Shown: positions 1 to 64,000 of the stretch, one piece after another
How the letters are laid out: every line of letters starts with the position of its first letter
Position numbering within the stretch: the first letter of the stretch is position 1
Assembly (NCBI GenBank): GCA_030538315.1
Contig: JAUNUF010000004.1
Coordinates: forward strand, 7,760-71,759
Direction of reading: 5' to 3'
Length of the DNA: 64,000 nucleotides
Source: Propionibacteriaceae bacterium
GTDB taxonomy: Bacteria > Actinomycetota > Actinomycetes > Propionibacteriales > Propionibacteriaceae
The notes under the pieces: generated by a model
The model's input: the letters and a program-made list of their open reading frames with translations, nothing else
What the model was told of the DNA's origin: nothing
The model's database searches: none
Program-made: the position numbers and the translations under genes

Positions 1-1
1 G

Positions 2-544
2 CTGGGGAAGTTCCCGCGCATTCTGGGGAAGTCTCCGCTCCCTGAGGGTCGCTTCGTCGATGTGATCGGGCTCAACTACTACTCGCGCACGGCGGTGACC
101 GGGCCGTCGGACGGCGTGTTCCCGGGGCGTCCAGTTAGCGATCTTGGGTGGGAGATCTGGCCAGAAGGCCTTGTCACCTGCGCCCGCACGCTTCACGAGC
201 AGCTGGGCGTGCCCGTGTGGATCACGGAGAACGGCTGTGCCGACAACGGCCGGCCGGGGCAGCTGGAACGGTTCCGGCCGCGGTTCCTCGTCGAGCATCT
301 GGCGGCCATCCTTGACAGCGAGGTGCCCATCGAGCGGTATTACCACTGGTGCTTCGTCGACAACTGGGAGTGGGCTGAGGGCGAGGTGCAGCGCTTCGGG
401 ATCGTGCACAACGACTACGAGACGCAGATCCGCACGGTCAAGCCGTCGGGGCGGATGCTTGCCGAGATCGTCGCAGCGGGGTCGCTGACGGCCGACATCG
501 CCGCGCAGTACGCGAGCGGCCAGACCTACCCGACGTCGGGCTGA
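2..544 (+). CDS. Glycoside hydrolase family 1 beta-glucosidase, C-terminal part (5' end lies outside window)
   Basis: Frame is open to the window edge. Carries the ITENG nucleophile motif and the YYHWCFVDNWEWAEG GH1 C-terminal signature. Confidence 0.85.
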   Translation: MGKFPRILGKSPLPEGRFVDVIGLNYYSRTAVTGPSDGVFPGRPVSDLGWEIWPEGLVTCARTLHEQLGVPVWITENGCADNGRPGQLERFRPRFLVEHLAAILDSEVPIERYYHWCFVDNWEWAEGEVQRFGIVHNDYETQIRTVKPSGRMLAEIVAAGSLTADIAAQYASGQTYPTSG

Positions 545-614
545 GCCTGACAGCCACCAGACGACCCCGACAACGCCCAACCCGCGACCACCCAAGCGTC
601 CATCGTCGGGCACC

Positions 615-626
615 GAATCTAGATTC
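615..626. promoter_or_regulatory. Perfect 12-bp palindrome GAATCTAGATTC
   Basis: AT-rich, CTAG-containing palindrome in GC-rich intergenic DNA, 125 bp upstream of the DUF1707 gene. Confidence 0.5.
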
Positions 627-644
627 AGCGCCGTCAGCCACCCC

Positions 645-655
645 GAATCTAGATT
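645..655. promoter_or_regulatory. Second copy of the palindrome (GAATCTAGATT)
   Basis: Exactly 30 bp from the first copy. The shared 13-nt context is CCGAATCTAGATT. Confidence 0.5.
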
Positions 656-750
656 TGGGGCCCTTCCAGACGTGGGGGAACCCCCTGAACCGACCCCGGA
701 CGCCGACGCCCCCGCTCGCCCCGGAACCGCCGTCAGCCTAGAGTTGAGGC

Positions 751-1437
751 ATGTCCACCGAACAAAGCCGCCTCCATGAGCTGCGCTGCGCTGACCAGGA
801 TCGTGAACTGGTGGCGCAACTCCTCAACAACGCCTACGCGGACGGGCGGCTGACGTTCGACGAGCACGCAGACCGCATTGCCAAGGCCTACGACGCCAAG
901 ACCTTCGGCGAATTGACGCCGCTCACCACGGATCTGGTGGCACCCCAACCCCGCCCCGTCGTCGGCCCGTACCCCTTAGCTTCACCCTCATCCATCGACG
1001 CCGGGCCCGGCCCCGTGCCTGTCGTGGCGCCGTTCGCGGCCGCCCCTGCGGTGGCAGGGATCGAGGCGTTCACCGGCGGCAACGCGGTGCTCTCCACCTA
1101 CAAGCCCGGCCAACTCCACACCGTGTCCTCCGTCGTGACCCTGAATTCCTGGCTGGGCGAGGTGAAGGTGGATCTCGTGGGCGCCGCGTTCGAGAGCCGC
1201 GAGACCACCATCAATATCGGCGGGCTGATGGGCGAGGTCACCATCCGCGTTCCCGAGGGTGTCAATGTGGACACCTCTGGCCTCACGATGATCATGGGCG
1301 ACGTCAAGGTGGACGGCCTTGTGCACCATCCCGACGGCGTGCTCTTGCGGCTGCTGGGTACCTTCGTCATGGGCGAAGTCACCGTGCTCGGCCCTGAAAC
1401 CACCCGCACCCGCAAGTACCAGAGGTTCAACCGTTGA
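751..1437 (+). CDS. DUF1707 (SHOCT-like) / LiaF-like C-terminal domain protein
   Basis: N-terminus LRCADQDRELVAQLLNNAYADGRLTFDEHADRI is typical of DUF1707. A Pro-rich linker follows, then GEVKVDL / GEVTIRVP / GDVKVDG beta-repeats as in LiaF/DUF2154. Confidence 0.75.
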   Translation: MSTEQSRLHELRCADQDRELVAQLLNNAYADGRLTFDEHADRIAKAYDAKTFGELTPLTTDLVAPQPRPVVGPYPLASPSSIDAGPGPVPVVAPFAAAPAVAGIEAFTGGNAVLSTYKPGQLHTVSSVVTLNSWLGEVKVDLVGAAFESRETTINIGGLMGEVTIRVPEGVNVDTSGLTMIMGDVKVDGLVHHPDGVLLRLLGTFVMGEVTVLGPETTRTRKYQRFNR

Positions 1438-1925
1438 TCGACGCCCTCTTCGACCCGCCCGGCACTCCCTGGCAGCGTCTCTCCCCCAAGTACCTCACGC
1501 AGAAGCTCATCCTCATCCCCATCGGCTGGCTGTTCTTCTTCGCCATCCCCGCGGTGCCGCTCTTCCTGTGGGGTGCGGACTGGATGAAGTGGGGGCTGGT
1601 GGCGCTGGCGGTGGTGACCATCGCGTGGCGCATGATCCGCGCCCCCCGCGTGTTCCGACGGTGGGGTTACGCCGAGCGCAACGAGGACGTGTACCTCACC
1701 CACGGCCTCTGGAGCCGCAGCCTGCAGTGCGTGCCCTACGGTCGAATGCAGCTGGTGCAGGTGCATTCCGGCCCCATGGACCGCATGTTCGGCCTTGCCA
1801 CCGTGCAAATGATCACCTCCTCCACCAGCGGCGCCATCACCATCCCCGGCCTCCCTGCGGAAGACGCAGCCGCGCTGCGTGACCGGCTGATCGCCCGCGG
1901 CGAGCAGCAGCAGGCCGGCATCTGA
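1434..1925 (+). CDS. YdbS-like membrane protein with bacterial PH (bPH_2) domain
   Basis: Two N-terminal TM helices followed by a PH-like domain (RMQLVQVHSGPMDRMFGLATVQ). The TTG start overlaps the upstream stop (TTGA). Confidence 0.7.
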   Translation: MIDALFDPPGTPWQRLSPKYLTQKLILIPIGWLFFFAIPAVPLFLWGADWMKWGLVALAVVTIAWRMIRAPRVFRRWGYAERNEDVYLTHGLWSRSLQCVPYGRMQLVQVHSGPMDRMFGLATVQMITSSTSGAITIPGLPAEDAAALRDRLIARGEQQQAGI

Positions 1926-3496
1926 TGAGCCACGGCCCGGATTTCCTGCCGCCCGAGCAGGTCCCTCCCACACCCCCGCCACCCGTTGGGCCTCCCCCGA
2001 CGGCGGCCCCGCCGTCGTACGAAGCGCCTTGGCCGGCACCCCCCGAGGCCCACCACCCCTATCCGCAGCCGCTTCCCCAACACCAGACATTCCCCTCACC
2101 CGAAGCGCCCGCCGCCAAGGTGATCGAACGACCCCACCCGCTCACCGGCCTGGCCCGCGGAGGCATCGCGCTGGTGGCCGGCCTGTACTTCGTCACGCAG
2201 GAGCTGGTGGACGGCAGCCGAGGCAGCATCAGGGGCTCCCTCCTGTTCGTCGGGCTGGGGCTGCTCGGCGTCGCCCTCCTGGCTGGCATCTCAGGCATCT
2301 TCACGTGGCGCACCACCACCTTCGTGGCGGATGACGAGGAGTTCCGCATCGAGCGCAACTTCCTCTCCCGCCAGTCATCCAAGGTGGATTACACGAAGGT
2401 GCAATCCGTGGACGTCTCGCAGCCGTTCATCGCCAGGCTCATGGGCCTGGCGAAGGTGCACATCGACGTGGGCGGCGCAGGCGGCCTCGACATCGCCTTC
2501 CTGTCGAAGGCCCGCGCGGAATCACTGCGCGAGCATCTGGTGGAGCGCATGCATCGCGCCCAACTGCCTTCCCCCGCAGAGCCCGGCCTCCCGTCGTCTG
2601 ACCCCAGCGCGCCAGCCCACTTCCCGCCTCCGGTTCTTGGCCCCGACGGCGTGCCCGCCGTCGCTCCCCCGCCCGCGCACGCGCCGGCCCAGGAAGAGCT
2701 GGTCATCGCGGTACCGCCCAGCAACCTTCTGTTGGGCACCTTCGTTTCGCTGAGCACCGGCTTCGCCCTGCTGGGCGCTGTCGTGCTGGTGGCCATCGCC
2801 CTCATCGCGAAGACACCGGTGACTTTGCTTGCCGCGATGCTTGGCGTGGGCGGCTGGGTGTGGCGACAAACGGGCAGCAACTGGAACTTCCGCATGACCA
2901 AGCGTGACGGAGCGTTACGCCTCACCCGCGGCCTGCTCAGCACCACCGCGCAGGGCCTGCGGCCGGGCCGCATCCAGGGCGTCGCCATCAAGCAAGATCT
3001 CCTCCAGCGCGTCACCGGGCTGTACCAAATGACCGTCACGGTGCTGGGCTATGGCGATCCCACTGGTGAGGAGAATCGCCAGACCAACGCCGTCATCCTC
3101 CCCTTCGGCACGTGGGGCGAGGTGCTCACCGTGCTGCGCGCGATCTGGCCGGAGGTGGATCTCACCCAGGTCCAGCCGCACCCACAGTCACCCAAGGCGA
3201 AGTGGCTGACCCCCATCACGTTCAGCACACACACCTGGGGCATCGGCGAGCACGTCGTCGTCACCACGCACGGGCTGCTGGAGCGGGTCACCACCATCGT
3301 GCCGCACCGCCGCATGCAATCGGCAAGCATCCACCAAGGCCCCATCCAGCGGCGCCTCAAGGTGGCCTCGGTGCACGTGCACACCACCGACGGCCCGGTG
3401 AACCAGCGGCTCTACCACCTCGACGAGGCGGTGGCCCGGCAGGTCTTCGAGGAGCAGGTTGCCCGCGCCCGGGAGGCGCGCGCTAGCGCAGCCTAG
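1925..3496 (+). CDS. YdbT-like membrane protein with repeated bPH_2 domains
   Basis: Pro-rich N-terminus, TM pairs, and repeated motifs (VQSVDVSQPFIARLMGLAKVHID, IQGVAIKQDLLQRVTGLYQMTV, MQSASIHQGPIQRRLKVASVHV). ATGA overlap with the ydbS-like gene. Confidence 0.7.
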   Translation: MSHGPDFLPPEQVPPTPPPPVGPPPTAAPPSYEAPWPAPPEAHHPYPQPLPQHQTFPSPEAPAAKVIERPHPLTGLARGGIALVAGLYFVTQELVDGSRGSIRGSLLFVGLGLLGVALLAGISGIFTWRTTTFVADDEEFRIERNFLSRQSSKVDYTKVQSVDVSQPFIARLMGLAKVHIDVGGAGGLDIAFLSKARAESLREHLVERMHRAQLPSPAEPGLPSSDPSAPAHFPPPVLGPDGVPAVAPPPAHAPAQEELVIAVPPSNLLLGTFVSLSTGFALLGAVVLVAIALIAKTPVTLLAAMLGVGGWVWRQTGSNWNFRMTKRDGALRLTRGLLSTTAQGLRPGRIQGVAIKQDLLQRVTGLYQMTVTVLGYGDPTGEENRQTNAVILPFGTWGEVLTVLRAIWPEVDLTQVQPHPQSPKAKWLTPITFSTHTWGIGEHVVVTTHGLLERVTTIVPHRRMQSASIHQGPIQRRLKVASVHVHTTDGPVNQRLYHLDEAVARQVFEEQVARAREARASAA

Positions 3497-3974
3497 GCAT
3501 GATGAACCGCTCCGCTGATCGCAGCTGACCGCTGGGGATCAGCCCAAGGAAGGCCGCGACGCGGGCCCACCGTCGGCCCATCAGCCCACGCTTGGCCATG
3601 GGAGGGCCGATGTGGGCCAACAGCTCAGCGGCCGCGGCCACCGGGCGGATGAACAGGGTGATCTGATCGATGAGGCCGTCGTCGTCCAGGTGCAGCCACT
3701 GGACCTCCTCCAGGTTCTTCCCGCGGAGCGTGTTGGTGCCCCAGAGCACCCAATCCTGTTCAGCGCCGGTGACCTTGTGCACGACGATGTCTCGCAGCAG
3801 CACGAACGCGGATTCGAAGACCGCCATCACCTCGTCGGGGCCGTTGAAGGTGAACTGATCCGTGAGCGGCGAGATCAGTTGCACGCCGGGCGCGAGTTGG
3901 GCTTTCATCAAGGCCAGGTCCTGGCGTCGATCCGCCGCTTCCCAGGCCGTGATGGCGGTAGGTGTCGCTGACAT
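3483..3974 (-). CDS. NTF2/SnoaL-like fold protein
   Basis: 163-aa ORF with good GC3 bias and SnoaL-like size and pattern. Its 3' end overlaps the ydbT-like gene by 14 nt (convergent). Confidence 0.5.
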   Translation of the reverse strand: MSATPTAITAWEAADRRQDLALMKAQLAPGVQLISPLTDQFTFNGPDEVMAVFESAFVLLRDIVVHKVTGAEQDWVLWGTNTLRGKNLEEVQWLHLDDDGLIDQITLFIRPVAAAAELLAHIGPPMAKRGLMGRRWARVAAFLGLIPSGQLRSAERFIMPRLR

Positions 3975-4066
3975 GGCATTGCCTCCCAGAACTGCTGTGG
4001 GACAACGGTAACCGCAGCCTCAGGCCACTCTGAGGGTTTCGACCGCGCTCCGCTACGCTGAGGCCC

Positions 4067-4849
4067 ATGAGCATCATCCTTGGCATCGATGTCGGCGGCT
4101 CCGGCATCAAGGGCGCACCGGTGGATCTGGAGGAAGGCGACTTCGTCACGAAGCGCCTGCGCATCAGCACCCCCGAGAAGTCGACCCCGAAGAACGTCGC
4201 CGCCGTGATGGCGGAGATCATCGAGGAGTTCAAGGACCAGATCGGTGACAGCCCGGTGGGTATCACCATTCCGGCCCCGGTGGTGCACGGCCGCATCCCG
4301 TTCATCGCCAACCTGGATCAGAAGTGGGCTGGTCTGGAGGCAGACAAGTTCCTGGAGGACGAACTGGGCCGCCCCATCACGCTGGTCAACGACGCCGACG
4401 CCGCTGGCCTGGCCGAGGTGCACTTCGGTGCTGCCAAGGGACATCCCGGTCTCGTGATCATGACCACGCTGGGCACGGGTATCGGCACGGCCATCATCTA
4501 CCGCGGCGTGCTGATCCCCAACGCCGAGTTGGGCCACATCGAGATGAACGGCGGCGACGCCGAGAAGCAGGCCGCGTCGTCCATCAAGGACAAGGAAGGC
4601 CTGTCCTACAAGAAGTGGGCCGAGGAGCGCCTGCAGCAGTACTACTCCACGCTGGAGATGCTGTTCTCACCGGATCTGTTCGTGGTGGGCGGAGGCGTCA
4701 GCAGCGATTGGGAGGAGTTCGGCCCCCTGCTGAAGCTGAAGACGGAGATCATCCCGGCCAAGCTGCGCAACCGCGCAGGCATCATCGGTGCCGCGATCGC
4801 GGCCAAGGATGCCGCGGAGCATCCCGACGCGCTCGCGAAGAAGAACTAG
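4067..4849 (+). CDS. ppgK: Polyphosphate/ATP glucokinase (ROK family)
   Basis: The N-terminal [18 protein letters not shown] motif, the [12 protein letters not shown] motif, and the length match actinobacterial PpgK. Confidence 0.85.
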
Positions 4850-5463
4850 AGCGGCGGAAGTGGTGGCGCCTCGGGCAACTCGCCCGGGGAGGGCCACCAG
4901 GGCCGCTGCGCGCCGTCGCTCTCCGCGAGGAAATCAGCCTTGTCGATGTGGGCGACCCATGCCTGCCTGCCCACGTGCCGGCCTGTGCTCACGGACGACG
5001 GCGCCTCGCCGTCGAACGTGAAGCCCAACCGTTGCGCCACCTGGGCCGACGCGTGGTTGCCGGCGATGGCCTCCCACTTCACGGTCTCGCAGCCGTTGTC
5101 GAAGGCCCACTCGAGCAGCAGCCGCAGCGCGCGGGTGGCCAGGCCCTTGCCGCGGGCAGCCTCGAAGAGATGGAAGCCCACCTCGCCTGTGGTGTCGTCG
5201 AGGCGGATCAGGCCGAGGGTGCCGAGCATCGGGCCATCGGGCTCAGTGCGGATCGCGCACTCCTGGCCCCGCTGGCTGCTCCGGACGGCCGGGGCGTACT
5301 CACGGACGAAGCCCTCCGCGTGGGTGCGTTCATAGGGCCACGGCACGTTGAGGTACTCGTAGACCACCGGGGTGGTGCATGCCGCGTAGAGCGCGTCGAT
5401 GTCGTCTTCGCGTGGCTCGTTCAGCACCACGCCGTCGCCGATGAGCTCGAAGGGTCGGCTCAT
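4846..5463 (-). CDS. GNAT family N-acetyltransferase (RimJ/RimL-like)
   Basis: Internal ATG at 5463 (MSRPFELIG...) forms an ATGA overlap with the argS stop. GNAT acetyl-CoA motif [22 protein letters not shown]. The upstream 58 codons of the track ORF overlap argS and are rejected. Confidence 0.8.
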
Positions 5464-7097
5464 CACATCCGCTCGGGCGCGTCGATGCCCAGGAGGTCGA
5501 GGCCCTTGGCCAGCACCTGCTGGGTCGCGGCGCACAGCGCCAGCCGCGAGGCGCGCACGTCGCCCTCGGACTTGAGCACGGGGCACGCCTCGTAGAACGC
5601 GGCCAGCGCGCCGGCCAGGTCGTAGAGGTAGGCGCACAGCTTGTGCGGCTGGAGGCTCTGGGCCACCTCGTCGACCACCTCACCGAAGCCGCTGAGCTTG
5701 AGCGCGAGCTGCTGCTCAGCGGGCTCCTCGAGCACTGTCACCGAGCCCCAGTGGATACCTTCAGCTTCCGCCTTGCGCAGGATCTGGTTGACGCGGGCGT
5801 GGGCGTACTGCAGGTAGGGGCCGGTGTCGCCGGTGGTCTGCACCATGCGCTCGGCGTCGAAGGTGTAGTCCTTCTGCAGGCCATTGGAGAGATCCGCGTA
5901 CTTGATGGCGGCCAGCGCGATGTTGGGCGCGGCCACCTCCTCCGCGGCGTCGAGCAGGGAGCCGAGCGTGGCGGCAGAACCGTCGCGGGTCTTGAACGGG
6001 CGGCCGTCGGTGCCCAGCACCATGCCGTAGCCCACGTGCTGCGCCGTGACGTCGCCCGGCAGGAAACCAGCCTTGCGAGCGGCCGCGAAGATCTGCTTGA
6101 AGTGGCCCGCCTGACGAAGATCCGTAACGTAGATGATGCGATCCGCGTGGATCTCGTTCACGCGGCGGCGAATAGCGGCCAGATCCGTGGTGGCGTAGCC
6201 GTAGCCGCCGTCGGACTTGCGCACGATCAGCGGCGCCTCGAAGCCGTCGACGAACACGCAGAGCGCGCCGTCGTCCATCACTGCCACGCCGCTGTCCTCG
6301 AGCTCCTTGACGAGGACGGGGAGGTCGTCGTTGTAGGTGGACTCGCCGGCGAGATCGTCATCGGTGAGCTTCACGTTGAGGCGACGGTAGGCCTCGTTGA
6401 AGGCGGGCTTGGAGATGTCGACGAGTTGGCGCCAGATACGCAGCGATTCCTCGTCGCCGCCCTGGAACACCGCGACGCGGGCGCGGGCACGCGTGGCGAA
6501 CTCGTCGTCCTCCTTGAAGCGGGCCGCGGCGCGCTTGTACAGCGCGTCGGCCTCGTCGAGGGTGAGCGTGCTGGCGTCGAGGCCCTCGTCGAGGACCTGC
6601 TCGATGAGCATGCCGAACTGCGTGCCCCAGTCGCCAATGTGGTTCTGCGGGATCACCGTGTGGCCCAGCGCGCTGAGCACGCGGTTGAAGCAGTCGCCAA
6701 TGATCGTGGTGCGCAGGTGGCCCACGTGCATGGTCTTGGCAACGTTGGGAGCCGAGTAGTCGATGACGACGCGCTGCGGATGATTGGCCGGGTTGATGCC
6801 GCCGTGCGGGTCCTCCAGCAGCTGTGAGACGGCCTGGGCCAGCACGTCGGAGCGCATCCGGAAGTTGATGAAGCCCGGGCCGGCGATCTCGAGGGGTTCG
6901 CAGAGATCCGCCACGTCGAGCTGCGCCACGATGTCTGCCGCCACCTCACGCGGGGGGCGTCCCTGCTCATTGGCCAGGCGCAAGGCGACGTTGGACTGGA
7001 AGTGGCCGAACTGGGGCTTCGTGGCGGGGCGCATCTCGGGGTCGACGCCGGTCAGCTCGCGGAGCCGGGCGTCGAGAAGCGCAGGAAGTGACTGCAT
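5463..7097 (-). CDS. argS: Arginine--tRNA ligase
   Basis: Class I HIGH-type motif (MHVGHLRTTIIGD) and full-length ArgRS pattern including the C-terminal anticodon-binding DALR region. Confidence 0.95.
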   Translation of the reverse strand: MQSLPALLDARLRELTGVDPEMRPATKPQFGHFQSNVALRLANEQGRPPREVAADIVAQLDVADLCEPLEIAGPGFINFRMRSDVLAQAVSQLLEDPHGGINPANHPQRVVIDYSAPNVAKTMHVGHLRTTIIGDCFNRVLSALGHTVIPQNHIGDWGTQFGMLIEQVLDEGLDASTLTLDEADALYKRAAARFKEDDEFATRARARVAVFQGGDEESLRIWRQLVDISKPAFNEAYRRLNVKLTDDDLAGESTYNDDLPVLVKELEDSGVAVMDDGALCVFVDGFEAPLIVRKSDGGYGYATTDLAAIRRRVNEIHADRIIYVTDLRQAGHFKQIFAAARKAGFLPGDVTAQHVGYGMVLGTDGRPFKTRDGSAATLGSLLDAAEEVAAPNIALAAIKYADLSNGLQKDYTFDAERMVQTTGDTGPYLQYAHARVNQILRKAEAEGIHWGSVTVLEEPAEQQLALKLSGFGEVVDEVAQSLQPHKLCAYLYDLAGALAAFYEACPVLKSEGDVRASRLALCAATQQVLAKGLDLLGIDAPERM

Positions 7098-7142
7098 GGG
7101 GCCATTGTTTCATGGAGCCCTTCAGGAGGAAATTTCTTGAGG

Positions 7143-8144
7143 CTAGGCCGAGCTGCGCACCACCAGGCGGGTTGGGAGTGTGCGCTGCTCAGGGGCGGCG
7201 CCGTCGATGATGCTCAACAACAACTCCACCATGCCCTCCGCGATCTCAGACCACGGCTGGGCCATCGTTGTCAGCGGCGGATCGTGACTCTCCGCCAAAC
7301 CGGAATCGTCGAAACCGCCGACGGCGACGTCCTCCGGCACAGCCATACCCGCTCGCCGGAGCGCCCGGATGGCCCCCACGGCCATCGAATCTGAGGCTGC
7401 AAACACCGCATCTGGAGCTTGGCCCTGGGCAAGCAACTGCTCCATGGCTGCTTCCCCCGACGCCACGCTGTAGTCGCCTTGAACCACCAACCGAGGATCG
7501 AATGCCTCTCCCAAAGCGGCCTTGAACCCGTCCAAGCGGAATCGCCCACCGGGAGTATCTTGCGGCCCTGCGATCATGGCAATCCGCCGGTGCCCCTGCC
7601 CCATCAGATACCGGGTCATCTCCGACGCGGAACCGGCCTCGTCGACCGACACTGATGGCACCTCCACCTGATGCCCCAAGGGCAGCCCACAGGACACCGT
7701 GGGAACGCCAGCCTCGACCAACGACTCCAGCAAGGGGTCGCTCTCATGCGAGGAGACCAGCATGACGCCGTCCACATGCCCGGAACTGACGTAGTTGTGC
7801 ACCGCAGCCCGCTCGTCAGGTGTGCCGGCCACCAACAGCACCAAGGTCATGCGCCGCTTGGTCAAGGCCTCCGCCGCACCACGCAGCAACATGGAGAAGG
7901 TGGGATCCGAGAAGAGCAGATGATGTTCCTCGGTGAGAAGGAACGCCAACGAATCTGAGCGCCCCGTGGCCAACGTTCGCGCCGAGTGGTTGGTGGTGTA
8001 GCCGGTGTCTCGAATGGCCTTCTCCACGAGCTCGCGAGTTTGGGGAGCAACCCAGTGCTTGCCGTTGACCACACGCGACACAGTGGCCACGGAGACCCCT
8101 GCCACCTTGGCCACATGGGTGATCGTTGGCCGCTGTCTTCCCAT
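7143..8144 (-). CDS. LacI family transcriptional regulator
   Basis: HTH PTITHVAKVAGVSVATVSRVVNG followed by a periplasmic-binding-like sugar domain. Start is taken at the ATG at 8144; the longer track ORF crosses the operator region. Confidence 0.85.
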   Translation of the reverse strand: MGRQRPTITHVAKVAGVSVATVSRVVNGKHWVAPQTRELVEKAIRDTGYTTNHSARTLATGRSDSLAFLLTEEHHLLFSDPTFSMLLRGAAEALTKRRMTLVLLVAGTPDERAAVHNYVSSGHVDGVMLVSSHESDPLLESLVEAGVPTVSCGLPLGHQVEVPSVSVDEAGSASEMTRYLMGQGHRRIAMIAGPQDTPGGRFRLDGFKAALGEAFDPRLVVQGDYSVASGEAAMEQLLAQGQAPDAVFAASDSMAVGAIRALRRAGMAVPEDVAVGGFDDSGLAESHDPPLTTMAQPWSEIAEGMVELLLSIIDGAAPEQRTLPTRLVVRSSA

Positions 8145-8181
8145 CCCTACCTTCACGAGAACGACCCTACCGATCCCCTCG

Positions 8182-8197
8182 CTGTAAACGATTACAG
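8182..8197. promoter_or_regulatory. LacI-type operator O1 (CTGTAAACGATTACAG)
   Basis: Near-perfect TGTAAnCGnTTACA palindrome in the divergent lacI / GH42 intergenic region. Confidence 0.65.
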
Positions 8198-8249
8198 TTT
8201 GATAACGGTTTCGTAACGAACTTGCTTTTCCCTTGGAAGAAGTGTCAAC

Positions 8250-8265
8250 CTGTAAGCGTTTACAG
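8250..8265. promoter_or_regulatory. LacI-type operator O2 (CTGTAAGCGTTTACAG)
   Basis: Palindrome of the same family, 41 bp upstream of the GH42 start. Confidence 0.65.
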
Positions 8266-8279
8266 TAACCGCTTACAGG
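8263..8279. promoter_or_regulatory. LacI-type operator O3 (CAGTAACCGCTTACAGG)
   Basis: Third copy of the motif, abutting and overlapping O2 by 3 nt. Confidence 0.55.
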
Positions 8280-8305
8280 CGGCTGACTACACAGCGAGGT
8301 GTCCC

Positions 8306-10351
8306 ATGACAACCACATGGCCCATCCCCGGAATCGGGTACGGCGGCGACTACAACCCGGAGCAATGGCCTCGGGCAACCTGGGATGACGACGTCACGCT
8401 GATGCGGCAGGCGGGCATCAACTTGGTGAGCGTGGGGATGTGGGCGTGGGCCCTCATTGAGACGGACGAAGGCGTCTTCGACTTCTCTTGGCTCGACGAC
8501 CTGCTCGACCTGCTCCACCGAAACGGGATCGCCGTCGACCTAGGCACACCGACGGCAGCCCCGCCCGCTTGGTTCTTCGCGAAGTACCCAGAATCCAGGG
8601 TGGTGACACGCGACGGCGTGGCGCTCGGGTTTGGTTCCCGCGGCATGGTCTCGCCGTCGTCTCCCGCCTATCGAGAGGCGATCGTGCGCATCGCCTCGGC
8701 CCTCGCGGAGCGCTACGCCCACCACCCCGCCGTCGTCATGTGGCACGTGCACAACGAATACGGCGCACCGGTCAGCGAATGCTATTCCCACGCCTCTGTT
8801 CTCGCTTTCCGCACCTGGCTCCGGGAGAAGTACCAAAGCCTCGATGCACTCAACCACGCGTGGGGCACCACAGTGTGGGGCCAGCACTACACCTCATGGG
8901 AGCACATCGGCGCTCCGGCAGCAGCGCCGTCGGTGGTCAACCCGTCCCAGCGGCTGGATTTCGCCCGGTTCTCAGATCACCAGCTGCGGCAATGCTTCAT
9001 CGCGGAACGTGATGCGATTCGCGCGCACGCCGCGCAGCCCATCACCACCAACTTCATGGCCAACCAGCACTGGGGCGTCAACCTGTGGGAATGGGCACGC
9101 GAAGTGGACATCGTCTCCGACGACCACTACCTCGTCGCCGCAGACCCTGAGGCCGAGATCGGCCTAGCCATCGCTGCAGACCTCACTCGTTCGCTCGCCG
9201 GTGGGCGCCCCTGGATCATGCTGGAGCATTCCACCTCCGGGGTGAACTGGCAGGAACGCAACGTGGCCAAGCGCCCAGGCGAGATGGCCCGCAACTCCAT
9301 GGCGCACCTCGCCCGGGGCGCCGACGCAATCTGCTTCTTCCAGGTGCGTGGTGCCAGGTGGGGCCAGGAGAAGTTCCATTCGGCCATGATTCCGCACGCC
9401 GGTCGGGACACCCGCATCTTCCGCGAGGTCGTGGCGCTGGGTGAGACCCTGGGTCAGCTGGGCGATGTGCGCGGGTCGACGGTCCACGCCGAGGTTGCTT
9501 TCCTCTGGGATTTCGAGTCCATGTGGGCACAGGATCTCGAGTGGCGGCCATCTGTGGATCTCGGCCACAAGGAGAGGATGCGCGCTTGGTATGAGCCGTT
9601 CTGGCGCCGCAACATCACTGTCGACTTCGTGCACCCCAGCCACGACCTCACTGGCTATCGCTTGGTGGTGGCACCGGCCCAATACCTCCTCAGCAAGGCA
9701 GATGCGGCCAATCTGGACGCCTTCGTGGCCCGCGGAGGAACACTGCTGGCGAGCTGCTTCACCGCCGCCGTCGACGACAACGATGCCGTTCATGAGGGCG
9801 GCTATCTCGCCCCACTCTCGGAGACTTTCGGAATCCGGGTTCATGAGTACCTGCCGTTGCGGCAGGGCGACGCCCTGCGCGTGGCCCTGGAGGGCACTCA
9901 CTACGGTGCCGATGTCTGGGCCGAAGACATCGAACCACTGAGCGCGCAAACGGTTGCGACCTACATCGACGGGCCTGTACCCGGGGCCCCAGCCATCACC
10001 CGCAACACCCGGGGCGAAGGCGTCGCTTGGTACGTCAGCACCCGCCTCGGCACCGAAGGAATCACCACCGTCGTGGAGCAGGCCGTCACCGATGCCGGTG
10101 TAAGCGCGCCTGTCACCCCACCCGGAGTCGAACTCGTCACCCGAACAGGCGACAACGGCTCATTTGCCGTCGCGATCAACCACCGCGACACGCCCGCAGA
10201 GCTCCAGCTCCACGGCACCGACATGATCACCAACCTCCCCATCCCAACCCCACTGCGTATCGACGGCGGCGCCATCGTCGTCGTGCGCCTGACCCCGGAG
10301 CACCCCTCGCTCTCCACACCCACCGAATCGTTCATGGAAAGGACGAACTGA
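8306..10351 (+). CDS. GH42 beta-galactosidase
   Basis: The N-terminal IGYGGDYNPEQWP motif, the WHVHNEYG acid/base region, and the ~680 aa length are typical of GH42. Start is the ATG at 8306. Confidence 0.9.
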   Translation: MTTTWPIPGIGYGGDYNPEQWPRATWDDDVTLMRQAGINLVSVGMWAWALIETDEGVFDFSWLDDLLDLLHRNGIAVDLGTPTAAPPAWFFAKYPESRVVTRDGVALGFGSRGMVSPSSPAYREAIVRIASALAERYAHHPAVVMWHVHNEYGAPVSECYSHASVLAFRTWLREKYQSLDALNHAWGTTVWGQHYTSWEHIGAPAAAPSVVNPSQRLDFARFSDHQLRQCFIAERDAIRAHAAQPITTNFMANQHWGVNLWEWAREVDIVSDDHYLVAADPEAEIGLAIAADLTRSLAGGRPWIMLEHSTSGVNWQERNVAKRPGEMARNSMAHLARGADAICFFQVRGARWGQEKFHSAMIPHAGRDTRIFREVVALGETLGQLGDVRGSTVHAEVAFLWDFESMWAQDLEWRPSVDLGHKERMRAWYEPFWRRNITVDFVHPSHDLTGYRLVVAPAQYLLSKADAANLDAFVARGGTLLASCFTAAVDDNDAVHEGGYLAPLSETFGIRVHEYLPLRQGDALRVALEGTHYGADVWAEDIEPLSAQTVATYIDGPVPGAPAITRNTRGEGVAWYVSTRLGTEGITTVVEQAVTDAGVSAPVTPPGVELVTRTGDNGSFAVAINHRDTPAELQLHGTDMITNLPIPTPLRIDGGAIVVVRLTPEHPSLSTPTESFMERTN

Positions 10352-10352
10352 C

Positions 10353-11624
10353 ATGAGGAAACTTCTATTGGGCGCCGTTGCGCTGAGCTCAGCGGCACTC
10401 CTCGCAGCATGCGGCGGGGCGGCCACGCCCACCACCGCCACCACCACCGAGGGCACCACCACCGCCACCACCGGCACCACCGCCCCGGCACCCGCGGGCA
10501 GCGATGCCACCATCGTGATCTGGACCGACGCCGAACGCGAGGGCGTCATCAAGGCCCAGGCCGAGCGGTACACGGCTGACACCGGCGCCAACGTCACCGT
10601 CGTGCAGAAGAACTTTGAGGATCTGCGCAACGACTTCATCGCGCAGGTCCCCACCGGAGAAGGCCCCGACATCACCATCGGCGCCCACGACTGGCTGGGC
10701 GCCCTGGTCACCGCAGGAGTGGTGGACAGCGTGGATCTGGGAGACCGCGCCGCCGAGTTCGAGAAGGTGGCCTTGGATGCCATGACCTACGACGGCCAGC
10801 TCTACGCCATGCCCTACTCCATGGAGACCGTCGCCCTCATCCAGAACACCGACATGGTGGGCACCGAAGCGCCCGCCACGTGGGACGAGATGATCCAGCG
10901 CGGCAAGGAAGCCGCTGGCGCCGAGCGCCCATTCGTCATCACCACGAACGGAGAAACCGGTGATGGCTACTACATGTACGGTTTCCAGACGTCTTTCGAC
11001 GCTCCTGTATTCGTGCAGGACTCCTCCGGTTCCTACACCAGCGAAGTGGGCATGAAGGGCGCTCCCGGCGAAGCCTTCGCGCAGTGGCTGTACGACAACG
11101 GCAGCAAGGGCACCGGCTACCTGTCCACCACCATTGACTACGACATCAACAACGAGCTCTTCAGCACCGGCAAGGTCCCCTTCACGGTGCAGGGCCCGTG
11201 GTCCATCCCGTCCTACGCCGACATCAACGTAGTGGTCAACCCCATCCCCTCAGCAGGTCCGTCTCCCGCAGGCCCGTTCGTCGGCGTACAGGGCTTCTAC
11301 CTCAGCTCACAGAGCGCCAACCCCCTGCTGGCACAGGATTTCCTGATGAACTACCTGGGCACCGAAGAGGGTCAGCGAGCGCTCTATGAGGCCGATCCTC
11401 GGCTGCCCGCGCTGACGGTCATCGGCGAGAGCGTTGCCGACGACCCGATCATCGCCGGCTTCCTCGCCTCCGCCCAGAACGGCGTACCCATGCCGAGCAT
11501 CCCCGAAATGGGTGCGGTGTGGGACTTCTGGAATGCCGCCGAATCGCAGATCATCAACGGGGCCGAGCCGAAGGCCACCTGGAACACCATGATCACCAAC
11601 CTTGAGGCGTCCCTCGCGGGCTGA
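10353..11624 (+). CDS. CUT1 sugar ABC transporter substrate-binding lipoprotein (MalE-like)
   Basis: Lipobox LLAACGG, a Thr-rich linker, and a family-1 SBP body (GPDITIGAHDWLG, AMPYSMETVALI). Confidence 0.85.
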   Translation: MRKLLLGAVALSSAALLAACGGAATPTTATTTEGTTTATTGTTAPAPAGSDATIVIWTDAEREGVIKAQAERYTADTGANVTVVQKNFEDLRNDFIAQVPTGEGPDITIGAHDWLGALVTAGVVDSVDLGDRAAEFEKVALDAMTYDGQLYAMPYSMETVALIQNTDMVGTEAPATWDEMIQRGKEAAGAERPFVITTNGETGDGYYMYGFQTSFDAPVFVQDSSGSYTSEVGMKGAPGEAFAQWLYDNGSKGTGYLSTTIDYDINNELFSTGKVPFTVQGPWSIPSYADINVVVNPIPSAGPSPAGPFVGVQGFYLSSQSANPLLAQDFLMNYLGTEEGQRALYEADPRLPALTVIGESVADDPIIAGFLASAQNGVPMPSIPEMGAVWDFWNAAESQIINGAEPKATWNTMITNLEASLAG

Positions 11625-11633
11625 CCCGACGGC

Positions 11634-11659
11634 GGGAGCGCCGGTTCGTCGGCGCTCCC
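11634..11659 (+). promoter_or_regulatory. Intercistronic stem-loop after the SBP gene
   Basis: GGGAGCGCCG-gttcgt-CGGCGCTCCC forms a 10-bp perfect stem between the SBP and permease genes. Confidence 0.5.
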
Positions 11660-11707
11660 CCACCGGGCTGGCCCACCGCCCCACGGGCGGCAGCGTTAGG
11701 AAAGTCG

Positions 11708-13312
11708 ATGAACGGCACCTCCACACCCGCGGCGACGACGCCGCGCCCCGAATCCCACGCCCGCAATTGGCGAGGCACTGGCCTGGGATTCGTCGTCAAG
11801 CTGCTTCTGATGGGCGTTGTGAACGCCTTCGGCATCAGCGTCATCCTGTCCGCTTGGAGCGCCCAGTCCTGGGTGATCCTCGGCGCCAGCGTCGTGCTCC
11901 TGGCAGTAGCCAACTGGGTGTACTTCGCGCGCCGCACGGTACCTCTCAAGTATCTGCTCCCCGGACTGGTCTTCCTCTTTGTCTTCCAGATCTTCACGCT
12001 GGGTTACACGGGCTACGTGGCCTTCACCAACTACGGCACGGGCCATGCGGGCTCCATGCAGCAGGCCGTCGACGCCGCGCTGATTCAAGATGAGCGTCGT
12101 CTCCCAGGCGCTGCAGACTACCCGCTCGCGGTCGTGACCCAAGGCGACACCGTCGGGTTCGCCATCAACGACGACGGCGTCGTCAAGGTGGGCACATCCG
12201 AGCAGGCCTTGGCGATCACGGAAGGCGCCACCGTCAGCGATGCCGGGCTCCCCGTAGAGGTTCCGGGCTGGACAGTGGTGCCGCGCGCAGAGCTGCTCAC
12301 CAACACCGAAATGGCCAACACCGTCACCTCCATGCGAGTGCCGGTCTCAGCCGAGGCCAGCGACGGCTCGGTGCGCACGCGGGAGGGCTCGAAGGCATCC
12401 ATCTACTCGTCGCGGCTGACGTGGGACGAACAGGCCCAGACGCTCACAAACAGCGAAACGGGCACCGTCTACTCTGCCACCGACCGCGGCAACTTCGTCG
12501 GCGACGACGGCTCAACCCTCCCTGCTGGGTGGTACGTGAACGTGGGCTTCGACAACTTCGTTCGGGCCGTGTCAGACACCTCACTGGCTGGGCCATTGCT
12601 ACAGGTGTCGTGGTGGACTTTCGCGTTCGCTCTGGGTTCCGTGGTCATCAGCTTCGGCGTGGGTCTGGGCTTCGCCCTGATCTACAACGACGAGCGGGTG
12701 AAGGGCCGCAAGCTGATCCGCACCCTGCTGATCCTCCCATACGCATTCCCCGCCTTCATGAGCGCGCTGCTGTGGCGCGGCATGTTGAACCCTGAGTTCG
12801 GCATCGTCAACGACCTGTTCTTTGGCGGCGCCTCCATCGGCTGGCTGCAAGATCCGTGGCTGGCGCGCGGCGCCGTCCTCTTCGTCAACGTCTGGCTCAG
12901 CTATCCGTACTGGTTCCTCGTCTGCACGGGCGCGCTGCAGGCGCTGCCTGCGGACACCTTGGAGGCTGCAACGCTGGATGGCGCGGGCAAGTGGCGGCGG
13001 TTCCAATCCGTGGTACTACCGCTGCTGTTGGTGTCGACGGCGCCCTTGGCGATCTCGTCCTTCGCGTTCAGCTTCAACAACTTCACCATCATCTACATGC
13101 TCAGCGAGGGCGGGCCGTTCTTTGCGGGCAACCAGGCCCGGCTGGGTGCCACCGACATCCTCATCTCGGCGATCTACAAGATCTCCGGAGTGTCGGGAGG
13201 TGTGGCCGATTACGGCCTCGCCAGCGCCCTGTCCATCGTCGTGTTCGTCATCATCGGCGTGATCTCCGCGGTGGCGTTCCGTCAAACCCGCAAGCTTGAG
13301 GAGTACCAGTGA
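11708..13312 (+). CDS. Sugar ABC transporter permease (MalF-like, large periplasmic loop)
   Basis: Multiple TM segments, the EAA loop ALPADTLEAATLDGAGKWRRF, and a long P2-type loop. Confidence 0.85.
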   Translation: MNGTSTPAATTPRPESHARNWRGTGLGFVVKLLLMGVVNAFGISVILSAWSAQSWVILGASVVLLAVANWVYFARRTVPLKYLLPGLVFLFVFQIFTLGYTGYVAFTNYGTGHAGSMQQAVDAALIQDERRLPGAADYPLAVVTQGDTVGFAINDDGVVKVGTSEQALAITEGATVSDAGLPVEVPGWTVVPRAELLTNTEMANTVTSMRVPVSAEASDGSVRTREGSKASIYSSRLTWDEQAQTLTNSETGTVYSATDRGNFVGDDGSTLPAGWYVNVGFDNFVRAVSDTSLAGPLLQVSWWTFAFALGSVVISFGVGLGFALIYNDERVKGRKLIRTLLILPYAFPAFMSALLWRGMLNPEFGIVNDLFFGGASIGWLQDPWLARGAVLFVNVWLSYPYWFLVCTGALQALPADTLEAATLDGAGKWRRFQSVVLPLLLVSTAPLAISSFAFSFNNFTIIYMLSEGGPFFAGNQARLGATDILISAIYKISGVSGGVADYGLASALSIVVFVIIGVISAVAFRQTRKLEEYQ

Positions 13313-14202
13313 TGTCGAAGAATTCCTTCTCCACAGATCCCGCACGCATTCGTGGGCGCCGCAGGCGCTGGATGGGCGAGGTGGCGTGGAAGTACCCGCT
13401 CGCCGTGGTGCTCATCGCCTACGCGGTGTTCCCACTCCTGTACGTCGTCTCGGCGTCGTTGAATCCACGCGGCTCGCTGGCGGGCAGCTCGGCCCTGTTC
13501 TCCTCGTGGTCCGTGAGCAACTTCCAAGCATTGTCGGAGACGTCCTATTGGACGTGGTTCCTGAACACCCTGATCGTCTCCGGCTCCGCAGCGATCGGTG
13601 CCGTGCTGATGGGCGCCGCGGCCGCCTACGCCTTCTCCCGGTTCCGGTTCAAGGGCAGGCGGTTCAGCCTGACGTCGCTGCTGATCGTGCAGATGTTCCC
13701 GCAAACCATCGCGTTCGTGGCCGTCTTCCTGCTGCTGCTGTCGCTGGGTGAGGTGGTTCCCGCCCTGGGCATCAACTCCAAGCTGGCGCTCATCTGCGTC
13801 TACTTGGGTGGGGCGCTGGGCGCGAACACGTTCCTGATGTACGGCTTCTTCAACTCCATCCCCATGGAGATTGACGAGTCCGCAAAGATCGACGGCGCCA
13901 GCCACGCGCAGATCTTCTGGAAGCTGATCATGCCCTTGGTGTCGCCCATCCTCGCCGTTGTGGGGCTGCTGGCCTTCATCTCGAGCTTCGGGGATTTCAT
14001 CCTCGCCAAAATCGTGCTGGTGTCTGAGGACAACTGGACGTTGGCGGTGGGCATGTATCAGTGGGTGTCCAACCAGCTCACCTCCCGTTGGGGCCTGTTC
14101 GCAGCTGGCGTCGTGCTGGCCGCCGTGCCCGTCTTGGCGCTGTTCCTCGCTCTGCAGCGCTACATCGTCGGCGGCCTGACTGCCGGCTCCGTCAAGGGCT
14201 GA
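13309..14202 (+). CDS. Sugar ABC transporter permease (MalG-like)
   Basis: EAA loop IPMEIDESAKIDGASHAQIFWK and 6 TM segments. Overlaps the upstream stop (GTGATG). Confidence 0.85.
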   Translation: MMSKNSFSTDPARIRGRRRRWMGEVAWKYPLAVVLIAYAVFPLLYVVSASLNPRGSLAGSSALFSSWSVSNFQALSETSYWTWFLNTLIVSGSAAIGAVLMGAAAAYAFSRFRFKGRRFSLTSLLIVQMFPQTIAFVAVFLLLLSLGEVVPALGINSKLALICVYLGGALGANTFLMYGFFNSIPMEIDESAKIDGASHAQIFWKLIMPLVSPILAVVGLLAFISSFGDFILAKIVLVSEDNWTLAVGMYQWVSNQLTSRWGLFAAGVVLAAVPVLALFLALQRYIVGGLTAGSVKG

Positions 14203-14221
14203 CGAACCGACCCCTGTCACA

Positions 14222-14277
14222 GCTCCGTAACATCTGCTAAAGTAATGGTTCATTCACTTTTTCAGATGTTACGGAGC
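14222..14277. promoter_or_regulatory. Candidate HipB operator/promoter: 15-bp perfect inverted repeat around an AT-rich spacer
   Basis: GCTCCGTAACATCTG (14222-14236) and CAGATGTTACGGAGC (14263-14277) flank a 26-nt AT-rich spacer. The element ends 7 nt before the hipB ATG. Confidence 0.6.
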
Positions 14278-14283
14278 CATGAC

Positions 14284-14541
14284 ATGACGGTGGTGGAACT
14301 GGGCAACGCCATCCGTGAGCGGCGCGTCGAGCTGGGCCTCACCCAGACCGACGTCGCCGCACAGGCGGGAACGTCGCGCCGCTGGCTGATCGAGCTGGAG
14401 GCAGGGCACCCCAACGCCCAACTCCACAAGGTGCTGAGTGTCCTGCACGCCCTCGAACTCGACGTCAGCCTGCACCCGGCCAGCCAGCTACCCCCTGCGC
14501 GCACCGAGTTGGACGACTTCGTGGAGAGCTTCGTCTCATGA
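14284..14541 (+). CDS. hipB: XRE-family HTH antitoxin (HipB-like)
   Basis: HTH LGLTQTDVAAQAGTSRRWLIELEAG. ATGA overlap with hipA. Start is taken at the ATG at 14284, downstream of the inverted repeat. Confidence 0.7.
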   Translation: MTVVELGNAIRERRVELGLTQTDVAAQAGTSRRWLIELEAGHPNAQLHKVLSVLHALELDVSLHPASQLPPARTELDDFVESFVS

Positions 14542-15785
14542 CAAGCCTCACGGTGTTCGTCAACGGCTCTGAGATCGGGCACCTCCGCAGGATTGGGCCC
14601 ACAATCCGGTTCGAGTACAGTCCCGCACACCTGGCCACCCCCTCCCCAATGCCCCTATCTCTGTCCATGCCACTGCGTGAAGGGCCTCAGCCTCAGCGCG
14701 CCACCATCGCGTGGCTGCAGGGCCTCCTCCCCGCGTCACTTGATGTCCGCAACAGGTTGGCTCAACGGTTCCAGGTCAAGGCCCATGATCTGCTGGGCCT
14801 CGTGCTCGCCGTCGGATTGGACCTCCCCGGCGCCGTGCAAGTGGCGCGGCACGCAGACGACATCGACCACCGGCACGGCAGCTACGAGCCGTTGACCCCT
14901 GACGATGTGGCCGCCCGGGTCCGGGGCCTGCGCCGCGACGAACCGGGCTGGCTGCTTCCGGACGAGGCATGGTCCCTCGGTGGAGCTCAAGGAAAATTCA
15001 CCCTCTACCGCGACGCGTCGGGCACGTGGCACGCCCCCAAGGGTTCAGCACCCAGCAGCCACATCGTCAAGCTGGGCACCAACCGGGCGCGGCTCAGCGC
15101 CCTCAACGAACATGTTTGCCTCGAAACCTACCGGTCACTCGGGCTACCGGCCGCCCGCTCCGAGGCGCTGTTTGTCGACGATGAGCCGGTCATCGTGGTG
15201 GAACGTTTCGACCGCTCGGCCGATGCCTCCGGGGTCATCACAAGACGACACCAGGAAGACCTCTGCCAGGCACTCGGGCACCAATTCGCCTACACCTCCG
15301 ACGGCGGGCCGGCTCCCGGCGACATCATCTCGCTGCTGCACACCCAGCCGTCGAGCCGAGACCGGTTCGTGCGCCAACTCATCGCCAACCTGCTGATCGG
15401 TTCACCCGACGGGCACGCCCGCAACTACTCGGTGCTGTTGGCGCCGGGGGGGTTCGCCCTCACTCCCGCGTACGACGTCGCCAGTTCCCTGCCCTATGAC
15501 CCCATCCCGGGCAGCCATGACCCCATGCATCTCCGCTCCGTTGCCATGCCCATCGGCGGAGAGCGAAGCTTCCACGCCATCGGCAGGCAGCACTGGGAGC
15601 GCTTCTTGCGCCACAATCTGCTGGATCCCGATCATTGGCTCCCAGAGGTGGGCCGCCTTGCCGCCGAGCTACCCCTCCATCTAGAGCAGGTGCTCAGAGC
15701 GAGCGGCTCAGCGGAGCTCACGGACAGGATGCTGCCCCGAGTCTTGGAGCATTGCCGCAGCGTGGCCGCACGCGCGCTGAACTAG
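14538..15785 (+). CDS. hipA: HipA-family serine/threonine kinase toxin
   Basis: HipA N-terminal pattern ([13 protein letters not shown]..., SLSMPL) and catalytic loop [13 protein letters not shown]. Confidence 0.85.
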
Positions 15786-17377
15786 CCAACGTCGACAGCG
15801 GCGCGCTCGATCACGAGGCCCCGGCGGAAGCGATCCATGAACCGGTTGAAGCCCTCAACGTCGCGCGGGTCAGGCGACATCGTCGAGACCTCTGCCCCAG
15901 CAAAGACCTCCTCGGCCAACCACTGAGGCAATGAGCGATCCGCAGCGTCGAGGTACGCCGCCAGCAGGGCCATACCCCACGCGCCTCCCTCGCCAGCGAT
16001 CTCGCCAACGGACACGGGCGTGTTCATCGCCGCCGCCAGGAAGCCCTGCGCCACGCCCTCCGTCTTGAACAGGCCACCGTGGGCGAACATCGAATCCACC
16101 TGCACACCCTCGTCAAGCGTCAACACATCCATGCCCACTCGCAGCGCGCCGAGCGCGGCGAAGAGGTGCGTGCGCATGAAGTTGGCCAAGCTGAAGTCGT
16201 TGGATGGATGCCGAACGAACAGCGGCCGGCCCTCCTCCAACCCGACGACGTGCTCGCCCGCCACGAAGTTGTAGGCCAGCATGCCACCAGCGTCGGGGGC
16301 GCCGTCGAGCGCGGACCGGTACAGCGTCTCGAACAACCGCCCGGTGTCCACCTCAACGCCATAGGCCGTGAGTGCCTCGCCGAACACGTTGACCCACGCG
16401 GAGAGGTCCAGCGCCCCGTTGTTGCAGTGCGCCATCGCCACGAGGTCGCCTGCGGGAGTGGTGACCAGGTCCAGTTCCTCATGGAGCGCCTTGAGTGGCC
16501 CCTCCAACACCACCATCGCGAAGATGGAGGTGCCCGCCGAGACGTTGGCCGTGCGCTGGGCGACGGCGTTGGTGGCCACCATGCCCGTGCCCGCATCGCC
16601 CTCCGGCGGCGCCATCGGGGCACCGGCCTGAAGCGACCCCGTGGGGTCAAGCAACAGCGCGCCCGCCTCAGTCAGCTGCCCGGCGTTCTCACCTGCCCGA
16701 CGAACCTCCGGCAGAATGTCCGCCAACTTCCAGGGGTAGCCGCGATCCGCGACCAGCTCGTCGAACTGGGCCAGCATCCCCTGGTGGTAGGTGCCCGCGG
16801 CCACGTCGATGGGGAACATACCGCTGGCATCCCCCACGCCCAGCACGCGCTCCCCCGTCAGCTTCCAGTGCACGTACGCCGACAAGGTGGTGAGGTAATC
16901 GATCCTCGCCACATGCTCCTCGCCATTGAGGATGGCCTGGTACAGGTGCGCGACGCTCCACCGCTGCGGCACGTTCTGCTGGAACAGCTGAGTCAGCTCC
17001 CCGGCAGCCTCCTGCGTCATGGTGTTTTGCCACGTCCGGAAACCGACGAGCTGCTCACCCTCGGCGTCCAGAACCAGGTAGCCGTGCATCATCGCGGAGA
17101 CACCCAAGGCCTTGACCTGCCGCAACTCCTCACCCAACTGTTCCCGCACGGTGGCGGCCAAGTCCGCGACGGCGGCCTGCGCGCCGCGCCACACGTCGTC
17201 GAGGCTGTAGGTCCAGATGCCCGCCTCCAGCGAGGCGCGCCACTCGTGGCCGCCCGTGGCGATGGGGAGCAGATCAGGGCCGATCAGGACGGCCTTGATG
17301 CGGGTCGAGCCGAACTCGATGCCCAGGGCAGCAGATCCGGAGCGGACGGCGGCGCGGGCGGTTTCGTTGGTGTCCAC
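15782..17377 (-). CDS. FGGY-family carbohydrate kinase (xylulokinase/ribulokinase-like)
   Basis: N-terminal [15 protein letters not shown] ATPase motif and the ~530 aa FGGY two-domain pattern. GTG start. Confidence 0.8.
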
Positions 17378-17473
17378 GATGACCCTTTCGAAAAAGACCT
17401 GAGGCTGAGGCCTTCATCATAATGACGCCGAGAAGGTGGCTGAAGGCGCGGCTGGCAGCAGAGTCTGGCTAGT

Positions 17474-18826
17474 GTGATGGACATGCGGATTTCTGTGATT
17501 GGTTGCGGTTACCTCGGCGCGGTGCACGCAGCGTGCATGGCAGAGCTGGGCCACGAGGTTGTGGGCCTGGATGTGGACGAGGCGAAGATCGCCAAACTCT
17601 CCCAGGGGATCGCCCCGTTCATCGAGCAGGGGCTGCCTGAATTGCTGGAGAAGCATGTGGCATCTGGCCGGCTCAGGTTCACCACCAACCCGGCCGAGAT
17701 CTCGGAGGCGCAGATCCACTTCATCGGGGTGGGCACTCCGCAGCAGCAGGGGCGTTTGGGTGCGGACATGACCTACGTCAACCAGGCCGTGGCCACCATC
17801 ATCGAGCACGCCAACCCGCCCCAGGCCGACAAGCCTGTGCTGGTGGCCGGCAAATCCACCGTCCCCGTCGGCACCGCCGAGGCCATCGCCGCAGATCTGG
17901 CCGCCTCGGGCAAGGACATCATCCTGGCCTGGAACCCGGAGTTCCTCCGCGAGGGCTACGCCGTGCAGGACACGCTGACCCCAGACCGGATCGTCTACGG
18001 CCTGCCGGAAGATCACGCCGTCGGAGATGTGGCCAAGGCGCTGCTGGATGAGTGTTACGCCACTCCCCTGGCCGCAGGCACGCCCCTGGTGGTGGCCAAC
18101 TACCCCACCGCGGAGTTGGTGAAGGTGGCGGCCAACTCGTTCTTGGCCACGAAGATCTCGTTCATCAACGCCATGGCTGAGCTGTGCGACGCCACCGGCG
18201 GCGACGTGACGCGGCTGGCGGAGGCCATCGGCTACGACGACCGCATTGGGCACAAGTTCCTCGGCGCCGGCATCGGGTTTGGCGGTGGCTGCCTCCCCAA
18301 GGACATCCGCGCGTTCATGGCCCGCGCCGGCGAGCTGGGGGTGGATCAGGCCCTCACCTTCCTGCGCGAAGTGGACACGATCAACCTGCGCCGCCGCGAT
18401 CACGCGATCAACCTCGCCGAGGAAGCCGTGGGTGGCCGCCTCGTCGGCAAGAAGATCGCCGTGCTGGGCATCACCTTCAAGCCAGATACCGACGACCTGC
18501 GTGACTCACCCGCCCTCGACATCGCCAGCCGGCTGTGGGCCCGCGGGGCCGAACTTGCCATCGTCGACCCGGCAGCCGGTCACATCCTCCGCGAACGCCG
18601 CCCGGATCTGACGGTCCCGGAAACCGTTGAGGAGGCACTCGACGGCGCAGACGTGGTGATGCTGCTCACGCCGTGGAAGGAGTACACCCAGCTTGATCCG
18701 GCCGAGATCCTGCCGCTGGTGGACACCCCCAACATCATCGATGGCCGCAACGTGCTCAACCCGCAACAGTGGGCCGACGCGGGCTGGACCTACTACGGAA
18801 TGGGCCGCGGGGTCGCCACCTGGTGA
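17474..18826 (+). CDS. ugd: UDP-glucose 6-dehydrogenase
   Basis: Rossmann motif ISVIGCGYLGAVHAACMA and catalytic region GFGGGCLPKD. Start is ambiguous (GTG 17474 / ATG 17477 / ATG 17483). Confidence 0.9.
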   Translation: MMDMRISVIGCGYLGAVHAACMAELGHEVVGLDVDEAKIAKLSQGIAPFIEQGLPELLEKHVASGRLRFTTNPAEISEAQIHFIGVGTPQQQGRLGADMTYVNQAVATIIEHANPPQADKPVLVAGKSTVPVGTAEAIAADLAASGKDIILAWNPEFLREGYAVQDTLTPDRIVYGLPEDHAVGDVAKALLDECYATPLAAGTPLVVANYPTAELVKVAANSFLATKISFINAMAELCDATGGDVTRLAEAIGYDDRIGHKFLGAGIGFGGGCLPKDIRAFMARAGELGVDQALTFLREVDTINLRRRDHAINLAEEAVGGRLVGKKIAVLGITFKPDTDDLRDSPALDIASRLWARGAELAIVDPAAGHILRERRPDLTVPETVEEALDGADVVMLLTPWKEYTQLDPAEILPLVDTPNIIDGRNVLNPQQWADAGWTYYGMGRGVATW

Positions 18827-18868
18827 CCCCGCGCTCTCACCGGGGCGCCGTCGACGACGGCGGCGCGG

Positions 18869-19831
18869 TCACTTGTAGCGCACGATGTTGTTGAACACCC
18901 ACTCGTCGCGCTTGACGGTGTAGGTGTAGCCACCGCCCGCCTTGGGCGTGGCGCTGACCACATCGGTCTTGATGAAGGATCGGCAAGCGTTGGTGCCCGT
19001 CTCTGCGGTGTTGCACTCGGTCTTCCACACCCGGTCCTTGATGGTGTGCTCACGCGGCACGACGAGCGGGTTCTGGCCCCAGAGGCTCCGCGCCATGGGC
19101 GCGTACGTGAGGTTGTTGAACGTCCAGCCCGTCACCCGCTCGTACTTGCCCTTGACCGTCTGCACCTGAGTCGCCCAGATCTCGGTGCGGCACCGCTGCG
19201 TCTGCGAGTACGGCTCACACGCCACCTTCCACAGGCGATTGTTGAGCGCGAAAACGCCAGCCTTCGAGTAGACCTCGTCGTCCTTGGCGGGGTTGGTGGG
19301 ATTGACCCCGGCGGTGACCGACGCCAACCACTGGGCGCCCGAATCAAACACCGTGCCGCCGTCGGTCAGCGGGCCCTTGTAGAAGTTGACGGTGGCGTAC
19401 AGCTCCGAGCCCTTCAGAACGGCACCCACGGAGATCAGGTCGTAGTTGGGTTCGAGGAGGTTCTCGCGGTGGCCCTTGGAGGCCATCCAGGCGCGCATCA
19501 CTTCACCCACCGGATCATCGAAGCCGATGTTCCAGCCCACGTTCTCGCCCCAGGCCGTTGCCCCAGCGAACCGGAAATCCGAGTTGTGGCTGATCCTGCC
19601 GGCCTTCTGCATGGAGAGGGACCACGGCTGCGCAATCTGGGCCGCCGGCTTGGGCACGAACCGCAACGGCTTGAGGTTGTGTTCCTTGCGCAGCGCGTTG
19701 TGCGCGTCGATCAGTTTGGCGATGGTGGCGGCGTTGGCCTTCTGCGACGCCTCGTCGGCCTGCGCTGAGGGGGCCACGAGGCCCGTCAACGCGATGGCAG
19801 CGGCGAACATGAGGGCGAGCAGTCTCTTCAC
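18869..19831 (-). CDS. Secreted CAP/SCP (PR-1-like) domain protein with C-terminal Cys-containing tandem-repeat module
   Basis: Signal peptide [28 protein letters not shown] motifs (HNSDF, GENVG, GHRENLL), and a C-terminal 124 aa homologous to the tail of the 25898-28363 protein. Confidence 0.8.
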   Translation of the reverse strand: MKRLLALMFAAAIALTGLVAPSAQADEASQKANAATIAKLIDAHNALRKEHNLKPLRFVPKPAAQIAQPWSLSMQKAGRISHNSDFRFAGATAWGENVGWNIGFDDPVGEVMRAWMASKGHRENLLEPNYDLISVGAVLKGSELYATVNFYKGPLTDGGTVFDSGAQWLASVTAGVNPTNPAKDDEVYSKAGVFALNNRLWKVACEPYSQTQRCRTEIWATQVQTVKGKYERVTGWTFNNLTYAPMARSLWGQNPLVVPREHTIKDRVWKTECNTAETGTNACRSFIKTDVVSATPKAGGGYTYTVKRDEWVFNNIVRYK

Positions 19832-20016
19832 GAGGGCACCTTCCGGGGAAGAAGTTGGTGTCTTTGCCTGCTGACGGTAACACCGCCCACGGTGCGGGTG
19901 CCAGCACCACGCCGGTTACGGACCGGCAGAGCCAGCAGCGCCACCACCACGGCGAGGGCGATGCACAGGCCTCCGACGGCGGCGCCGGGCTGGCGCCGCC
20001 GTCGGGGCTTCGTCAC
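19828..20016 (-). CDS. Candidate small membrane protein (62 aa), speculative
   Basis: The ORF exactly fills the pgi-CAP gap, with GTGA overlaps at both ends. It has a basic N-terminus and one hydrophobic helix ([18 protein letters not shown]). GC3 is high in the first ~30 codons. Confidence 0.3.
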
Positions 20017-21683
20017 TCACGATTGGCGAGGTACCAGCTCACCAGGCCCTGCGTGGAGGGATCCTGCTTGGCCAAGGCTTCGGCGTCTCCGAAGACGGCG
20101 GGCGCGATCTCGAGCGCGAGCTTCTTGCCCAGCTCCACGCCCCACTGGTCGAAGGAATCGATGCCCCACACGATGCCCTGCACGAAGGTGATGTGCTCGT
20201 ACAGCGCGATGAGTTGGCCCACCACCGACGGCGTGAGCGCTGGCGCCATGATGGACGTGGTGGGCTTGTTCCCCTCGAACACGCGGGCGGGCACGATCTC
20301 CTCCGCGGTGCCCTCAGCGCGCACCTCGTCTGCCGTCTTGCCGAACGCCAACGCGGCAGTCTGGGCGAAGAAGTTGGCGAGGAACAGGCCGTGGACGTCC
20401 GTGTCGCCGTCCTTGACGGGGTTGGCCGGGTTGGCCACGGCGATGAAATCAGCCGGGATCAGGCGGGTGCCCTGGTGGATGAGCTGGTAGAACGCGTGCT
20501 GGCCGTTGGTGCCGGGCTCGCCCCAGAAGATCTCGCCGGTATCCGTGGTGACGGGCGTGCCGTCCCAGCGCACGGACTTGCCGTTGGATTCCATGGTGAG
20601 CTGCTGCAGGTAGGCCGCGAAGCGGTGCAGGTACTGCGCGTAGGGCAGCACGGCATGGCTGTGGGCATCGAAGAAATTGACGTACCACACGTTGAGCAGG
20701 CCCATCAGCAGCGGCACGTTGCGCTCTGGGGCCTCCTCACGGAAGTGGGTGTCCACAGCGTGGAAGCCTGCCAGGAAATCCCGGAAACCATCCGGGCCGA
20801 TGGCGATGGCAACAGGAAGGCCGACGGCGGAATCCACCGAATACCGGCCCCCCACCCAATCCCAGAAACCAAACGCGTTGGCCGGATCAATACCGAAATC
20901 CGCCACCTTGTCTAGGGCCGTGGACACGGCCACGAAGTGCCGGGCGATGGCCCCCTTGGCCTCATCCAGATCAGCGGCAGCGCCAACCTCGACGAGCTTG
21001 TTCAGGAACCAATCACGCGCCATGCGGGCGTTGGTGAGGGTCTCGAGCGTGGTGAACGTCTTCGAGGCCACGATGAACAGCGTGGTTTCGGGATCTAGAT
21101 CCTTGACCTTCTCGTAGCAGTCATTGGGGTCAATGTTGGAGACGAAGCGACAGGTCAGGCCGTCCTGCTTGTACGGGATGAGCGCCTCGTAAACCATGAC
21201 GGGGCCCAGATCCGAGCCGCCGATGCCGATGTTGACCACCGTCTCGATGCGCTTGCCCGTGACGCCCGTCCACTCGCCGGAGCGCACCTTCTCTGCGAAC
21301 GCATACATCCGGTCAAGTACCTCGTGCACATCCGCCACCACGTCTTGACCATCGACGGTGAGCTCAGCCTCACGCGGCAGGCGCAGCGCGGTGTGCAGCA
21401 CGGAGCGGTTCTCGGTGACGTTGATGCGCTCGCCGTTGAACATTGCGTCACGGCGCTCAGGCAGGTTCACCTGCTCCGAGAGGCGCACGAGGGCGGCCAG
21501 CACGTCTTCGTTGATGAGGTTCTTGGAAAGGTCAACCCGAAGATCCGCGAGATCAAAGGTGAATTCCTCTGCGCGGTTGGGATCAGCGGCGAACCAGCCG
21601 CGAAGATCGGGAACGAGGGCGTCCTTGAGGGTGCGGAGATCTGCCCAGGCTTCAGTGGCAGTGGCATCAACCGGAGTGTTCAT
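20013..21683 (-). CDS. pgi: Glucose-6-phosphate isomerase
   Basis: Full-length PGI pattern ([34 protein letters not shown]). Confidence 0.95.
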
Positions 21684-21827
21684 GGCCCCAGCCTAGAGCG
21701 CCCCACCGACACGTACTCTCAGACCCTCAGAGTTGCCACCATTTGCCGCACGAAGCCGAGGGCCCTCGCCGTCGGGGTTCACCGCCTAGGCGCTTCGCGC
21801 TTGGAGATACCCAGCCATCGGGCAAGA

Positions 21828-22937
21828 ATGGGAGCCATGACCCATGGAGCGCGTGGCTACGAAGAGTACGAAGAGCCGGAAGACGACGGCTTCTTCGACG
21901 ACGAATCCGAGCAGCCGCAGCGCAGGAAGAAGCGCCGCGGCCCACTGTTCGTGCTGTTCATGGTGTGCATCCTGGTGCTGCTCATCCCCGTGCTGCTGCT
22001 GAGCTTCTACGCGGGCCGAGGCTTCCTCGCGATCAACTCCATCGAACGCGACTCTTCCCTGACGCCCACCGAATATGAGGGGCGCCCCGCACCCGCGGCC
22101 CCCAAGCCAGACAACCCGGAGGGCCCTGCCCCCATCAACTTCGTGCTGATGGGCTCAGACGCCCGCGGCAGCGAACGAGGCCGCTCCGATTCACTGATGG
22201 TGGCCCACATCACCGGTGACCGGAAGCATGTCTACCTCATCTCCTTCCCCCGCGACATGTGGGTGGAGGTGCCCGGCCGCGGCAAGGCCAAGATCAACGC
22301 CGCCTACTCATGGGGAGGCCCCGCCCTCACCGTCCGCACGCTGGAGAACCTGCTCGACGTGCGGATGGACCACACCGTGGGCATCGACTTCGAGGGCTTC
22401 ATCAACCTCACGCAGGCCGTGGGCGGCGTGACCGTGCACAACCCGTGGGCCTCGAGCTCCAACGGATACTCCTTCAAGGAGGGCGAGCTCACCCTGCAGG
22501 GCGAAGAGGCGCTGGTCTACGTGCGGGAACGCTACAACCTGCCCAACGGTGATCTGGACCGCGCGTACCGGCAGCGCACCGTCGTCAAGGGCATCATTCG
22601 CCAGCTCGCCACCCCAGAGACGCTCACCAACCCGGCTCGCTTCAACGACGTCGTGGGCCAGGTGGCAGACACGCTCGCCGTCGACGATCAGATGACCAAC
22701 AGCTACATCACGGAGCTGGGCATGTCGATGCGCATCACAGGCACCGACGGCGTGCGCATGCTGCAGGCCCCCATCACGGGCTTTGCCACCATCCAGGGAC
22801 AATCCGTCGATGTGGTGGATTTCGGCCGCATCAAGATGCTGTCGGATTCCCTGAAGAGCGACACGATGGACTTCTACTTCGAGAGCTACGGCAAGGACAA
22901 CTACGCCAAGCTGCCGCAGGTGGATCCACCGGAGTGA
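21828..22937 (+). CDS. LytR-CpsA-Psr (LCP) family cell-envelope phosphotransferase
   Basis: Acidic cytoplasmic tail, a TM helix, and LCP core NFVLMGSDARG...RSDSLMVAHI...SFPRDMWV. Start is the ATG at 21828; the upstream track ORF overlaps pgi. Confidence 0.85.
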   Translation: MGAMTHGARGYEEYEEPEDDGFFDDESEQPQRRKKRRGPLFVLFMVCILVLLIPVLLLSFYAGRGFLAINSIERDSSLTPTEYEGRPAPAAPKPDNPEGPAPINFVLMGSDARGSERGRSDSLMVAHITGDRKHVYLISFPRDMWVEVPGRGKAKINAAYSWGGPALTVRTLENLLDVRMDHTVGIDFEGFINLTQAVGGVTVHNPWASSSNGYSFKEGELTLQGEEALVYVRERYNLPNGDLDRAYRQRTVVKGIIRQLATPETLTNPARFNDVVGQVADTLAVDDQMTNSYITELGMSMRITGTDGVRMLQAPITGFATIQGQSVDVVDFGRIKMLSDSLKSDTMDFYFESYGKDNYAKLPQVDPPE

Positions 22938-23401
22938 CCGACAATCCATCTCCGCGCCCGCTGTTTCGATGGTGGGCGTTGGCCTTGATCGCGCTGTTGA
23001 GCCTGCCCGCAGCGTGGTTGGTGTTCATCGCCGAGGGATGGACGGTCAACCGGCTGGTGGTGCGGATCTGGAGCATCGCACGCCAGTTCTGGCCGCCCAT
23101 GAGGCCTGACGACATGGATGCCATCCTCAACACCGCGCTGTTCGTGCCGCTCGGGCTGCTCGCTGCGCTGTGGGCGCCGCGCGTGCTGTGGTGGGTGTGG
23201 GGTCTCATCGGGCTGGCCGGATCGGTGTCGATCGAGCTGTTGCAGTACCTCTTCCTGCCCCGCGACGCCTCGGGCTGGGACGTGTTCTTCAACACCTTGG
23301 GCGCCTTCCTTGGCGCGGCGATTGGCGAAGGAATCAACCGCGCGATCATCTGGGCCCGTGGGCGGGCAGCGCAGCCCAGAAGCACACAGCCTGAGGCGTG
23401 A
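22934..23401 (+). CDS. VanZ-like family membrane protein
   Basis: 4 TM segments, with LNTALFVPLG and SIELLQYLFLPRDASGWDV motifs. GTG start overlaps the LCP stop. Confidence 0.7.
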   Translation: MTDNPSPRPLFRWWALALIALLSLPAAWLVFIAEGWTVNRLVVRIWSIARQFWPPMRPDDMDAILNTALFVPLGLLAALWAPRVLWWVWGLIGLAGSVSIELLQYLFLPRDASGWDVFFNTLGAFLGAAIGEGINRAIIWARGRAAQPRSTQPEA

Positions 23402-24769
23402 TCAGGCCTCTTCCAGCGCCTTGTCCGTGTACTCCGGCAGGAACCACGCCGCCACCATGGCCATGGCGAACATCAGGCCAAGCACCACGAACAGCATGGG
23501 CCGGCCGGCCGAGGCCACGATGACCGGCACCAGCAGCGGCGCAGCCATCGCGGCGATCCGCCCGAACGCGGTTGCCGCGCCCGCTCCGGAGGCGCGCATG
23601 GCGGTGGGATAGACCTCCGGGGTGATGGCATACAGCGCGCCCCAGGCGCCGAGGTTGAAGAAGCTCAGGGTGCAGCCGGCCGCCAAGGTGATGGCGTACT
23701 CGGCGCCGGCGCTGCCGGGTGCCACGGCCGCAGCGATGGACGGGGCCATCCCGAAAGCGATGGCGCCGACGACGGAGCCGCCCAAGAAGGCGACCAGCGT
23801 GGGCCTGCGCCCCCACACCTCGATGAGGATGGCCGCGAGGAGGTAGCCGGGCAGCTGGGCAAGGGTCATGAAGAGCGTGAACTGGAAGCTCTTCACCAAC
23901 GTCATCCCGCCGTCGTACAGCAGCGTGGGCAGCCAGATGAAGGCGCCGTAATAGGAGAAGTTGATGCCAAACCACACCAGCCACAACGCGATGCTGCGCG
24001 TGCGGAAGCGATCTCCGAAGAGTTCCTTCTTGGTGACCTTGACCGCCTTGGCCGTCTCGCCGTCGGGCGCCTTGTCCTTGTCCTCGACGGTGACCCCGGC
24101 CGCGTCTTCGAACTCGCGGACGGCGGCCTCCGCCTCAGCGTGGCGGCCTGCGGACTCCAGGAATCGCACGGATTCTGGCAGGCCGAAGCGCACCACCAGC
24201 GCGTAGACGGCGGGGATGGCCCCCAGCGCAAGCGCCCAGCGCCAGCCGTTCTCGTGAGGCACCACGAAGAAGCCGATGGTGGCGGCGGCGAGCCAACCCA
24301 CCGCCCAGAAGGATTCCAGCGCCACGACGACGCGGCCGCGGATCTTGCGCGGGGCGTACTCGCTGACGAGGGTGGATGCGACGGGGAGCTCGGCGCCCAG
24401 GCCCATGCCCACGATGAAACGCAGCACGATCAGCATGACCAGCCCCGTGGAGAGGGCCGAGATGCCGGTGGCGATGCCGTAGATCAGCAGGGTGAGCGCG
24501 AACACCTGGCGTCGGCCGATCTTGTCGGCGAGCAGGCCGCCCAACGACGCGCCGATCGCCATGCCCACGAAACCAATGGAACCCAGCAGCGACAGCTGCC
24601 CAGAGCCCAACCCCCACTCCGCGGCGAGCGCGGCCATGATGAAGGAGATGAGCCCGATGTCCATCGCGTCGAGGGCCCAGCCAATGCCGGAGCCGAACAG
24701 GAGCTTGTTGTGCTTGCGCGTGTACGGCAGCTCGTCGAGACGTTGCGCGCGGGTGAGGTTCAGGCTCAT
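23402..24769 (-). CDS. MFS transporter (sugar/aromatic-acid porter-like)
   Basis: 12-TM pattern with GRR/GRRP loops (LADKIGRRQ, VWGRRPT). Start is the ATG at 24769 (MSLNLTRAQR...); the upstream 235 codons are rejected. Confidence 0.8.
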   Translation of the reverse strand: MSLNLTRAQRLDELPYTRKHNKLLFGSGIGWALDAMDIGLISFIMAALAAEWGLGSGQLSLLGSIGFVGMAIGASLGGLLADKIGRRQVFALTLLIYGIATGISALSTGLVMLIVLRFIVGMGLGAELPVASTLVSEYAPRKIRGRVVVALESFWAVGWLAAATIGFFVVPHENGWRWALALGAIPAVYALVVRFGLPESVRFLESAGRHAEAEAAVREFEDAAGVTVEDKDKAPDGETAKAVKVTKKELFGDRFRTRSIALWLVWFGINFSYYGAFIWLPTLLYDGGMTLVKSFQFTLFMTLAQLPGYLLAAILIEVWGRRPTLVAFLGGSVVGAIAFGMAPSIAAAVAPGSAGAEYAITLAAGCTLSFFNLGAWGALYAITPEVYPTAMRASGAGAATAFGRIAAMAAPLLVPVIVASAGRPMLFVVLGLMFAMAMVAAWFLPEYTDKALEEA

Positions 24770-24805
24770 GCGCGGAAGCCTATGCCCTTGCGGCAAGATG
24801 GAGCC

Positions 24806-25420
24806 ATGACTCTCCAAGGAATTGTGGTGTGCCTGCCAGCGGCGCCGGTTGAGGACTACATCGGCGTTGTCGAGGTGCTCATCCAGGAGGGTTTCACTCG
24901 GTTCGCACTGCCTGCCACCTCCGGGGTTTTTGCCGAAGTGACGGCCATCTTCGGAGCCCGCGCCACATTCGGCGCGTCCCGGGTGTCGTCGAGCACGCAC
25001 GTGATGCGGGCGGCCGAGGCGGGCGCGAAGTTCGTGTTCGCGGACGTGCGGGACAGCGATGTCGCCGACGCTGCCGACGAGCGCGGCATGGAGTGCTGGA
25101 CCACCGCCATGACGCCGCGCGAGGTGCGCAGCTCGCTGCTGCAGTCCAACCGGGCGCTCCTCTACCCCGCCGACGTCGTGGGCCACGCGATGGCACCGCG
25201 GCTGGCTGAGCTCGGCATGATCGACCGCGTGATTCCGCTGGGCGGCATCGGAGCCTACGCGGCCGGCGAGTGGTTCAAGGCGGGTGCGCCCGCCGTCGCC
25301 GTGGACACCACGCTGCTGGGCGATGCGTTCAGCGGCGGGTCGCTCTCGATGCTGCGCGACCGGTGCGGCTCGTTCATCGCTCTGGAGAAGCGACACGCCG
25401 GAGGGGAAAATCCCCGGTGA
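24806..25420 (+). CDS. KDPG/KHG aldolase (Eda)-fold protein, apparently lacking the catalytic residues
   Basis: Collinear by eye with Eda (EAGAKFVFAD ~ EAGAQFAISPG; IPLGGIG ~ CPTGGIS). Start is the ATG at 24806. Confidence 0.55.
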   Translation: MTLQGIVVCLPAAPVEDYIGVVEVLIQEGFTRFALPATSGVFAEVTAIFGARATFGASRVSSSTHVMRAAEAGAKFVFADVRDSDVADAADERGMECWTTAMTPREVRSSLLQSNRALLYPADVVGHAMAPRLAELGMIDRVIPLGGIGAYAAGEWFKAGAPAVAVDTTLLGDAFSGGSLSMLRDRCGSFIALEKRHAGGENPR

Positions 25421-25473
25421 GACAACTAGTTTTACCCTCGCCGACGGTCTAGGCTCCACCGTGGGGGGCGGCA

Positions 25474-25875
25474 ATGCGACACCTAGTTCTCATCCTGGCC
25501 ATCACATGCACAGCCATCTTCACGATGGGGTGCACCAGCACCTACGACCACCAAGTCAACTCGCTCAAAGCCGAGCCAATGACCTCAGAATCGCTTCTGG
25601 GGATGCAGTTGATCAGCAAGGAAGACCCTCCCACCGACGGGGGGGCCGTGAAGGACCCTGCGGTCGTGGCGGAGCGGCTCTTCAAGGTTGATTCCTCTGA
25701 CGGCGCGCTGCAACGAGTGCAGGACGAGGCGCAGGTCCACGGCTGGCGTGGGCTGGAAGGTGCAGGCGATGCACAGACGTGGGTCGCCAAGAAGGACGAT
25801 GCTCAGGGTGTGGAGATGACGCTGGTGGTCAGCACTCCCGACCCCCAAACAGTGAAGGTCATCGTGGCCTACTAA
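25474..25875 (+). CDS. Hypothetical lipoprotein
   Basis: Signal peptide with lipobox (LAITCTAIFTMGCTS). 133 aa, no recognised domain. Confidence 0.5.
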   Translation: MRHLVLILAITCTAIFTMGCTSTYDHQVNSLKAEPMTSESLLGMQLISKEDPPTDGGAVKDPAVVAERLFKVDSSDGALQRVQDEAQVHGWRGLEGAGDAQTWVAKKDDAQGVEMTLVVSTPDPQTVKVIVAY

Positions 25876-25897
25876 ACCGTCCATCTTGGGGGACAAC

Positions 25898-28363
25898 ATG
25901 AGAAAAACGCTCCTACTATTGCTTTCAGCGGCACTCCTGGTCAGCATCGCGGGGTTCACCCGCGCTGGCGCGCAAACCACGCCTCGGCAACGGGTCAGCA
26001 TCGCGTTGATCGGGGACTCATACACAGCCGGCAACGGCGCAGGGCAGTACGACAAGGTAAAGGGCGCCTACCGCAGCGCACGCAACTGGGGCAACGTGTA
26101 TGCCCGTTGGCTCAACGATCAAGGAGCCCATGCCAACCTTGTCAACCTGGCGCACAGCGGCTACACGACCGACCAGATCCTCGCCATCCAGGTGCCGCAG
26201 GTTTCCACGGCTTCGGATCTGGTGTTGTTCACCGCGGGAGGCAACGACGTCAAATTCGAGCAGATCGTGACCCGCTGTTTTGGCGTTGGGTACCGGGATC
26301 CCGTCCTGTGCCGCGACCACGTCGAGGATGCGCGTGCCAATCTCGACAAGGTGAGGTCCGGCACCTTGGCTGTCCTCCGCGCCCTTGAGGCTCGCCTCTC
26401 CCCTGGCGCCCAGGTGGTGTTCGTCGGCTATCCGCTGCTGGCGCTGCACCACCCCGGGTATCGGTTGAGCAAGTGCGTGCAACGCAACCGGTTCGGGGTG
26501 TGCACCGAGACCTTCCGTTATGAGGCCGCCACCGAGGTGCGCAAACTGGGGGTGGAAGCCAACCGGCTGCAGGCCACAATGGTCGAGGGGTGGAACCGCA
26601 CCTCCAGCCTCAAGGTGACCTTCGTCGACGCCCAGGGAAAGTTCGATGGTCACGAGCCGTACTCATCGGCGGCTCTGGACAATAGGTATCGGTGGATCAA
26701 CGAACTGCTGGAAACCGAGGGGCAGGTCCGCAATCGTGCCACCGGCGTGGTTTCCAGCCGCGTCAGCGCCGACAAGAACAACTTCTACCACCCCAACATT
26801 GAAGGGCACCTCCAGCTCGGGTGGTTGCTGGGAAGCAAGATCGGCATCCCGCAATCGGCCAAGCCCATCCTGCCAAGCAGCGGCTCCGCCATCGATCTCG
26901 CGTTCGTGATCGACACCACCGGCTCGATGGGGGGCAGCATCGCCAGCGTCCAACAAGAGGTGCGCAACATCGTGGCCGCCGTCGAAGCATCGTCGGTATC
27001 AGCGCGGTACAGCCTGGCCACCTACCGCGACCATCCCGAGTCGACGGGGGACCCGGGCGACTACGCAAGCAAGCTCCGCGTGCCCTTCACCACGGACAGC
27101 GAACAATTGATCACTGAACTCAACGCGCTCACCGTTGATGGCGGCGGAGATTGGGAGGAGACCGTCTACAGCGGCGCGATGGCCGGGCTGAACCAGCCAT
27201 GGCGCGACGGCGTCAAGAAGGTGATGCTCATCCTGGGCGACGCTCCAGCCAAGGACCCAGAGCCCATCACGGGCTACACCGCCGAATCCGTGGCCCGCGT
27301 GGCCTTTGAGATTGATCCCGTGGAGGTCTACGCGATCGACACCGGGGATTTGCTACAGAACGGCGTGGACCGCCTCGTCGAACTATCCGGCGGCACCGCC
27401 CACGAGGTGCACAGCGGTGAGGCAGGCGAACGAATCCTCGAAGCCATCGAGACGATCGCCGACAAGCCCTTCGGCTGGGTGCAGGGGCCCACCGTGCTCA
27501 CCGTCGGTGAGGAATTCACCTTCGACGCACGCGGCTCGTACGCCATGGAGGGCGAGATCGTGCAGTACGAGTGGGACTTCAACGGCGACGGCGAGTTCGA
27601 CCTGACCGAAACCACCGGCGAGGTCACCCGCTCCTTCTCGGCGCCCTTCGACGGGTTCATGGGTGTACGGGTCACCGACGAACGCGGCCAACAGTCGATG
27701 GGCAGCACCGCGCTCACCGTCGTGGCTGGGTGTTCCGAGGGCGAGTTGGTTGGCGACGAGTGCGTGACCTTCGACCCGTACCCCACCGAGGACCTCCCCG
27801 ATGTGTTTGAGGAGGTCGTCGAGGACGAGCCCGCCCCTGAGCCGCCAACGGACCCGGCCCCGGAGCCGGAGCCGACCACTTCACCGAGCCCAGAGCCCAC
27901 GCGTGACTCATCGCCGGGCCCCGAGCAAGGCCTGCCCGGATTCACCCCTGCAGCGCCCTACACGTTGAGCGGCACGCACAACGTCAACGGGCGCCTGTGG
28001 CGCACGGGCTGCGAGAAGTACTCGGCGACGGTGAGGTGCCGCACGGAGATCGAGGCCACCGTCGTGAAGCGCGGGGCAACCGGCTACCACCTGGCCAAGG
28101 AGTTCACGTTCAACAACCTGACGTACCTGCCCTCCAAGCGTGACCTGTGGACGGGCAACCCGTTGGCGCAGGCCGGCGAGTGGAAGGCGAAGGACGGCCG
28201 ACGGTGGCGCACCGAGTGCGGCACGCCCAAGACCGGGCGTGACGGATGCCGCAGCTACGTGATCGCTTCAGTGGTCGAGGCCACGGCCCGGCCAGGAGGT
28301 GGCTACACCTACCGGGTGGTCGACAAGTGGGTGTTCAACAACATCGTGATGTTCTCTCGGTGA
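25898..28363 (+). CDS. Secreted multidomain protein: SGNH/GDSL hydrolase - VWA - PKD - Pro/Glu-rich linker - Cys-containing tandem-repeat module
   Basis: Signal peptide MRKTLLLLLSAALLV. GDSL block IALIGDSYTAGNG with a late DGHEP..HP block. VWA MIDAS-like DLAFVIDTTGSMGG. PKD-like YEWDFNGDGEFD. C-terminal 127 aa are homologous to the CAP protein tail. Confidence 0.8.
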   Translation: MRKTLLLLLSAALLVSIAGFTRAGAQTTPRQRVSIALIGDSYTAGNGAGQYDKVKGAYRSARNWGNVYARWLNDQGAHANLVNLAHSGYTTDQILAIQVPQVSTASDLVLFTAGGNDVKFEQIVTRCFGVGYRDPVLCRDHVEDARANLDKVRSGTLAVLRALEARLSPGAQVVFVGYPLLALHHPGYRLSKCVQRNRFGVCTETFRYEAATEVRKLGVEANRLQATMVEGWNRTSSLKVTFVDAQGKFDGHEPYSSAALDNRYRWINELLETEGQVRNRATGVVSSRVSADKNNFYHPNIEGHLQLGWLLGSKIGIPQSAKPILPSSGSAIDLAFVIDTTGSMGGSIASVQQEVRNIVAAVEASSVSARYSLATYRDHPESTGDPGDYASKLRVPFTTDSEQLITELNALTVDGGGDWEETVYSGAMAGLNQPWRDGVKKVMLILGDAPAKDPEPITGYTAESVARVAFEIDPVEVYAIDTGDLLQNGVDRLVELSGGTAHEVHSGEAGERILEAIETIADKPFGWVQGPTVLTVGEEFTFDARGSYAMEGEIVQYEWDFNGDGEFDLTETTGEVTRSFSAPFDGFMGVRVTDERGQQSMGSTALTVVAGCSEGELVGDECVTFDPYPTEDLPDVFEEVVEDEPAPEPPTDPAPEPEPTTSPSPEPTRDSSPGPEQGLPGFTPAAPYTLSGTHNVNGRLWRTGCEKYSATVRCRTEIEATVVKRGATGYHLAKEFTFNNLTYLPSKRDLWTGNPLAQAGEWKAKDGRRWRTECGTPKTGRDGCRSYVIASVVEATARPGGGYTYRVVDKWVFNNIVMFSR

Positions 28364-28369
28364 GCACCC

Positions 28370-28402
28370 GGGGGGGGGGGGGGGCCCCGCCCCCCCCCCC
28401 CC
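28370..28402. repeat. Homopolymer pair G15-CCCC-G-C13
   Basis: Read directly: G x15 (28370-28384), CCCC, G, C x13 (28390-28402). It begins 7 nt after the stop codon at 28361-28363. Confidence 0.9.
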
Positions 28403-28489
28403 GACACCATCCGTGAATCGTTGTTGGATTTCCACAAGCCAGGCCGTATCCTGAGACGAGTTTAAGAGTTCTCAGGCAAGGTGGTCGGT

Positions 28490-29632
28490 ATGGTGGCTCC
28501 CCGGCGCGCAGCCGCGTCGGATGACGGCGCCCTCGTCGAGCTCGGCACCGTCTCCGTGGCACGCCGGGCGCTCGGCGCCGCCGCCCCACCTCGCCGTCGG
28601 TTGAGCAAGATCGTGGTGGCTCCCCTGGCCGCGCTGTCCGTGACCGGCTTGGCCGTGGGCCTACTGGTGCTGCCACCCACCGATGGGCTCGACGGCGCCA
28701 ACCAGGCCACGCTGAAGGCCGCCCCGCTGGGTGTCTCCCGCAACCAGGAGCGGGAGCCACTGGTCACGCCCCCGCTCACCGCTCCCAGCTTCGCGCCAAC
28801 GGCTGCCCTTGAACCAACCGAGAGCGCCACGCCAGCGGAGAGCACGGATCCCGGCGAAGCCACTCCCACCGAGAGCCCTGAGCCCGTCGTCGCAGCGAGC
28901 GCTCCACCGGTCGAACTCGACACCGCTGCCGCAGAGGAAACCGACGCATTGGTGGCACCCGCCCCTGTCGTGCCCGCCTTCGATCCGGCCGCGCTGGGCG
29001 AAGCCGCTGGCGCGCGCTACGCCACATCGTCGGTCAACGTCCGCACGGGCCCCGGCACGGATTTCGACGTACGCCGCACCCTCACGGAGGGGGCCGAGGT
29101 CACGATCACCGACAAGGAGGTCGACGGCTGGCGCCAGATCGTCCTGTCGAAGAAGGCTGGCTGGGTCAGCGCCAAGTACCTCACGGACAAGAAGCCCGCC
29201 CCCAAGCCCAAGCCCACGAAGGCCGCCAAGCCCTCGACGGCGAAGTCGTCGACCGGATCTGCAGATTCGAGCTACTCGGGCGCCGTGTGCAAGAAGGCCG
29301 CTGGCATCGAGAAGGGCCTGACGGAGCGCACCCGCGGCGTGCTGCGTGCGGTGTGCGCGCAGTTCCCCGGCGTGAGCTCCTACGGTGGCCGGCGCAGCGG
29401 CGGCGGCAACCACGGCTCCGGCAAGGCCATCGACGTGATGGTGAGCGGCTCCTATGGCTGGGAGATCGCCAACTGGGCACGCGCCAATGCTCGTTCCTTG
29501 GGGATCACCGAGGTGATCTACGAGCAGAAGATCTGGACCACCCAGCGCTCAGGCGATGGCTGGCGCGGCATGAAGAGCCGCGGCTCCGTGTCGGCCAACC
29601 ACTACGACCACGTGCACATCTCGGTGCGCTGA
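28490..29632 (+). CDS. Membrane-anchored SH3b domain / LAS (M15-like) metallopeptidase-type cell-wall hydrolase
   Basis: TM anchor and Pro/Thr/Ala-rich spacer. SH3b YATSSVNVRTGPGTDF...GWRQIV...GWVSAKYL. The C-terminus has an HxxGxAxD motif (NHGSGKAID) plus HYDHVH. ATG 28490 is preceded by AAGGTGG. Confidence 0.7.
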   Translation: MVAPRRAAASDDGALVELGTVSVARRALGAAAPPRRRLSKIVVAPLAALSVTGLAVGLLVLPPTDGLDGANQATLKAAPLGVSRNQEREPLVTPPLTAPSFAPTAALEPTESATPAESTDPGEATPTESPEPVVAASAPPVELDTAAAEETDALVAPAPVVPAFDPAALGEAAGARYATSSVNVRTGPGTDFDVRRTLTEGAEVTITDKEVDGWRQIVLSKKAGWVSAKYLTDKKPAPKPKPTKAAKPSTAKSSTGSADSSYSGAVCKKAAGIEKGLTERTRGVLRAVCAQFPGVSSYGGRRSGGGNHGSGKAIDVMVSGSYGWEIANWARANARSLGITEVIYEQKIWTTQRSGDGWRGMKSRGSVSANHYDHVHISVR

Positions 29633-29635
29633 TCG

Positions 29636-30721
29636 CTAGGAGCGGTCCGGCGCGACCTCTGGCGGAGCAGCGCTGCCGCCCTCGCTCTCCACTGGAGCGA
29701 AGGTGGGTGCTCCCCCGTCCAGCCCGGCCTCTTCGCGGGAGAGGCTGACGAAGTTGAGCGCGTCGTAATCCCCGGCCTCCCACACAACGGCGAGCCTGCC
29801 GTCGGCCATCTCCGCGGCAACTGAGTATGCCGCCGCGCCGGAGTCGAGCAGCACCGGGGCGCCCCAGGTTGCGCCGCCGTCGGCGCTGGCGCGGAGGGTG
29901 AGCCGCCGTCGTTCCTGGGGGTCGTCCAGCAGTGTGCAGACGATGTGCTCGCCCCACAGGGCGAGGCCGCCGTTGCAGGCGGGATCCACCAGGTCGTCGT
30001 GGGGCACGGGCGCTGAGAACGTGACGGCGCCATCGTCGGAGAGCGCCCACCGACGACGCGGCCTGGCGCGGGCGTGCAGCAGGACGCGACCATCGGGGCG
30101 CTCCAGCACCTTGTTCTCGTCGCAATCCGGCCCGATGCGCTCCCCCAACTGCCACGAGGCGCCGGAGTCGTCGGAATAGGCCATCACGGCGTGATGTTCC
30201 TCGGCCCCCGTGCGGAGCACGAACGGCTGCACCAGACGACCAGAACGGAGCGCGATGCCGTTGCCGGAGGAGGCGAACATGCCGGTGACGTCGTGGGGCT
30301 TGAGCTGGGCGGTGAGGTCGCGGTGGGTCCAGGTGTCGCCGTCGTCGATGGATGTCGCCAGCCAGAGCCTGAGCCCCTCACCGTCCGGGCCGGCATCCGC
30401 GGTGAAGAAGGATCGGCCGGTGGAGCCCACGTACCAGCAGAAGATGGTGCCGGCGGGGTCGACGATGAAGCTCGCGTCGCCGAAGCCGCCCTCCTCCGTG
30501 CGGCGGCGCAGCACGCGCACGTCTGACCAGGTGGTGCCGTTGTCGTCGGAGGCGCGGTAGACGATGTCGAAGGGACCCGGCAGATCGCGCCAGTCGGCCC
30601 GCACGTCCCACGCGACGATGACCCGCCCCGTCGGCGTGACGGCGAGGGCCGGAATCCGGTAGCAGGGAGCGTCGAACGCTGAGCCTTCGAGCGGGGTTCC
30701 GGTGGTCGCGAGTGTGATCAT
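29636..30721 (-). CDS. nanH: Exo-alpha-sialidase (GH33), catalytic beta-propeller only, no signal peptide
   Basis: YRIP motif (APCYRIPALAV) and four Asp-boxes (SDDNGTTW, SIDDGDTW, SDDSGASW, SADGGATW). Start is the ATG at 30721 (MITLATTG...). Confidence 0.9.
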   Translation of the reverse strand: MITLATTGTPLEGSAFDAPCYRIPALAVTPTGRVIVAWDVRADWRDLPGPFDIVYRASDDNGTTWSDVRVLRRRTEEGGFGDASFIVDPAGTIFCWYVGSTGRSFFTADAGPDGEGLRLWLATSIDDGDTWTHRDLTAQLKPHDVTGMFASSGNGIALRSGRLVQPFVLRTGAEEHHAVMAYSDDSGASWQLGERIGPDCDENKVLERPDGRVLLHARARPRRRWALSDDGAVTFSAPVPHDDLVDPACNGGLALWGEHIVCTLLDDPQERRRLTLRASADGGATWGAPVLLDSGAAAYSVAAEMADGRLAVVWEAGDYDALNFVSLSREEAGLDGGAPTFAPVESEGGSAAPPEVAPDRS

Positions 30722-30838
30722 GGTCGCCTTCCTACGCTGATTGAGCCGACCGCATCCGAGCTTGCGAGGATCGCGATCGTGTCGCTTGTACTGAGCCACG
30801 CTCAGCGACGAAGTCGCCAGCGTGAGTCGAAGTGAAAT

Positions 30839-30856
30839 CCCTAGACGTGTCTAGGG
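30839..30856. promoter_or_regulatory. 8-2-8 perfect palindrome CCCTAGAC-GT-GTCTAGGG upstream of nanH
   Basis: Read directly; lies ~120 bp upstream of the sialidase start codon. Confidence 0.45.
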
Positions 30857-30925
30857 GCGGGTTGGGAGCCAAGTTGTGGTTGCGGTGGCGAGCACGCTTG
30901 GCGGCCCTTCGTCGGATCACGCTGC

Positions 30926-31020
30926 TCCTTCGTCGCAGGCGATCCGCTCAGGGACCAGCGTGACGGTCCTTCGTCGCAGGCGATCCGCTCAGGGTCCAGC
31001 GTGACGGTCCTTCGTCAGCA
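30926..31020. repeat. 41-bp tandem direct repeat, about 2.3 copies (TCCTTCGTCGCAGGCGATCCGCTCAGGGACCAGCGTGACGG)
   Basis: Units at 30926-30966 and 30967-31007 differ at 1 position. A partial third copy starts at 31008. Related, in reverse complement, to the start of the 107-bp unit at 40100. Confidence 0.85.
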
Positions 31021-31047
31021 TCCGGCGACTTCGTCGCGGGACGCTCC

Positions 31048-31728
31048 TCAGGAACCGGCGACGGCGTCGGCGAACCAGCCGGTGATCGTGGCCGGATGCG
31101 TGATGGCGGTGCCGACGACGACGCTCCAGGCGCCGCGACGCATCGCCTCGGCGGCGACCTCAGGAGTGTGCACCCGACCCTCGACGATCACCGGACGATC
31201 AGCCTGGGCCAGGATCTCGTCGACGGCCTCCCAGTCGACGCCCGGCGTCTTGGGGCGCTCACCCGAGTAACCCACGAGCGTGGTGCCAATCAGGTCTGCG
31301 CCCGCCTCCTGGGCCGCGAGCGCGTCACCGGCAGACCCACAATCCGCCATGATCAGAACATCCGGGTACTCGGCCTTGAACTCGGCGATCGTCTCGGCCA
31401 ACGTCCGCTCGTCGGGGCGCTCGCGGCGCGTGCCGTCGATCGCAACGATCTCGACGCCAGTCTGCGCAACCTCGAGGCAGTCCTTCAGCGTGGGCGTGAT
31501 GTAGACGCCGGTGTCACCGACCTTCACCAGGCCGATCACCGGCACGTCGACGCGACCCTTGATGGCGCGCAGATCATCAAGACCCTTGGCCCGGATGGCA
31601 GCAGCGCCGCCGCGGACGGCGGATTCCGCCACCTGGGCCATGGTGTTCGGGTCGAGCATCGGCTCGCCCGGGTAGGCCTGGCAGGAGACGACGAGTTTGC
31701 CCTTCAGGGCGTCAGCGATGGCGTTCAT
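31048..31728 (-). CDS. nanE: N-acetylmannosamine-6-phosphate 2-epimerase
   Basis: KLVVSCQA motif and full NanE TIM-barrel pattern. ATGA overlap with nanK. Start is the ATG at 31728. Confidence 0.9.
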   Translation of the reverse strand: MNAIADALKGKLVVSCQAYPGEPMLDPNTMAQVAESAVRGGAAAIRAKGLDDLRAIKGRVDVPVIGLVKVGDTGVYITPTLKDCLEVAQTGVEIVAIDGTRRERPDERTLAETIAEFKAEYPDVLIMADCGSAGDALAAQEAGADLIGTTLVGYSGERPKTPGVDWEAVDEILAQADRPVIVEGRVHTPEVAAEAMRRGAWSVVVGTAITHPATITGWFADAVAGS

Positions 31729-32642
31729 GAAACCTCTCCGAAAACGTGTGCGGCGGCGCCAACCAGCGCCGCGGAGTTGCCCAATTGGGCCTTGAGGACG
31801 GGGATGTCGGCCAGCACGGGAATCAGCTCCGCCCGGATGGTGTCGCGCAGCGGCGTCCACCACACGGGGCCAGCGTCGGCGACCCCACCGCCGATGACCA
31901 CAGCAGCCGGATCCACCACGGTGACCAGCCCGGCGATCGCCTTGCCCAGCGCAACCGCAGCAGCCTGCACGACGGCGAGCGCGTCGTCGTCATGGCCCCC
32001 GGCGGCGCGCTCCATGATCTGGCGGCCGCTGGCGGAATCCCCGCCCGCGGCCACATACTGTCGTTCGATCGCGGGACCAGCCGCGATGGCCTCGAGGTGG
32101 CCCAAGCGACCACACGGGCACCGCAGGGCCTCAGCCCCGGGCGTCGGGACGTGGCCCATCTCGCCGGCCACGCTGTGCGCACCGGTGCGGAGCTTCCCAT
32201 CGAGCACCAGCGCGCCGCCCACCCCGGTGCCAACGGCCACCATGAGCAGCGAATCCAGCCCTTGGGCCGCACCGAACCGAAACTCGCCGACGGCGTGCGC
32301 GTCCACATCGTTCAGCACAGCAATGCGGCGCTCACCGCCCCAACCCAGCCGCTCGCGCAGCCCGGAAACGACGTCCGTGCCCACCCAATCGCGGAACGTG
32401 TCCGTGGAGGAGATGATGCGGCCAGCGCGCGAGTCAACGACCCCGGCGGTGCCGATGCCCAGCCCCACCACGTCGTCGGCGGCAACTTGCCGCACCAGAT
32501 CCGCCACCACGTCGAGCACGGCTGCGCCACCCTCGGCAGCAGGGGTGGGCGCGGAGACCACCTCGCCCAGCACCCCGTCAGAGGACACGAGCGAGACGGC
32601 GGTCTTCGTACCGCCCAGATCGACCCCTACCGCATAGCTCAT
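31725..32642 (-). CDS. nanK: ROK-family kinase, N-acetylmannosamine kinase by context
   Basis: VGVDLGGTKTA ATP motif and ROK zinc motif (CPCGRLGHLE). Located between nanA and nanE. Confidence 0.8.
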   Translation of the reverse strand: MSYAVGVDLGGTKTAVSLVSSDGVLGEVVSAPTPAAEGGAAVLDVVADLVRQVAADDVVGLGIGTAGVVDSRAGRIISSTDTFRDWVGTDVVSGLRERLGWGGERRIAVLNDVDAHAVGEFRFGAAQGLDSLLMVAVGTGVGGALVLDGKLRTGAHSVAGEMGHVPTPGAEALRCPCGRLGHLEAIAAGPAIERQYVAAGGDSASGRQIMERAAGGHDDDALAVVQAAAVALGKAIAGLVTVVDPAAVVIGGGVADAGPVWWTPLRDTIRAELIPVLADIPVLKAQLGNSAALVGAAAHVFGEVS

Positions 32643-33556
32643 GAGAGCAGGTTAACCTCGCGCAGGATCTGCTCGATGGCAGGCGTGCAGCTCTCGTCGA
32701 GCGGACGAATGGGCGCGGGCATGGCGGCCGAGGCGATGATGCCGAGGCTGGCCATGGCCTGCTTGAAGGCGCCGATGCCGCCAGCGTCGCCGGACATGCC
32801 CTTGGGCACGAAGGCGATCTCGAACAGCTGCGTGATGCGATCCTGCTCGTCGCGGGCCTTGGCCCAGTCGCCGGCCTCGGCGGCTTCCCAGAGGCGGGTG
32901 TAGCCGGCAGGGTCCACGTTGCCCAGGCCGGGCACGGCACCGTCGGCGCCGAGCAGCAGCATGCCGTCGACCATCACCTCGTGGCCGGTGAACAGCTCCA
33001 GCGGGGAGCCGGCCTTCTTGTTGGCCAGCACGAGGCGGCGGAAACCGACGTCGTCACCGGAGGAATCCTTGACGCCGCGGATGACGCCTTCCTGGCCGAG
33101 GCGAACGAGCATGTCGACGGCGAGGTAATTGTGGACGCGAACGGGCACGTTGTACGCGTAGACGGGCACGGAGACGCCGGCGGCGACCATGCGGAAGTGC
33201 TCCTCGATCTCCGCCATGTCGTTGAGGGCGTACAGCGGGGAGGTGACGACGATGGCGTCAGCCCCGGCGGCGACCGCGCGCTGGGCCTCCTCCACCATGC
33301 GGGGAGCGGTCAGCTCGGGGGTACCCACGAGCACCGGCACGCGGCCGGCCACGCGCTCCACGGTGCGGCGGGTGATCTCGTCGCGCTGCGAGTTGGTGAG
33401 GTAGGCAACCTGGCCGGAGGAGCCCAGCACGAACAGGCCGTGCACGCCGCCGTCGATCAGGTGGTCAACAACCTTGTCGAGGCCGTCGTAATCAACGGTG
33501 CCATCGGGGTTCATGGGGGTGACGACGGGGGGAACGATGCCACGCAGCTTCTGCAT
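32639..33556 (-). CDS. nanA: N-acetylneuraminate lyase (DHDPS/NAL family)
   Basis: GIVPPVVTPM, GSSGQ, and the Schiff-base lysine context GVKDSSGD. nan operon context. Confidence 0.85.
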   Translation of the reverse strand: MQKLRGIVPPVVTPMNPDGTVDYDGLDKVVDHLIDGGVHGLFVLGSSGQVAYLTNSQRDEITRRTVERVAGRVPVLVGTPELTAPRMVEEAQRAVAAGADAIVVTSPLYALNDMAEIEEHFRMVAAGVSVPVYAYNVPVRVHNYLAVDMLVRLGQEGVIRGVKDSSGDDVGFRRLVLANKKAGSPLELFTGHEVMVDGMLLLGADGAVPGLGNVDPAGYTRLWEAAEAGDWAKARDEQDRITQLFEIAFVPKGMSGDAGGIGAFKQAMASLGIIASAAMPAPIRPLDESCTPAIEQILREVNLLS

Positions 33557-33589
33557 GATCTATCTCTTCTTTCGGGGTGTTGTTGAGAG

Positions 33590-34377
33590 TCAGACGAGGG
33601 AGGGCACGGCGCTCAGGAGAGTGCGCGTGTACTCCTCTTGGGGGTTGTTGAACACTTGATCTGCCGGGCCGGTCTCGATGATCTTGCCGGCGAGCATCAC
33701 CGCCATGCGGTCTGAGATGAACCGCACGGTGTTGATGTCGTGGCTGATGAACACCAGGCCGAGGCCCAGTTCGTCCTTCAGATCCGTGAGCAGGTTGAGC
33801 ACCTGGGCGCGCACCGAAACGTCGAGGGCCGACGTCGGCTCGTCCGCGATGATCACGTCTGGCTCGAGCGCCAGAGCGCGGGCGATGGCCACGCGCTGAC
33901 GCTGACCGCCGGAGATCTGGCGGGGCAGCACGTCGAGCGCAGATTGCGGGAGGCCCACCACGTCGAGCAGGTGCTTGACGCGCTTCTCGCGCTCCTCCGG
34001 GGTGCCCACGCCGTGGACCTTGAAGGGGTCCAGCAGCGCGTCGCGCACCAGCATGCGGGGGTTGAGGGCCGTGGCCGGATCCTGGAACACGACGGAGACG
34101 GCGCGCCCCAGCTTCTTGCGGCCATCGGCGTTGAGCTTCATCTCTTCGCCGAAGTAGCGCACGGTGCCGCTGGTGACGGGCTGGAGACCCACCATCACCC
34201 GGGCCAGCGTGGACTTGCCACAGCCGGATTCGCCGACGAGGCCCAGCGTCTCGCCCTTGCTGACGGAGACGCTGACGCCGTTGACGGCGTGCACTCGGTC
34301 TGGGCGGAACAGCTTGCCGGTGCGGGCTTTGTGGATGACGTGGACGTCTTCGAGTTCGACGACAGGCGTGGTGCTCA

Positions 34378-34378
<1 letters not shown>
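33590..34378 (-). CDS. Opp/Dpp-type ABC transporter ATP-binding protein (DppF-like)
   Basis: Walker A GESGCGKST, signature ISGGQRQR, Walker B IIADEPTSALD. The ATG at 34378 sits 6 nt after GGAGGG. Confidence 0.85.
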
Positions 34379-36455
<2,077 letters not shown>

Positions 36456-36456
<1 letters not shown>

Positions 36457-37418
36457 CAGATGCTCCTGATCCGCGGGTTGACCATGACGTAGAGGAGATC
36501 CACGATCAGGTTGACGACGATGAAGGCGATCGCGACCGTGATGGTCACGCCCTGAACGATGTTGACATCGTTGCGGGTGATGCCCTGGAAGATGAGTTGG
36601 CCCATGCCCTGGATGTTGAAGATCATCTCGATGACGACGGCGCCACCCATGAGGTAGCCGACGCGCAGGCCCAGCACGGTGAGCGGGGTGATCAGCGCGT
36701 TGCGCAGCACGTTGCGGGCGATCACCACAGGCTTGGGGATGCCGGCGCCGATGGCGGTGCGCACGTAGTCGCGGTCCAGTTCCTCAACCATGGCGGTGCG
36801 CACCACGCGGATGAGCGAGCCGGCCACGGGGATGGCCAGCGCCAGCGACGGGAGGAACATGGTGTTGGCGTAGCCAGCCGGGTCCTGCGTGAAGGGGATC
36901 CAGTTGACGACGGCGGGGAACCAGCCGGCGCCGCCGGGGATGTTGCCGAACGCCTGGATCATGAGGAGGGCCAGCCAGAACGACGGCGTGGCCAGCGAGG
37001 CGATCGAGATCACGCGGATCAGCTGATCCGGCCAGCGGTCGCGGTAGAGGGCGGCGATGACGCCGAGCACCAGAGCGAGCACGACGGCGATGGCCAGGCC
37101 AATGAAGGTCAGCTGCAGCGTCTTGGGGAAGTTCTCGGCCACCATCTGGGAGATGGGCACGCCGGTGAAGGATTCGCCGAGGTCGAACTGGACCAGACCG
37201 CCGAGGTAGCGGGCGAACCGCACCAGCATGGGGTCGTTGAGCCCGTTGGCTTCGCGATAGTTTTCGAGGGCCTGCAGCGACGCGCTTTCACCCAGCGCGA
37301 GGCGGGCCGGATCTGCGCTGGAGAACGACATCACGATGAACACGAGCAGCGTGACGCCGAACACCATGATCGGCAGCGCAATGAGGCGCCGACCAAGTAG
37401 CCGGATCAGATTGGACAC
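36456..37418 (-). CDS. Opp/Dpp-type ABC permease (DppB-like)
   Basis: 6-TM BPD_transp_1 pattern. The GTG start at 37418 is preceded by AAGAGGAG; the longer track ORF is rejected. Confidence 0.85.
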
Positions 37419-37489
37419 TTCTTCTTCGCTCCTCTTCGAGCGGGTTGGCCGCCGTTGCGGATTGCGTAGTTGGTGGGCACGGCTCCGCA

Positions 37490-37580
37490 CGGGACCCCCT
37501 GGTGAGGGGGTCCCGGCAGATTACCGAAGGGTGCCGCTCGTCGGCGGCACAGCACAGGGCCCCGGGAGTGCGGGGCCCTG
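37490..37580 (-). promoter_or_regulatory. Three consecutive GC-rich stem-loops between the SBP and permease genes
   Basis: CGGGACCCCC/GGGGGTCCCG (37490-37515), GTGCCGC/GCGGCAC (37531-37550), CAGGGCCCC/GGGGCCCTG (37555-37580). Confidence 0.55.
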
Positions 37581-37588
37581 GCGGGTTA

Positions 37589-39259
37589 TCAGAGCGTCGA
37601 GCCGACGCCGACGAAGGACAGGCCGGTCACTGCGATCGGCTTGAAGTCCTGCAGGGTTTCGCCGTTGAAGGCGGTGGGGGACTTGCGGTGGAAGATGGGG
37701 TACAGCGGCGCGTTCTCCGACACGATGTCGAAGATCTCGTGCCAAGCACCCATCTGGGCGTCGCCGGTGGACTCAGCAGCGGTACCGAGGAGCTCCTGGA
37801 CCTTGTTGTAGGAGTCCTGGCCCTTCCAGTGCATGCGGGAATCGGTCCACACGTCGCCGGCGTACCACCAGCGGATGAGGAGGTCAGCGTCGTCACCGAA
37901 GACGGAGGGGTCGCCGGGGGCCATGACGATGTCGAACGAGCCAGCGTTGCCGTCGATGGTGCCGTAGACGTCCGAGGACTTCTTCTCTTCGTAGCTGACG
38001 GTCAGGCCAGCAGCCTCGAGGGACTCCTTGACCATGGGGCGCACAGCGGAGAACCAGCCGTGATCCGAGGACAGGAGGCGAACTTCCTTGAGACCGGTCT
38101 CGGCGAAGAGCTCCTTGGCCTTCTCCATGTTGCCGGCGTACTGGACCTTGGCTTCCTTGAACGCGGGGTGCGCCTCGTGCACGAAGCTCTTGGCCGGAGC
38201 AGCGAGATCGGACATGCCGACCTTGCAGATCTGGTCGTAATCCAGGGCGTAGAGCACACCCTGGCGGTTGCGCACGTCGTCCATGGGGGCGGAGCCACAG
38301 TTGAACATGAGGAAGAGGAGGCCAAAGCCCTGCTGGGCGGCAACTTCCTTGGTCTGAGCCAGCTGGGCCAGGTTGGCGGCGGGCACCGAGTCGATGGCCT
38401 GGACGGAATCCGAGCTCAGGGCGTTGGTGCGGGTGGAGTCATCGGGGATGATCTGCCATTCCATGGTGGCCACGCGTGCGGGCTGGGTGCCGGTGTAGTC
38501 GTCGAAGCGCTCGAACTTGACGATCTGCGAGGAGGCGCCGTTGTCGGTCATCTTGAAGGGGCCGGTGCCAACGGGGTTGAGGTCGAACGCCTTGACGTCG
38601 GCCTCGACGAGGGCCTTCGGCACGATCTTCACGACGGCGAGACGCTCGGCCACCAGGGAGAAGGGGTACTTCGTCTTGATGGTGACGGTGTTGGCGTCCT
38701 TGGCGGTGACGGAGTCAATGAAGGGGATGAACGCGGCGTACAGCGAACCGTTGTCGGGGTTGAGCACGCGCTCGAAGGAGAACACGACGTCGTCAGCGGT
38801 GACAGGGTTGCCGTCGTGGAACACGGCACCGTCGCGCAGGGCGACTTCCCAGGTGGTGTCGTCAACCTGCGAGGGCAGTGCAGCGCCCAGGCCGGGGAAG
38901 ATCTCACGGGTGGCGGGGTGCAGCTCGGTGAGGCCCTCCATGGTGTGCCAGTTGGCGGCCAGGGTGAGCGCAGCGGTGGTGCTCATGGGGTCGTAACCGT
39001 TGGTGCCCAGCTCGTAGGAGATGGCGGCGGTGATCTTGCCTTCGCCACCGGCCTCAGCCGGAGGGGCGGCCGCGGTGGTGGTTTCGGTGGCGGCCGGGGT
39101 GGTCTCGGTACCAGCGGGGGTGGTGCCGCCGGTGGTGGGGGTGGTGCCAGCCGGGGTGCAGGCTGCCAGCGAGCCGGCGAGTGCGGCAGCTGCGCCGAAC
39201 GAGCCAGCGAGCTTGAACATGCTGCGACGCGAGGTGGGCGTGTTCATGGGGTTCGTCAT
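37589..39259 (-). CDS. Family-5 (Opp/Dpp-type) substrate-binding lipoprotein, candidate sialic-acid/sialoglycan binding component
   Basis: Tat-like SRRSMFKLAG followed by lipobox LAAC, a Thr-rich linker, and an SBP_bac_5 body. The ATG at 39259 sits 7 nt after AAGGAG. Confidence 0.85.
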   Translation of the reverse strand: MTNPMNTPTSRRSMFKLAGSFGAAAALAGSLAACTPAGTTPTTGGTTPAGTETTPAATETTTAAAPPAEAGGEGKITAAISYELGTNGYDPMSTTAALTLAANWHTMEGLTELHPATREIFPGLGAALPSQVDDTTWEVALRDGAVFHDGNPVTADDVVFSFERVLNPDNGSLYAAFIPFIDSVTAKDANTVTIKTKYPFSLVAERLAVVKIVPKALVEADVKAFDLNPVGTGPFKMTDNGASSQIVKFERFDDYTGTQPARVATMEWQIIPDDSTRTNALSSDSVQAIDSVPAANLAQLAQTKEVAAQQGFGLLFLMFNCGSAPMDDVRNRQGVLYALDYDQICKVGMSDLAAPAKSFVHEAHPAFKEAKVQYAGNMEKAKELFAETGLKEVRLLSSDHGWFSAVRPMVKESLEAAGLTVSYEEKKSSDVYGTIDGNAGSFDIVMAPGDPSVFGDDADLLIRWWYAGDVWTDSRMHWKGQDSYNKVQELLGTAAESTGDAQMGAWHEIFDIVSENAPLYPIFHRKSPTAFNGETLQDFKPIAVTGLSFVGVGSTL

Positions 39260-39278
39260 TAAACTCTCCTTGTTATCG

Positions 39279-39291
39279 GACATCCGATGTC
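39279..39291. promoter_or_regulatory. Palindrome GACATC-C-GATGTC in the divergent SBP / GntR-regulator promoter region
   Basis: Perfect 6-1-6 palindrome, read directly. Candidate GntR-family operator. Confidence 0.45.
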
Positions 39292-39382
39292 TGACCTACA
39301 ATCAGTATTGCACTTTATATCGCGTTACACTCGTGCCGCTCAAGAAAAATGCGCGAAAACCTCGAAAGGTTGCCGAATCGTG

Positions 39383-40096
39383 ATGAACAGCCACGAGCCG
39401 CAGCGGCTCCGCCAGACGATCCAGGCGGTCAAGGAGCACATCCTGCGGGAGAAGCTCAAGCCAGGCGACGCCATGCCCACTGAGCTGCAGCTGATCGAGT
39501 CGCTGGGCGTTTCGCGCTCCAACCTGCGGGAGGCGATCCGCACCCTCGTGACGCTCGACATCGTCGAGGTGCGGCACGGCACCGGCATGTTCGTGGGCCA
39601 AATGTCGCTGCGGCCGCTGGTGGAGGGCCTTGCCTTCAAGGGCGTCGTGCTGCCGGGCGAGGATTACGAGACGCTGCGCCAGATCGTCGAAGTGCGCATT
39701 GGTCTTGATCATTCGCTGGGCCCCGGCATCGTGGAACGCCTCAAGGGTCAAGAGACTCCTGTCCTGATCCGCGTGTGCGAGGAAATGGCGGAGAAGAAGG
39801 CCGCCGGTGAGAACTTCGCCGCAGAGGACCGGATGTTCCACCAGACGCTCGCCGAGGCGCTCGACAACGAGTTGTACGCGCAGCTCGTGGCCGCGTTCTG
39901 GGACGTCCACACGCTGGTGGGCCCGCGCTTGGGCGTGCCGACCCCACGAGACCTCGACGAGACCGTGCAGGCGCATCGCGAGATGCTGGATGCCGCCGTG
40001 GCCGGAGACCTCGCGGCGTATCACACCGCCGTCGACCGCCATTACGCCCCGCTGCTTCGGGTGCTCAACTCCACCAAAAAGGTCGCCGGCTCCTGA
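39383..40096 (+). CDS. nanR: GntR/FadR-family transcriptional regulator (NanR by context)
   Basis: Winged HTH LPTELQLIESLGVSRSNLREAIRTL plus an FCD-type C-terminal domain. Divergent from the nan transporter operon. Start is the ATG at 39383. Confidence 0.8.
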   Translation: MNSHEPQRLRQTIQAVKEHILREKLKPGDAMPTELQLIESLGVSRSNLREAIRTLVTLDIVEVRHGTGMFVGQMSLRPLVEGLAFKGVVLPGEDYETLRQIVEVRIGLDHSLGPGIVERLKGQETPVLIRVCEEMAEKKAAGENFAAEDRMFHQTLAEALDNELYAQLVAAFWDVHTLVGPRLGVPTPRDLDETVQAHREMLDAAVAGDLAAYHTAVDRHYAPLLRVLNSTKKVAGS

Positions 40097-40099
40097 GGA

Positions 40100-40294
40100 G
40101 CTCACGAAGGACGCATCACTGGTCCCTGAGCGTGCCGCGCCCGAGGAACGAGGGCCGCGGCACGACGAAGGGCCGCCAGGCTATCCGACTCCCCAACCCG
40201 CCGGATGCTCACGAAGGACGCATCACTGGTCCCTGAGCGTGCCGCGCCCGAGGAACGAGGGCCGCAGCACGACGAAGGGCCGCCAGGCTATCCG
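40100..40294. repeat. Tandem duplication: 88-bp hairpin-containing unit repeated with a 107-bp period
   Basis: 40100-40187 and 40207-40294 differ at 1 position. Each unit holds the stem GTGCCGCG-CCC...GGG-C-CGCGGCAC. Confidence 0.9.
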
Positions 40295-40311
40295 CCTCTG
40301 AGCTGCCGCTC

Positions 40312-40365
40312 AAAGATAGGGGCGGTTTTGGCAAGGTAGTCACTGCCAAAACCGCCCATATCTTT
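40312..40365. terminator. Bidirectional terminator-like hairpin (22-bp arms, 1 mismatch, 10-nt loop)
   Basis: AAAGATAGGGGCGGTTTTGGCA ... TGCCAAAACCGCCCATATCTTT lies between the convergent nanR and GH29 genes, with A/T runs at both feet. Confidence 0.7.
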
Positions 40366-40380
40366 CGCTTGAGCCTCAGC

Positions 40381-41667
40381 TCAGGCCAGGCGCACCACCA
40401 CGGGGCCCGGGCGGTCCGGGTTCGAGGTGAGCACGCCGTCGGCCAAGGTGGCCCACTGCGGCGTCAGCAGCTCCCCGTCGATCTCGACGGGGCGGTCAGC
40501 CGCGATGAACGCCAAGGTGGAACCGTCCGCTGCCTGGCCGAAGCGCGCCCAGACGTCGTCACCGAAATCGATGGTGCGGTCAGTGGGCACAACCTGCAGG
40601 TACTCCCCTCCCGGACGCATCCACTCCCCCAACCAGGCGACGACGTCGGACTGCCACTTCGGCAGGCGGCCATCTGCCATGGGCCCAACGCCGAACAGCA
40701 AGCGGCCACCGCGGGTCACCACGTCGATCAGGTGCCGAGCAGCCATCGGGCCGGCCAACGCATGCTGCAGTCCTTCCTCCTGGTTGTAGGCGAAGGACAA
40801 GCCCACGCCACGGCAGTTCTCCCACTGACGGGCATCCTCGTTGTCCAACATGTGCTGGTACTCGCTGGTGGTGTAATCCGCGTGCGGGACCTGCCAGCGG
40901 TCGTTGACCACGCCGTCGGGCTTGACGGCGTAGTACTCCTCGAAGACACGGCCAATGCCGAACTCCCCGAAGTCCTTGCCGGCGTCTGGCCATTCGATGT
41001 CGTTCCACAACACGTCCGGCTGGTAGCGACGCACCAGGTCACGCACATGTTCAGCCGCGTACTGCGCGTACTCGGCATCCAGCGGGCGCAGCCCATCCCA
41101 CGACCAGGTATCCGCCTCGCCAATGGGCGGGAACGGCCGCTCGTGCCAATCCAGGCCGCCGGAGTAGTAGGCACCGAACCGGACGCCACGCTGCTTGCAG
41201 GCATCCGAGTACTCGCCCACCAGATCCCGACGGGGGCCCCGGGCCACCGTGTTGCGATCCGTGCCAGGCGCATCCCAGAGGCACACGCCGTCGTGGTGCT
41301 TCGTGGTGAGCACGATGTAGTCAGCGCCAGCCGCAGCCAACTCCCCGACGATGGCTGAGGCATCGAAGTGCTCGGCCTTCCACTCGTCGATGAAGTCGTC
41401 GTACGGGCGGCCGCCGTGCACCTCCTGCTGATGCTTCTGCGCCTCGCTGCCCTCGATGCGGATGGTGTTGTAGTACCACTCCGAGTAGGGATTGTGCGTG
41501 TACCACTCGGTGGCCGATTCGACGGTGCCAAGCTCCGCCGTCGGTTCCGCCCAAGCAGGGACCGAATAGGGCCCCCAGTGGATGAAGAACCCGAGTTTGG
41601 CCTCTCGGAACCACTCCGGGGTTTCCCGAGCGGAGAGAGCTTCCCAACGTTCCTGGTCAGCGACCAC
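40381..41667 (-). CDS. GH29 alpha-L-fucosidase
   Basis: GFFIHWGPYSVPAWAEP, YIVLTTKHHDGVCLWD and YYSGGLDW motifs. The GTG start at 41667 sits 6 nt after GGAGG. Confidence 0.85.
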   Translation of the reverse strand: MVADQERWEALSARETPEWFREAKLGFFIHWGPYSVPAWAEPTAELGTVESATEWYTHNPYSEWYYNTIRIEGSEAQKHQQEVHGGRPYDDFIDEWKAEHFDASAIVGELAAAGADYIVLTTKHHDGVCLWDAPGTDRNTVARGPRRDLVGEYSDACKQRGVRFGAYYSGGLDWHERPFPPIGEADTWSWDGLRPLDAEYAQYAAEHVRDLVRRYQPDVLWNDIEWPDAGKDFGEFGIGRVFEEYYAVKPDGVVNDRWQVPHADYTTSEYQHMLDNEDARQWENCRGVGLSFAYNQEEGLQHALAGPMAARHLIDVVTRGGRLLFGVGPMADGRLPKWQSDVVAWLGEWMRPGGEYLQVVPTDRTIDFGDDVWARFGQAADGSTLAFIAADRPVEIDGELLTPQWATLADGVLTSNPDRPGPVVVRLA

Positions 41668-42499
41668 CGAAACCTCCAATGTTCATGCCACGCGAAAGCT
41701 GGCGGTTCATGAGAACAACAATGATCAGGCTGAACGCCACGGCCACGGAACAGGCGGCCATGAGCGGCCCCCAGTCGGTGCCACGTTCGCCGGAGAACAT
41801 CGACAGACCCAGCTGCAGCGGCGCCTTGGCGGGATCAGTGATGATGATGAGCGGCCACAGGAATGCGTTCCAGTAGTCGATGAAGGCGAACGCCGCAACG
41901 ATCGCGATGGGCGCGCGCAGCAGCGGCACGATCACGTGCACCAACAGCTTGAACTGGTTGGCGCCGTCGATCCGGGCCGCCTCCTCGTAGTCGCCCGGTA
42001 GCGACAACAGGTGCTGGCGCAACAGGAACGTGCCGAAGGCGCCGAACGCGAACGGCAGGATCACCATGGAGTAGGTGTTGACGGTACCCAGTTCGTTGGC
42101 GCCGATGAACAGCGGGATAACCAGCACCTCGATGGGCAGCATGAGCGTGGCGATGAACAAGCCGAACAGCTTGTCGCGGCCTGGGAACTCCAAGCGAGCG
42201 AACGCATAGGCGCTGAGCACGGACACCGTCACCGCGATGAGCGAGCCCATGCCGGCGATGAAGAAGGTGTTGAGCAGGATCCGGCCAAACGGGATGGCGG
42301 TGAACACTTCCGCGTAGTTGCTCCACCGAACCTCGGAGCCCACCAGATCCGCCCCGCCCAGCAGCACTTCCTGGCTGGGCTTGAGCGAGCTGAGGAACAT
42401 CCAGATGAACGGGATGAAGAACACGAATCCGAACAGGGCCAGCAGCACCTTGCTGATGATGGTGGTGACGCGCACAGGGCGCTTTTCAACCTTAGGCAT
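41657..42499 (-). CDS. CUT1 sugar ABC permease
   Basis: 6 TM segments and the EAA loop LPGDYEEAARIDGANQFKL. Confidence 0.85.
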   Translation of the reverse strand: MPKVEKRPVRVTTIISKVLLALFGFVFFIPFIWMFLSSLKPSQEVLLGGADLVGSEVRWSNYAEVFTAIPFGRILLNTFFIAGMGSLIAVTVSVLSAYAFARLEFPGRDKLFGLFIATLMLPIEVLVIPLFIGANELGTVNTYSMVILPFAFGAFGTFLLRQHLLSLPGDYEEAARIDGANQFKLLVHVIVPLLRAPIAIVAAFAFIDYWNAFLWPLIIITDPAKAPLQLGLSMFSGERGTDWGPLMAACSVAVAFSLIIVVLMNRQLSRGMNIGGFGGR

Positions 42500-43430
42500 C
42501 GTAATTCACCCACTTCTTCTGGCCGACGAACTGCAGCGCGGTGAACAGCATGATGATCACGAACAGGATCCACGCCATCGACGACGCAAAGCCCAGGCGG
42601 TCATACGAGAAACCGGCGCGGTACAGGTACAGCACGATGGTGTTGGTGGAGTCTCCCGGGCCGCCCTTGGTAAGCATGTAGGGCTGCGTGAACACCTTGA
42701 AGCCGCCGATGACGGTCATCACGGAGGCGAAGAACAGCGACGGCGACAGCATGGGGAAGGTGACCTTCCAGAACCGGTTCCAGGCGTTGGTGCCGTCGAT
42801 CCTGGCGGCCTCCAGCACGGATGGGTTGATCCCGTTGAGGCCGGCGGCGAGCACCACGATGTTGTACCCAATGCCTTGCCACAGCGACATCACGATGAGC
42901 GAAGCCAGCGCCCACTTGCCGTCGCCCAGCCAGGACGGGCCTTGGATGCCCACCGCGCCGAGCAGCGTGTTGACCAGACCGTTGTCCTGCAGCATCAGGC
43001 GCCAGATGAGGGCGTTGGCCACCATCGGGGTCACCACGGGGATGAACAGGAGGATGCGGAAGAACGGGCCCCAATCCGGCAGCGAATGCAGCCACACGGC
43101 CAGCGCCGTGCACAGGATGAGGTTGGCCAGCGTGTACCCGATCGCGAAGATCGCGGTGTTGCGCAGCACTGTGTAGAAGACCGGGTCTTGGCCCGTCAAC
43201 AGGCTGACGTAGTGCTGGATTCCCACGAACTCGCGCTCGCCGTACAGGGGCCAGTTGTAGAGGCTGATCACCAGCGAGGCGATCAGCGGCACCACGATGA
43301 AGATGAAGAAGCCCGCCATCCCTGGGGTGAGATGGATAAGGGCCAGCAAGCGCTGGTTGTAGCCAGGCTTGCCGGTCCTTTCCACTTTCACCCTCGGGCG
43401 CGCCTTCGAAGGAGCTGCCGAGGAAGACAT
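42492..43430 (-). CDS. CUT1 sugar ABC permease
   Basis: 6 TM segments and the EAA loop INPSVLEAARIDGTNAWNRFW. Confidence 0.85.
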   Translation of the reverse strand: MSSSAAPSKARPRVKVERTGKPGYNQRLLALIHLTPGMAGFFIFIVVPLIASLVISLYNWPLYGEREFVGIQHYVSLLTGQDPVFYTVLRNTAIFAIGYTLANLILCTALAVWLHSLPDWGPFFRILLFIPVVTPMVANALIWRLMLQDNGLVNTLLGAVGIQGPSWLGDGKWALASLIVMSLWQGIGYNIVVLAAGLNGINPSVLEAARIDGTNAWNRFWKVTFPMLSPSLFFASVMTVIGGFKVFTQPYMLTKGGPGDSTNTIVLYLYRAGFSYDRLGFASSMAWILFVIIMLFTALQFVGQKKWVNYDA

Positions 43431-43432
43431 GA

Positions 43433-44671
43433 TCAGCCGATGGCCTGGCTGATCTGCGTCATGATCTCTTCCGCAGTCTTGTTGCCGCGGTAGCCGTCAG
43501 AGGAGTACTGCGAGAACTGGGTGACAACCTGGTTCCACTGGGGGGTGGTCACCAGCGGCTGGCCGGATTCGAGGAGAGCCTCAACCACCTTGACGTCGGC
43601 CTCAGGCTTGCCCTCGGACCAGCCGCTGAGCGCGGAGGCGATCGACGGCACGGTGCCGCGGTGCTGGCCGACGTAGGCCACCACCTCAGGCGTGGTCATC
43701 TTGACGATGTTGGCGAACGCGGCGGCCTTGTCGGGGCAGGAATCTGCCACGCCGAAGCCGGAGCCCTGGATCATGCCACCGGGCTGGCCGGAGGTCGACG
43801 GCGGGGCGGCGATGCCGACCTCGAAGTCCGAGCCGTCCTGGTAGGTGGAGTAGAACCACGGGCCGTCGATGAACATGGCCACGTTGCCGGCCATGAAGGC
43901 CTGACGGCCCACCTCATCGGTGTCGCCCGGGTTGGGAGCTGCTGCCACGCCTTCCTTGACGAGATCCATGGTCCACTGGATGTCCTTGACCAGCGCCTCG
44001 TCGGTGAGGGTCAATTCGCCGTCCTTGGTGGGGACGATGCCGTCAGCGAAGCTGATGGCCAGCGGCGGGTAGCCAATGTCGGAGGAGACGGCGAAACCAA
44101 ACTTGCCGTCCTTGGTGAGCGCCTTGGCGTCGGAGAGGAACTGCTCTCGCGAGTAGTCCGCGCCGGGAGCCGTGAGGCCAGCCGCCTCGAACATCTCCTT
44201 GTTGTAGAAGAGCAGCATGGGCTCAGCGTCATAGGGGATGGCGCGGACGGTGCCGCCAACGGTGAGACCCTGCATCATGGCCTCGTTGTACTGGCTCAGG
44301 TCCAGGCCCGCTTCCTTGGCCAGATCATCGAGCGGCGCCAGCAGGCTGCCAAGTTCCTGAGCGCGCGCGGCCTGCGTCGTGATGATGCACGGGGCGTCCG
44401 AGGCGGCCATGCGGGTCTTCACAAGCGTCCAGTACTCCTGGAACGACGGGCCGTCGAGCGTGATGTTGAACTCGGAATCGCCGCTCTCCTTCACGCCGGC
44501 GATGAAGGTCTCCCACTGCTCGCGGTCTGACTGGTTGGACACCCAGGTGTACATCTGGTTGGGACGGTCCCCCGCCGCAGCCTTGTTGTCCCCAGAGCCA
44601 CCGCCGCAGGCTGCGAGGCCCAGCACGAGGGTGAGCGATGCCGCAGCAGCGGCCATTTGGCGAATCTTCAT
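43433..44671 (-). CDS. CUT1 sugar ABC substrate-binding lipoprotein
   Basis: Lipobox LGLAACGG and a family-1 SBP body. First gene of the operon that ends with GH29. Confidence 0.85.
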   Translation of the reverse strand: MKIRQMAAAAASLTLVLGLAACGGGSGDNKAAAGDRPNQMYTWVSNQSDREQWETFIAGVKESGDSEFNITLDGPSFQEYWTLVKTRMAASDAPCIITTQAARAQELGSLLAPLDDLAKEAGLDLSQYNEAMMQGLTVGGTVRAIPYDAEPMLLFYNKEMFEAAGLTAPGADYSREQFLSDAKALTKDGKFGFAVSSDIGYPPLAISFADGIVPTKDGELTLTDEALVKDIQWTMDLVKEGVAAAPNPGDTDEVGRQAFMAGNVAMFIDGPWFYSTYQDGSDFEVGIAAPPSTSGQPGGMIQGSGFGVADSCPDKAAAFANIVKMTTPEVVAYVGQHRGTVPSIASALSGWSEGKPEADVKVVEALLESGQPLVTTPQWNQVVTQFSQYSSDGYRGNKTAEEIMTQISQAIG

Positions 44672-44741
44672 GTTGACGCCCTTCTCCTATGAATGCGCTT
44701 CTCGAAGCCTGACCATCCTTGGCCCCAAAGGTGCTTCGTCC

Positions 44742-44755
44742 TGTCAATGGTAAAC
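44742..44755. promoter_or_regulatory. Weaker copy of the TGTCAnT... motif (TGTCAATGGTAAAC)
   Basis: Lies 15 bp from the strong site at 44770-44783. Confidence 0.3.
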
Positions 44756-44769
44756 CGCGAATGCTAACG

Positions 44770-44783
44770 TTGTCAATACATTT
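44770..44783. promoter_or_regulatory. Candidate GntR-type operator TTGTCAATACATTT
   Basis: About 100 bp upstream of the fucosidase-operon SBP start. Same motif as 46517, 53247 and 58083. Confidence 0.55.
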
Positions 44784-44934
44784 GGGTGAGTTGCAATGCC
44801 GGTTTGGCGACACCCTGTCTCTCATTTTCTCGATAAACACGCCTTGACGAGCGGCTTTGCCGCCTCCAGAAGGGACCGAGATCACACAACTTCCTTGTAT
44901 GTCAAGACAAAGTGGCACCTGCAGACAAGGAAAA

Positions 44935-44957
44935 CGGCGCCCCACGAAGGGGCGCCG
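44935..44957 (-). terminator. Rho-independent terminator of iolA
   Basis: On the minus strand: CGGCGCCCC-ttcgt-GGGGCGCCG followed by TTTTCC. Confidence 0.7.
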
Positions 44958-44984
44958 TACCTGCTCAGCAACGAGTGGCCGAGC

Positions 44985-46481
44985 TCACTCCTCGCGCTTG
45001 AACGACATGGTCGCCTCATACGTGGCCTCCGAAGGCCAGCGGCTCGTGATGGCCTTCAGGCGCGTGTAGAACGACACGCCCTCGGGGCCATGGATGTGGT
45101 GGTCGCCCAGCAGCGAATCCTTCCAACCGCCGAAGGAGTAGTAGGCCACCGGCGTGGGGATGGGCACGTTGACGCCCACCATGCCGGCCTGCACGTCGAG
45201 CTGGAAGCGACGCGCCATGCCGCCGTCGTTGGTGAAGATGGCTGCACCGTTGCCGAACGGCGAGCTGTTGACCAGCTCGATCGCCTCCGCGTAGGTCTCG
45301 GCGTTGACGATGGTCAGCACGGGGCCGAAGATCTCCTGGTGGTAGGCCGGGGCCTCCACGGGCACGTTCTTCAGCACCGTGGGGCCCACCCAGAAGCCGT
45401 CCTCGTAGCCTTCGACGGCGAGGTTGCGGCCGTCGAGCACGACGGAGGCGCCGCGTTCTTCAGCATCGGTGATGAGGCCCTTGATGCGCTCCTGCGCCTT
45501 GCGGGTGATGACGGGGCCCATCTGGACACCTTCATCGAGGCCGTAGCCAACCTTGATCTTGGCGCCGTTGGCCTTGACCAGCTCAGCCAACTCGTCGCCG
45601 ACACCGCCGACGGCGACCACCACGGGCAGCGCCATGCAGCGCTCACCGGCGGCGCCGAAGGCGGCGGCGGCGATGTGCTGGGCAGCGAACTCGAGATCAG
45701 CATCCGGCATGACGATGGCGTGGTTGTTCGCGCCGCCCAGCGCCTGAACGCGCTTGCCCGCGAGGGTCGCCTTCTCCTGGATGATCTTGGCCACCGGGGT
45801 GGAGCCCACGAAGGAGATCGCGTCGATGCCCGGGTGCTCGAGCAGCGCGGTGACGGTTTCGACGTCACCAGCAACCACGTTGAAGACGCCATCGGGCAGC
45901 CCAGCCTCCTGGTAGAGCTTGGCGATGAGCAGCGACGCGGTGGGCGTGGGCGTGGCGGGCTTGAGAATGAAGGCGTTGCCGGTGGCAATCGCGATGGGGT
46001 GCATCCACATGGGCACCATCACAGGGAAGTTGAAGGGGCACACGCCCGCGACCACGCCAACGGGTTGACGAACGGTGTGGATGTCCACGCCCGTGGAGAT
46101 GTCGTAGGAGAACTCCCCCTTCAGCGCGGTGTTGATGCCACAGGCAAAATCGAGGGTCTCGCGGCCGCGCTGGATCTCGCCGATGGCGTCGTTGTAATCC
46201 TTGCCGTGCTCATTGACGATGGCCTTGGCCAGCTCATCCTGGTTTGCCAGCACGAGCTCGCGCATCTTGAACATGACGGCGGTGCGCTTGGCCAGCGACT
46301 GCTGCGCCCATTCGCGCTGCGCGGCGCGGGCCACCTCGACGGCGTGGTCAACGTCCTCGCGGCTGGCGGCGAGCACTTCGCCGGTCACCTGACCGCTGGC
46401 GGGGTTTTCGACGGGGATGCGCTCGAGGGGCGAACCCTCGTACGGCGCTCCACCGATCCAGTGCGTGATTGTCTGAGTCAT
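44985..46481 (-). CDS. iolA: Methylmalonate-semialdehyde / malonate-semialdehyde dehydrogenase (CoA-acylating)
   Basis: The ITHWIGG N-terminus, the VCPFNFP motif, and the catalytic Cys context GERCMAL are typical of ALDH. Start is the ATG at 46481; the upstream 160 codons are rejected. Confidence 0.9.
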   Translation of the reverse strand: MTQTITHWIGGAPYEGSPLERIPVENPASGQVTGEVLAASREDVDHAVEVARAAQREWAQQSLAKRTAVMFKMRELVLANQDELAKAIVNEHGKDYNDAIGEIQRGRETLDFACGINTALKGEFSYDISTGVDIHTVRQPVGVVAGVCPFNFPVMVPMWMHPIAIATGNAFILKPATPTPTASLLIAKLYQEAGLPDGVFNVVAGDVETVTALLEHPGIDAISFVGSTPVAKIIQEKATLAGKRVQALGGANNHAIVMPDADLEFAAQHIAAAAFGAAGERCMALPVVVAVGGVGDELAELVKANGAKIKVGYGLDEGVQMGPVITRKAQERIKGLITDAEERGASVVLDGRNLAVEGYEDGFWVGPTVLKNVPVEAPAYHQEIFGPVLTIVNAETYAEAIELVNSSPFGNGAAIFTNDGGMARRFQLDVQAGMVGVNVPIPTPVAYYSFGGWKDSLLGDHHIHGPEGVSFYTRLKAITSRWPSEATYEATMSFKREE

Positions 46482-46516
46482 GGGTCCATCCTCCAAGCTG
46501 TGGCCGCGTCGCCTCT

Positions 46517-46530
46517 TTGTCTGTACAATA
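46517..46530. promoter_or_regulatory. Candidate GntR-type operator TTGTCTGTACAATA
   Basis: In the divergent iolA / dehydrogenase promoter region. A weaker copy TGTGCATACAAA is at 46573-46584. Confidence 0.55.
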
Positions 46531-46593
46531 TCAGCAGATGGGTGATGACTACAAGAATCCCCAACCCAAACCTGTGCATACAAAGGGGTAGCA

Positions 46594-47613
46594 GTGGAGC
46601 GACAGTACTCGGTGGCACTCATCGGCACAGGACGCATCGGCGTCATGCACGCCCGCATCCTCAGGGACCACCCACTCGTCGGCCAACTGCTCCTCGCCGA
46701 CGCCGTGCCCGCCCGAGCGGAAGCTGCCGCGGCGGAGCTGGGCTGCGAGAGCGCGTCGGTTGAGGAGATCTTCGCCCCCGGCACCCCTCTGCGGCTGGAC
46801 GCGCTGATCATCGCCACTGCCACGGCAACGCATGCCGAGCTGCTCATTCGCGCAGCGGGGGCGGGCATCCCCACGTATTGCGAAAAGCCACTGGCTCTGG
46901 ACCTGGGCGAAGCCCGCCGCGCTCTCGAGGCGTTGAAGGCCGCGGCGCTCCCCCACCACATCGGGTTCCAGCGCCGCTTCGATGATGGCTATACCCGAGC
47001 CCGGCAACTGCTCATGGACGGCGACCTGGGCGATCTCCGCCGCTTCCATGCCATGACCTGCGACCAGTCCCCTCCACCGGACGAGTTCATTCCCGGCTCC
47101 GGCGGCATCTTTCTGGACTGCAACGTCCACGACTTTGACATCCTGCGGTGGGTGACTGGGCGCGAGGTGGTGGAGGTCTATGCCACCGGGCTGGCCCGAG
47201 GGTCCGAAGCCTTCGAAGCCCACGGTGACGTGACAGACGCCGTTGCCATTCTGACCCTGGACGACGGCGCAGTGGGCACGGTGCACTCCTCTCGCCACAA
47301 CGGGCAGGGGCACGAGGTTCGGCTCGACCTCATGGGCAGCCGCGGCTCCGCCAACGTCGGCCTCGACAACAAGGTGCCGCTGCGCTCCGTCGAGGGCGGC
47401 GTGGCATTCCCCCCGGATGCCCCCTGGGTGGATTTCATCGAGCGCTTCAAGCCCTGCTACGAGCGGGAGTTGGATCACTTCCTGCGCAATCCGGTGCAGG
47501 GATTGCCCAGCGCTTGCACTGCCGAAGACGCGTTGGAGGCATTGCGGATCGCGCTGGCCTGCAAGAGGTCCCGGGAGGAGCAACGTCCGGTGCACCTGAG
47601 CGAGATCGTGTGA
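46594..47613 (+). CDS. iolG: Gfo/Idh/MocA oxidoreductase, inositol 2-dehydrogenase-like
   Basis: Rossmann motif VALIGTGRIGVMHA and the EKP motif (YCEKPLAL). GTG start after AAGGGG. Confidence 0.75.
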   Translation: MERQYSVALIGTGRIGVMHARILRDHPLVGQLLLADAVPARAEAAAAELGCESASVEEIFAPGTPLRLDALIIATATATHAELLIRAAGAGIPTYCEKPLALDLGEARRALEALKAAALPHHIGFQRRFDDGYTRARQLLMDGDLGDLRRFHAMTCDQSPPPDEFIPGSGGIFLDCNVHDFDILRWVTGREVVEVYATGLARGSEAFEAHGDVTDAVAILTLDDGAVGTVHSSRHNGQGHEVRLDLMGSRGSANVGLDNKVPLRSVEGGVAFPPDAPWVDFIERFKPCYERELDHFLRNPVQGLPSACTAEDALEALRIALACKRSREEQRPVHLSEIV

Positions 47614-48579
47614 TCAGACCTCGGCCGGCTTCCAGCTTGGCGGCCCCTCGAGCAACACAGAACGTAACAAGGCCACGCTCTGCCGAACGCCCTCGAGCGC
47701 ATCCTGGGTGACGTCTTCATGCTCAATGCTCAGCACGCCGTCGTAGCCCGCATTGCGCAGGTCTGAAAGCAACTGGCCCCAGAACTGCTGGCCGCCTGGG
47801 TGCCCCAGCCCCAGCGTCACGTAGTTCCAGGCCCGGTCGCGCGCACGCTCTGGGGGAAGGGTGTCAAGCACCCCGTGCACCCGCGAGATTTCGGGGTGGA
47901 TCCGCACGTCCTTGACGTGCACGTGGTGGATCACGCCGTCGAGGGCGCGCGCCATGCTTCGTGGATCAACACCCATCCACATGGGGTGCGACGGGTCGAG
48001 ATTCGCCCCGACCGCCGGGCCTACTGCTTCGCGGAGACGAAGCAGGGTCGCGGCGTTGTAGACGAGTTGCTTGCCATGCATCTCGACGGCGAACCTCACG
48101 CCGTGCTGGCTGCCATGGCGCGCCATGTCCCGCCAGTAGGGCAACGCCACTTCGTTCCACTGGTAGTCAAGGATGGTCTGCGTCTCAGGCGGCCAGGAGG
48201 TCGTGATCCAGTTGGGGGTGCGGTCGCCCGGCGCCCCTCCCGGCAGCCCAGACATGCACACCACCGTGGGCACGTCCAGAAGGGAGGCCAACTCGACGGT
48301 GCCTCTCAGCACAGCGTCAACCTCTGGCCCGATCACCGGATGGAGTTGGTTGCCGTTGGCGTTGAGGGCAACCACCCTCATCCCGCGCTCGCGCAGCATC
48401 CCCAGGAACCGGTCTCGCTCAGCGGCCTCAGCGAGCAGCGCCTTGAGGTCGAGATGCGGAGCCTCAGACCAGCCGCCAGTGGCGAACTCCAAGTCACGCA
48501 CCCCCAACTCCGCAGCAGCATCCAGCATGGGCTCCATCGCCATGTGGCCCAGCGAATCCGTCAATAGCCCGATACGCAC
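47614..48579 (-). CDS. Xylose-isomerase-like TIM-barrel protein (IolE/IolH-like sugar phosphate isomerase/epimerase/dehydratase)
   Basis: AP_endonuc_2-type pattern (IGLLTDSL, LEFATGGW, VEMHG, LSIEHED). Assignment to inosose dehydratase is not resolved. Confidence 0.65.
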   Translation of the reverse strand: MRIGLLTDSLGHMAMEPMLDAAAELGVRDLEFATGGWSEAPHLDLKALLAEAAERDRFLGMLRERGMRVVALNANGNQLHPVIGPEVDAVLRGTVELASLLDVPTVVCMSGLPGGAPGDRTPNWITTSWPPETQTILDYQWNEVALPYWRDMARHGSQHGVRFAVEMHGKQLVYNAATLLRLREAVGPAVGANLDPSHPMWMGVDPRSMARALDGVIHHVHVKDVRIHPEISRVHGVLDTLPPERARDRAWNYVTLGLGHPGGQQFWGQLLSDLRNAGYDGVLSIEHEDVTQDALEGVRQSVALLRSVLLEGPPSWKPAEV

Positions 48580-48581
48580 GC

Positions 48582-49610
48582 CTATCTGGCCTCAGCAGCG
48601 GGGACGGCCACCCAGCCGCCCTCGTCCATCGACTGGACAAGCGCGTTGGCCACCCGAGTGGTACGCAGGGACTCCTCGACGGTAGCGGCCTCGGCCGGCA
48701 CCGTCCCTTGGAGGGAGGCCTGCACCCAGGCGGTGAGCTCACGCCGATAGGCGGTTTCGAAACGTGGGCGCCAATCCGCCGCGTACTGCGCCCCGCGCAT
48801 CAGCCCCGAGTTGAAGATCAGCGGCGCCTCATCGTTCAACGACGGCGGGTTGGGCAGTTCCACAGACCCTCGCTCGCACACCAGTTCGCAGCGCACGTCG
48901 TAGCCGTACTGGGCATGCACCTGCACCGAGACGGTGTGCAGCACCCCCTCTGCGGTACGCATCAGCAACAACTGCGGATCGGTGCGCTCGGCCAGCAGGG
49001 TGGTGGTCCGCCCAGCTGCCCAGAGCACCTCCGTGATGGGAGAGCGCGTGAGCCAAGGGATGATGTCGATCTCGTGCACGGCCGAGTTGGTGATGGTGGC
49101 GCTCGACGGGCTGCCGGGGTAGGCCTCCACGTTGCGGTGCACCGAGTGCGTCATCAGCAGTTGCCCGCTACCGCCCTCATCCAGCACCTTGCGCAGCGCC
49201 ACATAACCCGGGTCGAATCGACGCATGAACCCGACGCTGACAAGGGGCCTTTCCAACTCGGCGTGCCTGGCGGCCACGTCGGCCGCCTCCTCGACGGTGG
49301 GCGCCAGCGGCTTCTCACACAGAGTAGGCAGGCCCGCCTCCATGGCCGCCAGCGTGGTGGTCGCGTGCAGGGCATCCGGCGAGGCGATCACCACCGCGTC
49401 CACCAAGCCGGATGCGATGAGTTCCTCGCCCGTGGCGAAAACCCCTTCGGCGCCGCACTGATCAGCGACCGCGCGGGCGCCGTCGAGATTGATGTCGGCA
49501 ATGGCCGTCACCCGTGCATCTGCCACCTGGGTGGAGAGCAGCCTGGCATGGTCTCGGCCCATGACTCCGGCGCCGATGACGCCTACGCGCAGCATGTTCA
49601 TCTCGATCAC
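48582..49610 (-). CDS. Gfo/Idh/MocA oxidoreductase (second inositol dehydrogenase-like paralog)
   Basis: VGVIGAGVMGRDHA Rossmann motif and CEKPLAP motif. GTGA overlap with the upstream permease gene. Confidence 0.75.
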   Translation of the reverse strand: MIEMNMLRVGVIGAGVMGRDHARLLSTQVADARVTAIADINLDGARAVADQCGAEGVFATGEELIASGLVDAVVIASPDALHATTTLAAMEAGLPTLCEKPLAPTVEEAADVAARHAELERPLVSVGFMRRFDPGYVALRKVLDEGGSGQLLMTHSVHRNVEAYPGSPSSATITNSAVHEIDIIPWLTRSPITEVLWAAGRTTTLLAERTDPQLLLMRTAEGVLHTVSVQVHAQYGYDVRCELVCERGSVELPNPPSLNDEAPLIFNSGLMRGAQYAADWRPRFETAYRRELTAWVQASLQGTVPAEAATVEESLRTTRVANALVQSMDEGGWVAVPAAEAR

Positions 49611-50614
49611 ACGGTCGCCAGGCGGCGACGCTTCTCTTCGGACATGGTGCGGCGCACGTCGATGAACACCGCGACGATGATGACCGCACCGATCACCATG
49701 AACTGCACATCAGACTGCGCGTTCATGATGGTGAGGCCGTTGCGGATCACGGCGATAATGAGGCAGCCGATGAGGGTGCCCCACACCGTGCCCTTGCCGC
49801 CAGTGAACGAGGCGCCGCCGATGATGCAGGCTGCGATGGCATCCGTCTCGTAGTTGCCGCTCATGGCAGCCGAGGGGTTGGCCACGCCGGAGCGACCCAC
49901 GATGACGATGCCAGCCAGTGCGCACACGAATCCAGACAGGCCGTAGACGAACGTCAGCACCCTGTCGGTGTTGATGCCGGAAAGCCGTGTGGCCTCAGGG
50001 TTGCCGCCCACCGCGTAGATGGACCGGCCCAGCGCTGTGCGGGTCAGCAGGATGTGCAGCACGACGAAGGTCATGACTAGGGCGATGAACGAACCGGGAA
50101 TGCCGTTGAAGCCCCCGCCGCGGAGGAAATCCGCTGACCCCAGCCAAGTGACCGCCTCCGGGAAGCCAGAGATGGTGCGGGTACTCACCACGAACAGCGC
50201 CAACCCAGCCAACACGAACTTCATGCCCAAGGTGGATACGAATGGGTGGGGCAGCTTGAGCTTGGTGAGGAGGAGGCCATTGGCGATGCCGACGAGCGTG
50301 CCGGTGACCAGCGCGGCCACGAGCAGCAGAATGGGGCTGGTGATGCCGAAGGTGGTCATCATCATGGCCATCACGCAGGCGCTGAGGATGGCGTTTGCGC
50401 CCACCGAGAGGTCGATGCCAGCGGTGATCAGCACCACGAGCATGCCGGCGGAGAGGAAGCCGTTGACGGCCGTCTGCCGCAGGATGTTCATGCTGTTGTT
50501 GACGGTGCGGAACTCGGGGCTGATGGCCGCCATCACGATGACGAGAATCGCCAAGGCCAGAAGGGGCGCGAGCGCCCTCAAGACGCTGGCGACTCGGGTG
50601 TTCGTGGTTTTCAT
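49607..50614 (-). CDS. Ribose/inositol-type (CUT2) ABC permease
   Basis: RbsC-like pattern of about 10 TM segments. Confidence 0.85.
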   Translation of the reverse strand: MKTTNTRVASVLRALAPLLALAILVIVMAAISPEFRTVNNSMNILRQTAVNGFLSAGMLVVLITAGIDLSVGANAILSACVMAMMMTTFGITSPILLLVAALVTGTLVGIANGLLLTKLKLPHPFVSTLGMKFVLAGLALFVVSTRTISGFPEAVTWLGSADFLRGGGFNGIPGSFIALVMTFVVLHILLTRTALGRSIYAVGGNPEATRLSGINTDRVLTFVYGLSGFVCALAGIVIVGRSGVANPSAAMSGNYETDAIAACIIGGASFTGGKGTVWGTLIGCLIIAVIRNGLTIMNAQSDVQFMVIGAVIIVAVFIDVRRTMSEEKRRRLATV

Positions 50615-52110
50615 ACTTGCTTCCGTTCTCCCCAGGCGGCCTTCATGATGTCGTCCTCGTTGAAATCTGGCTCGTCGCGCCGGATCTCTGCCATCACCTC
50701 ACCGCCACGCATGACGATGACGCGGTCGCTCATCCCCAGGACCTCAGGGAGTTCGGAGCTGACCATGATGATGCACTTGCCCTCGCTGGCAAGCCTGTTC
50801 ATGATGTTGTACACCTCAACCTTGGCGCCGACGTCGATACCTCGCGTCGGCTCGTCGAAGAGGTAGATCTCGGCGTTGGAGTTGATCCACTTGCCGATGA
50901 CCACCTTCTGCTGGTTGCCGCCGCTCAACTTGGAGACCTGGTTCTCAGCATCCGGTGTCTTGATGCGCATCGCCTGAATGGATTCGTCGCACACCTGCTT
51001 GACCTTGGAGCGGTCCAGCAACGGCCCCCGCTCCACCTTGTTGAGGGAGGCCAGGATGAGGTTGGTGGCGATGGACTGGTTCAAGACCAGGCCCTGCCCC
51101 TTGCGGTCTTCCGTGAGGAAGGCGATGCCCCGGCGCACGGCATCCTGCGGGGAATTGATGACGACCTTCTGGCCATGCAGCAAGACCTCACCGCTGTCGA
51201 TGGGGAGGTCTCCGAAGATCGCCCGCATCGTCTCGGTGCGCCCGGCTCCCACCAGCCCGGAGAAGCCGAGGATCTCGCCGTAGCGTGCCTGGAAGCTCAC
51301 GTTCTTGATGGTGCCGACGGAAGTCACGTCACGGAATTCCAAGGCGACGTCGCCCGGGGTCGTCTCCACCTTCGGGAATTGGTTGTCGACGCTGCGACCC
51401 ACCATCGCGCGAATGAGTTTGTCGTTGTCGAGATCCTCGATGTCTGCGGTCAGGATGTGCTCGCCGTCGCGCATGACGGTGACCCGGTCACAGAGGATGA
51501 ACAGCTCCTCCAGTTTGTGGGAGACGAACAGGATCGACACGCCATTGGCCTTGAGATCTCGCACGACGCGGATCAGCTGCTCTACCTCGCTCTCGCCCAG
51601 GCTGGAGGTGGGCTCATCCATGATGATGACCTTGGCGCCCGTGAGCAGTGCCTTGGCGATCTCCACCATCTGCAGCACGCCCATGCCGAAGACGCCCGCC
51701 GGTTTGGTGACATCCACGTTGATGCCCATGGAGGCCAGCAGCTCCGTGGCCTTGGCATGCATGGCGGTGTAGTCGAGGAGGCGGCCCTTGCGGATGAATT
51801 GGTTGAGGAAGATGTTGTCCGTCAGCGATAGCTGGGAGACGATGTTGAGTTCCTGATAGACGCAGGCGATGCCGGCGTCCTGTGCCTGCCTCGGCATGGT
51901 GAACCGATGCTTGGTGCCTTCGACGATGATCTCGCCCTCGTCGGGTTGGTAGACCCCGGTGAGCACCTTGATGAGGGTGGACTTGCCGGCACCGTTCTCG
52001 CCGATGAGTCCGTGGATCTCGCCGGGTTCGATGACCAGCCCCATGTCGCGGAGGGCGACGACGCCCGGGAAGCGTTTGGTGACGTTGCGAAGCTCGACGA
52101 CTGCGCTCAT
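50611..52110 (-). CDS. CUT2 sugar ABC ATP-binding protein (tandem ATPase, RbsA-like)
   Basis: Walker A GENGAGKST, a degenerate second P-loop position (GLVGAGRTE), and two signature motifs. Start is the ATG at 52110. Confidence 0.85.
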   Translation of the reverse strand: MSAVVELRNVTKRFPGVVALRDMGLVIEPGEIHGLIGENGAGKSTLIKVLTGVYQPDEGEIIVEGTKHRFTMPRQAQDAGIACVYQELNIVSQLSLTDNIFLNQFIRKGRLLDYTAMHAKATELLASMGINVDVTKPAGVFGMGVLQMVEIAKALLTGAKVIIMDEPTSSLGESEVEQLIRVVRDLKANGVSILFVSHKLEELFILCDRVTVMRDGEHILTADIEDLDNDKLIRAMVGRSVDNQFPKVETTPGDVALEFRDVTSVGTIKNVSFQARYGEILGFSGLVGAGRTETMRAIFGDLPIDSGEVLLHGQKVVINSPQDAVRRGIAFLTEDRKGQGLVLNQSIATNLILASLNKVERGPLLDRSKVKQVCDESIQAMRIKTPDAENQVSKLSGGNQQKVVIGKWINSNAEIYLFDEPTRGIDVGAKVEVYNIMNRLASEGKCIIMVSSELPEVLGMSDRVIVMRGGEVMAEIRRDEPDFNEDDIMKAAWGERKQV

Positions 52111-52183
52111 GAGTTGTTGTGTCCTTTGGTCTCGGTCTGCGGGGTGGAGGGGCAACCCCCTCCACCCCGCGGTGGCCGATGAA

Positions 52184-53167
52184 TCAGCTGCCTGCCAGCT
52201 GCTCTTCGAGCTTGGCCAGGTAATCTGCGGCGTTGTCCTTCGTGATCACCGTGGAGCCGGTGTCGATGAAGCTCTCCACCGATTCGCCCTTGACAGCCTT
52301 GACCGCGGCCTCAACTGCCTTGAAGCCCATACCGAACGGGTCCTGCGCCACGGTGGCGGTGACGGATCCGTCGATCACGTTCTGCACGCCGGCCTTGATG
52401 CCGTCGAAGCCGATGATCGTGAGTTCCTTGCCGGCAGCCTTTGCCGAACGTGCCGCACCCGCAGCCATGTCGTCGTTGTTGGCCACCACGACGGAGATGT
52501 CCGGGTTGCTGGTGAGGACGTTCTCCATGACGGAGGCAGCCTTGTCACCCAAGCCTTCGGCGTACTGCTGGACGACGACCTCAACGCCGCCCTCCTTCAG
52601 CCCAGCCGTGAAGCCAGCCTCGCGATCATCGGACGTGGTGTTGCCCTTCACGCCGCCGATCCAGGCTGCCGTGGCGCCCTCGCCTGCGACGCTGGCGGCG
52701 TACCCTCCGCCGGACTTGGCGGCGGTTTCGTTGCCGGTGCCGATGTAGCTGATCTTCTTGTCGTAAGGGGCGTCCGTGTCCACGAAGAGGATGGGCTTCT
52801 CGGTGCTACCGAGCACCGAAACCACGGAATCCGGCTGCAGCGGGGAGATGACCATCGCCTGGATGGAGTTGTCGGCCAGCATGGTCTCAAGCATGCTGTT
52901 CTGCTCGTCATAGGCGGTCTCGGAGGCCGGCCCCTGCAGTGCCACGGTGACGCCCAGCTCCTTCTCCGCAGCCTTCACGCCGGACGCGACGTACTGCCAG
53001 TATTCGCTGGAGAGGGTCTTCAGGACGACGCCAACCTTGATGTCGCCGCCAGCTGCTGCGCCACCACCACCGGTGGTCTCGCCTGCACCCGGCTCGCCGG
53101 CGCCCATGCTGCAGGCGGACAGCGCCACCGTTGCTGCCACGAAGGCGGCGATGAGAGTCTTCTTCAT
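52184..53167 (-). CDS. CUT2 sugar ABC substrate-binding lipoprotein (RbsB-like)
   Basis: Lipobox ALSAC and a periplasmic-binding type I body. The ATG at 53167 follows GGAGGAA. Confidence 0.85.
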   Translation of the reverse strand: MKKTLIAAFVAATVALSACSMGAGEPGAGETTGGGGAAAGGDIKVGVVLKTLSSEYWQYVASGVKAAEKELGVTVALQGPASETAYDEQNSMLETMLADNSIQAMVISPLQPDSVVSVLGSTEKPILFVDTDAPYDKKISYIGTGNETAAKSGGGYAASVAGEGATAAWIGGVKGNTTSDDREAGFTAGLKEGGVEVVVQQYAEGLGDKAASVMENVLTSNPDISVVVANNDDMAAGAARSAKAAGKELTIIGFDGIKAGVQNVIDGSVTATVAQDPFGMGFKAVEAAVKAVKGESVESFIDTGSTVITKDNAADYLAKLEEQLAGS

Positions 53168-53246
53168 TGATTCCTCCACGAGGGTTTGGGGCCCGTCGCC
53201 TCTGACAGTTGGCCCGATGCGGAAACTCTAGACATTGTGTTCATTA

Positions 53247-53260
53247 TTGTCAATACAATT
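53247..53260. promoter_or_regulatory. Candidate GntR-type operator TTGTCAATACAATT
   Basis: 80 bp upstream of the CUT2 SBP start. Best copy of the recurrent motif. Confidence 0.55.
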
Positions 53261-53284
53261 TTGGACGTCATTTGCATAGCACAC

Positions 53285-53318
53285 TGCAGCCCCGCTTCCG
53301 GGGGAAAGCGGGGCTGCA
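53285..53318. terminator. 13-bp stem-loop downstream of iolD
   Basis: TGCAGCCCCGCTT-ccggggga-AAGCGGGGCTGCA. No clear U-tract on the minus strand. Confidence 0.45.
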
Positions 53319-53350
53319 AAGTTGTCGTTACACCTTTGTTACATAGAGTC

Positions 53351-55243
53351 TCAGAGGTAGTGCCGCTGCGGCTTCCTGGCGTCCTCGTACCAAGCACGCG
53401 CCTGCTGCGTCGAGTCGATCCGCGACACCTCAGCGATGGGCACATCCCACCAGCTTGAGCTTGGCGGGTTGGGGCCGATCAACGCCGTCTCGATGTGGAT
53501 CATGACGGCCCGGTCCATGGCCTCAGCCTCACGGTAGGCCTGCTTGAACTCCTCGATCGTCTTCACGCGCAGCACCTTCAGGCCCCAGCTCTCGGCATTG
53601 GCCGCGATGTCGACGGGGAGCAGCTCGCCGTCGGCGTTGTGCGCGACGGTGCCCTTGCGGTAGCGGGTGCCGAAGCGCTGCGAACCGTGGGACTCGGAGA
53701 GAGCGCCGATCGAGGCGAAGCCATGGTTCTGCAGCAGCACGAAGATGACCTTGAGACCCTCCTGCACGATGGTGGCCAGTTCCATGGGCAGCATCTGATA
53801 CGTGCCGTCGCCGACGATGGCCACCACTTCGCTGTCCGGCAGGGCGAGCTTCACACCCATGGCCGCCGGGATCTCGTAGCCCATGCAACTGAAGGCGTAC
53901 TCCACGTGGTACTGGGTGGGTGTCTTGGCCCGCCATAGCGCCTGGAGGTCGCCGGGCATGGAGCCGGCCGCGTTGATGACCACGTCGGTGTCCTTCATCA
54001 ACTCGTTCAGCGCGCCGAACACCTCGATCTGCGCGGGCTCGGGCTGGTGGCCCACGGTGTAGCAATCTTCGGTCGCCCGGGCCCACTCGTCGCGCAGCTC
54101 GGCGATCTCTGCGGAGTACCCCGCAGCCACCCGCCAGCCCTCAAGGGCCGAACCCAGAGCGACGAGCGCCTCCCTGGCATCCGAGACGACCATCTCTGCC
54201 GCGTGCTTCGCAGCGTCGAAGGCACCCACATTGATGTTGACGAACTGCACGTCCGGATTGCGGAAGGCGGTATGCGACGCCGTCGTGAAATCCGAGTAGC
54301 GAGTGCCGATGCCGATCACGACGTCCGCCTCCGCAGCCAGCACGTTGGCGGACTTCGCACCGGTGGAGCCCACGCCACCGACGGCGCACTCGTGGTCGAA
54401 GTTGATGGCGCCCTTGCCTGCCTGGGTATCGGAGACCGGAATGCCGGTGGCCGAGGCGAAGGCCCTCAACTCCTCGGAGGCGCGGGAGTAGATGGTGCCA
54501 CCCCCCGAGACGATCAACGGGCGCTCGGCGGCACGGATCATCGCCGCCGAGCGTTCGATCGCGGCAGGCTCCGGCATGGGCCGGCGGATGCGCCACACGC
54601 GCTTGGCGAAGAACTCCTCGGGGAAGTCGAAGGCCTCGGCCTGCACATCCTGGGGAAGCGCAATGGTGACGGCGCCCGTATCCGCCGGATCCGTCAGCAC
54701 CCGCATGGCCTGCATGAGGGAGGGGATGAGCTGCTCCGGCCGCGTGATGCGGTCAAAGAAGCGAGAGACGGGCCGGAAGGAATCCGTGGCGGCGGTCAGC
54801 GGCGAGACCGGATCCTCCACCTGCTGGAGCACCGGATCGGGATTGCGGGTGGCGAACTGATCCGAGGGAAACAGCAGCACCGGCAGCCGGTTGGTGGTGG
54901 CGACGGCGGCGCCGGTGACCATGTTCAGCGCGCCAGGGCCGATGGACGAGGTGCACATCCACGTCTGGGTGCGGTCCGTCGACTTGGCGAACGCCGCAGC
55001 CGCGTTGACCATGCCCTGCTCGTTGCGAGGCATGATGTAGGGCATCTCGCCACCGTCGGGCTCTGGGTCAAGGTCGTTCTGCAGCAACGCCTGGCCGAGG
55101 CCGGCCACGTTTCCGTGCCCGAAGATGCCGAACGCGCCAGCAATGAGGCGCCGCTCCACGCCGTCTGCCTCGGAGTATTGATTGACGAGGAATCTGATGA
55201 CGGCCTGGCCGACGGTGAGGCGCACTGTACTCATGAAAGTCAC
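53351..55243 (-). CDS. iolD: 3D-(3,5/4)-trihydroxycyclohexane-1,2-dione acylhydrolase (ThDP enzyme)
   Basis: ThDP-enzyme three-domain pattern with an IolD-like N-terminus (TVRLTVGQAVIRFL) and the GDGTYQM ThDP motif. Start is GTG 55243 or ATG 55234. Confidence 0.9.
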   Translation of the reverse strand: MTFMSTVRLTVGQAVIRFLVNQYSEADGVERRLIAGAFGIFGHGNVAGLGQALLQNDLDPEPDGGEMPYIMPRNEQGMVNAAAAFAKSTDRTQTWMCTSSIGPGALNMVTGAAVATTNRLPVLLFPSDQFATRNPDPVLQQVEDPVSPLTAATDSFRPVSRFFDRITRPEQLIPSLMQAMRVLTDPADTGAVTIALPQDVQAEAFDFPEEFFAKRVWRIRRPMPEPAAIERSAAMIRAAERPLIVSGGGTIYSRASEELRAFASATGIPVSDTQAGKGAINFDHECAVGGVGSTGAKSANVLAAEADVVIGIGTRYSDFTTASHTAFRNPDVQFVNINVGAFDAAKHAAEMVVSDAREALVALGSALEGWRVAAGYSAEIAELRDEWARATEDCYTVGHQPEPAQIEVFGALNELMKDTDVVINAAGSMPGDLQALWRAKTPTQYHVEYAFSCMGYEIPAAMGVKLALPDSEVVAIVGDGTYQMLPMELATIVQEGLKVIFVLLQNHGFASIGALSESHGSQRFGTRYRKGTVAHNADGELLPVDIAANAESWGLKVLRVKTIEEFKQAYREAEAMDRAVMIHIETALIGPNPPSSSWWDVPIAEVSRIDSTQQARAWYEDARKPQRHYL

Positions 55244-56127
55244 TCCTGGGGGTTCATGGGGGTCATGGGAAGGCGGGGGTCGACCTCGGATTCGTCCCAG
55301 GTTTCCCTAATCCACGTGAAGTGGGGATCATCCGTCATCAGCCAGGTGGAATCCTCCGCCGGGCCCGCCATGACGTTGAGGTAGTAGAGGTCGTAACCGG
55401 GCGCGGCCACGGAGGGGCCGTGGTAGCCGAAGGGCATGATGACGACGTCACGCGACCCCACCTCGGTGCACACGTCGATCGGCTTGCCGGGCGACGGGTA
55501 GATGCGCTGCAGCGCCATGCCAGGCGACCCATCGCGCCCGGGCCGCACCTCGTAGTAGTAGATCTCCTCCAGCACGCGCTCCACGTCGGTGTGCTCATCG
55601 TGCTTGTGGGGCGGGTAGCTGGACCAGTTGCCGCCGGGGGTCAGCACCTCGCACGCCAACAGGTGGGAGGTCTCAAGGTCATTGCCCAACGCATAGTTGT
55701 TGACTTGACGCGAGCAGTTGCCGGTGCCACGCAGGGTGGTGACCACCTTCGACGCGGGGCAGTACACCGTCGGAAGGTCCTTCGTGGCCTTCGAGCCGGG
55801 CAGGGCGAAACGCCCGCCGTCGGTGCTGCGGATGGTGATGGTCTTGCCACGGCCCACGTACAGGTAATCCGTGATGGCCGTCCAGATCTCGGCGCGGCCC
55901 TCCAACCGGTGAGTCTCTCCATCCACCTCGACGGTGCAGCCACCGCTGAGCGGAAGCACCAGGATTTCCACGCCGCCGGTGTCGACGACCTGCTCACCGC
56001 CGGCCGGAAGCCCCAGCACGCGGATGGAACACCACTCCCACGAGGCGCGCTGGGCGTCCACGTCTGTCTCGAACTGGCCGTGGGCCGTGCTGCCCGCGGG
56101 GATGACGTACTTGGCGTTGTCGTTCAC
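55240..56127 (-). CDS. iolB: 5-deoxy-glucuronate isomerase
   Basis: Cupin pattern with YPPHKHDE...EEIYYY, typical of IolB. GTGA overlaps on both sides. Confidence 0.9.
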   Translation of the reverse strand: MNDNAKYVIPAGSTAHGQFETDVDAQRASWEWCSIRVLGLPAGGEQVVDTGGVEILVLPLSGGCTVEVDGETHRLEGRAEIWTAITDYLYVGRGKTITIRSTDGGRFALPGSKATKDLPTVYCPASKVVTTLRGTGNCSRQVNNYALGNDLETSHLLACEVLTPGGNWSSYPPHKHDEHTDVERVLEEIYYYEVRPGRDGSPGMALQRIYPSPGKPIDVCTEVGSRDVVIMPFGYHGPSVAAPGYDLYYLNVMAGPAEDSTWLMTDDPHFTWIRETWDESEVDPRLPMTPMNPQE

Positions 56128-56990
56128 ATGACCTCCACGATTCGATCCACCGCACCGGCCACATCACCGTCGGGCGGGAAGAGCAGGGCGCGCCCGATGG
56201 CGAGCCCCTTGACTTGGGGGAGCCTCAGCGAGTGCGTCCAGCACTCCATCTTCTGGCTCATGTCTGGCAGCACGGGGCCGCCCAGCAGCATCACGGGCAG
56301 CGTGGTCGCCTTCAGGACTTGTTCCATCTGCGGCACGCAGGGCAACTTGAGCCAGGTGCGAGCCGACGTGTGACCCAACGCAGACGCCACCGTGATGGAA
56401 CGCATCACTGACTCAGGGGACAAGTCGTTGACGAGGTTGCCGTCCTCGCGGTAGCTGATGAATGGCTCCAGGATCACCGTCTTGCCGGCGGAGGCAAGTT
56501 CGTCGACGGCGCGGGCGGCCTGCTCGAGCATCGCTGGCGTGTGCGGATCCGCCAGATCCATGCGCAGCAGCAACTTGCCGCCGTCGAGGCCAGCCTGCAC
56601 GATGGCGCCGGCCGTCCAAGCGGTGATCCTGTCGTCGACCTCTGACACGGAGCCGGGCAACCCGGATCTGTTCATCGAACCGAACACCAGCTTGCCTTCG
56701 AGTGCGCCCAATGCGGCGAGATCCTCCACCACATCTGGCGTGCCCAGGAAGCCACCGACACCGGGGCGGCTCAGCGCCGTCATGCACCGTTCGAGGAGCA
56801 CCTCCCTCGAGGCCATCGCCAAGGGATCTGAACCTGCGCGCAACACGCCGCGGCCCGTGTGGTCCGCTGCGATGACGAGCAGCTTTCCGCCGTCGTTGGG
56901 CAGTTGCCCGGGTGAGCGCTCTGCCAGCGCGCGGGCCACCGCCTCCGGATCCGTGAACCGGAGATGGGTGAGATCGGCCGGCGAGATCAT
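56124..56990 (-). CDS. TIM-barrel aldolase-like protein (DUF2090/Cgl0159-type), candidate 5-dehydro-2-deoxyphosphogluconate aldolase
   Basis: Sits between iolC and iolB, with an ATGA overlap with the iolC stop. Start is the ATG at 56990 (MISPADLTHL...). Function is inferred from context and recollection of the family. Confidence 0.55.
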   Translation of the reverse strand: MISPADLTHLRFTDPEAVARALAERSPGQLPNDGGKLLVIAADHTGRGVLRAGSDPLAMASREVLLERCMTALSRPGVGGFLGTPDVVEDLAALGALEGKLVFGSMNRSGLPGSVSEVDDRITAWTAGAIVQAGLDGGKLLLRMDLADPHTPAMLEQAARAVDELASAGKTVILEPFISYREDGNLVNDLSPESVMRSITVASALGHTSARTWLKLPCVPQMEQVLKATTLPVMLLGGPVLPDMSQKMECWTHSLRLPQVKGLAIGRALLFPPDGDVAGAVDRIVEVM

Positions 56991-58030
56991 GACGTCGTCG
57001 TCTCGGTGCGGCGGCAGGCTTCGGGGAATCTGTCCATCATGTCCAGCACCTCCTGTTCGGCGGGCATGGCGGGTGAGGTCTCCAGCTTCGAGGCGACGAT
57101 GGCGCCGGCGGCGGAGGCGAACTGAATGGTGCGGGAGAGATCCCAACCGCTGAGCAGCGCGTGGCAGATGGCACCACCAAAGGCATCCCCTGCTCCCAGC
57201 CCGTTGATCACCTCGATGGGCGTGGCGGGCACGAAAGTGCGCTCGGTGCGCGTCTTGGCGAGGGTGCCAATGGGGCCTTGCTTCACGATGGCGATGTCCA
57301 CACCGCGCTCGAGCAGCGCATCCGCGGCCCTGTCGGGATCCGTCTCCCCCACCGCGATGCGGCACTCCTCGAGATTTCCGATGGCCACGTCTGCGTGCTC
57401 AACCATGGCCCCGATGTGGGCAGAGGCCGTCAGTTCGTCGTCCCAGAAGCGCTCGCGGTAGTCGAGATCGAACACGAGGAGACCCTCGCGATCTGCCCGA
57501 GCGATGGTGCGGTGCGTCTCGCGCGACGGCTCAACGGACAGGCCACTGGCGGTGAGCCAGATGATGGGGAACTTCTCGAACCCCACCGGGAGATGATCAG
57601 GGCTGACCTGGAAATCCGGCGTGGAGGGATCTCGATAGAAGTAGAGGGGGAAGTTGTCCGGCGGGAAGATCTCGCAGAACGTGACTGGCGTGTTGAGTTC
57701 AGGGTGGACGAACACGTGGCTGGCGTCCACACCGCACCGTTCCAAGCTCTGCACCACGTAGCGGCCGAATGGGTCATCGCCCACGCCAGTGACGGCGGTC
57801 ACCGTGCGTCCGTAGCGGCAACAGGCCACCGCGACATTGGTGGCAGATCCACCCAGGAACTTCCGGAAGGTCTCCACCTCCTCGAGATGGACACCCACCT
57901 CCACGGGGTACACGTCGACGCTGCACCGCCCCACCACGAGCACCTCGCGCACGCCATCCACAGCGATGACCTCCTTCGTCGCTCCCAGTCTGCCTGACCC
58001 TCCCACAGAGGTCAACCTTTGTACACACAT
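56987..58030 (-). CDS. iolC: 5-dehydro-2-deoxygluconokinase (PfkB family)
   Basis: PfkB motifs (GGSATNVAV, GAGDAFGGA) and iol context. The exact start is uncertain. Confidence 0.85.
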   Translation of the reverse strand: MCVQRLTSVGGSGRLGATKEVIAVDGVREVLVVGRCSVDVYPVEVGVHLEEVETFRKFLGGSATNVAVACCRYGRTVTAVTGVGDDPFGRYVVQSLERCGVDASHVFVHPELNTPVTFCEIFPPDNFPLYFYRDPSTPDFQVSPDHLPVGFEKFPIIWLTASGLSVEPSRETHRTIARADREGLLVFDLDYRERFWDDELTASAHIGAMVEHADVAIGNLEECRIAVGETDPDRAADALLERGVDIAIVKQGPIGTLAKTRTERTFVPATPIEVINGLGAGDAFGGAICHALLSGWDLSRTIQFASAAGAIVASKLETSPAMPAEQEVLDMMDRFPEACRRTETTTS

Positions 58031-58082
58031 TCCGAGAGCCCGGTGGGGAACCAGTTTTCTCCAACATGCTCAGTCTCCGTCA

Positions 58083-58096
58083 ATGTCAGTACAAAA
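58083..58096. promoter_or_regulatory. Candidate GntR-type operator ATGTCAGTACAAAA
   Basis: In the divergent iolC / transaldolase promoter region (53 bp and 79 bp from the two starts). Confidence 0.5.
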
Positions 58097-58174
58097 TCTT
58101 GACTATGGGCCAACATTGGGCCTACCCTGAACCCATACGGCGATGACGCCGCACCAGGTACACGCAGGAGCCCA

Positions 58175-59260
58175 GTGACGATGACTGACATCTCATATAC
58201 CCCCGGCCCGCTGCTCACAGCAGCACGGAACACCCCCACATGCCTTTGGAATGACTCCTCGGATCTCAACGAGTTGAAGCAATCCATCTCCTTCGGCGGC
58301 GTTGGCGCCACCTGCAATCCAGTGATCGCCTACACCACGATCAAGAACAATCTCGACGACTGGGCGCCTCGCATTCGGGAGATCGCGGCCACCCACCCGA
58401 CGTGGGGCGAGTCCCAGATCGGCTGGCAGGCCGTCAAGGACATGTCCGTTGAGGCCGCTGAACTGCTGCAGGATTGCTTCGTCGAACACAAGGGCCGCAA
58501 CGGCCGCCTCTCCGTCCAGACGGATCCCCGCCTGCACCGCGACGCCAAGGCCCTCGCTGATCAGGCCTTCGAATTCCATGAGTTGGCAGACAACATCGTG
58601 GTGAAGATCCCCGCCACCAAGACGGGGCTGGAAGCCATCGAGGACGCCACGTACCGCGGCGTCAGCATGAACGTGACCGTGTCCTTCACCGTGCCGCAGG
58701 CCGTGCGCTCTGCCGAGGCGATTGAGCGCGGGCTTCAGCGCCGCGAGGCCGAAGGCAAGGACGTCTCCCAGATGGGCCCCGTCGTCACCATCATGGTGGG
58801 CAGGCTCGACGACTGGCTCAAGCACGTCGTCGAACGTGACGGCCTCGACGTGGATCCCGAAGCCCTCGAGTGGGCCGGCATCGCCTGCATGAAGAAGGCG
58901 TACCAGATCTTCCAGGAGCGCGGCTTCCGCTCGCGGCTGCTGTCTGCGGCGTTCCGCAACACCCACCACTGGGCGGCCTTCGTGGGCGGCGACGTGGTGA
59001 TCTCCCCGCCGTTCAAGTGGCAGGAGACCATCAACGCCTCGGATCACGACGGCGCACCCCAGATGGACGAGCCGGTCAAGCAGGAATATCTTGATGAGCT
59101 GATGAAGATCGAGGACTTCCGCCGCGCCTACGACGTGGACGGCCTCAGCCCCGAGGAGTTCGAGGATTTCGGCCCCACCCGCAAGACGCTGCGCCAGTTC
59201 CTGCAGGCTGATGCGGATCTCGATTCCCTGGTCCGCGACGTCATCGTTCCCGCACCCTGA
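58175..59260 (+). CDS. Transaldolase-family protein
   Basis: CLWNDSSD, GATCNP and the Schiff-base lysine context VVKIPATKTG. Confidence 0.8.
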   Translation: MTMTDISYTPGPLLTAARNTPTCLWNDSSDLNELKQSISFGGVGATCNPVIAYTTIKNNLDDWAPRIREIAATHPTWGESQIGWQAVKDMSVEAAELLQDCFVEHKGRNGRLSVQTDPRLHRDAKALADQAFEFHELADNIVVKIPATKTGLEAIEDATYRGVSMNVTVSFTVPQAVRSAEAIERGLQRREAEGKDVSQMGPVVTIMVGRLDDWLKHVVERDGLDVDPEALEWAGIACMKKAYQIFQERGFRSRLLSAAFRNTHHWAAFVGGDVVISPPFKWQETINASDHDGAPQMDEPVKQEYLDELMKIEDFRRAYDVDGLSPEEFEDFGPTRKTLRQFLQADADLDSLVRDVIVPAP

Positions 59261-59279
59261 ACCCCTGAGGACACATCAC

Positions 59280-60281
59280 ATGACTGACAACCTGCTTCGC
59301 GTGGCCATCATCGGAGCCGGCCGCATTGGCCGCGTCCACGCCCAGGCCATCGCCTCCCACCCCCGGGCCAAGCTCGTGCTTGTTTCCGATCCCTTTGGCA
59401 CCGCGGCAGAGGATCTCGCAGCGGCCCATGGCGCCCGCGCCGTCAAGGACGCTGCCGAGGTGTTCGCGGACCCGGAGGTGGACGCCGTCATCATCGGGTC
59501 GCCCACGCCCCTCCACAAGGAACAGGTGCTGGCTGCCACCCGAGCTGGCAAGGCCGTCCTCTGCGAGAAGCCCGTGGCATCGTCCGTGGCTGAGGCTCGG
59601 GAACTTGCGGCCGAGTTGGCGACCTTCGAACACCCGCCGGTCATGGTGGGCTTCCAGCGCCGCTATGACCCGTCGATCAAGCGGGCACGTGATCTCGTCG
59701 TCGCCGGCGAGATCGGCCGCGTCGAGCAGATGACCATCCAGAGCCGAGACCCTGCCGCTCCCCCGGCCAGCTACATCGCATCGTCGGGCGGCATCTTCAA
59801 GGATTGCACCATCCACGATTTCGATCAGGCACGCTTCTTCATGGGCGACATCGCCGAGGTCACCGCGTTCGGGCAGAACAACATCCCCGAACTGGCAGCC
59901 ACGGGTGATTTCGACGGCGCGGTCGTCGTGCTGCGCAGCGTTGACGGCGCCATCGCCTCCATCACCAACAACCGCCACTGCGCTGCCGGCTACGACCAGC
60001 GCATGGAGGTCCATGGCGACGGCGGCTCGCTGTTCGTCGACAACCTGCGCCCCACGTCGGTCACCGTGAACAAGAAGGAGTTCAGCGCGGCTCAGGATCC
60101 GTACCTGGATTACTTCCTTGAGCGCTACGCAGACGCCTACCGCGACGAACTGACTGCCTTCATCGATGCCATCAACGACGGCACGCCGGTGTCGCCTGAT
60201 GTGTCCGACGGGATCATCGCCCTGGTGCTGGCCGAGGCCGCCGAGGAATCTGCGCGGACGGGTCGCCCGGTTCAGGTCTGA
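59280..60281 (+). CDS. iolG: Gfo/Idh/MocA oxidoreductase, inositol 2-dehydrogenase-like (third paralog)
   Basis: VAIIGAGRIGRVHA Rossmann motif and CEKPVA motif. Start is the ATG at 59280. Confidence 0.8.
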   Translation: MTDNLLRVAIIGAGRIGRVHAQAIASHPRAKLVLVSDPFGTAAEDLAAAHGARAVKDAAEVFADPEVDAVIIGSPTPLHKEQVLAATRAGKAVLCEKPVASSVAEARELAAELATFEHPPVMVGFQRRYDPSIKRARDLVVAGEIGRVEQMTIQSRDPAAPPASYIASSGGIFKDCTIHDFDQARFFMGDIAEVTAFGQNNIPELAATGDFDGAVVVLRSVDGAIASITNNRHCAAGYDQRMEVHGDGGSLFVDNLRPTSVTVNKKEFSAAQDPYLDYFLERYADAYRDELTAFIDAINDGTPVSPDVSDGIIALVLAEAAEESARTGRPVQV

Positions 60282-60296
60282 CCCCAATGCAAAACG

Positions 60297-60332
60297 AACA
60301 ACTCCGGCTCAGTTCCCTGAGCCGGAGTTGTT
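60297..60332 (+). terminator. Rho-independent terminator
   Basis: 16-bp perfect stem AACAACTCCGGCTCAG-ttcc-CTGAGCCGGAGTTGTT followed by GTTTGTG. Confidence 0.75.
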
Positions 60333-60466
60333 GTTTGTGCCCCAATCGGGAGGAAACTGTATCCTCGTTCGCTGCCCTGAAATCGTTGATTCCATGCGGA
60401 AGCGATCCTGATCAGGGACTACCAGATTCCAGTGTATCTGTACCTCGGAGCGATGTTCGGGGGCCG

Positions 60467-60823
60467 GTGGTGACGCCGAATGAAACGGCTGGAACCCCCG
60501 TCTCCCCAGAGGCTTTGCAGGAGATGATCGCGGAGTACGAGGCCGGGGCGTCGTTGATCTCGATCGCTACTGCTCGACGGTTAGGTAAGCAGACCGTGAG
60601 CCGTTTGCTCGCCGAAGCCGGGGTACGGATCCGTCGGCAGGGTCTGGACGAGGAGCAGGTAGGGCAGGCAGTCCGCGCGTACCTATCCGGTCAGACGACC
60701 CGTGAGGTCGCGGACGAGCTGGGTGTCGGGCATTCGATGGTCTGGCGGGCACTGAAATCCGCTGGGGTGGAGCTTCGCCCGAACGCTCGACGGGTGGGAC
60801 GTCGCATCAAGCAGGCGGGATGA
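60467..60823 (+). CDS. Double helix-turn-helix protein (resolvase/transposase-type HTH)
   Basis: Two HTH-like units (ASLISIATARRLGKQTVSRLL; QTTREVADELGVGHSMVWRAL). GTG start chosen downstream of the terminator. ATGA overlap with the next ORF. Confidence 0.5.
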   Translation: MVTPNETAGTPVSPEALQEMIAEYEAGASLISIATARRLGKQTVSRLLAEAGVRIRRQGLDEEQVGQAVRAYLSGQTTREVADELGVGHSMVWRALKSAGVELRPNARRVGRRIKQAG

Positions 60824-61308
60824 GAAAGGGGAACATGATGTCGCCTATGGAACTGGCCGGCGAACACCAGGCCGAGCACGCCGCGGTTGCCGGATCGAGG
60901 TACGGGTATGTCCGCACCAACCGGCCTGACGTCGACGTCGAGCAGCAGCATCGTGCGCTGCGCGATGCCGGGCTGCAGGAGCAGGCAATCCTCACGGACT
61001 TCGTGGTGAGCGGAAGGGACACGGCCGCTCAGACGCAGCTTCGCGCGCTGCTGGGCATGGTGCGGGAGGGCGACACGATCGTCATGGATCATCTCTACCG
61101 GCTCGGCCGTGACCCGATCCGTGTCGGCGAGTTGCTCGCGGAGTTGAAGGGACGCGGCGTTGCGATCGAGATCACCGAGCATGCGCTCGAGGGAGAGCTC
61201 CTGCTCGCCGTCTGCGCGCTCGGTATGTGCCCGCCCCACGACTCGGCCCGGTCCCGCCCAGGGCGTGCCCGTGCTGCTCGAGGCGAGGCTCGCCGCGGCG
61301 AAGGCTGA
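60820..61308 (+). CDS. Serine-recombinase (resolvase) catalytic-domain protein, nucleophile position Ser->Asn, C-terminally degraded
   Basis: Collinear with the Tn3/gamma-delta resolvase N-domain (GYVRTN.. vs GYARVS..; LTD...SG; GDTIVMDHLYRLGRD vs GDVILVKKLDRLGRD). No C-terminal HTH. Confidence 0.6.
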   Translation: MRKGNMMSPMELAGEHQAEHAAVAGSRYGYVRTNRPDVDVEQQHRALRDAGLQEQAILTDFVVSGRDTAAQTQLRALLGMVREGDTIVMDHLYRLGRDPIRVGELLAELKGRGVAIEITEHALEGELLLAVCALGMCPPHDSARSRPGRARAARGEARRGEG

Positions 61309-61393
61309 GTACTCGTCTTGCTCGCAGCCCTGTGAGTGGGTCACTTCCGTACCTGTCCTGCGTATCTCAGTTATTCGTAGGGAGGAGCACGTC

Positions 61394-62394
61394 ATGGACG
61401 AAATCAGTGCAGTCAGAGATGAGCGGCTGGCTCGCGTGATGCTCGCGTGCGCGGCGGGGCCTGGAGAGGATCACACGGGCACTCTCGTGCAGTCCATCGG
61501 CGCGGTCGAGACGGTGCGGCTTGCGCTTGCGCCGCAGACGGGTGATCGATCGCTGCACGATCAGTGGCGTGCCTGGGTTGCTCCGCGGCTGAGCCTCGAA
61601 CATGCTCGAGCAGCCGTGGACGCGACCGAGCGGCTCGGCGCCGAGATCCTCATCCCTGGGGATGCGGCATGGCCGGATCGTATGAACGTGCTCGGCGTCC
61701 ACGGGCCGGTCGCCCTCTGGATGCTCGGTGATGCTGCGCGCCTTCAGCAACCGTCCGTGGGGATCATCGGTGCTCGAGCGGCCACGCGCTACGGAACGGA
61801 TATGGCTGGAGACCTCGCTGCAGACGCTGTCAGTAACCATCTCACGGTGGTATCGACGGGCGCGTACGGGATCGCCTCGGCCGCGCACCGTGCGGCGCTG
61901 ATGGAGGGCGGGGCGACGGTGGCGGTGATGCCGGGTGGTCTGGAACATCCGTACCCGAATGGCAACCTGGACATCTTCGAGGAGACGAGCCGATCTGGGG
62001 CGTTGGTGAGTGAGGTTCCGCCTGATGCGGTGCCGACGAAGTGGCGGTTCGAGCAGCAAGGCCGCCTGGTGGCAGCCCTCTCCAACGCGGTGGTCGTTGT
62101 CGAAGCGGGATTCCGATCACGATCACTGATGTACGCCTCGCAAGCCGCCGAGTTCGGTCGGCCCGTCGCAGCCGCCCCGGGCCGGCCACCTCGCCGGCAT
62201 CTGCCGGGTGCCACCGACTGATCCAGACCGGGACTGCCGCACTTGTGACGTCGGAGATCGACATGAGAGTCATGCTGCAGCGCGCGGGAGTGCCTGTGTC
62301 GATCACCCACGCCGCGGAACCCTCGGAACCCTCACCGATGCCGGAGCGTTCGGGATCGGCAGCAGAGCCCGGCCCCGGCTTCTCACCGCGCTGA
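61394..62394 (+). pseudogene. dprA: DNA-processing protein DprA/Smf, interrupted by a frameshift near 62171-62187
   Basis: The frame from ATG 61394 (RBS GGAGGAG) gives the DprA Rossmann core (IIGARAATRYG, VVSTGAYGIASAAHRAAL, AVMPGGLEHPYP). The conserved SAGCHRLIQTGTAALVTS continues in the frame that starts at 62182. Confidence 0.7.
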
Positions 62395-62493
62395 GCCCTA
62401 GACTCCGCAGAGGGCGAGGGGCAGCAGACGAAATCCCGCGGCTCGTACCTGCTCCGTACAGAAAAACGGTCGGCACGAGGGTTCGGCTGATAA

Positions 62494-62973
62494 GTGAAGG
62501 AGATGCGGCATGGAGCGATCCTTGCGCGACGGCTCGAGGACACCTGGACGACGTGCGAGTGGCCGGGCCGCGCTGCGGATCACGAGGTCTGGTTGTCCAT
62601 GTTCGAACTCGCGGGCGTCGACGACGATCGCTATCTGAACGAGACTGAGCTCCGTGACCGTGCGCGGCTGCCGGAAACGCTCCGGGTCTACCGGGCCACC
62701 GCCGAGGGCCATCAGACGGGGTTGTCGTGGACGACGAGCTTCGAACGCGCGCACTGGTTCGCCACTCGCCTGGGCGCGATCGGCGGTCATCCGCATCAGA
62801 TCTACGGGCTCGACGCCCCGCGCGAGGCCGTGCTCGCGTACTTCCACGCCACCCGCGGCGAGCACGAGTACGTCATCGACACTGGTCGGATCGACCCGAC
62901 CATGCCGGATCTCGTCGACCCCGGTGAATGGGATCGCCTGCTCGAGCCCTACCTCACAGGCAGCGACGGCTGA
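62494..62973 (+). CDS. Hypothetical protein (159 aa), no recognised family
   Basis: Good coding bias. Start is ambiguous (GTG 62494 / ATG 62503). Confidence 0.5.
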   Translation: MKEMRHGAILARRLEDTWTTCEWPGRAADHEVWLSMFELAGVDDDRYLNETELRDRARLPETLRVYRATAEGHQTGLSWTTSFERAHWFATRLGAIGGHPHQIYGLDAPREAVLAYFHATRGEHEYVIDTGRIDPTMPDLVDPGEWDRLLEPYLTGSDG

Positions 62974-62981
62974 TCGGGCAG

Positions 62982-63341
62982 TTACGGGTGCGGTGCCGGT
63001 TCTACCGGTGCTGCACTGTTTCGTTTGCGTGCGCGGGCTTCCTGCGCGCGCACGCGGACGAGGAGGACGAGTCTGACGGGGCCGATCCAGAGGAACTTCA
63101 GCCCGTTCCACAGCAGCAGGAGGAACAGCAGGTAGAGCGCCTTGTTCCAGCCCTGGTCGATGAGCGTGATGCAGACGGCCGCGAGGAAGATGTATGCGCC
63201 GCCGAGGAACATCGCGGGGATGCCCCATTTGAGGCCTCGGCGGTTGCGGATCTTGTCGAGGAGGACGTTCGTGGGCATCCGGCGGCGCAAGAAGCTGCGG
63301 GTGCAGACGCTCGCATTCCACAGGCCCTGGATGAGAGTCAT
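62982..63341 (-). CDS. Small membrane protein (119 aa, 2 predicted TM helices)
   Basis: Start is the ATG at 63341 (MTLIQGLW...). Hydrophobic helices GIPAMFLGGAYIFLAAVCITLI and ALYLLFLLLLWNGLKFLWIGPV, with a basic tail. Confidence 0.5.
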   Translation of the reverse strand: MTLIQGLWNASVCTRSFLRRRMPTNVLLDKIRNRRGLKWGIPAMFLGGAYIFLAAVCITLIDQGWNKALYLLFLLLLWNGLKFLWIGPVRLVLLVRVRAQEARARKRNSAAPVEPAPHP

Positions 63342-63616
63342 GATCGCCTCACTTTCACACGGGAGCACTCTCGGTGCGGCGGGTCCTGTGTAGTGAGTGC
63401 CCCGAGACTTCTCTGGGCGGTCTGCTCTGCCCGACATCGGGCCTCGCGCGTGGTCTGTCCTGCCACTTCTCAGTCTACGCCCGACGCGTTTCTTGCGGAA
63501 GAAGGACGTTAAGGAGCTCGTCGCTCGTTTGGTGACTAGCTCGAACTCAAGGCGCACGTCTTAGTTTCTGGCGCGCGCTTAGCCTCGCTTGGACAGTCTT
63601 ATGTGCATGGTGCTGG

Positions 63617-64000
63617 TCAGTAGTTGCATTCAACTTCGACTGCACCAGCGCCGGAGTCGTCAGCCCCGTCGAACCACGCGACAACGTACTTCACGCTGCT
63701 GTCGTCGTGTCGGTAGGTGAACACTGCGGGTTGCGGATAGTCACCGACATGGATCTGTCTGCCATCCGCGATGATCTCAGTACCGCCCCAGGTGAACTGC
63801 ACGGCCCCCGCTGCTTGGAATGTGCCGGTTCCTTCGTGCAGCAGTTCTTCAGGCGTGGTGAAAATCTTGATCTGCGACTCACCCGCCCCACCTACCGGGC
63901 CACCACTTCCTTCTACGAGTATGTAGTCTGCGCCGACGTAACAGTGCTCCGCGACATACTCGAAGTTTTGGTGCTCCGTGCCGCCAGTCCAACTCAACGT
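63617..64000 (-). CDS. Hypothetical protein, C-terminal part (5' end outside window)
   Basis: The ORF is open to the window edge in a lower-GC region. No recognised motif. Confidence 0.45.
   Translation of the reverse strand, partial: TLSWTGGTEHQNFEYVAEHCYVGADYILVEGSGGPVGGAGESQIKIFTTPEELLHEGTGTFQAAGAVQFTWGGTEIIADGRQIHVGDYPQPAVFTYRHDDSSVKYVVAWFDGADDSGAGAVEVECNY

Follow-up and report, generated by a model that had tools for sequence, protein, structure and literature searches.

Our analysis suggests, with a probability of roughly 75%, that the repeats at the two ends of the nan gene block are arrays belonging to a single dispersed family of structured units of about 68 nt, located at gene ends in Tessaracoccus-like Propionibacteriaceae, and that the nan locus they flank is unexceptional. 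The block lies in a 64-kb window, by which we mean the whole stretch of DNA analysed, and its genes are arranged as follows.

29636 to 30721, minus strand: BNR-repeat sialidase gene (361 aa), outside the island as first claimed and directly 3′ of nanE in all relatives.
31048 to 31728, minus strand: nanE (226 aa), with its stop codon TGA at 31048–31050.
31725 to 39283, minus strand: nanK (ROK), nanA (DHDPS family), ABC ATPase, fused permease-ATPase, permease and SBP_bac_5 binding protein genes.
39383 to 40096, plus strand: GntR/FCD regulator gene (gntR), stop codon TGA at 40094–40096; the length of 237 aa and the start at 39383 follow from the choice of start codon.

The 3′ ends of nanE and gntR carry arrays that have five sequence blocks in common, oppositely oriented on the chromosome, and the shared blocks listed in the initial annotation were recovered. 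In the window, the 20-mer GTCGCCGGYTCCTGAGGAGC is confined to 31043–31062 (minus strand) and 40082–40101 (plus strand), 19/20 identical, where about 0.02 matches per window would be expected by chance with 3 mismatches permitted. GCCGGATGCT[C/G]ACGAAGGAC is shared by 31007–31027 and 40199–40219 (95%), and the CTGG[T/A]CCCTGAGCG block was verified in both arrays. CGACGAAGGGCCGCCA was found at 30899–30914 (minus strand), 40163–40178 and 40270–40285, and CCCAACCCGCC at 30856–30866 (minus strand) and 40192–40202. VAGS* likewise forms the terminal residues of both NanE and the GntR/FCD regulator. The 88-nt unit proposed at the right end was not upheld, the actual tandem period being 107 nt (x1.9, 40100–40298). 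The arms of the two arrays are about 75% identical, with a longest identical run of 16 nt, and within the 64-kb window the repeat family is confined to the nanE-end and gntR-end sites. The arrays are mutually inverted only because transcription of nanE (minus strand) and gntR (plus strand) runs in opposite ways. The left array, 3′ of nanE, contains the following features.

31043 to 31062, minus strand: nanE gene end with the 5′ module of a first, partial unit (GTCGCCGGTTCCTGAGGAGC), from sequence comparison.
31025 to 31037, minus strand: mini-hairpin GCGAC-GAA-GTCGC with a GAA triloop, read from the sequence.
30926 to 31016, minus strand: 41-nt tandem repeat x2.2, 98% identical, made of partial units (5′ module, 5′ half-stem, GACGAAGGA).
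30890 to 30960, minus strand: complete unit of about 68 nt, CTGGTCCCTGAGCG-GATCGCCTGC-GACGAAGGA-GCAGCGTGATC-CGACGAAGGGCCGCC (covariance model R1, 76.2 bits; hairpin −16.5 kcal/mol, z = −4.4).
30839 to 30866, minus strand: CCCAACCCGCC block, then CCCTAGACACGTCTAGGG, a hairpin that resembles a terminator and ends in a T-rich tail, from the terminator scan.
30799 to 30824, minus strand: degenerate partial unit CACGCTGG-CGACTTCGTCG-CTGAGCG, read from the sequence and matching an inverted repeat.

R1 also aligns 31004–31060 (minus strand) to the unit with 28.4 bits. The 41-nt x2.2 array forms the operon spacer between nanE and the sialidase gene, and the degenerate partial unit at 30799–30824 lies 5′ of the sialidase start. 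The right array, 3′ of gntR, is composed as follows.

40082 to 40101, plus strand: gntR gene end with a variant of the 5′ module (GTCGCCGGCTCCTGAGGAGC), from sequence comparison.
40100 to 40298, plus strand: 107-nt tandem repeat x1.9, 97% identical, from the tandem-repeat search.
40117 to 40186, plus strand: complete unit 1 (R1, 81.6 bits; inner hairpin −21.3 kcal/mol, z = −3.9).
40224 to 40293, plus strand: complete unit 2 (R1, 74.1 bits).
40312 to 40365, no strand assigned: palindrome with 22-nt arms and AT-rich flanks (−33.6 kcal/mol, z = −8.5).

In each 107-nt copy, one complete unit is accompanied by an additional ACGAAGGAC hairpin module and a CCCAACCCGCC linker, and the array lies between gntR and the fucosidase gene, which form a convergent pair. 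The palindrome at 40312–40365 is a bidirectional intrinsic terminator for these two genes and is distinct from the repeat family.

The conserved unit of about 68 nt, present at 40117–40186, 40224–40293 and 30890–30960 (minus strand), is built of GGTCCCTGAGCG, then a stem that varies and has a tip of the GAA or CUUG type, and then the conserved 3′ module CGACGAAGGGCC.CCGCAGCG. Its 5′ module, (C)TGGTCCCTGAGCG, is also conserved and contains a TGA. The inner stem varies in sequence and keeps its pairing, and the apical tip reads GA-S-GAA-S'-GA or GA-GCTTGC-GA. In an alignment of 36 units fitted to R1, in which the metagenome copies are not independent because many are near-identical, 84.1% of cells were paired, against 73.6% in shuffles and 29–59% in slid controls. 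Compensatory changes occurred in 10 of the 14 pairs of these units, a score reached by none of 500 shuffles. The stems covary, and the loops and internal loops are conserved in sequence. All unit variants fold into a hairpin (−12 to −25 kcal/mol), the stabler fold was that of the sense strand in 21 cores and that of the complement in 10 (p = 0.005), and subfamilies with identical stems are present. Rfam gave no match at gathering thresholds; the sub-threshold hits (sR40, and mir-548 on the terminator palindrome) were spurious. Our analysis showed neither terminal inverted repeats, the unit ends being joined only by a 5-bp outer stem, nor a consistent target-site duplication at the unit junctions. 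The family is apparently undescribed so far.

With R1, units were found at three loci, unrelated to one another, in 20 kb of T. massiliensis sequence, 3′ of nanE in T. lubricantis, 3′ of gntR in L011 (a 94% relative), and on metagenome contigs (28 strong units over 21 contigs). In T. massiliensis, nanE is followed by just one unit and a unit lies 3′ of an amine oxidase gene, L066 has one flanked by the genes for a short-chain dehydrogenase and an ABC ATPase, and further units on metagenome contigs adjoin many other, unannotated genes. The host organisms are Tessaracoccus species. GGATGCTSACGAAGGAC, TCCTGAGGAGC and CCCAACCCGCC were found in no other family member among the 91 loci, so the two arrays of the window are each other's closest relatives. 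GGTCCCTGAGCGAGCGAAGCGAGNCGAAGGG-type relatives were seen on L063 and L086, which hints at a possible broader superfamily among other high-GC actinobacteria.

The units nearly always have the orientation of the upstream gene and start a few bases from its stop codon. For 13 of the 25 units with a co-oriented 5′ neighbour, the gene end falls −15 to +6 nt from the unit start, the genes on metagenome contigs being called by a crude GC3 criterion with some errors. Facing units, one per gene, occur at convergent gene pairs. Two exceptions were noted: the L066 unit is antisense to both adjoining genes, and copy A of T. massiliensis sits in a divergent promoter region. The unit junction lies 0, 11, 13, 14 or 18 nt from the stop codon, and the direct junctions read tagCTGGTCCC, tagTTGGTCCC, tgaCCGGTCCC and tgaTTGCTCCC. 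Presence/absence polymorphism was also found: L001 has an empty nanE–sialidase junction of 8 bp, and the gntR spacers of L012 and L014 have no units.

A repeat family that overlaps stop codons and rewrites C-termini had been suggested at first, and this finds support in substance, since the TGA of the unit is the stop of unrelated genes in several organisms. It has this role in at least eight cases (L091, L052, L074, L057, L075, T. lubricantis nanE, and nanE and gntR of the window). When the 5′ module is in frame, its TGA ends the gene and the last two or three codons are repeat-derived, with tails such as ...GP* and ...AGS*. Close NanE orthologs have the tails ANA* or VQA* (GCC AAC GCC TGA). 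The nanE of the window ends in GGT TCC TGA GGAGC, the same as the gntR-end variant, and its last two codons are unlike those of all close orthologs and like the repeat module. Within the shared VAGS tail, V-A belongs natively to the families of both proteins, and distant NanE homologs can also end in 'AVAG[AS]'. A repeat origin is clear for only about 14 of the 20 bases in common.

We propose that the nanE copy was copied from the gntR-end variant or from a third member of that lineage-specific subfamily. Its arrival would have replaced the nanE tail ...NA* or ...QA* by ...GS* and split a tight nanE–sialidase junction, and both arrays would later have expanded by recent local tandem duplication between the internal short repeats of the unit. 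Transcribed units would form very stable 3′-UTR hairpins, which probably either hinder 3′-to-5′ RNA decay or serve as weak termination sites assisted by a factor. The units are not followed by a U-tract, and the terminator scan called none of them, only the hairpins at 30839–30856 and 40320–40357. Because the U-tract is missing and separate terminators stand downstream of the arrays, a terminator role of the units is not indicated by sequence.

The closest analogues of the family appear to be the Mycobacterium TRIT motif and REP elements. TRIT ('tuberculosis Rho-independent terminator') is a multi-copy Mycobacterium motif conserved in sequence and hairpin, tied to gene termini at very narrow positions that reach into coding sequence and overlap stop codons, and without a classical U-tract (Gardner et al. 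2011, PMC3152330). It is palindromic, mostly bidirectional, reported from Mycobacterium alone, and has been proposed as a non-canonical terminator or 3′-end processing site (PMC3152330). The present family is similarly actinobacterial, multi-copy, conserved in sequence and hairpin, free of a classical U-tract, and concentrated at gene termini, where it begins at or inside the stop codon. In contrast to TRIT, known here by description, its sequence is unrelated, its flanks are asymmetric and its strand bias is strong; it occurs in Propionibacteriaceae, often in tandem arrays of whole and partial units.

Like REP/BIME elements of Proteobacteria, the units are short, dispersed extragenic hairpin repeats, often after gene ends and in facing pairs between convergent genes, and each is a short imperfect palindrome forming a stable hairpin (−12 to −25 kcal/mol). 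REPs can stabilise upstream mRNA, and affect translation when near the stop codon. However, the 5′ flank of the unit is GGTCCCTGAGCG, with no GTAG-type tetranucleotide, and its loops and flanks are conserved while the stems covary, whereas REP stems are conserved. In mycobacterial interspersed repetitive units (MIRUs), the ends of the repeats extend over the upstream gene's stop codon. The 41-nt x2.2 array resembles them as a tandem array of direct repeats (about 40–100 nt) in an actinobacterial spacer of co-directional operon genes (nanE–sialidase), but the spacer that holds the 107-nt x1.9 array separates two convergent genes, gntR and the fucosidase gene. MIRUs are described as having small ORFs that also overlap the downstream start codon, while the window arrays have the stop overlap only and no such ORF or start overlap; they end at least 118 nt before the sialidase start, and no start codon follows the SD-like motifs. 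The family is, unlike MIRUs, defined by a covarying hairpin. With MITEs it shares presence/absence polymorphism in close relatives, but not terminal inverted repeats or target-site duplication. The units also differ from canonical intrinsic terminators, in which a GC-rich hairpin is followed by a U-tract, as in the separate hairpins at 30839–30856 and 40320–40357.

Conserved flanks around a variable-stem hairpin, and copies that directly abut tga or tag, would also suit a DNA mobile element, namely a hairpin that is REP/RAYT-like or derived from IS200/IS605 and is mobilised by a single-strand HUH (Y1) transposase. Insertion would then be in fixed orientation beside TGA/TAG, stop codons being the main tolerated targets in a 70% GC genome, and RNA folding would be incidental. 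The polymorphism among relatives agrees with this, the identical-stem subfamilies suggest copying bursts, and the rare copies in other orientations or contexts fit insertion followed by selection. However, no transposase gene, RAYT (tnpA-REP) included, was noticed in the retrieved loci, clear target-site duplications and terminal inverted repeats are both missing, the sense strand is slightly but significantly stabler than its complement, and the varying unit–stop distance means that the insertion point is not fixed. We consider a mobile element possible but doubtful.

A dedicated RNA signal that is recognised by a factor and acts at gene ends as a non-canonical terminator or 3′-end processing site without a U-tract seems an unlikely role for the unit. 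The conserved loops and covarying stems, the narrow position range near stop codons with strong co-orientation bias, and the analogy to TRIT (PMC3152330) speak for such a signal. But the unit is present at only some genes, relatives have no unit at the same loci, canonical terminators stand 3′ of the window arrays, and the tandem partial units resemble slippage products rather than designed signals.

The first reading of the nan block, as a cassette that recombination between inverted REP/MITE-like repeats had captured or moved, is one that we regard as very improbable. Related arrays in inverse orientation do flank a coherent 9-kb block, which has no transposase, as had been stated, and no integrase domain. 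However, the order fucosidase-gntR-SBP-permeases-ATPase-nanA-nanK-nanE-sialidase is common to Tessaracoccus sp. MC1865, sp. MC1756, T. lubricantis and T. massiliensis, the wider flanks of the block match in the same genomes, and arrays at both ends were found in none of these four. This indicates that the presence of the nan block is independent of the repeats, and the nan genes occupy an ordinary chromosomal locus with conserved synteny. The supposedly self-contained module of about 9 kb has the gene content described but is not self-contained: the sialidase gene (29636–30721, minus strand), which serves this pathway too, is situated beyond the left repeat and in relatives forms one conserved gene series with the block. 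The nanE–sialidase junction is just 8 bp in the closest nanE relative (93%), and in more distant Propionibacteriaceae the two genes abut or overlap. An identity of 16 nt, the longest run shared by the arms, is probably below RecA substrate needs for homologous recombination. Presence/absence or inversion of the block exactly at the repeats together with a mobility gene, as in a bounded mobile cassette or composite element, was not found. Since the family occurs at stop codons of many unrelated genes, the window arrays do not mark a mobile cassette. The repeat is largely what the initial annotation had named as evidence against its cassette, an ordinary dispersed one that is not tied to presence or absence of the nan block, except that its preference for boundaries and orientation is strong. 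The arrays do flank nan genes, one of them upstream of the sialidase gene, but it is hardly credible that the shared sequences are a nan-regulon device (GntR/FCD operators or a sialic-acid-responsive RNA), as units also follow the T. massiliensis amine oxidase gene and adjoin the L066 dehydrogenase and ABC ATPase genes and others, relatives with the same regulon have no unit, and Rfam gave no match.

For the dispersed gene-end family that we favour, the conserved loops and covarying stems fit recognition of the unit by a protein. Tentatively, the unit could be more than a passive REP-like hairpin and be a protein-recognised element, either a stop-codon-seeking mobile element that routinely donates its TGA and so rewrites C-termini of proteins, or a U-tract-less, factor-dependent transcript 3′-end signal in Propionibacteriaceae, whose terminators are poorly understood.

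Arrays of whole and partial copies of a hairpin-forming repeat unit of about 68 nt lie at both ends of the sialic acid (nan) locus, and each array contains a tandem repeat:

30926–31016, left end, 3′ of the minus-strand nanE: 41-nt tandem repeat, 2.2 copies, 98% identical
40100–40298, right end, 3′ of the plus-strand gntR: 107-nt tandem repeat, 1.9 copies, 97% identical

The initial annotation had named five blocks common to both ends in inverse orientation, and our analysis found all five in the window, with no further copy of any of them in its 64 kb beyond the two ends. The shared 20-mer GTCGCCGGYTCCTGAGGAGC, for which about 0.02 matches are expected by chance with three mismatches allowed, is restricted to the nanE and gntR gene ends. 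The gene content was also as annotated (nanE, a ROK kinase gene, nanA, four Opp-type transporter genes and a GntR/FCD regulator gene). A sialidase (BNR) gene is located directly outside the left repeat on the same strand as nanE, and the neighbour outside the right repeat is an alpha-L-fucosidase gene.

NanE is 88% identical to that of T. massiliensis and 85% to that of Tessaracoccus sp. MC1865, and these homologs place the source organism in or near Tessaracoccus; no exact match to the window NanE was on record. One gene order, fucosidase-gntR-SBP-permease-fused permease/ATPase-ATPase-nanA-nanK-nanE-sialidase, was found in MC1865, MC1756, T. lubricantis and T. massiliensis, and the wider flanks in relatives match those of the window (PGI, LytR, MFS and SH3/VldE on one side; permeases, SBP and Aldedh on the other). 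In none of these four do arrays occur at both ends. The closest nanE relative (L001, 93%) has 8 bp between the nanE stop and the sialidase start, and in more distant Propionibacteriaceae the two genes overlap or abut. In MC1756 and T. lubricantis, gntR and the fucosidase gene are separated by about 90 nt that contain only a terminator hairpin. Since the locus is conserved without arrays in relatives, the arrays are lineage-specific insertions, and the unit varies in presence between relatives. On the left, the insertion turned a tight operon junction into a 326-nt structured spacer.

The same gene order in four Tessaracoccus without arrays at both ends contradicts the proposal that the repeats bracket an island captured or moved as a cassette. 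The mobile cassette interpretation is refuted, and the nan locus is an ordinary syntenic region for sialic acid and glycan utilisation. Recombination between the arms as a means of inverting the block was also rejected: identity between the arms is about 75%, no identical run exceeds 16 nt, and the block has a single orientation in all relatives. In MC1865 (GCA_014164715.1; positions 1460–1600 of the fetched locus), long runs of G, read as C on the opposite strand, make up most of the fucosidase-gntR spacer. Since the corresponding spacer of its sister strain MC1756 has an ordinary terminator hairpin, the runs are probably an artefact of sequencing or assembly at a strong hairpin.

Comparison of spacers in relatives gave the layout of the unit as (C)TGGTCCCTGAGCG – 5′ stem – apical motif – 3′ stem – CGACGAAGGGCC.CCGCAGCG. 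The flanks are nearly invariant, and the inner stem shows compensated changes (TCGC/GCGA, TGCC/GGCA, TGGC/GCCA, TTCGC/GCGAA, TCCGC/GCGGA and GATCGC/GTGATC). Over 36 units, in an alignment fitted to the model and with many near-identical copies, 84.1% of cells were paired vs 73.6% in shuffles, and 10 of the 14 stem pairs had changes on both sides. The observed pairing values were reached by 0 of 500 shuffles, and sliding the partner by 1–3 columns lowered pairing to 29–59%. The apical motif has three forms, GAGGAACGA, GACGAAGGA and GAGCTTGCGA. The pair at positions 3 and 7, which closes a GAA triloop, is swapped from G:C to C:G between the first two; the third form is a CUUG-type loop. The sense strand forms a slightly more stable fold than the complement (mean −24.9 vs −23.4 kcal/mol; better in 21 cores vs 10, p = 0.005). 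A hammerhead-like core (CUGA...GAA) and a C/D-box k-turn were rejected, as the core positions do not fit and the corresponding Rfam models gave no match.

In the window, a covariance model (R1) built from seven units detected four units, three of them complete; the fourth, partial one (28 bits) is the nanE gene end. Outside the window, R1 found three units in a 20-kb stretch of T. massiliensis, all at unrelated loci, one 3′ of T. lubricantis nanE, and one 3′ of gntR in L011, a 94% relative. A family-level pattern scan of the metagenome collection returned 44 stretches. Among them, 21 contigs carried 28 strong units, mostly in assemblies LFRM01 and LSQX01, and the remaining stretches were chance matches within coding DNA. 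Rfam gave no real match to the unit at gathering or permissive thresholds, and the literature searched, including that on Tessaracoccus repeats, held no description of it; the family appears to be undescribed. Relatives of the unit with the inner part GAGCGAAGCGAG(T/A)CGA (GGTCCCTGAGCGAGCGAAGCGAGNCGAAGGG...) were seen on other high-GC metagenome contigs (L063, about 6222–6289, and L086, 529–599, both minus strand), a hint of a wider superfamily beyond Tessaracoccus.

Wherever upstream sequence exists, a same-strand high-GC3 gene nearly always ends just 5′ of the unit, which makes the unit a dispersed, structured, gene-end-associated repeat. Among 25 units with a co-oriented 5′ neighbour, 13 had the stop between −15 and +6 nt of the first position; these counts are approximate, since the crude GC3 gene caller used on the metagenome contigs mislabelled the window gntR end. 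Larger distances are accounted for by preceding partial units. Typical junctions are tagCTGGTCCC, tagTTGGTCCC and tgaCCGGTCCC. In convergent gene pairs (L091, L061, L052 and L074), each gene has one unit and the two face each other. Two verified exceptions, a T. massiliensis unit (copy A) in a divergent promoter region and a unit antisense to both neighbours in L066, show that the orientation bias is strong but not absolute. Placement of copy A 3′ of a stop codon was rejected, as the ORF concerned is a spurious antisense frame of an MFS gene.

The units also donate stop codons. The TGA of the unit is the stop codon in L091, L052, L074 and L057, so that these proteins end in ...GP*. A short variant, GCTGGTTGAGCC, supplies the stop in L075 and in T. 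lubricantis nanE (...AG*), and GG[TC] TCC TGA supplies it in the window nanE and gntR (...GS*). The suggestion that the repeat rewrites C-termini at stop codons is thus supported, because the unit TGA terminates unrelated genes whose last residues are repeat-derived. Operator sites for the GntR regulator were rejected, since the unit adjoins unrelated genes. Small translated ORFs of the MIRU type in the arrays were rejected, as 107 nt, the repeat period, is not divisible by 3 and the SD-like AAGGA motifs are not followed by start codons. In T. lubricantis (L014/L017), the 80 nt 3′ of nanE repeat the native-looking end of the gene, AACGCTGGTTGAGC, three more times in tandem with periods of 18–19 nt ahead of a complete hairpin, so that here too, independently, a gene end merges into the repeat.

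NanE and the GntR/FCD regulator do both end in VAGS*, as first noted. The V-A codons, GTC GCC, are native to both families: close NanE orthologs end in GCC GTC GCC AAC GCC TGA, many NanE homologs have ...AVA.. tails, and gntR orthologs end in GTC GCC GGT TCC TGA (L011) or GTC GCC GTC TCC TGA (T. lubricantis). What is foreign to nanE is GGT TCC TGA GGAGC, a variant of the unit 5′ module, which replaces the ...NA* or ...QA* of the closest orthologs. The gntR end, which runs on into a recognisable partial unit in L011, dates back at least to the divergence of L011 from the window lineage.

Three blocks, GGATGCTSACGAAGGAC, TCCTGAGGAGC and CCCAACCCGCC, are common to the two window arrays only among 91 fetched loci, so the two arrays are each other's closest relatives. 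A 22-base exact pattern of the window-specific module (ACGAAGGACN{6,7}CTGGNCCCTGAGCG) had 0 matches in 185k species genomes and the JGI metagenomes, which indicates that the module is private to the window lineage. A census of short motifs (GACGAAGG, CTGAGCG and others) covering the window and relatives found none enriched beyond the arrays. The nanE array is inferred to derive from the gntR-end variant, or from a further copy belonging to the same lineage-specific subfamily elsewhere in the genome; GTCGCC may have provided microhomology for the copying. The unit expands locally in tandem. Internal copies are 97–98% identical vs about 75% between left and right arrays, which points to later expansion, and tandem duplication would have enlarged both arrays.

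The units would be transcribed with the upstream gene, forming stable 3′-UTR hairpins with a possible role in transcript protection or in weak attenuation of read-through. The units do not qualify as canonical terminators, since no U-tract follows them and separate terminator hairpins are located 3′ of both arrays. The bidirectional terminator palindrome at 40302–40380 gave a sub-threshold Rfam match to the animal mir-548 on both strands (about 34 bits, where gathering requires 90), a spurious match that a long hairpin with AT flanks produces.

A serious rival explanation is that the unit was spread by an HUH/Y1 transposase (REP/RAYT- or IS200/IS605-like), with stop codons as tolerated targets. 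REP/BIME elements share some features with the unit, but the unit lacks their defining GTAG, and no RAYT gene, their other defining feature, was noticed in the fetched loci. MIRU likewise shares some features, but its ORF overlapping a downstream start codon fails. The nearest analogue is TRIT of Mycobacterium, with 147 copies conserved in sequence and structure and a peak about 8 nt inside the coding end (PMC3152330). Both cluster on stop codons, but TRIT is palindromic and bidirectional whereas our family is strand-biased, and TRIT is unrelated in sequence and restricted to Mycobacterium. From these shared and failed features we class the family among gene-terminus hairpin repeats, outside any named family.

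Other features were observed in the window. An AT-rich inverted repeat at 14215–14284 (29-nt arms, 86% complementary, TGTCACAGCTCCGTAACATCTGCTAAAGT ... ACTTTTTCAGATGTTACGGAGCCATGACA), conspicuous at about 70% GC, lies in a spacer after a TGA, overlaps a possible ATG, and could be an operator or terminator. Three collinear inverted matches (73–96%) between 18881–19144 and 28085–28348 link a CAP-domain gene (18869–19831, minus strand) with the C-terminal part of a large GDSL-lipase/VWA/PKD gene (25886–28363, plus strand), and these secreted proteins appear, from the matches, to share a paralogous C-terminal domain. The latter gene lies between the MFS transporter and SH3/VldE genes. That position is taken by a small KDPG-aldolase-like gene in MC1865 and T. 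massiliensis, so a gene appears to have been replaced locally. CCA/CCG-rich short tandem repeats at 10429–10500 (periods 3, 9, 12 and 21 nt) probably encode a proline-rich linker.

For the nan locus the result is deflationary, as there is no mobile cassette. The unit family itself is worth recording, as it lacks an Rfam model, covaries clearly in its stems and is unusual in where it sits. The family is also a practical caveat for annotating gene ends and for reading 'inverted repeats' around gene clusters in high-GC genomes. It alters gene products by supplying stop codons and replacing the last residues of proteins, and it alters operon architecture, as at the nanE-sialidase junction. It also offers a second independent system, in another actinobacterial family, in which to ask what makes conserved hairpins build up at the gene ends of actinobacteria.
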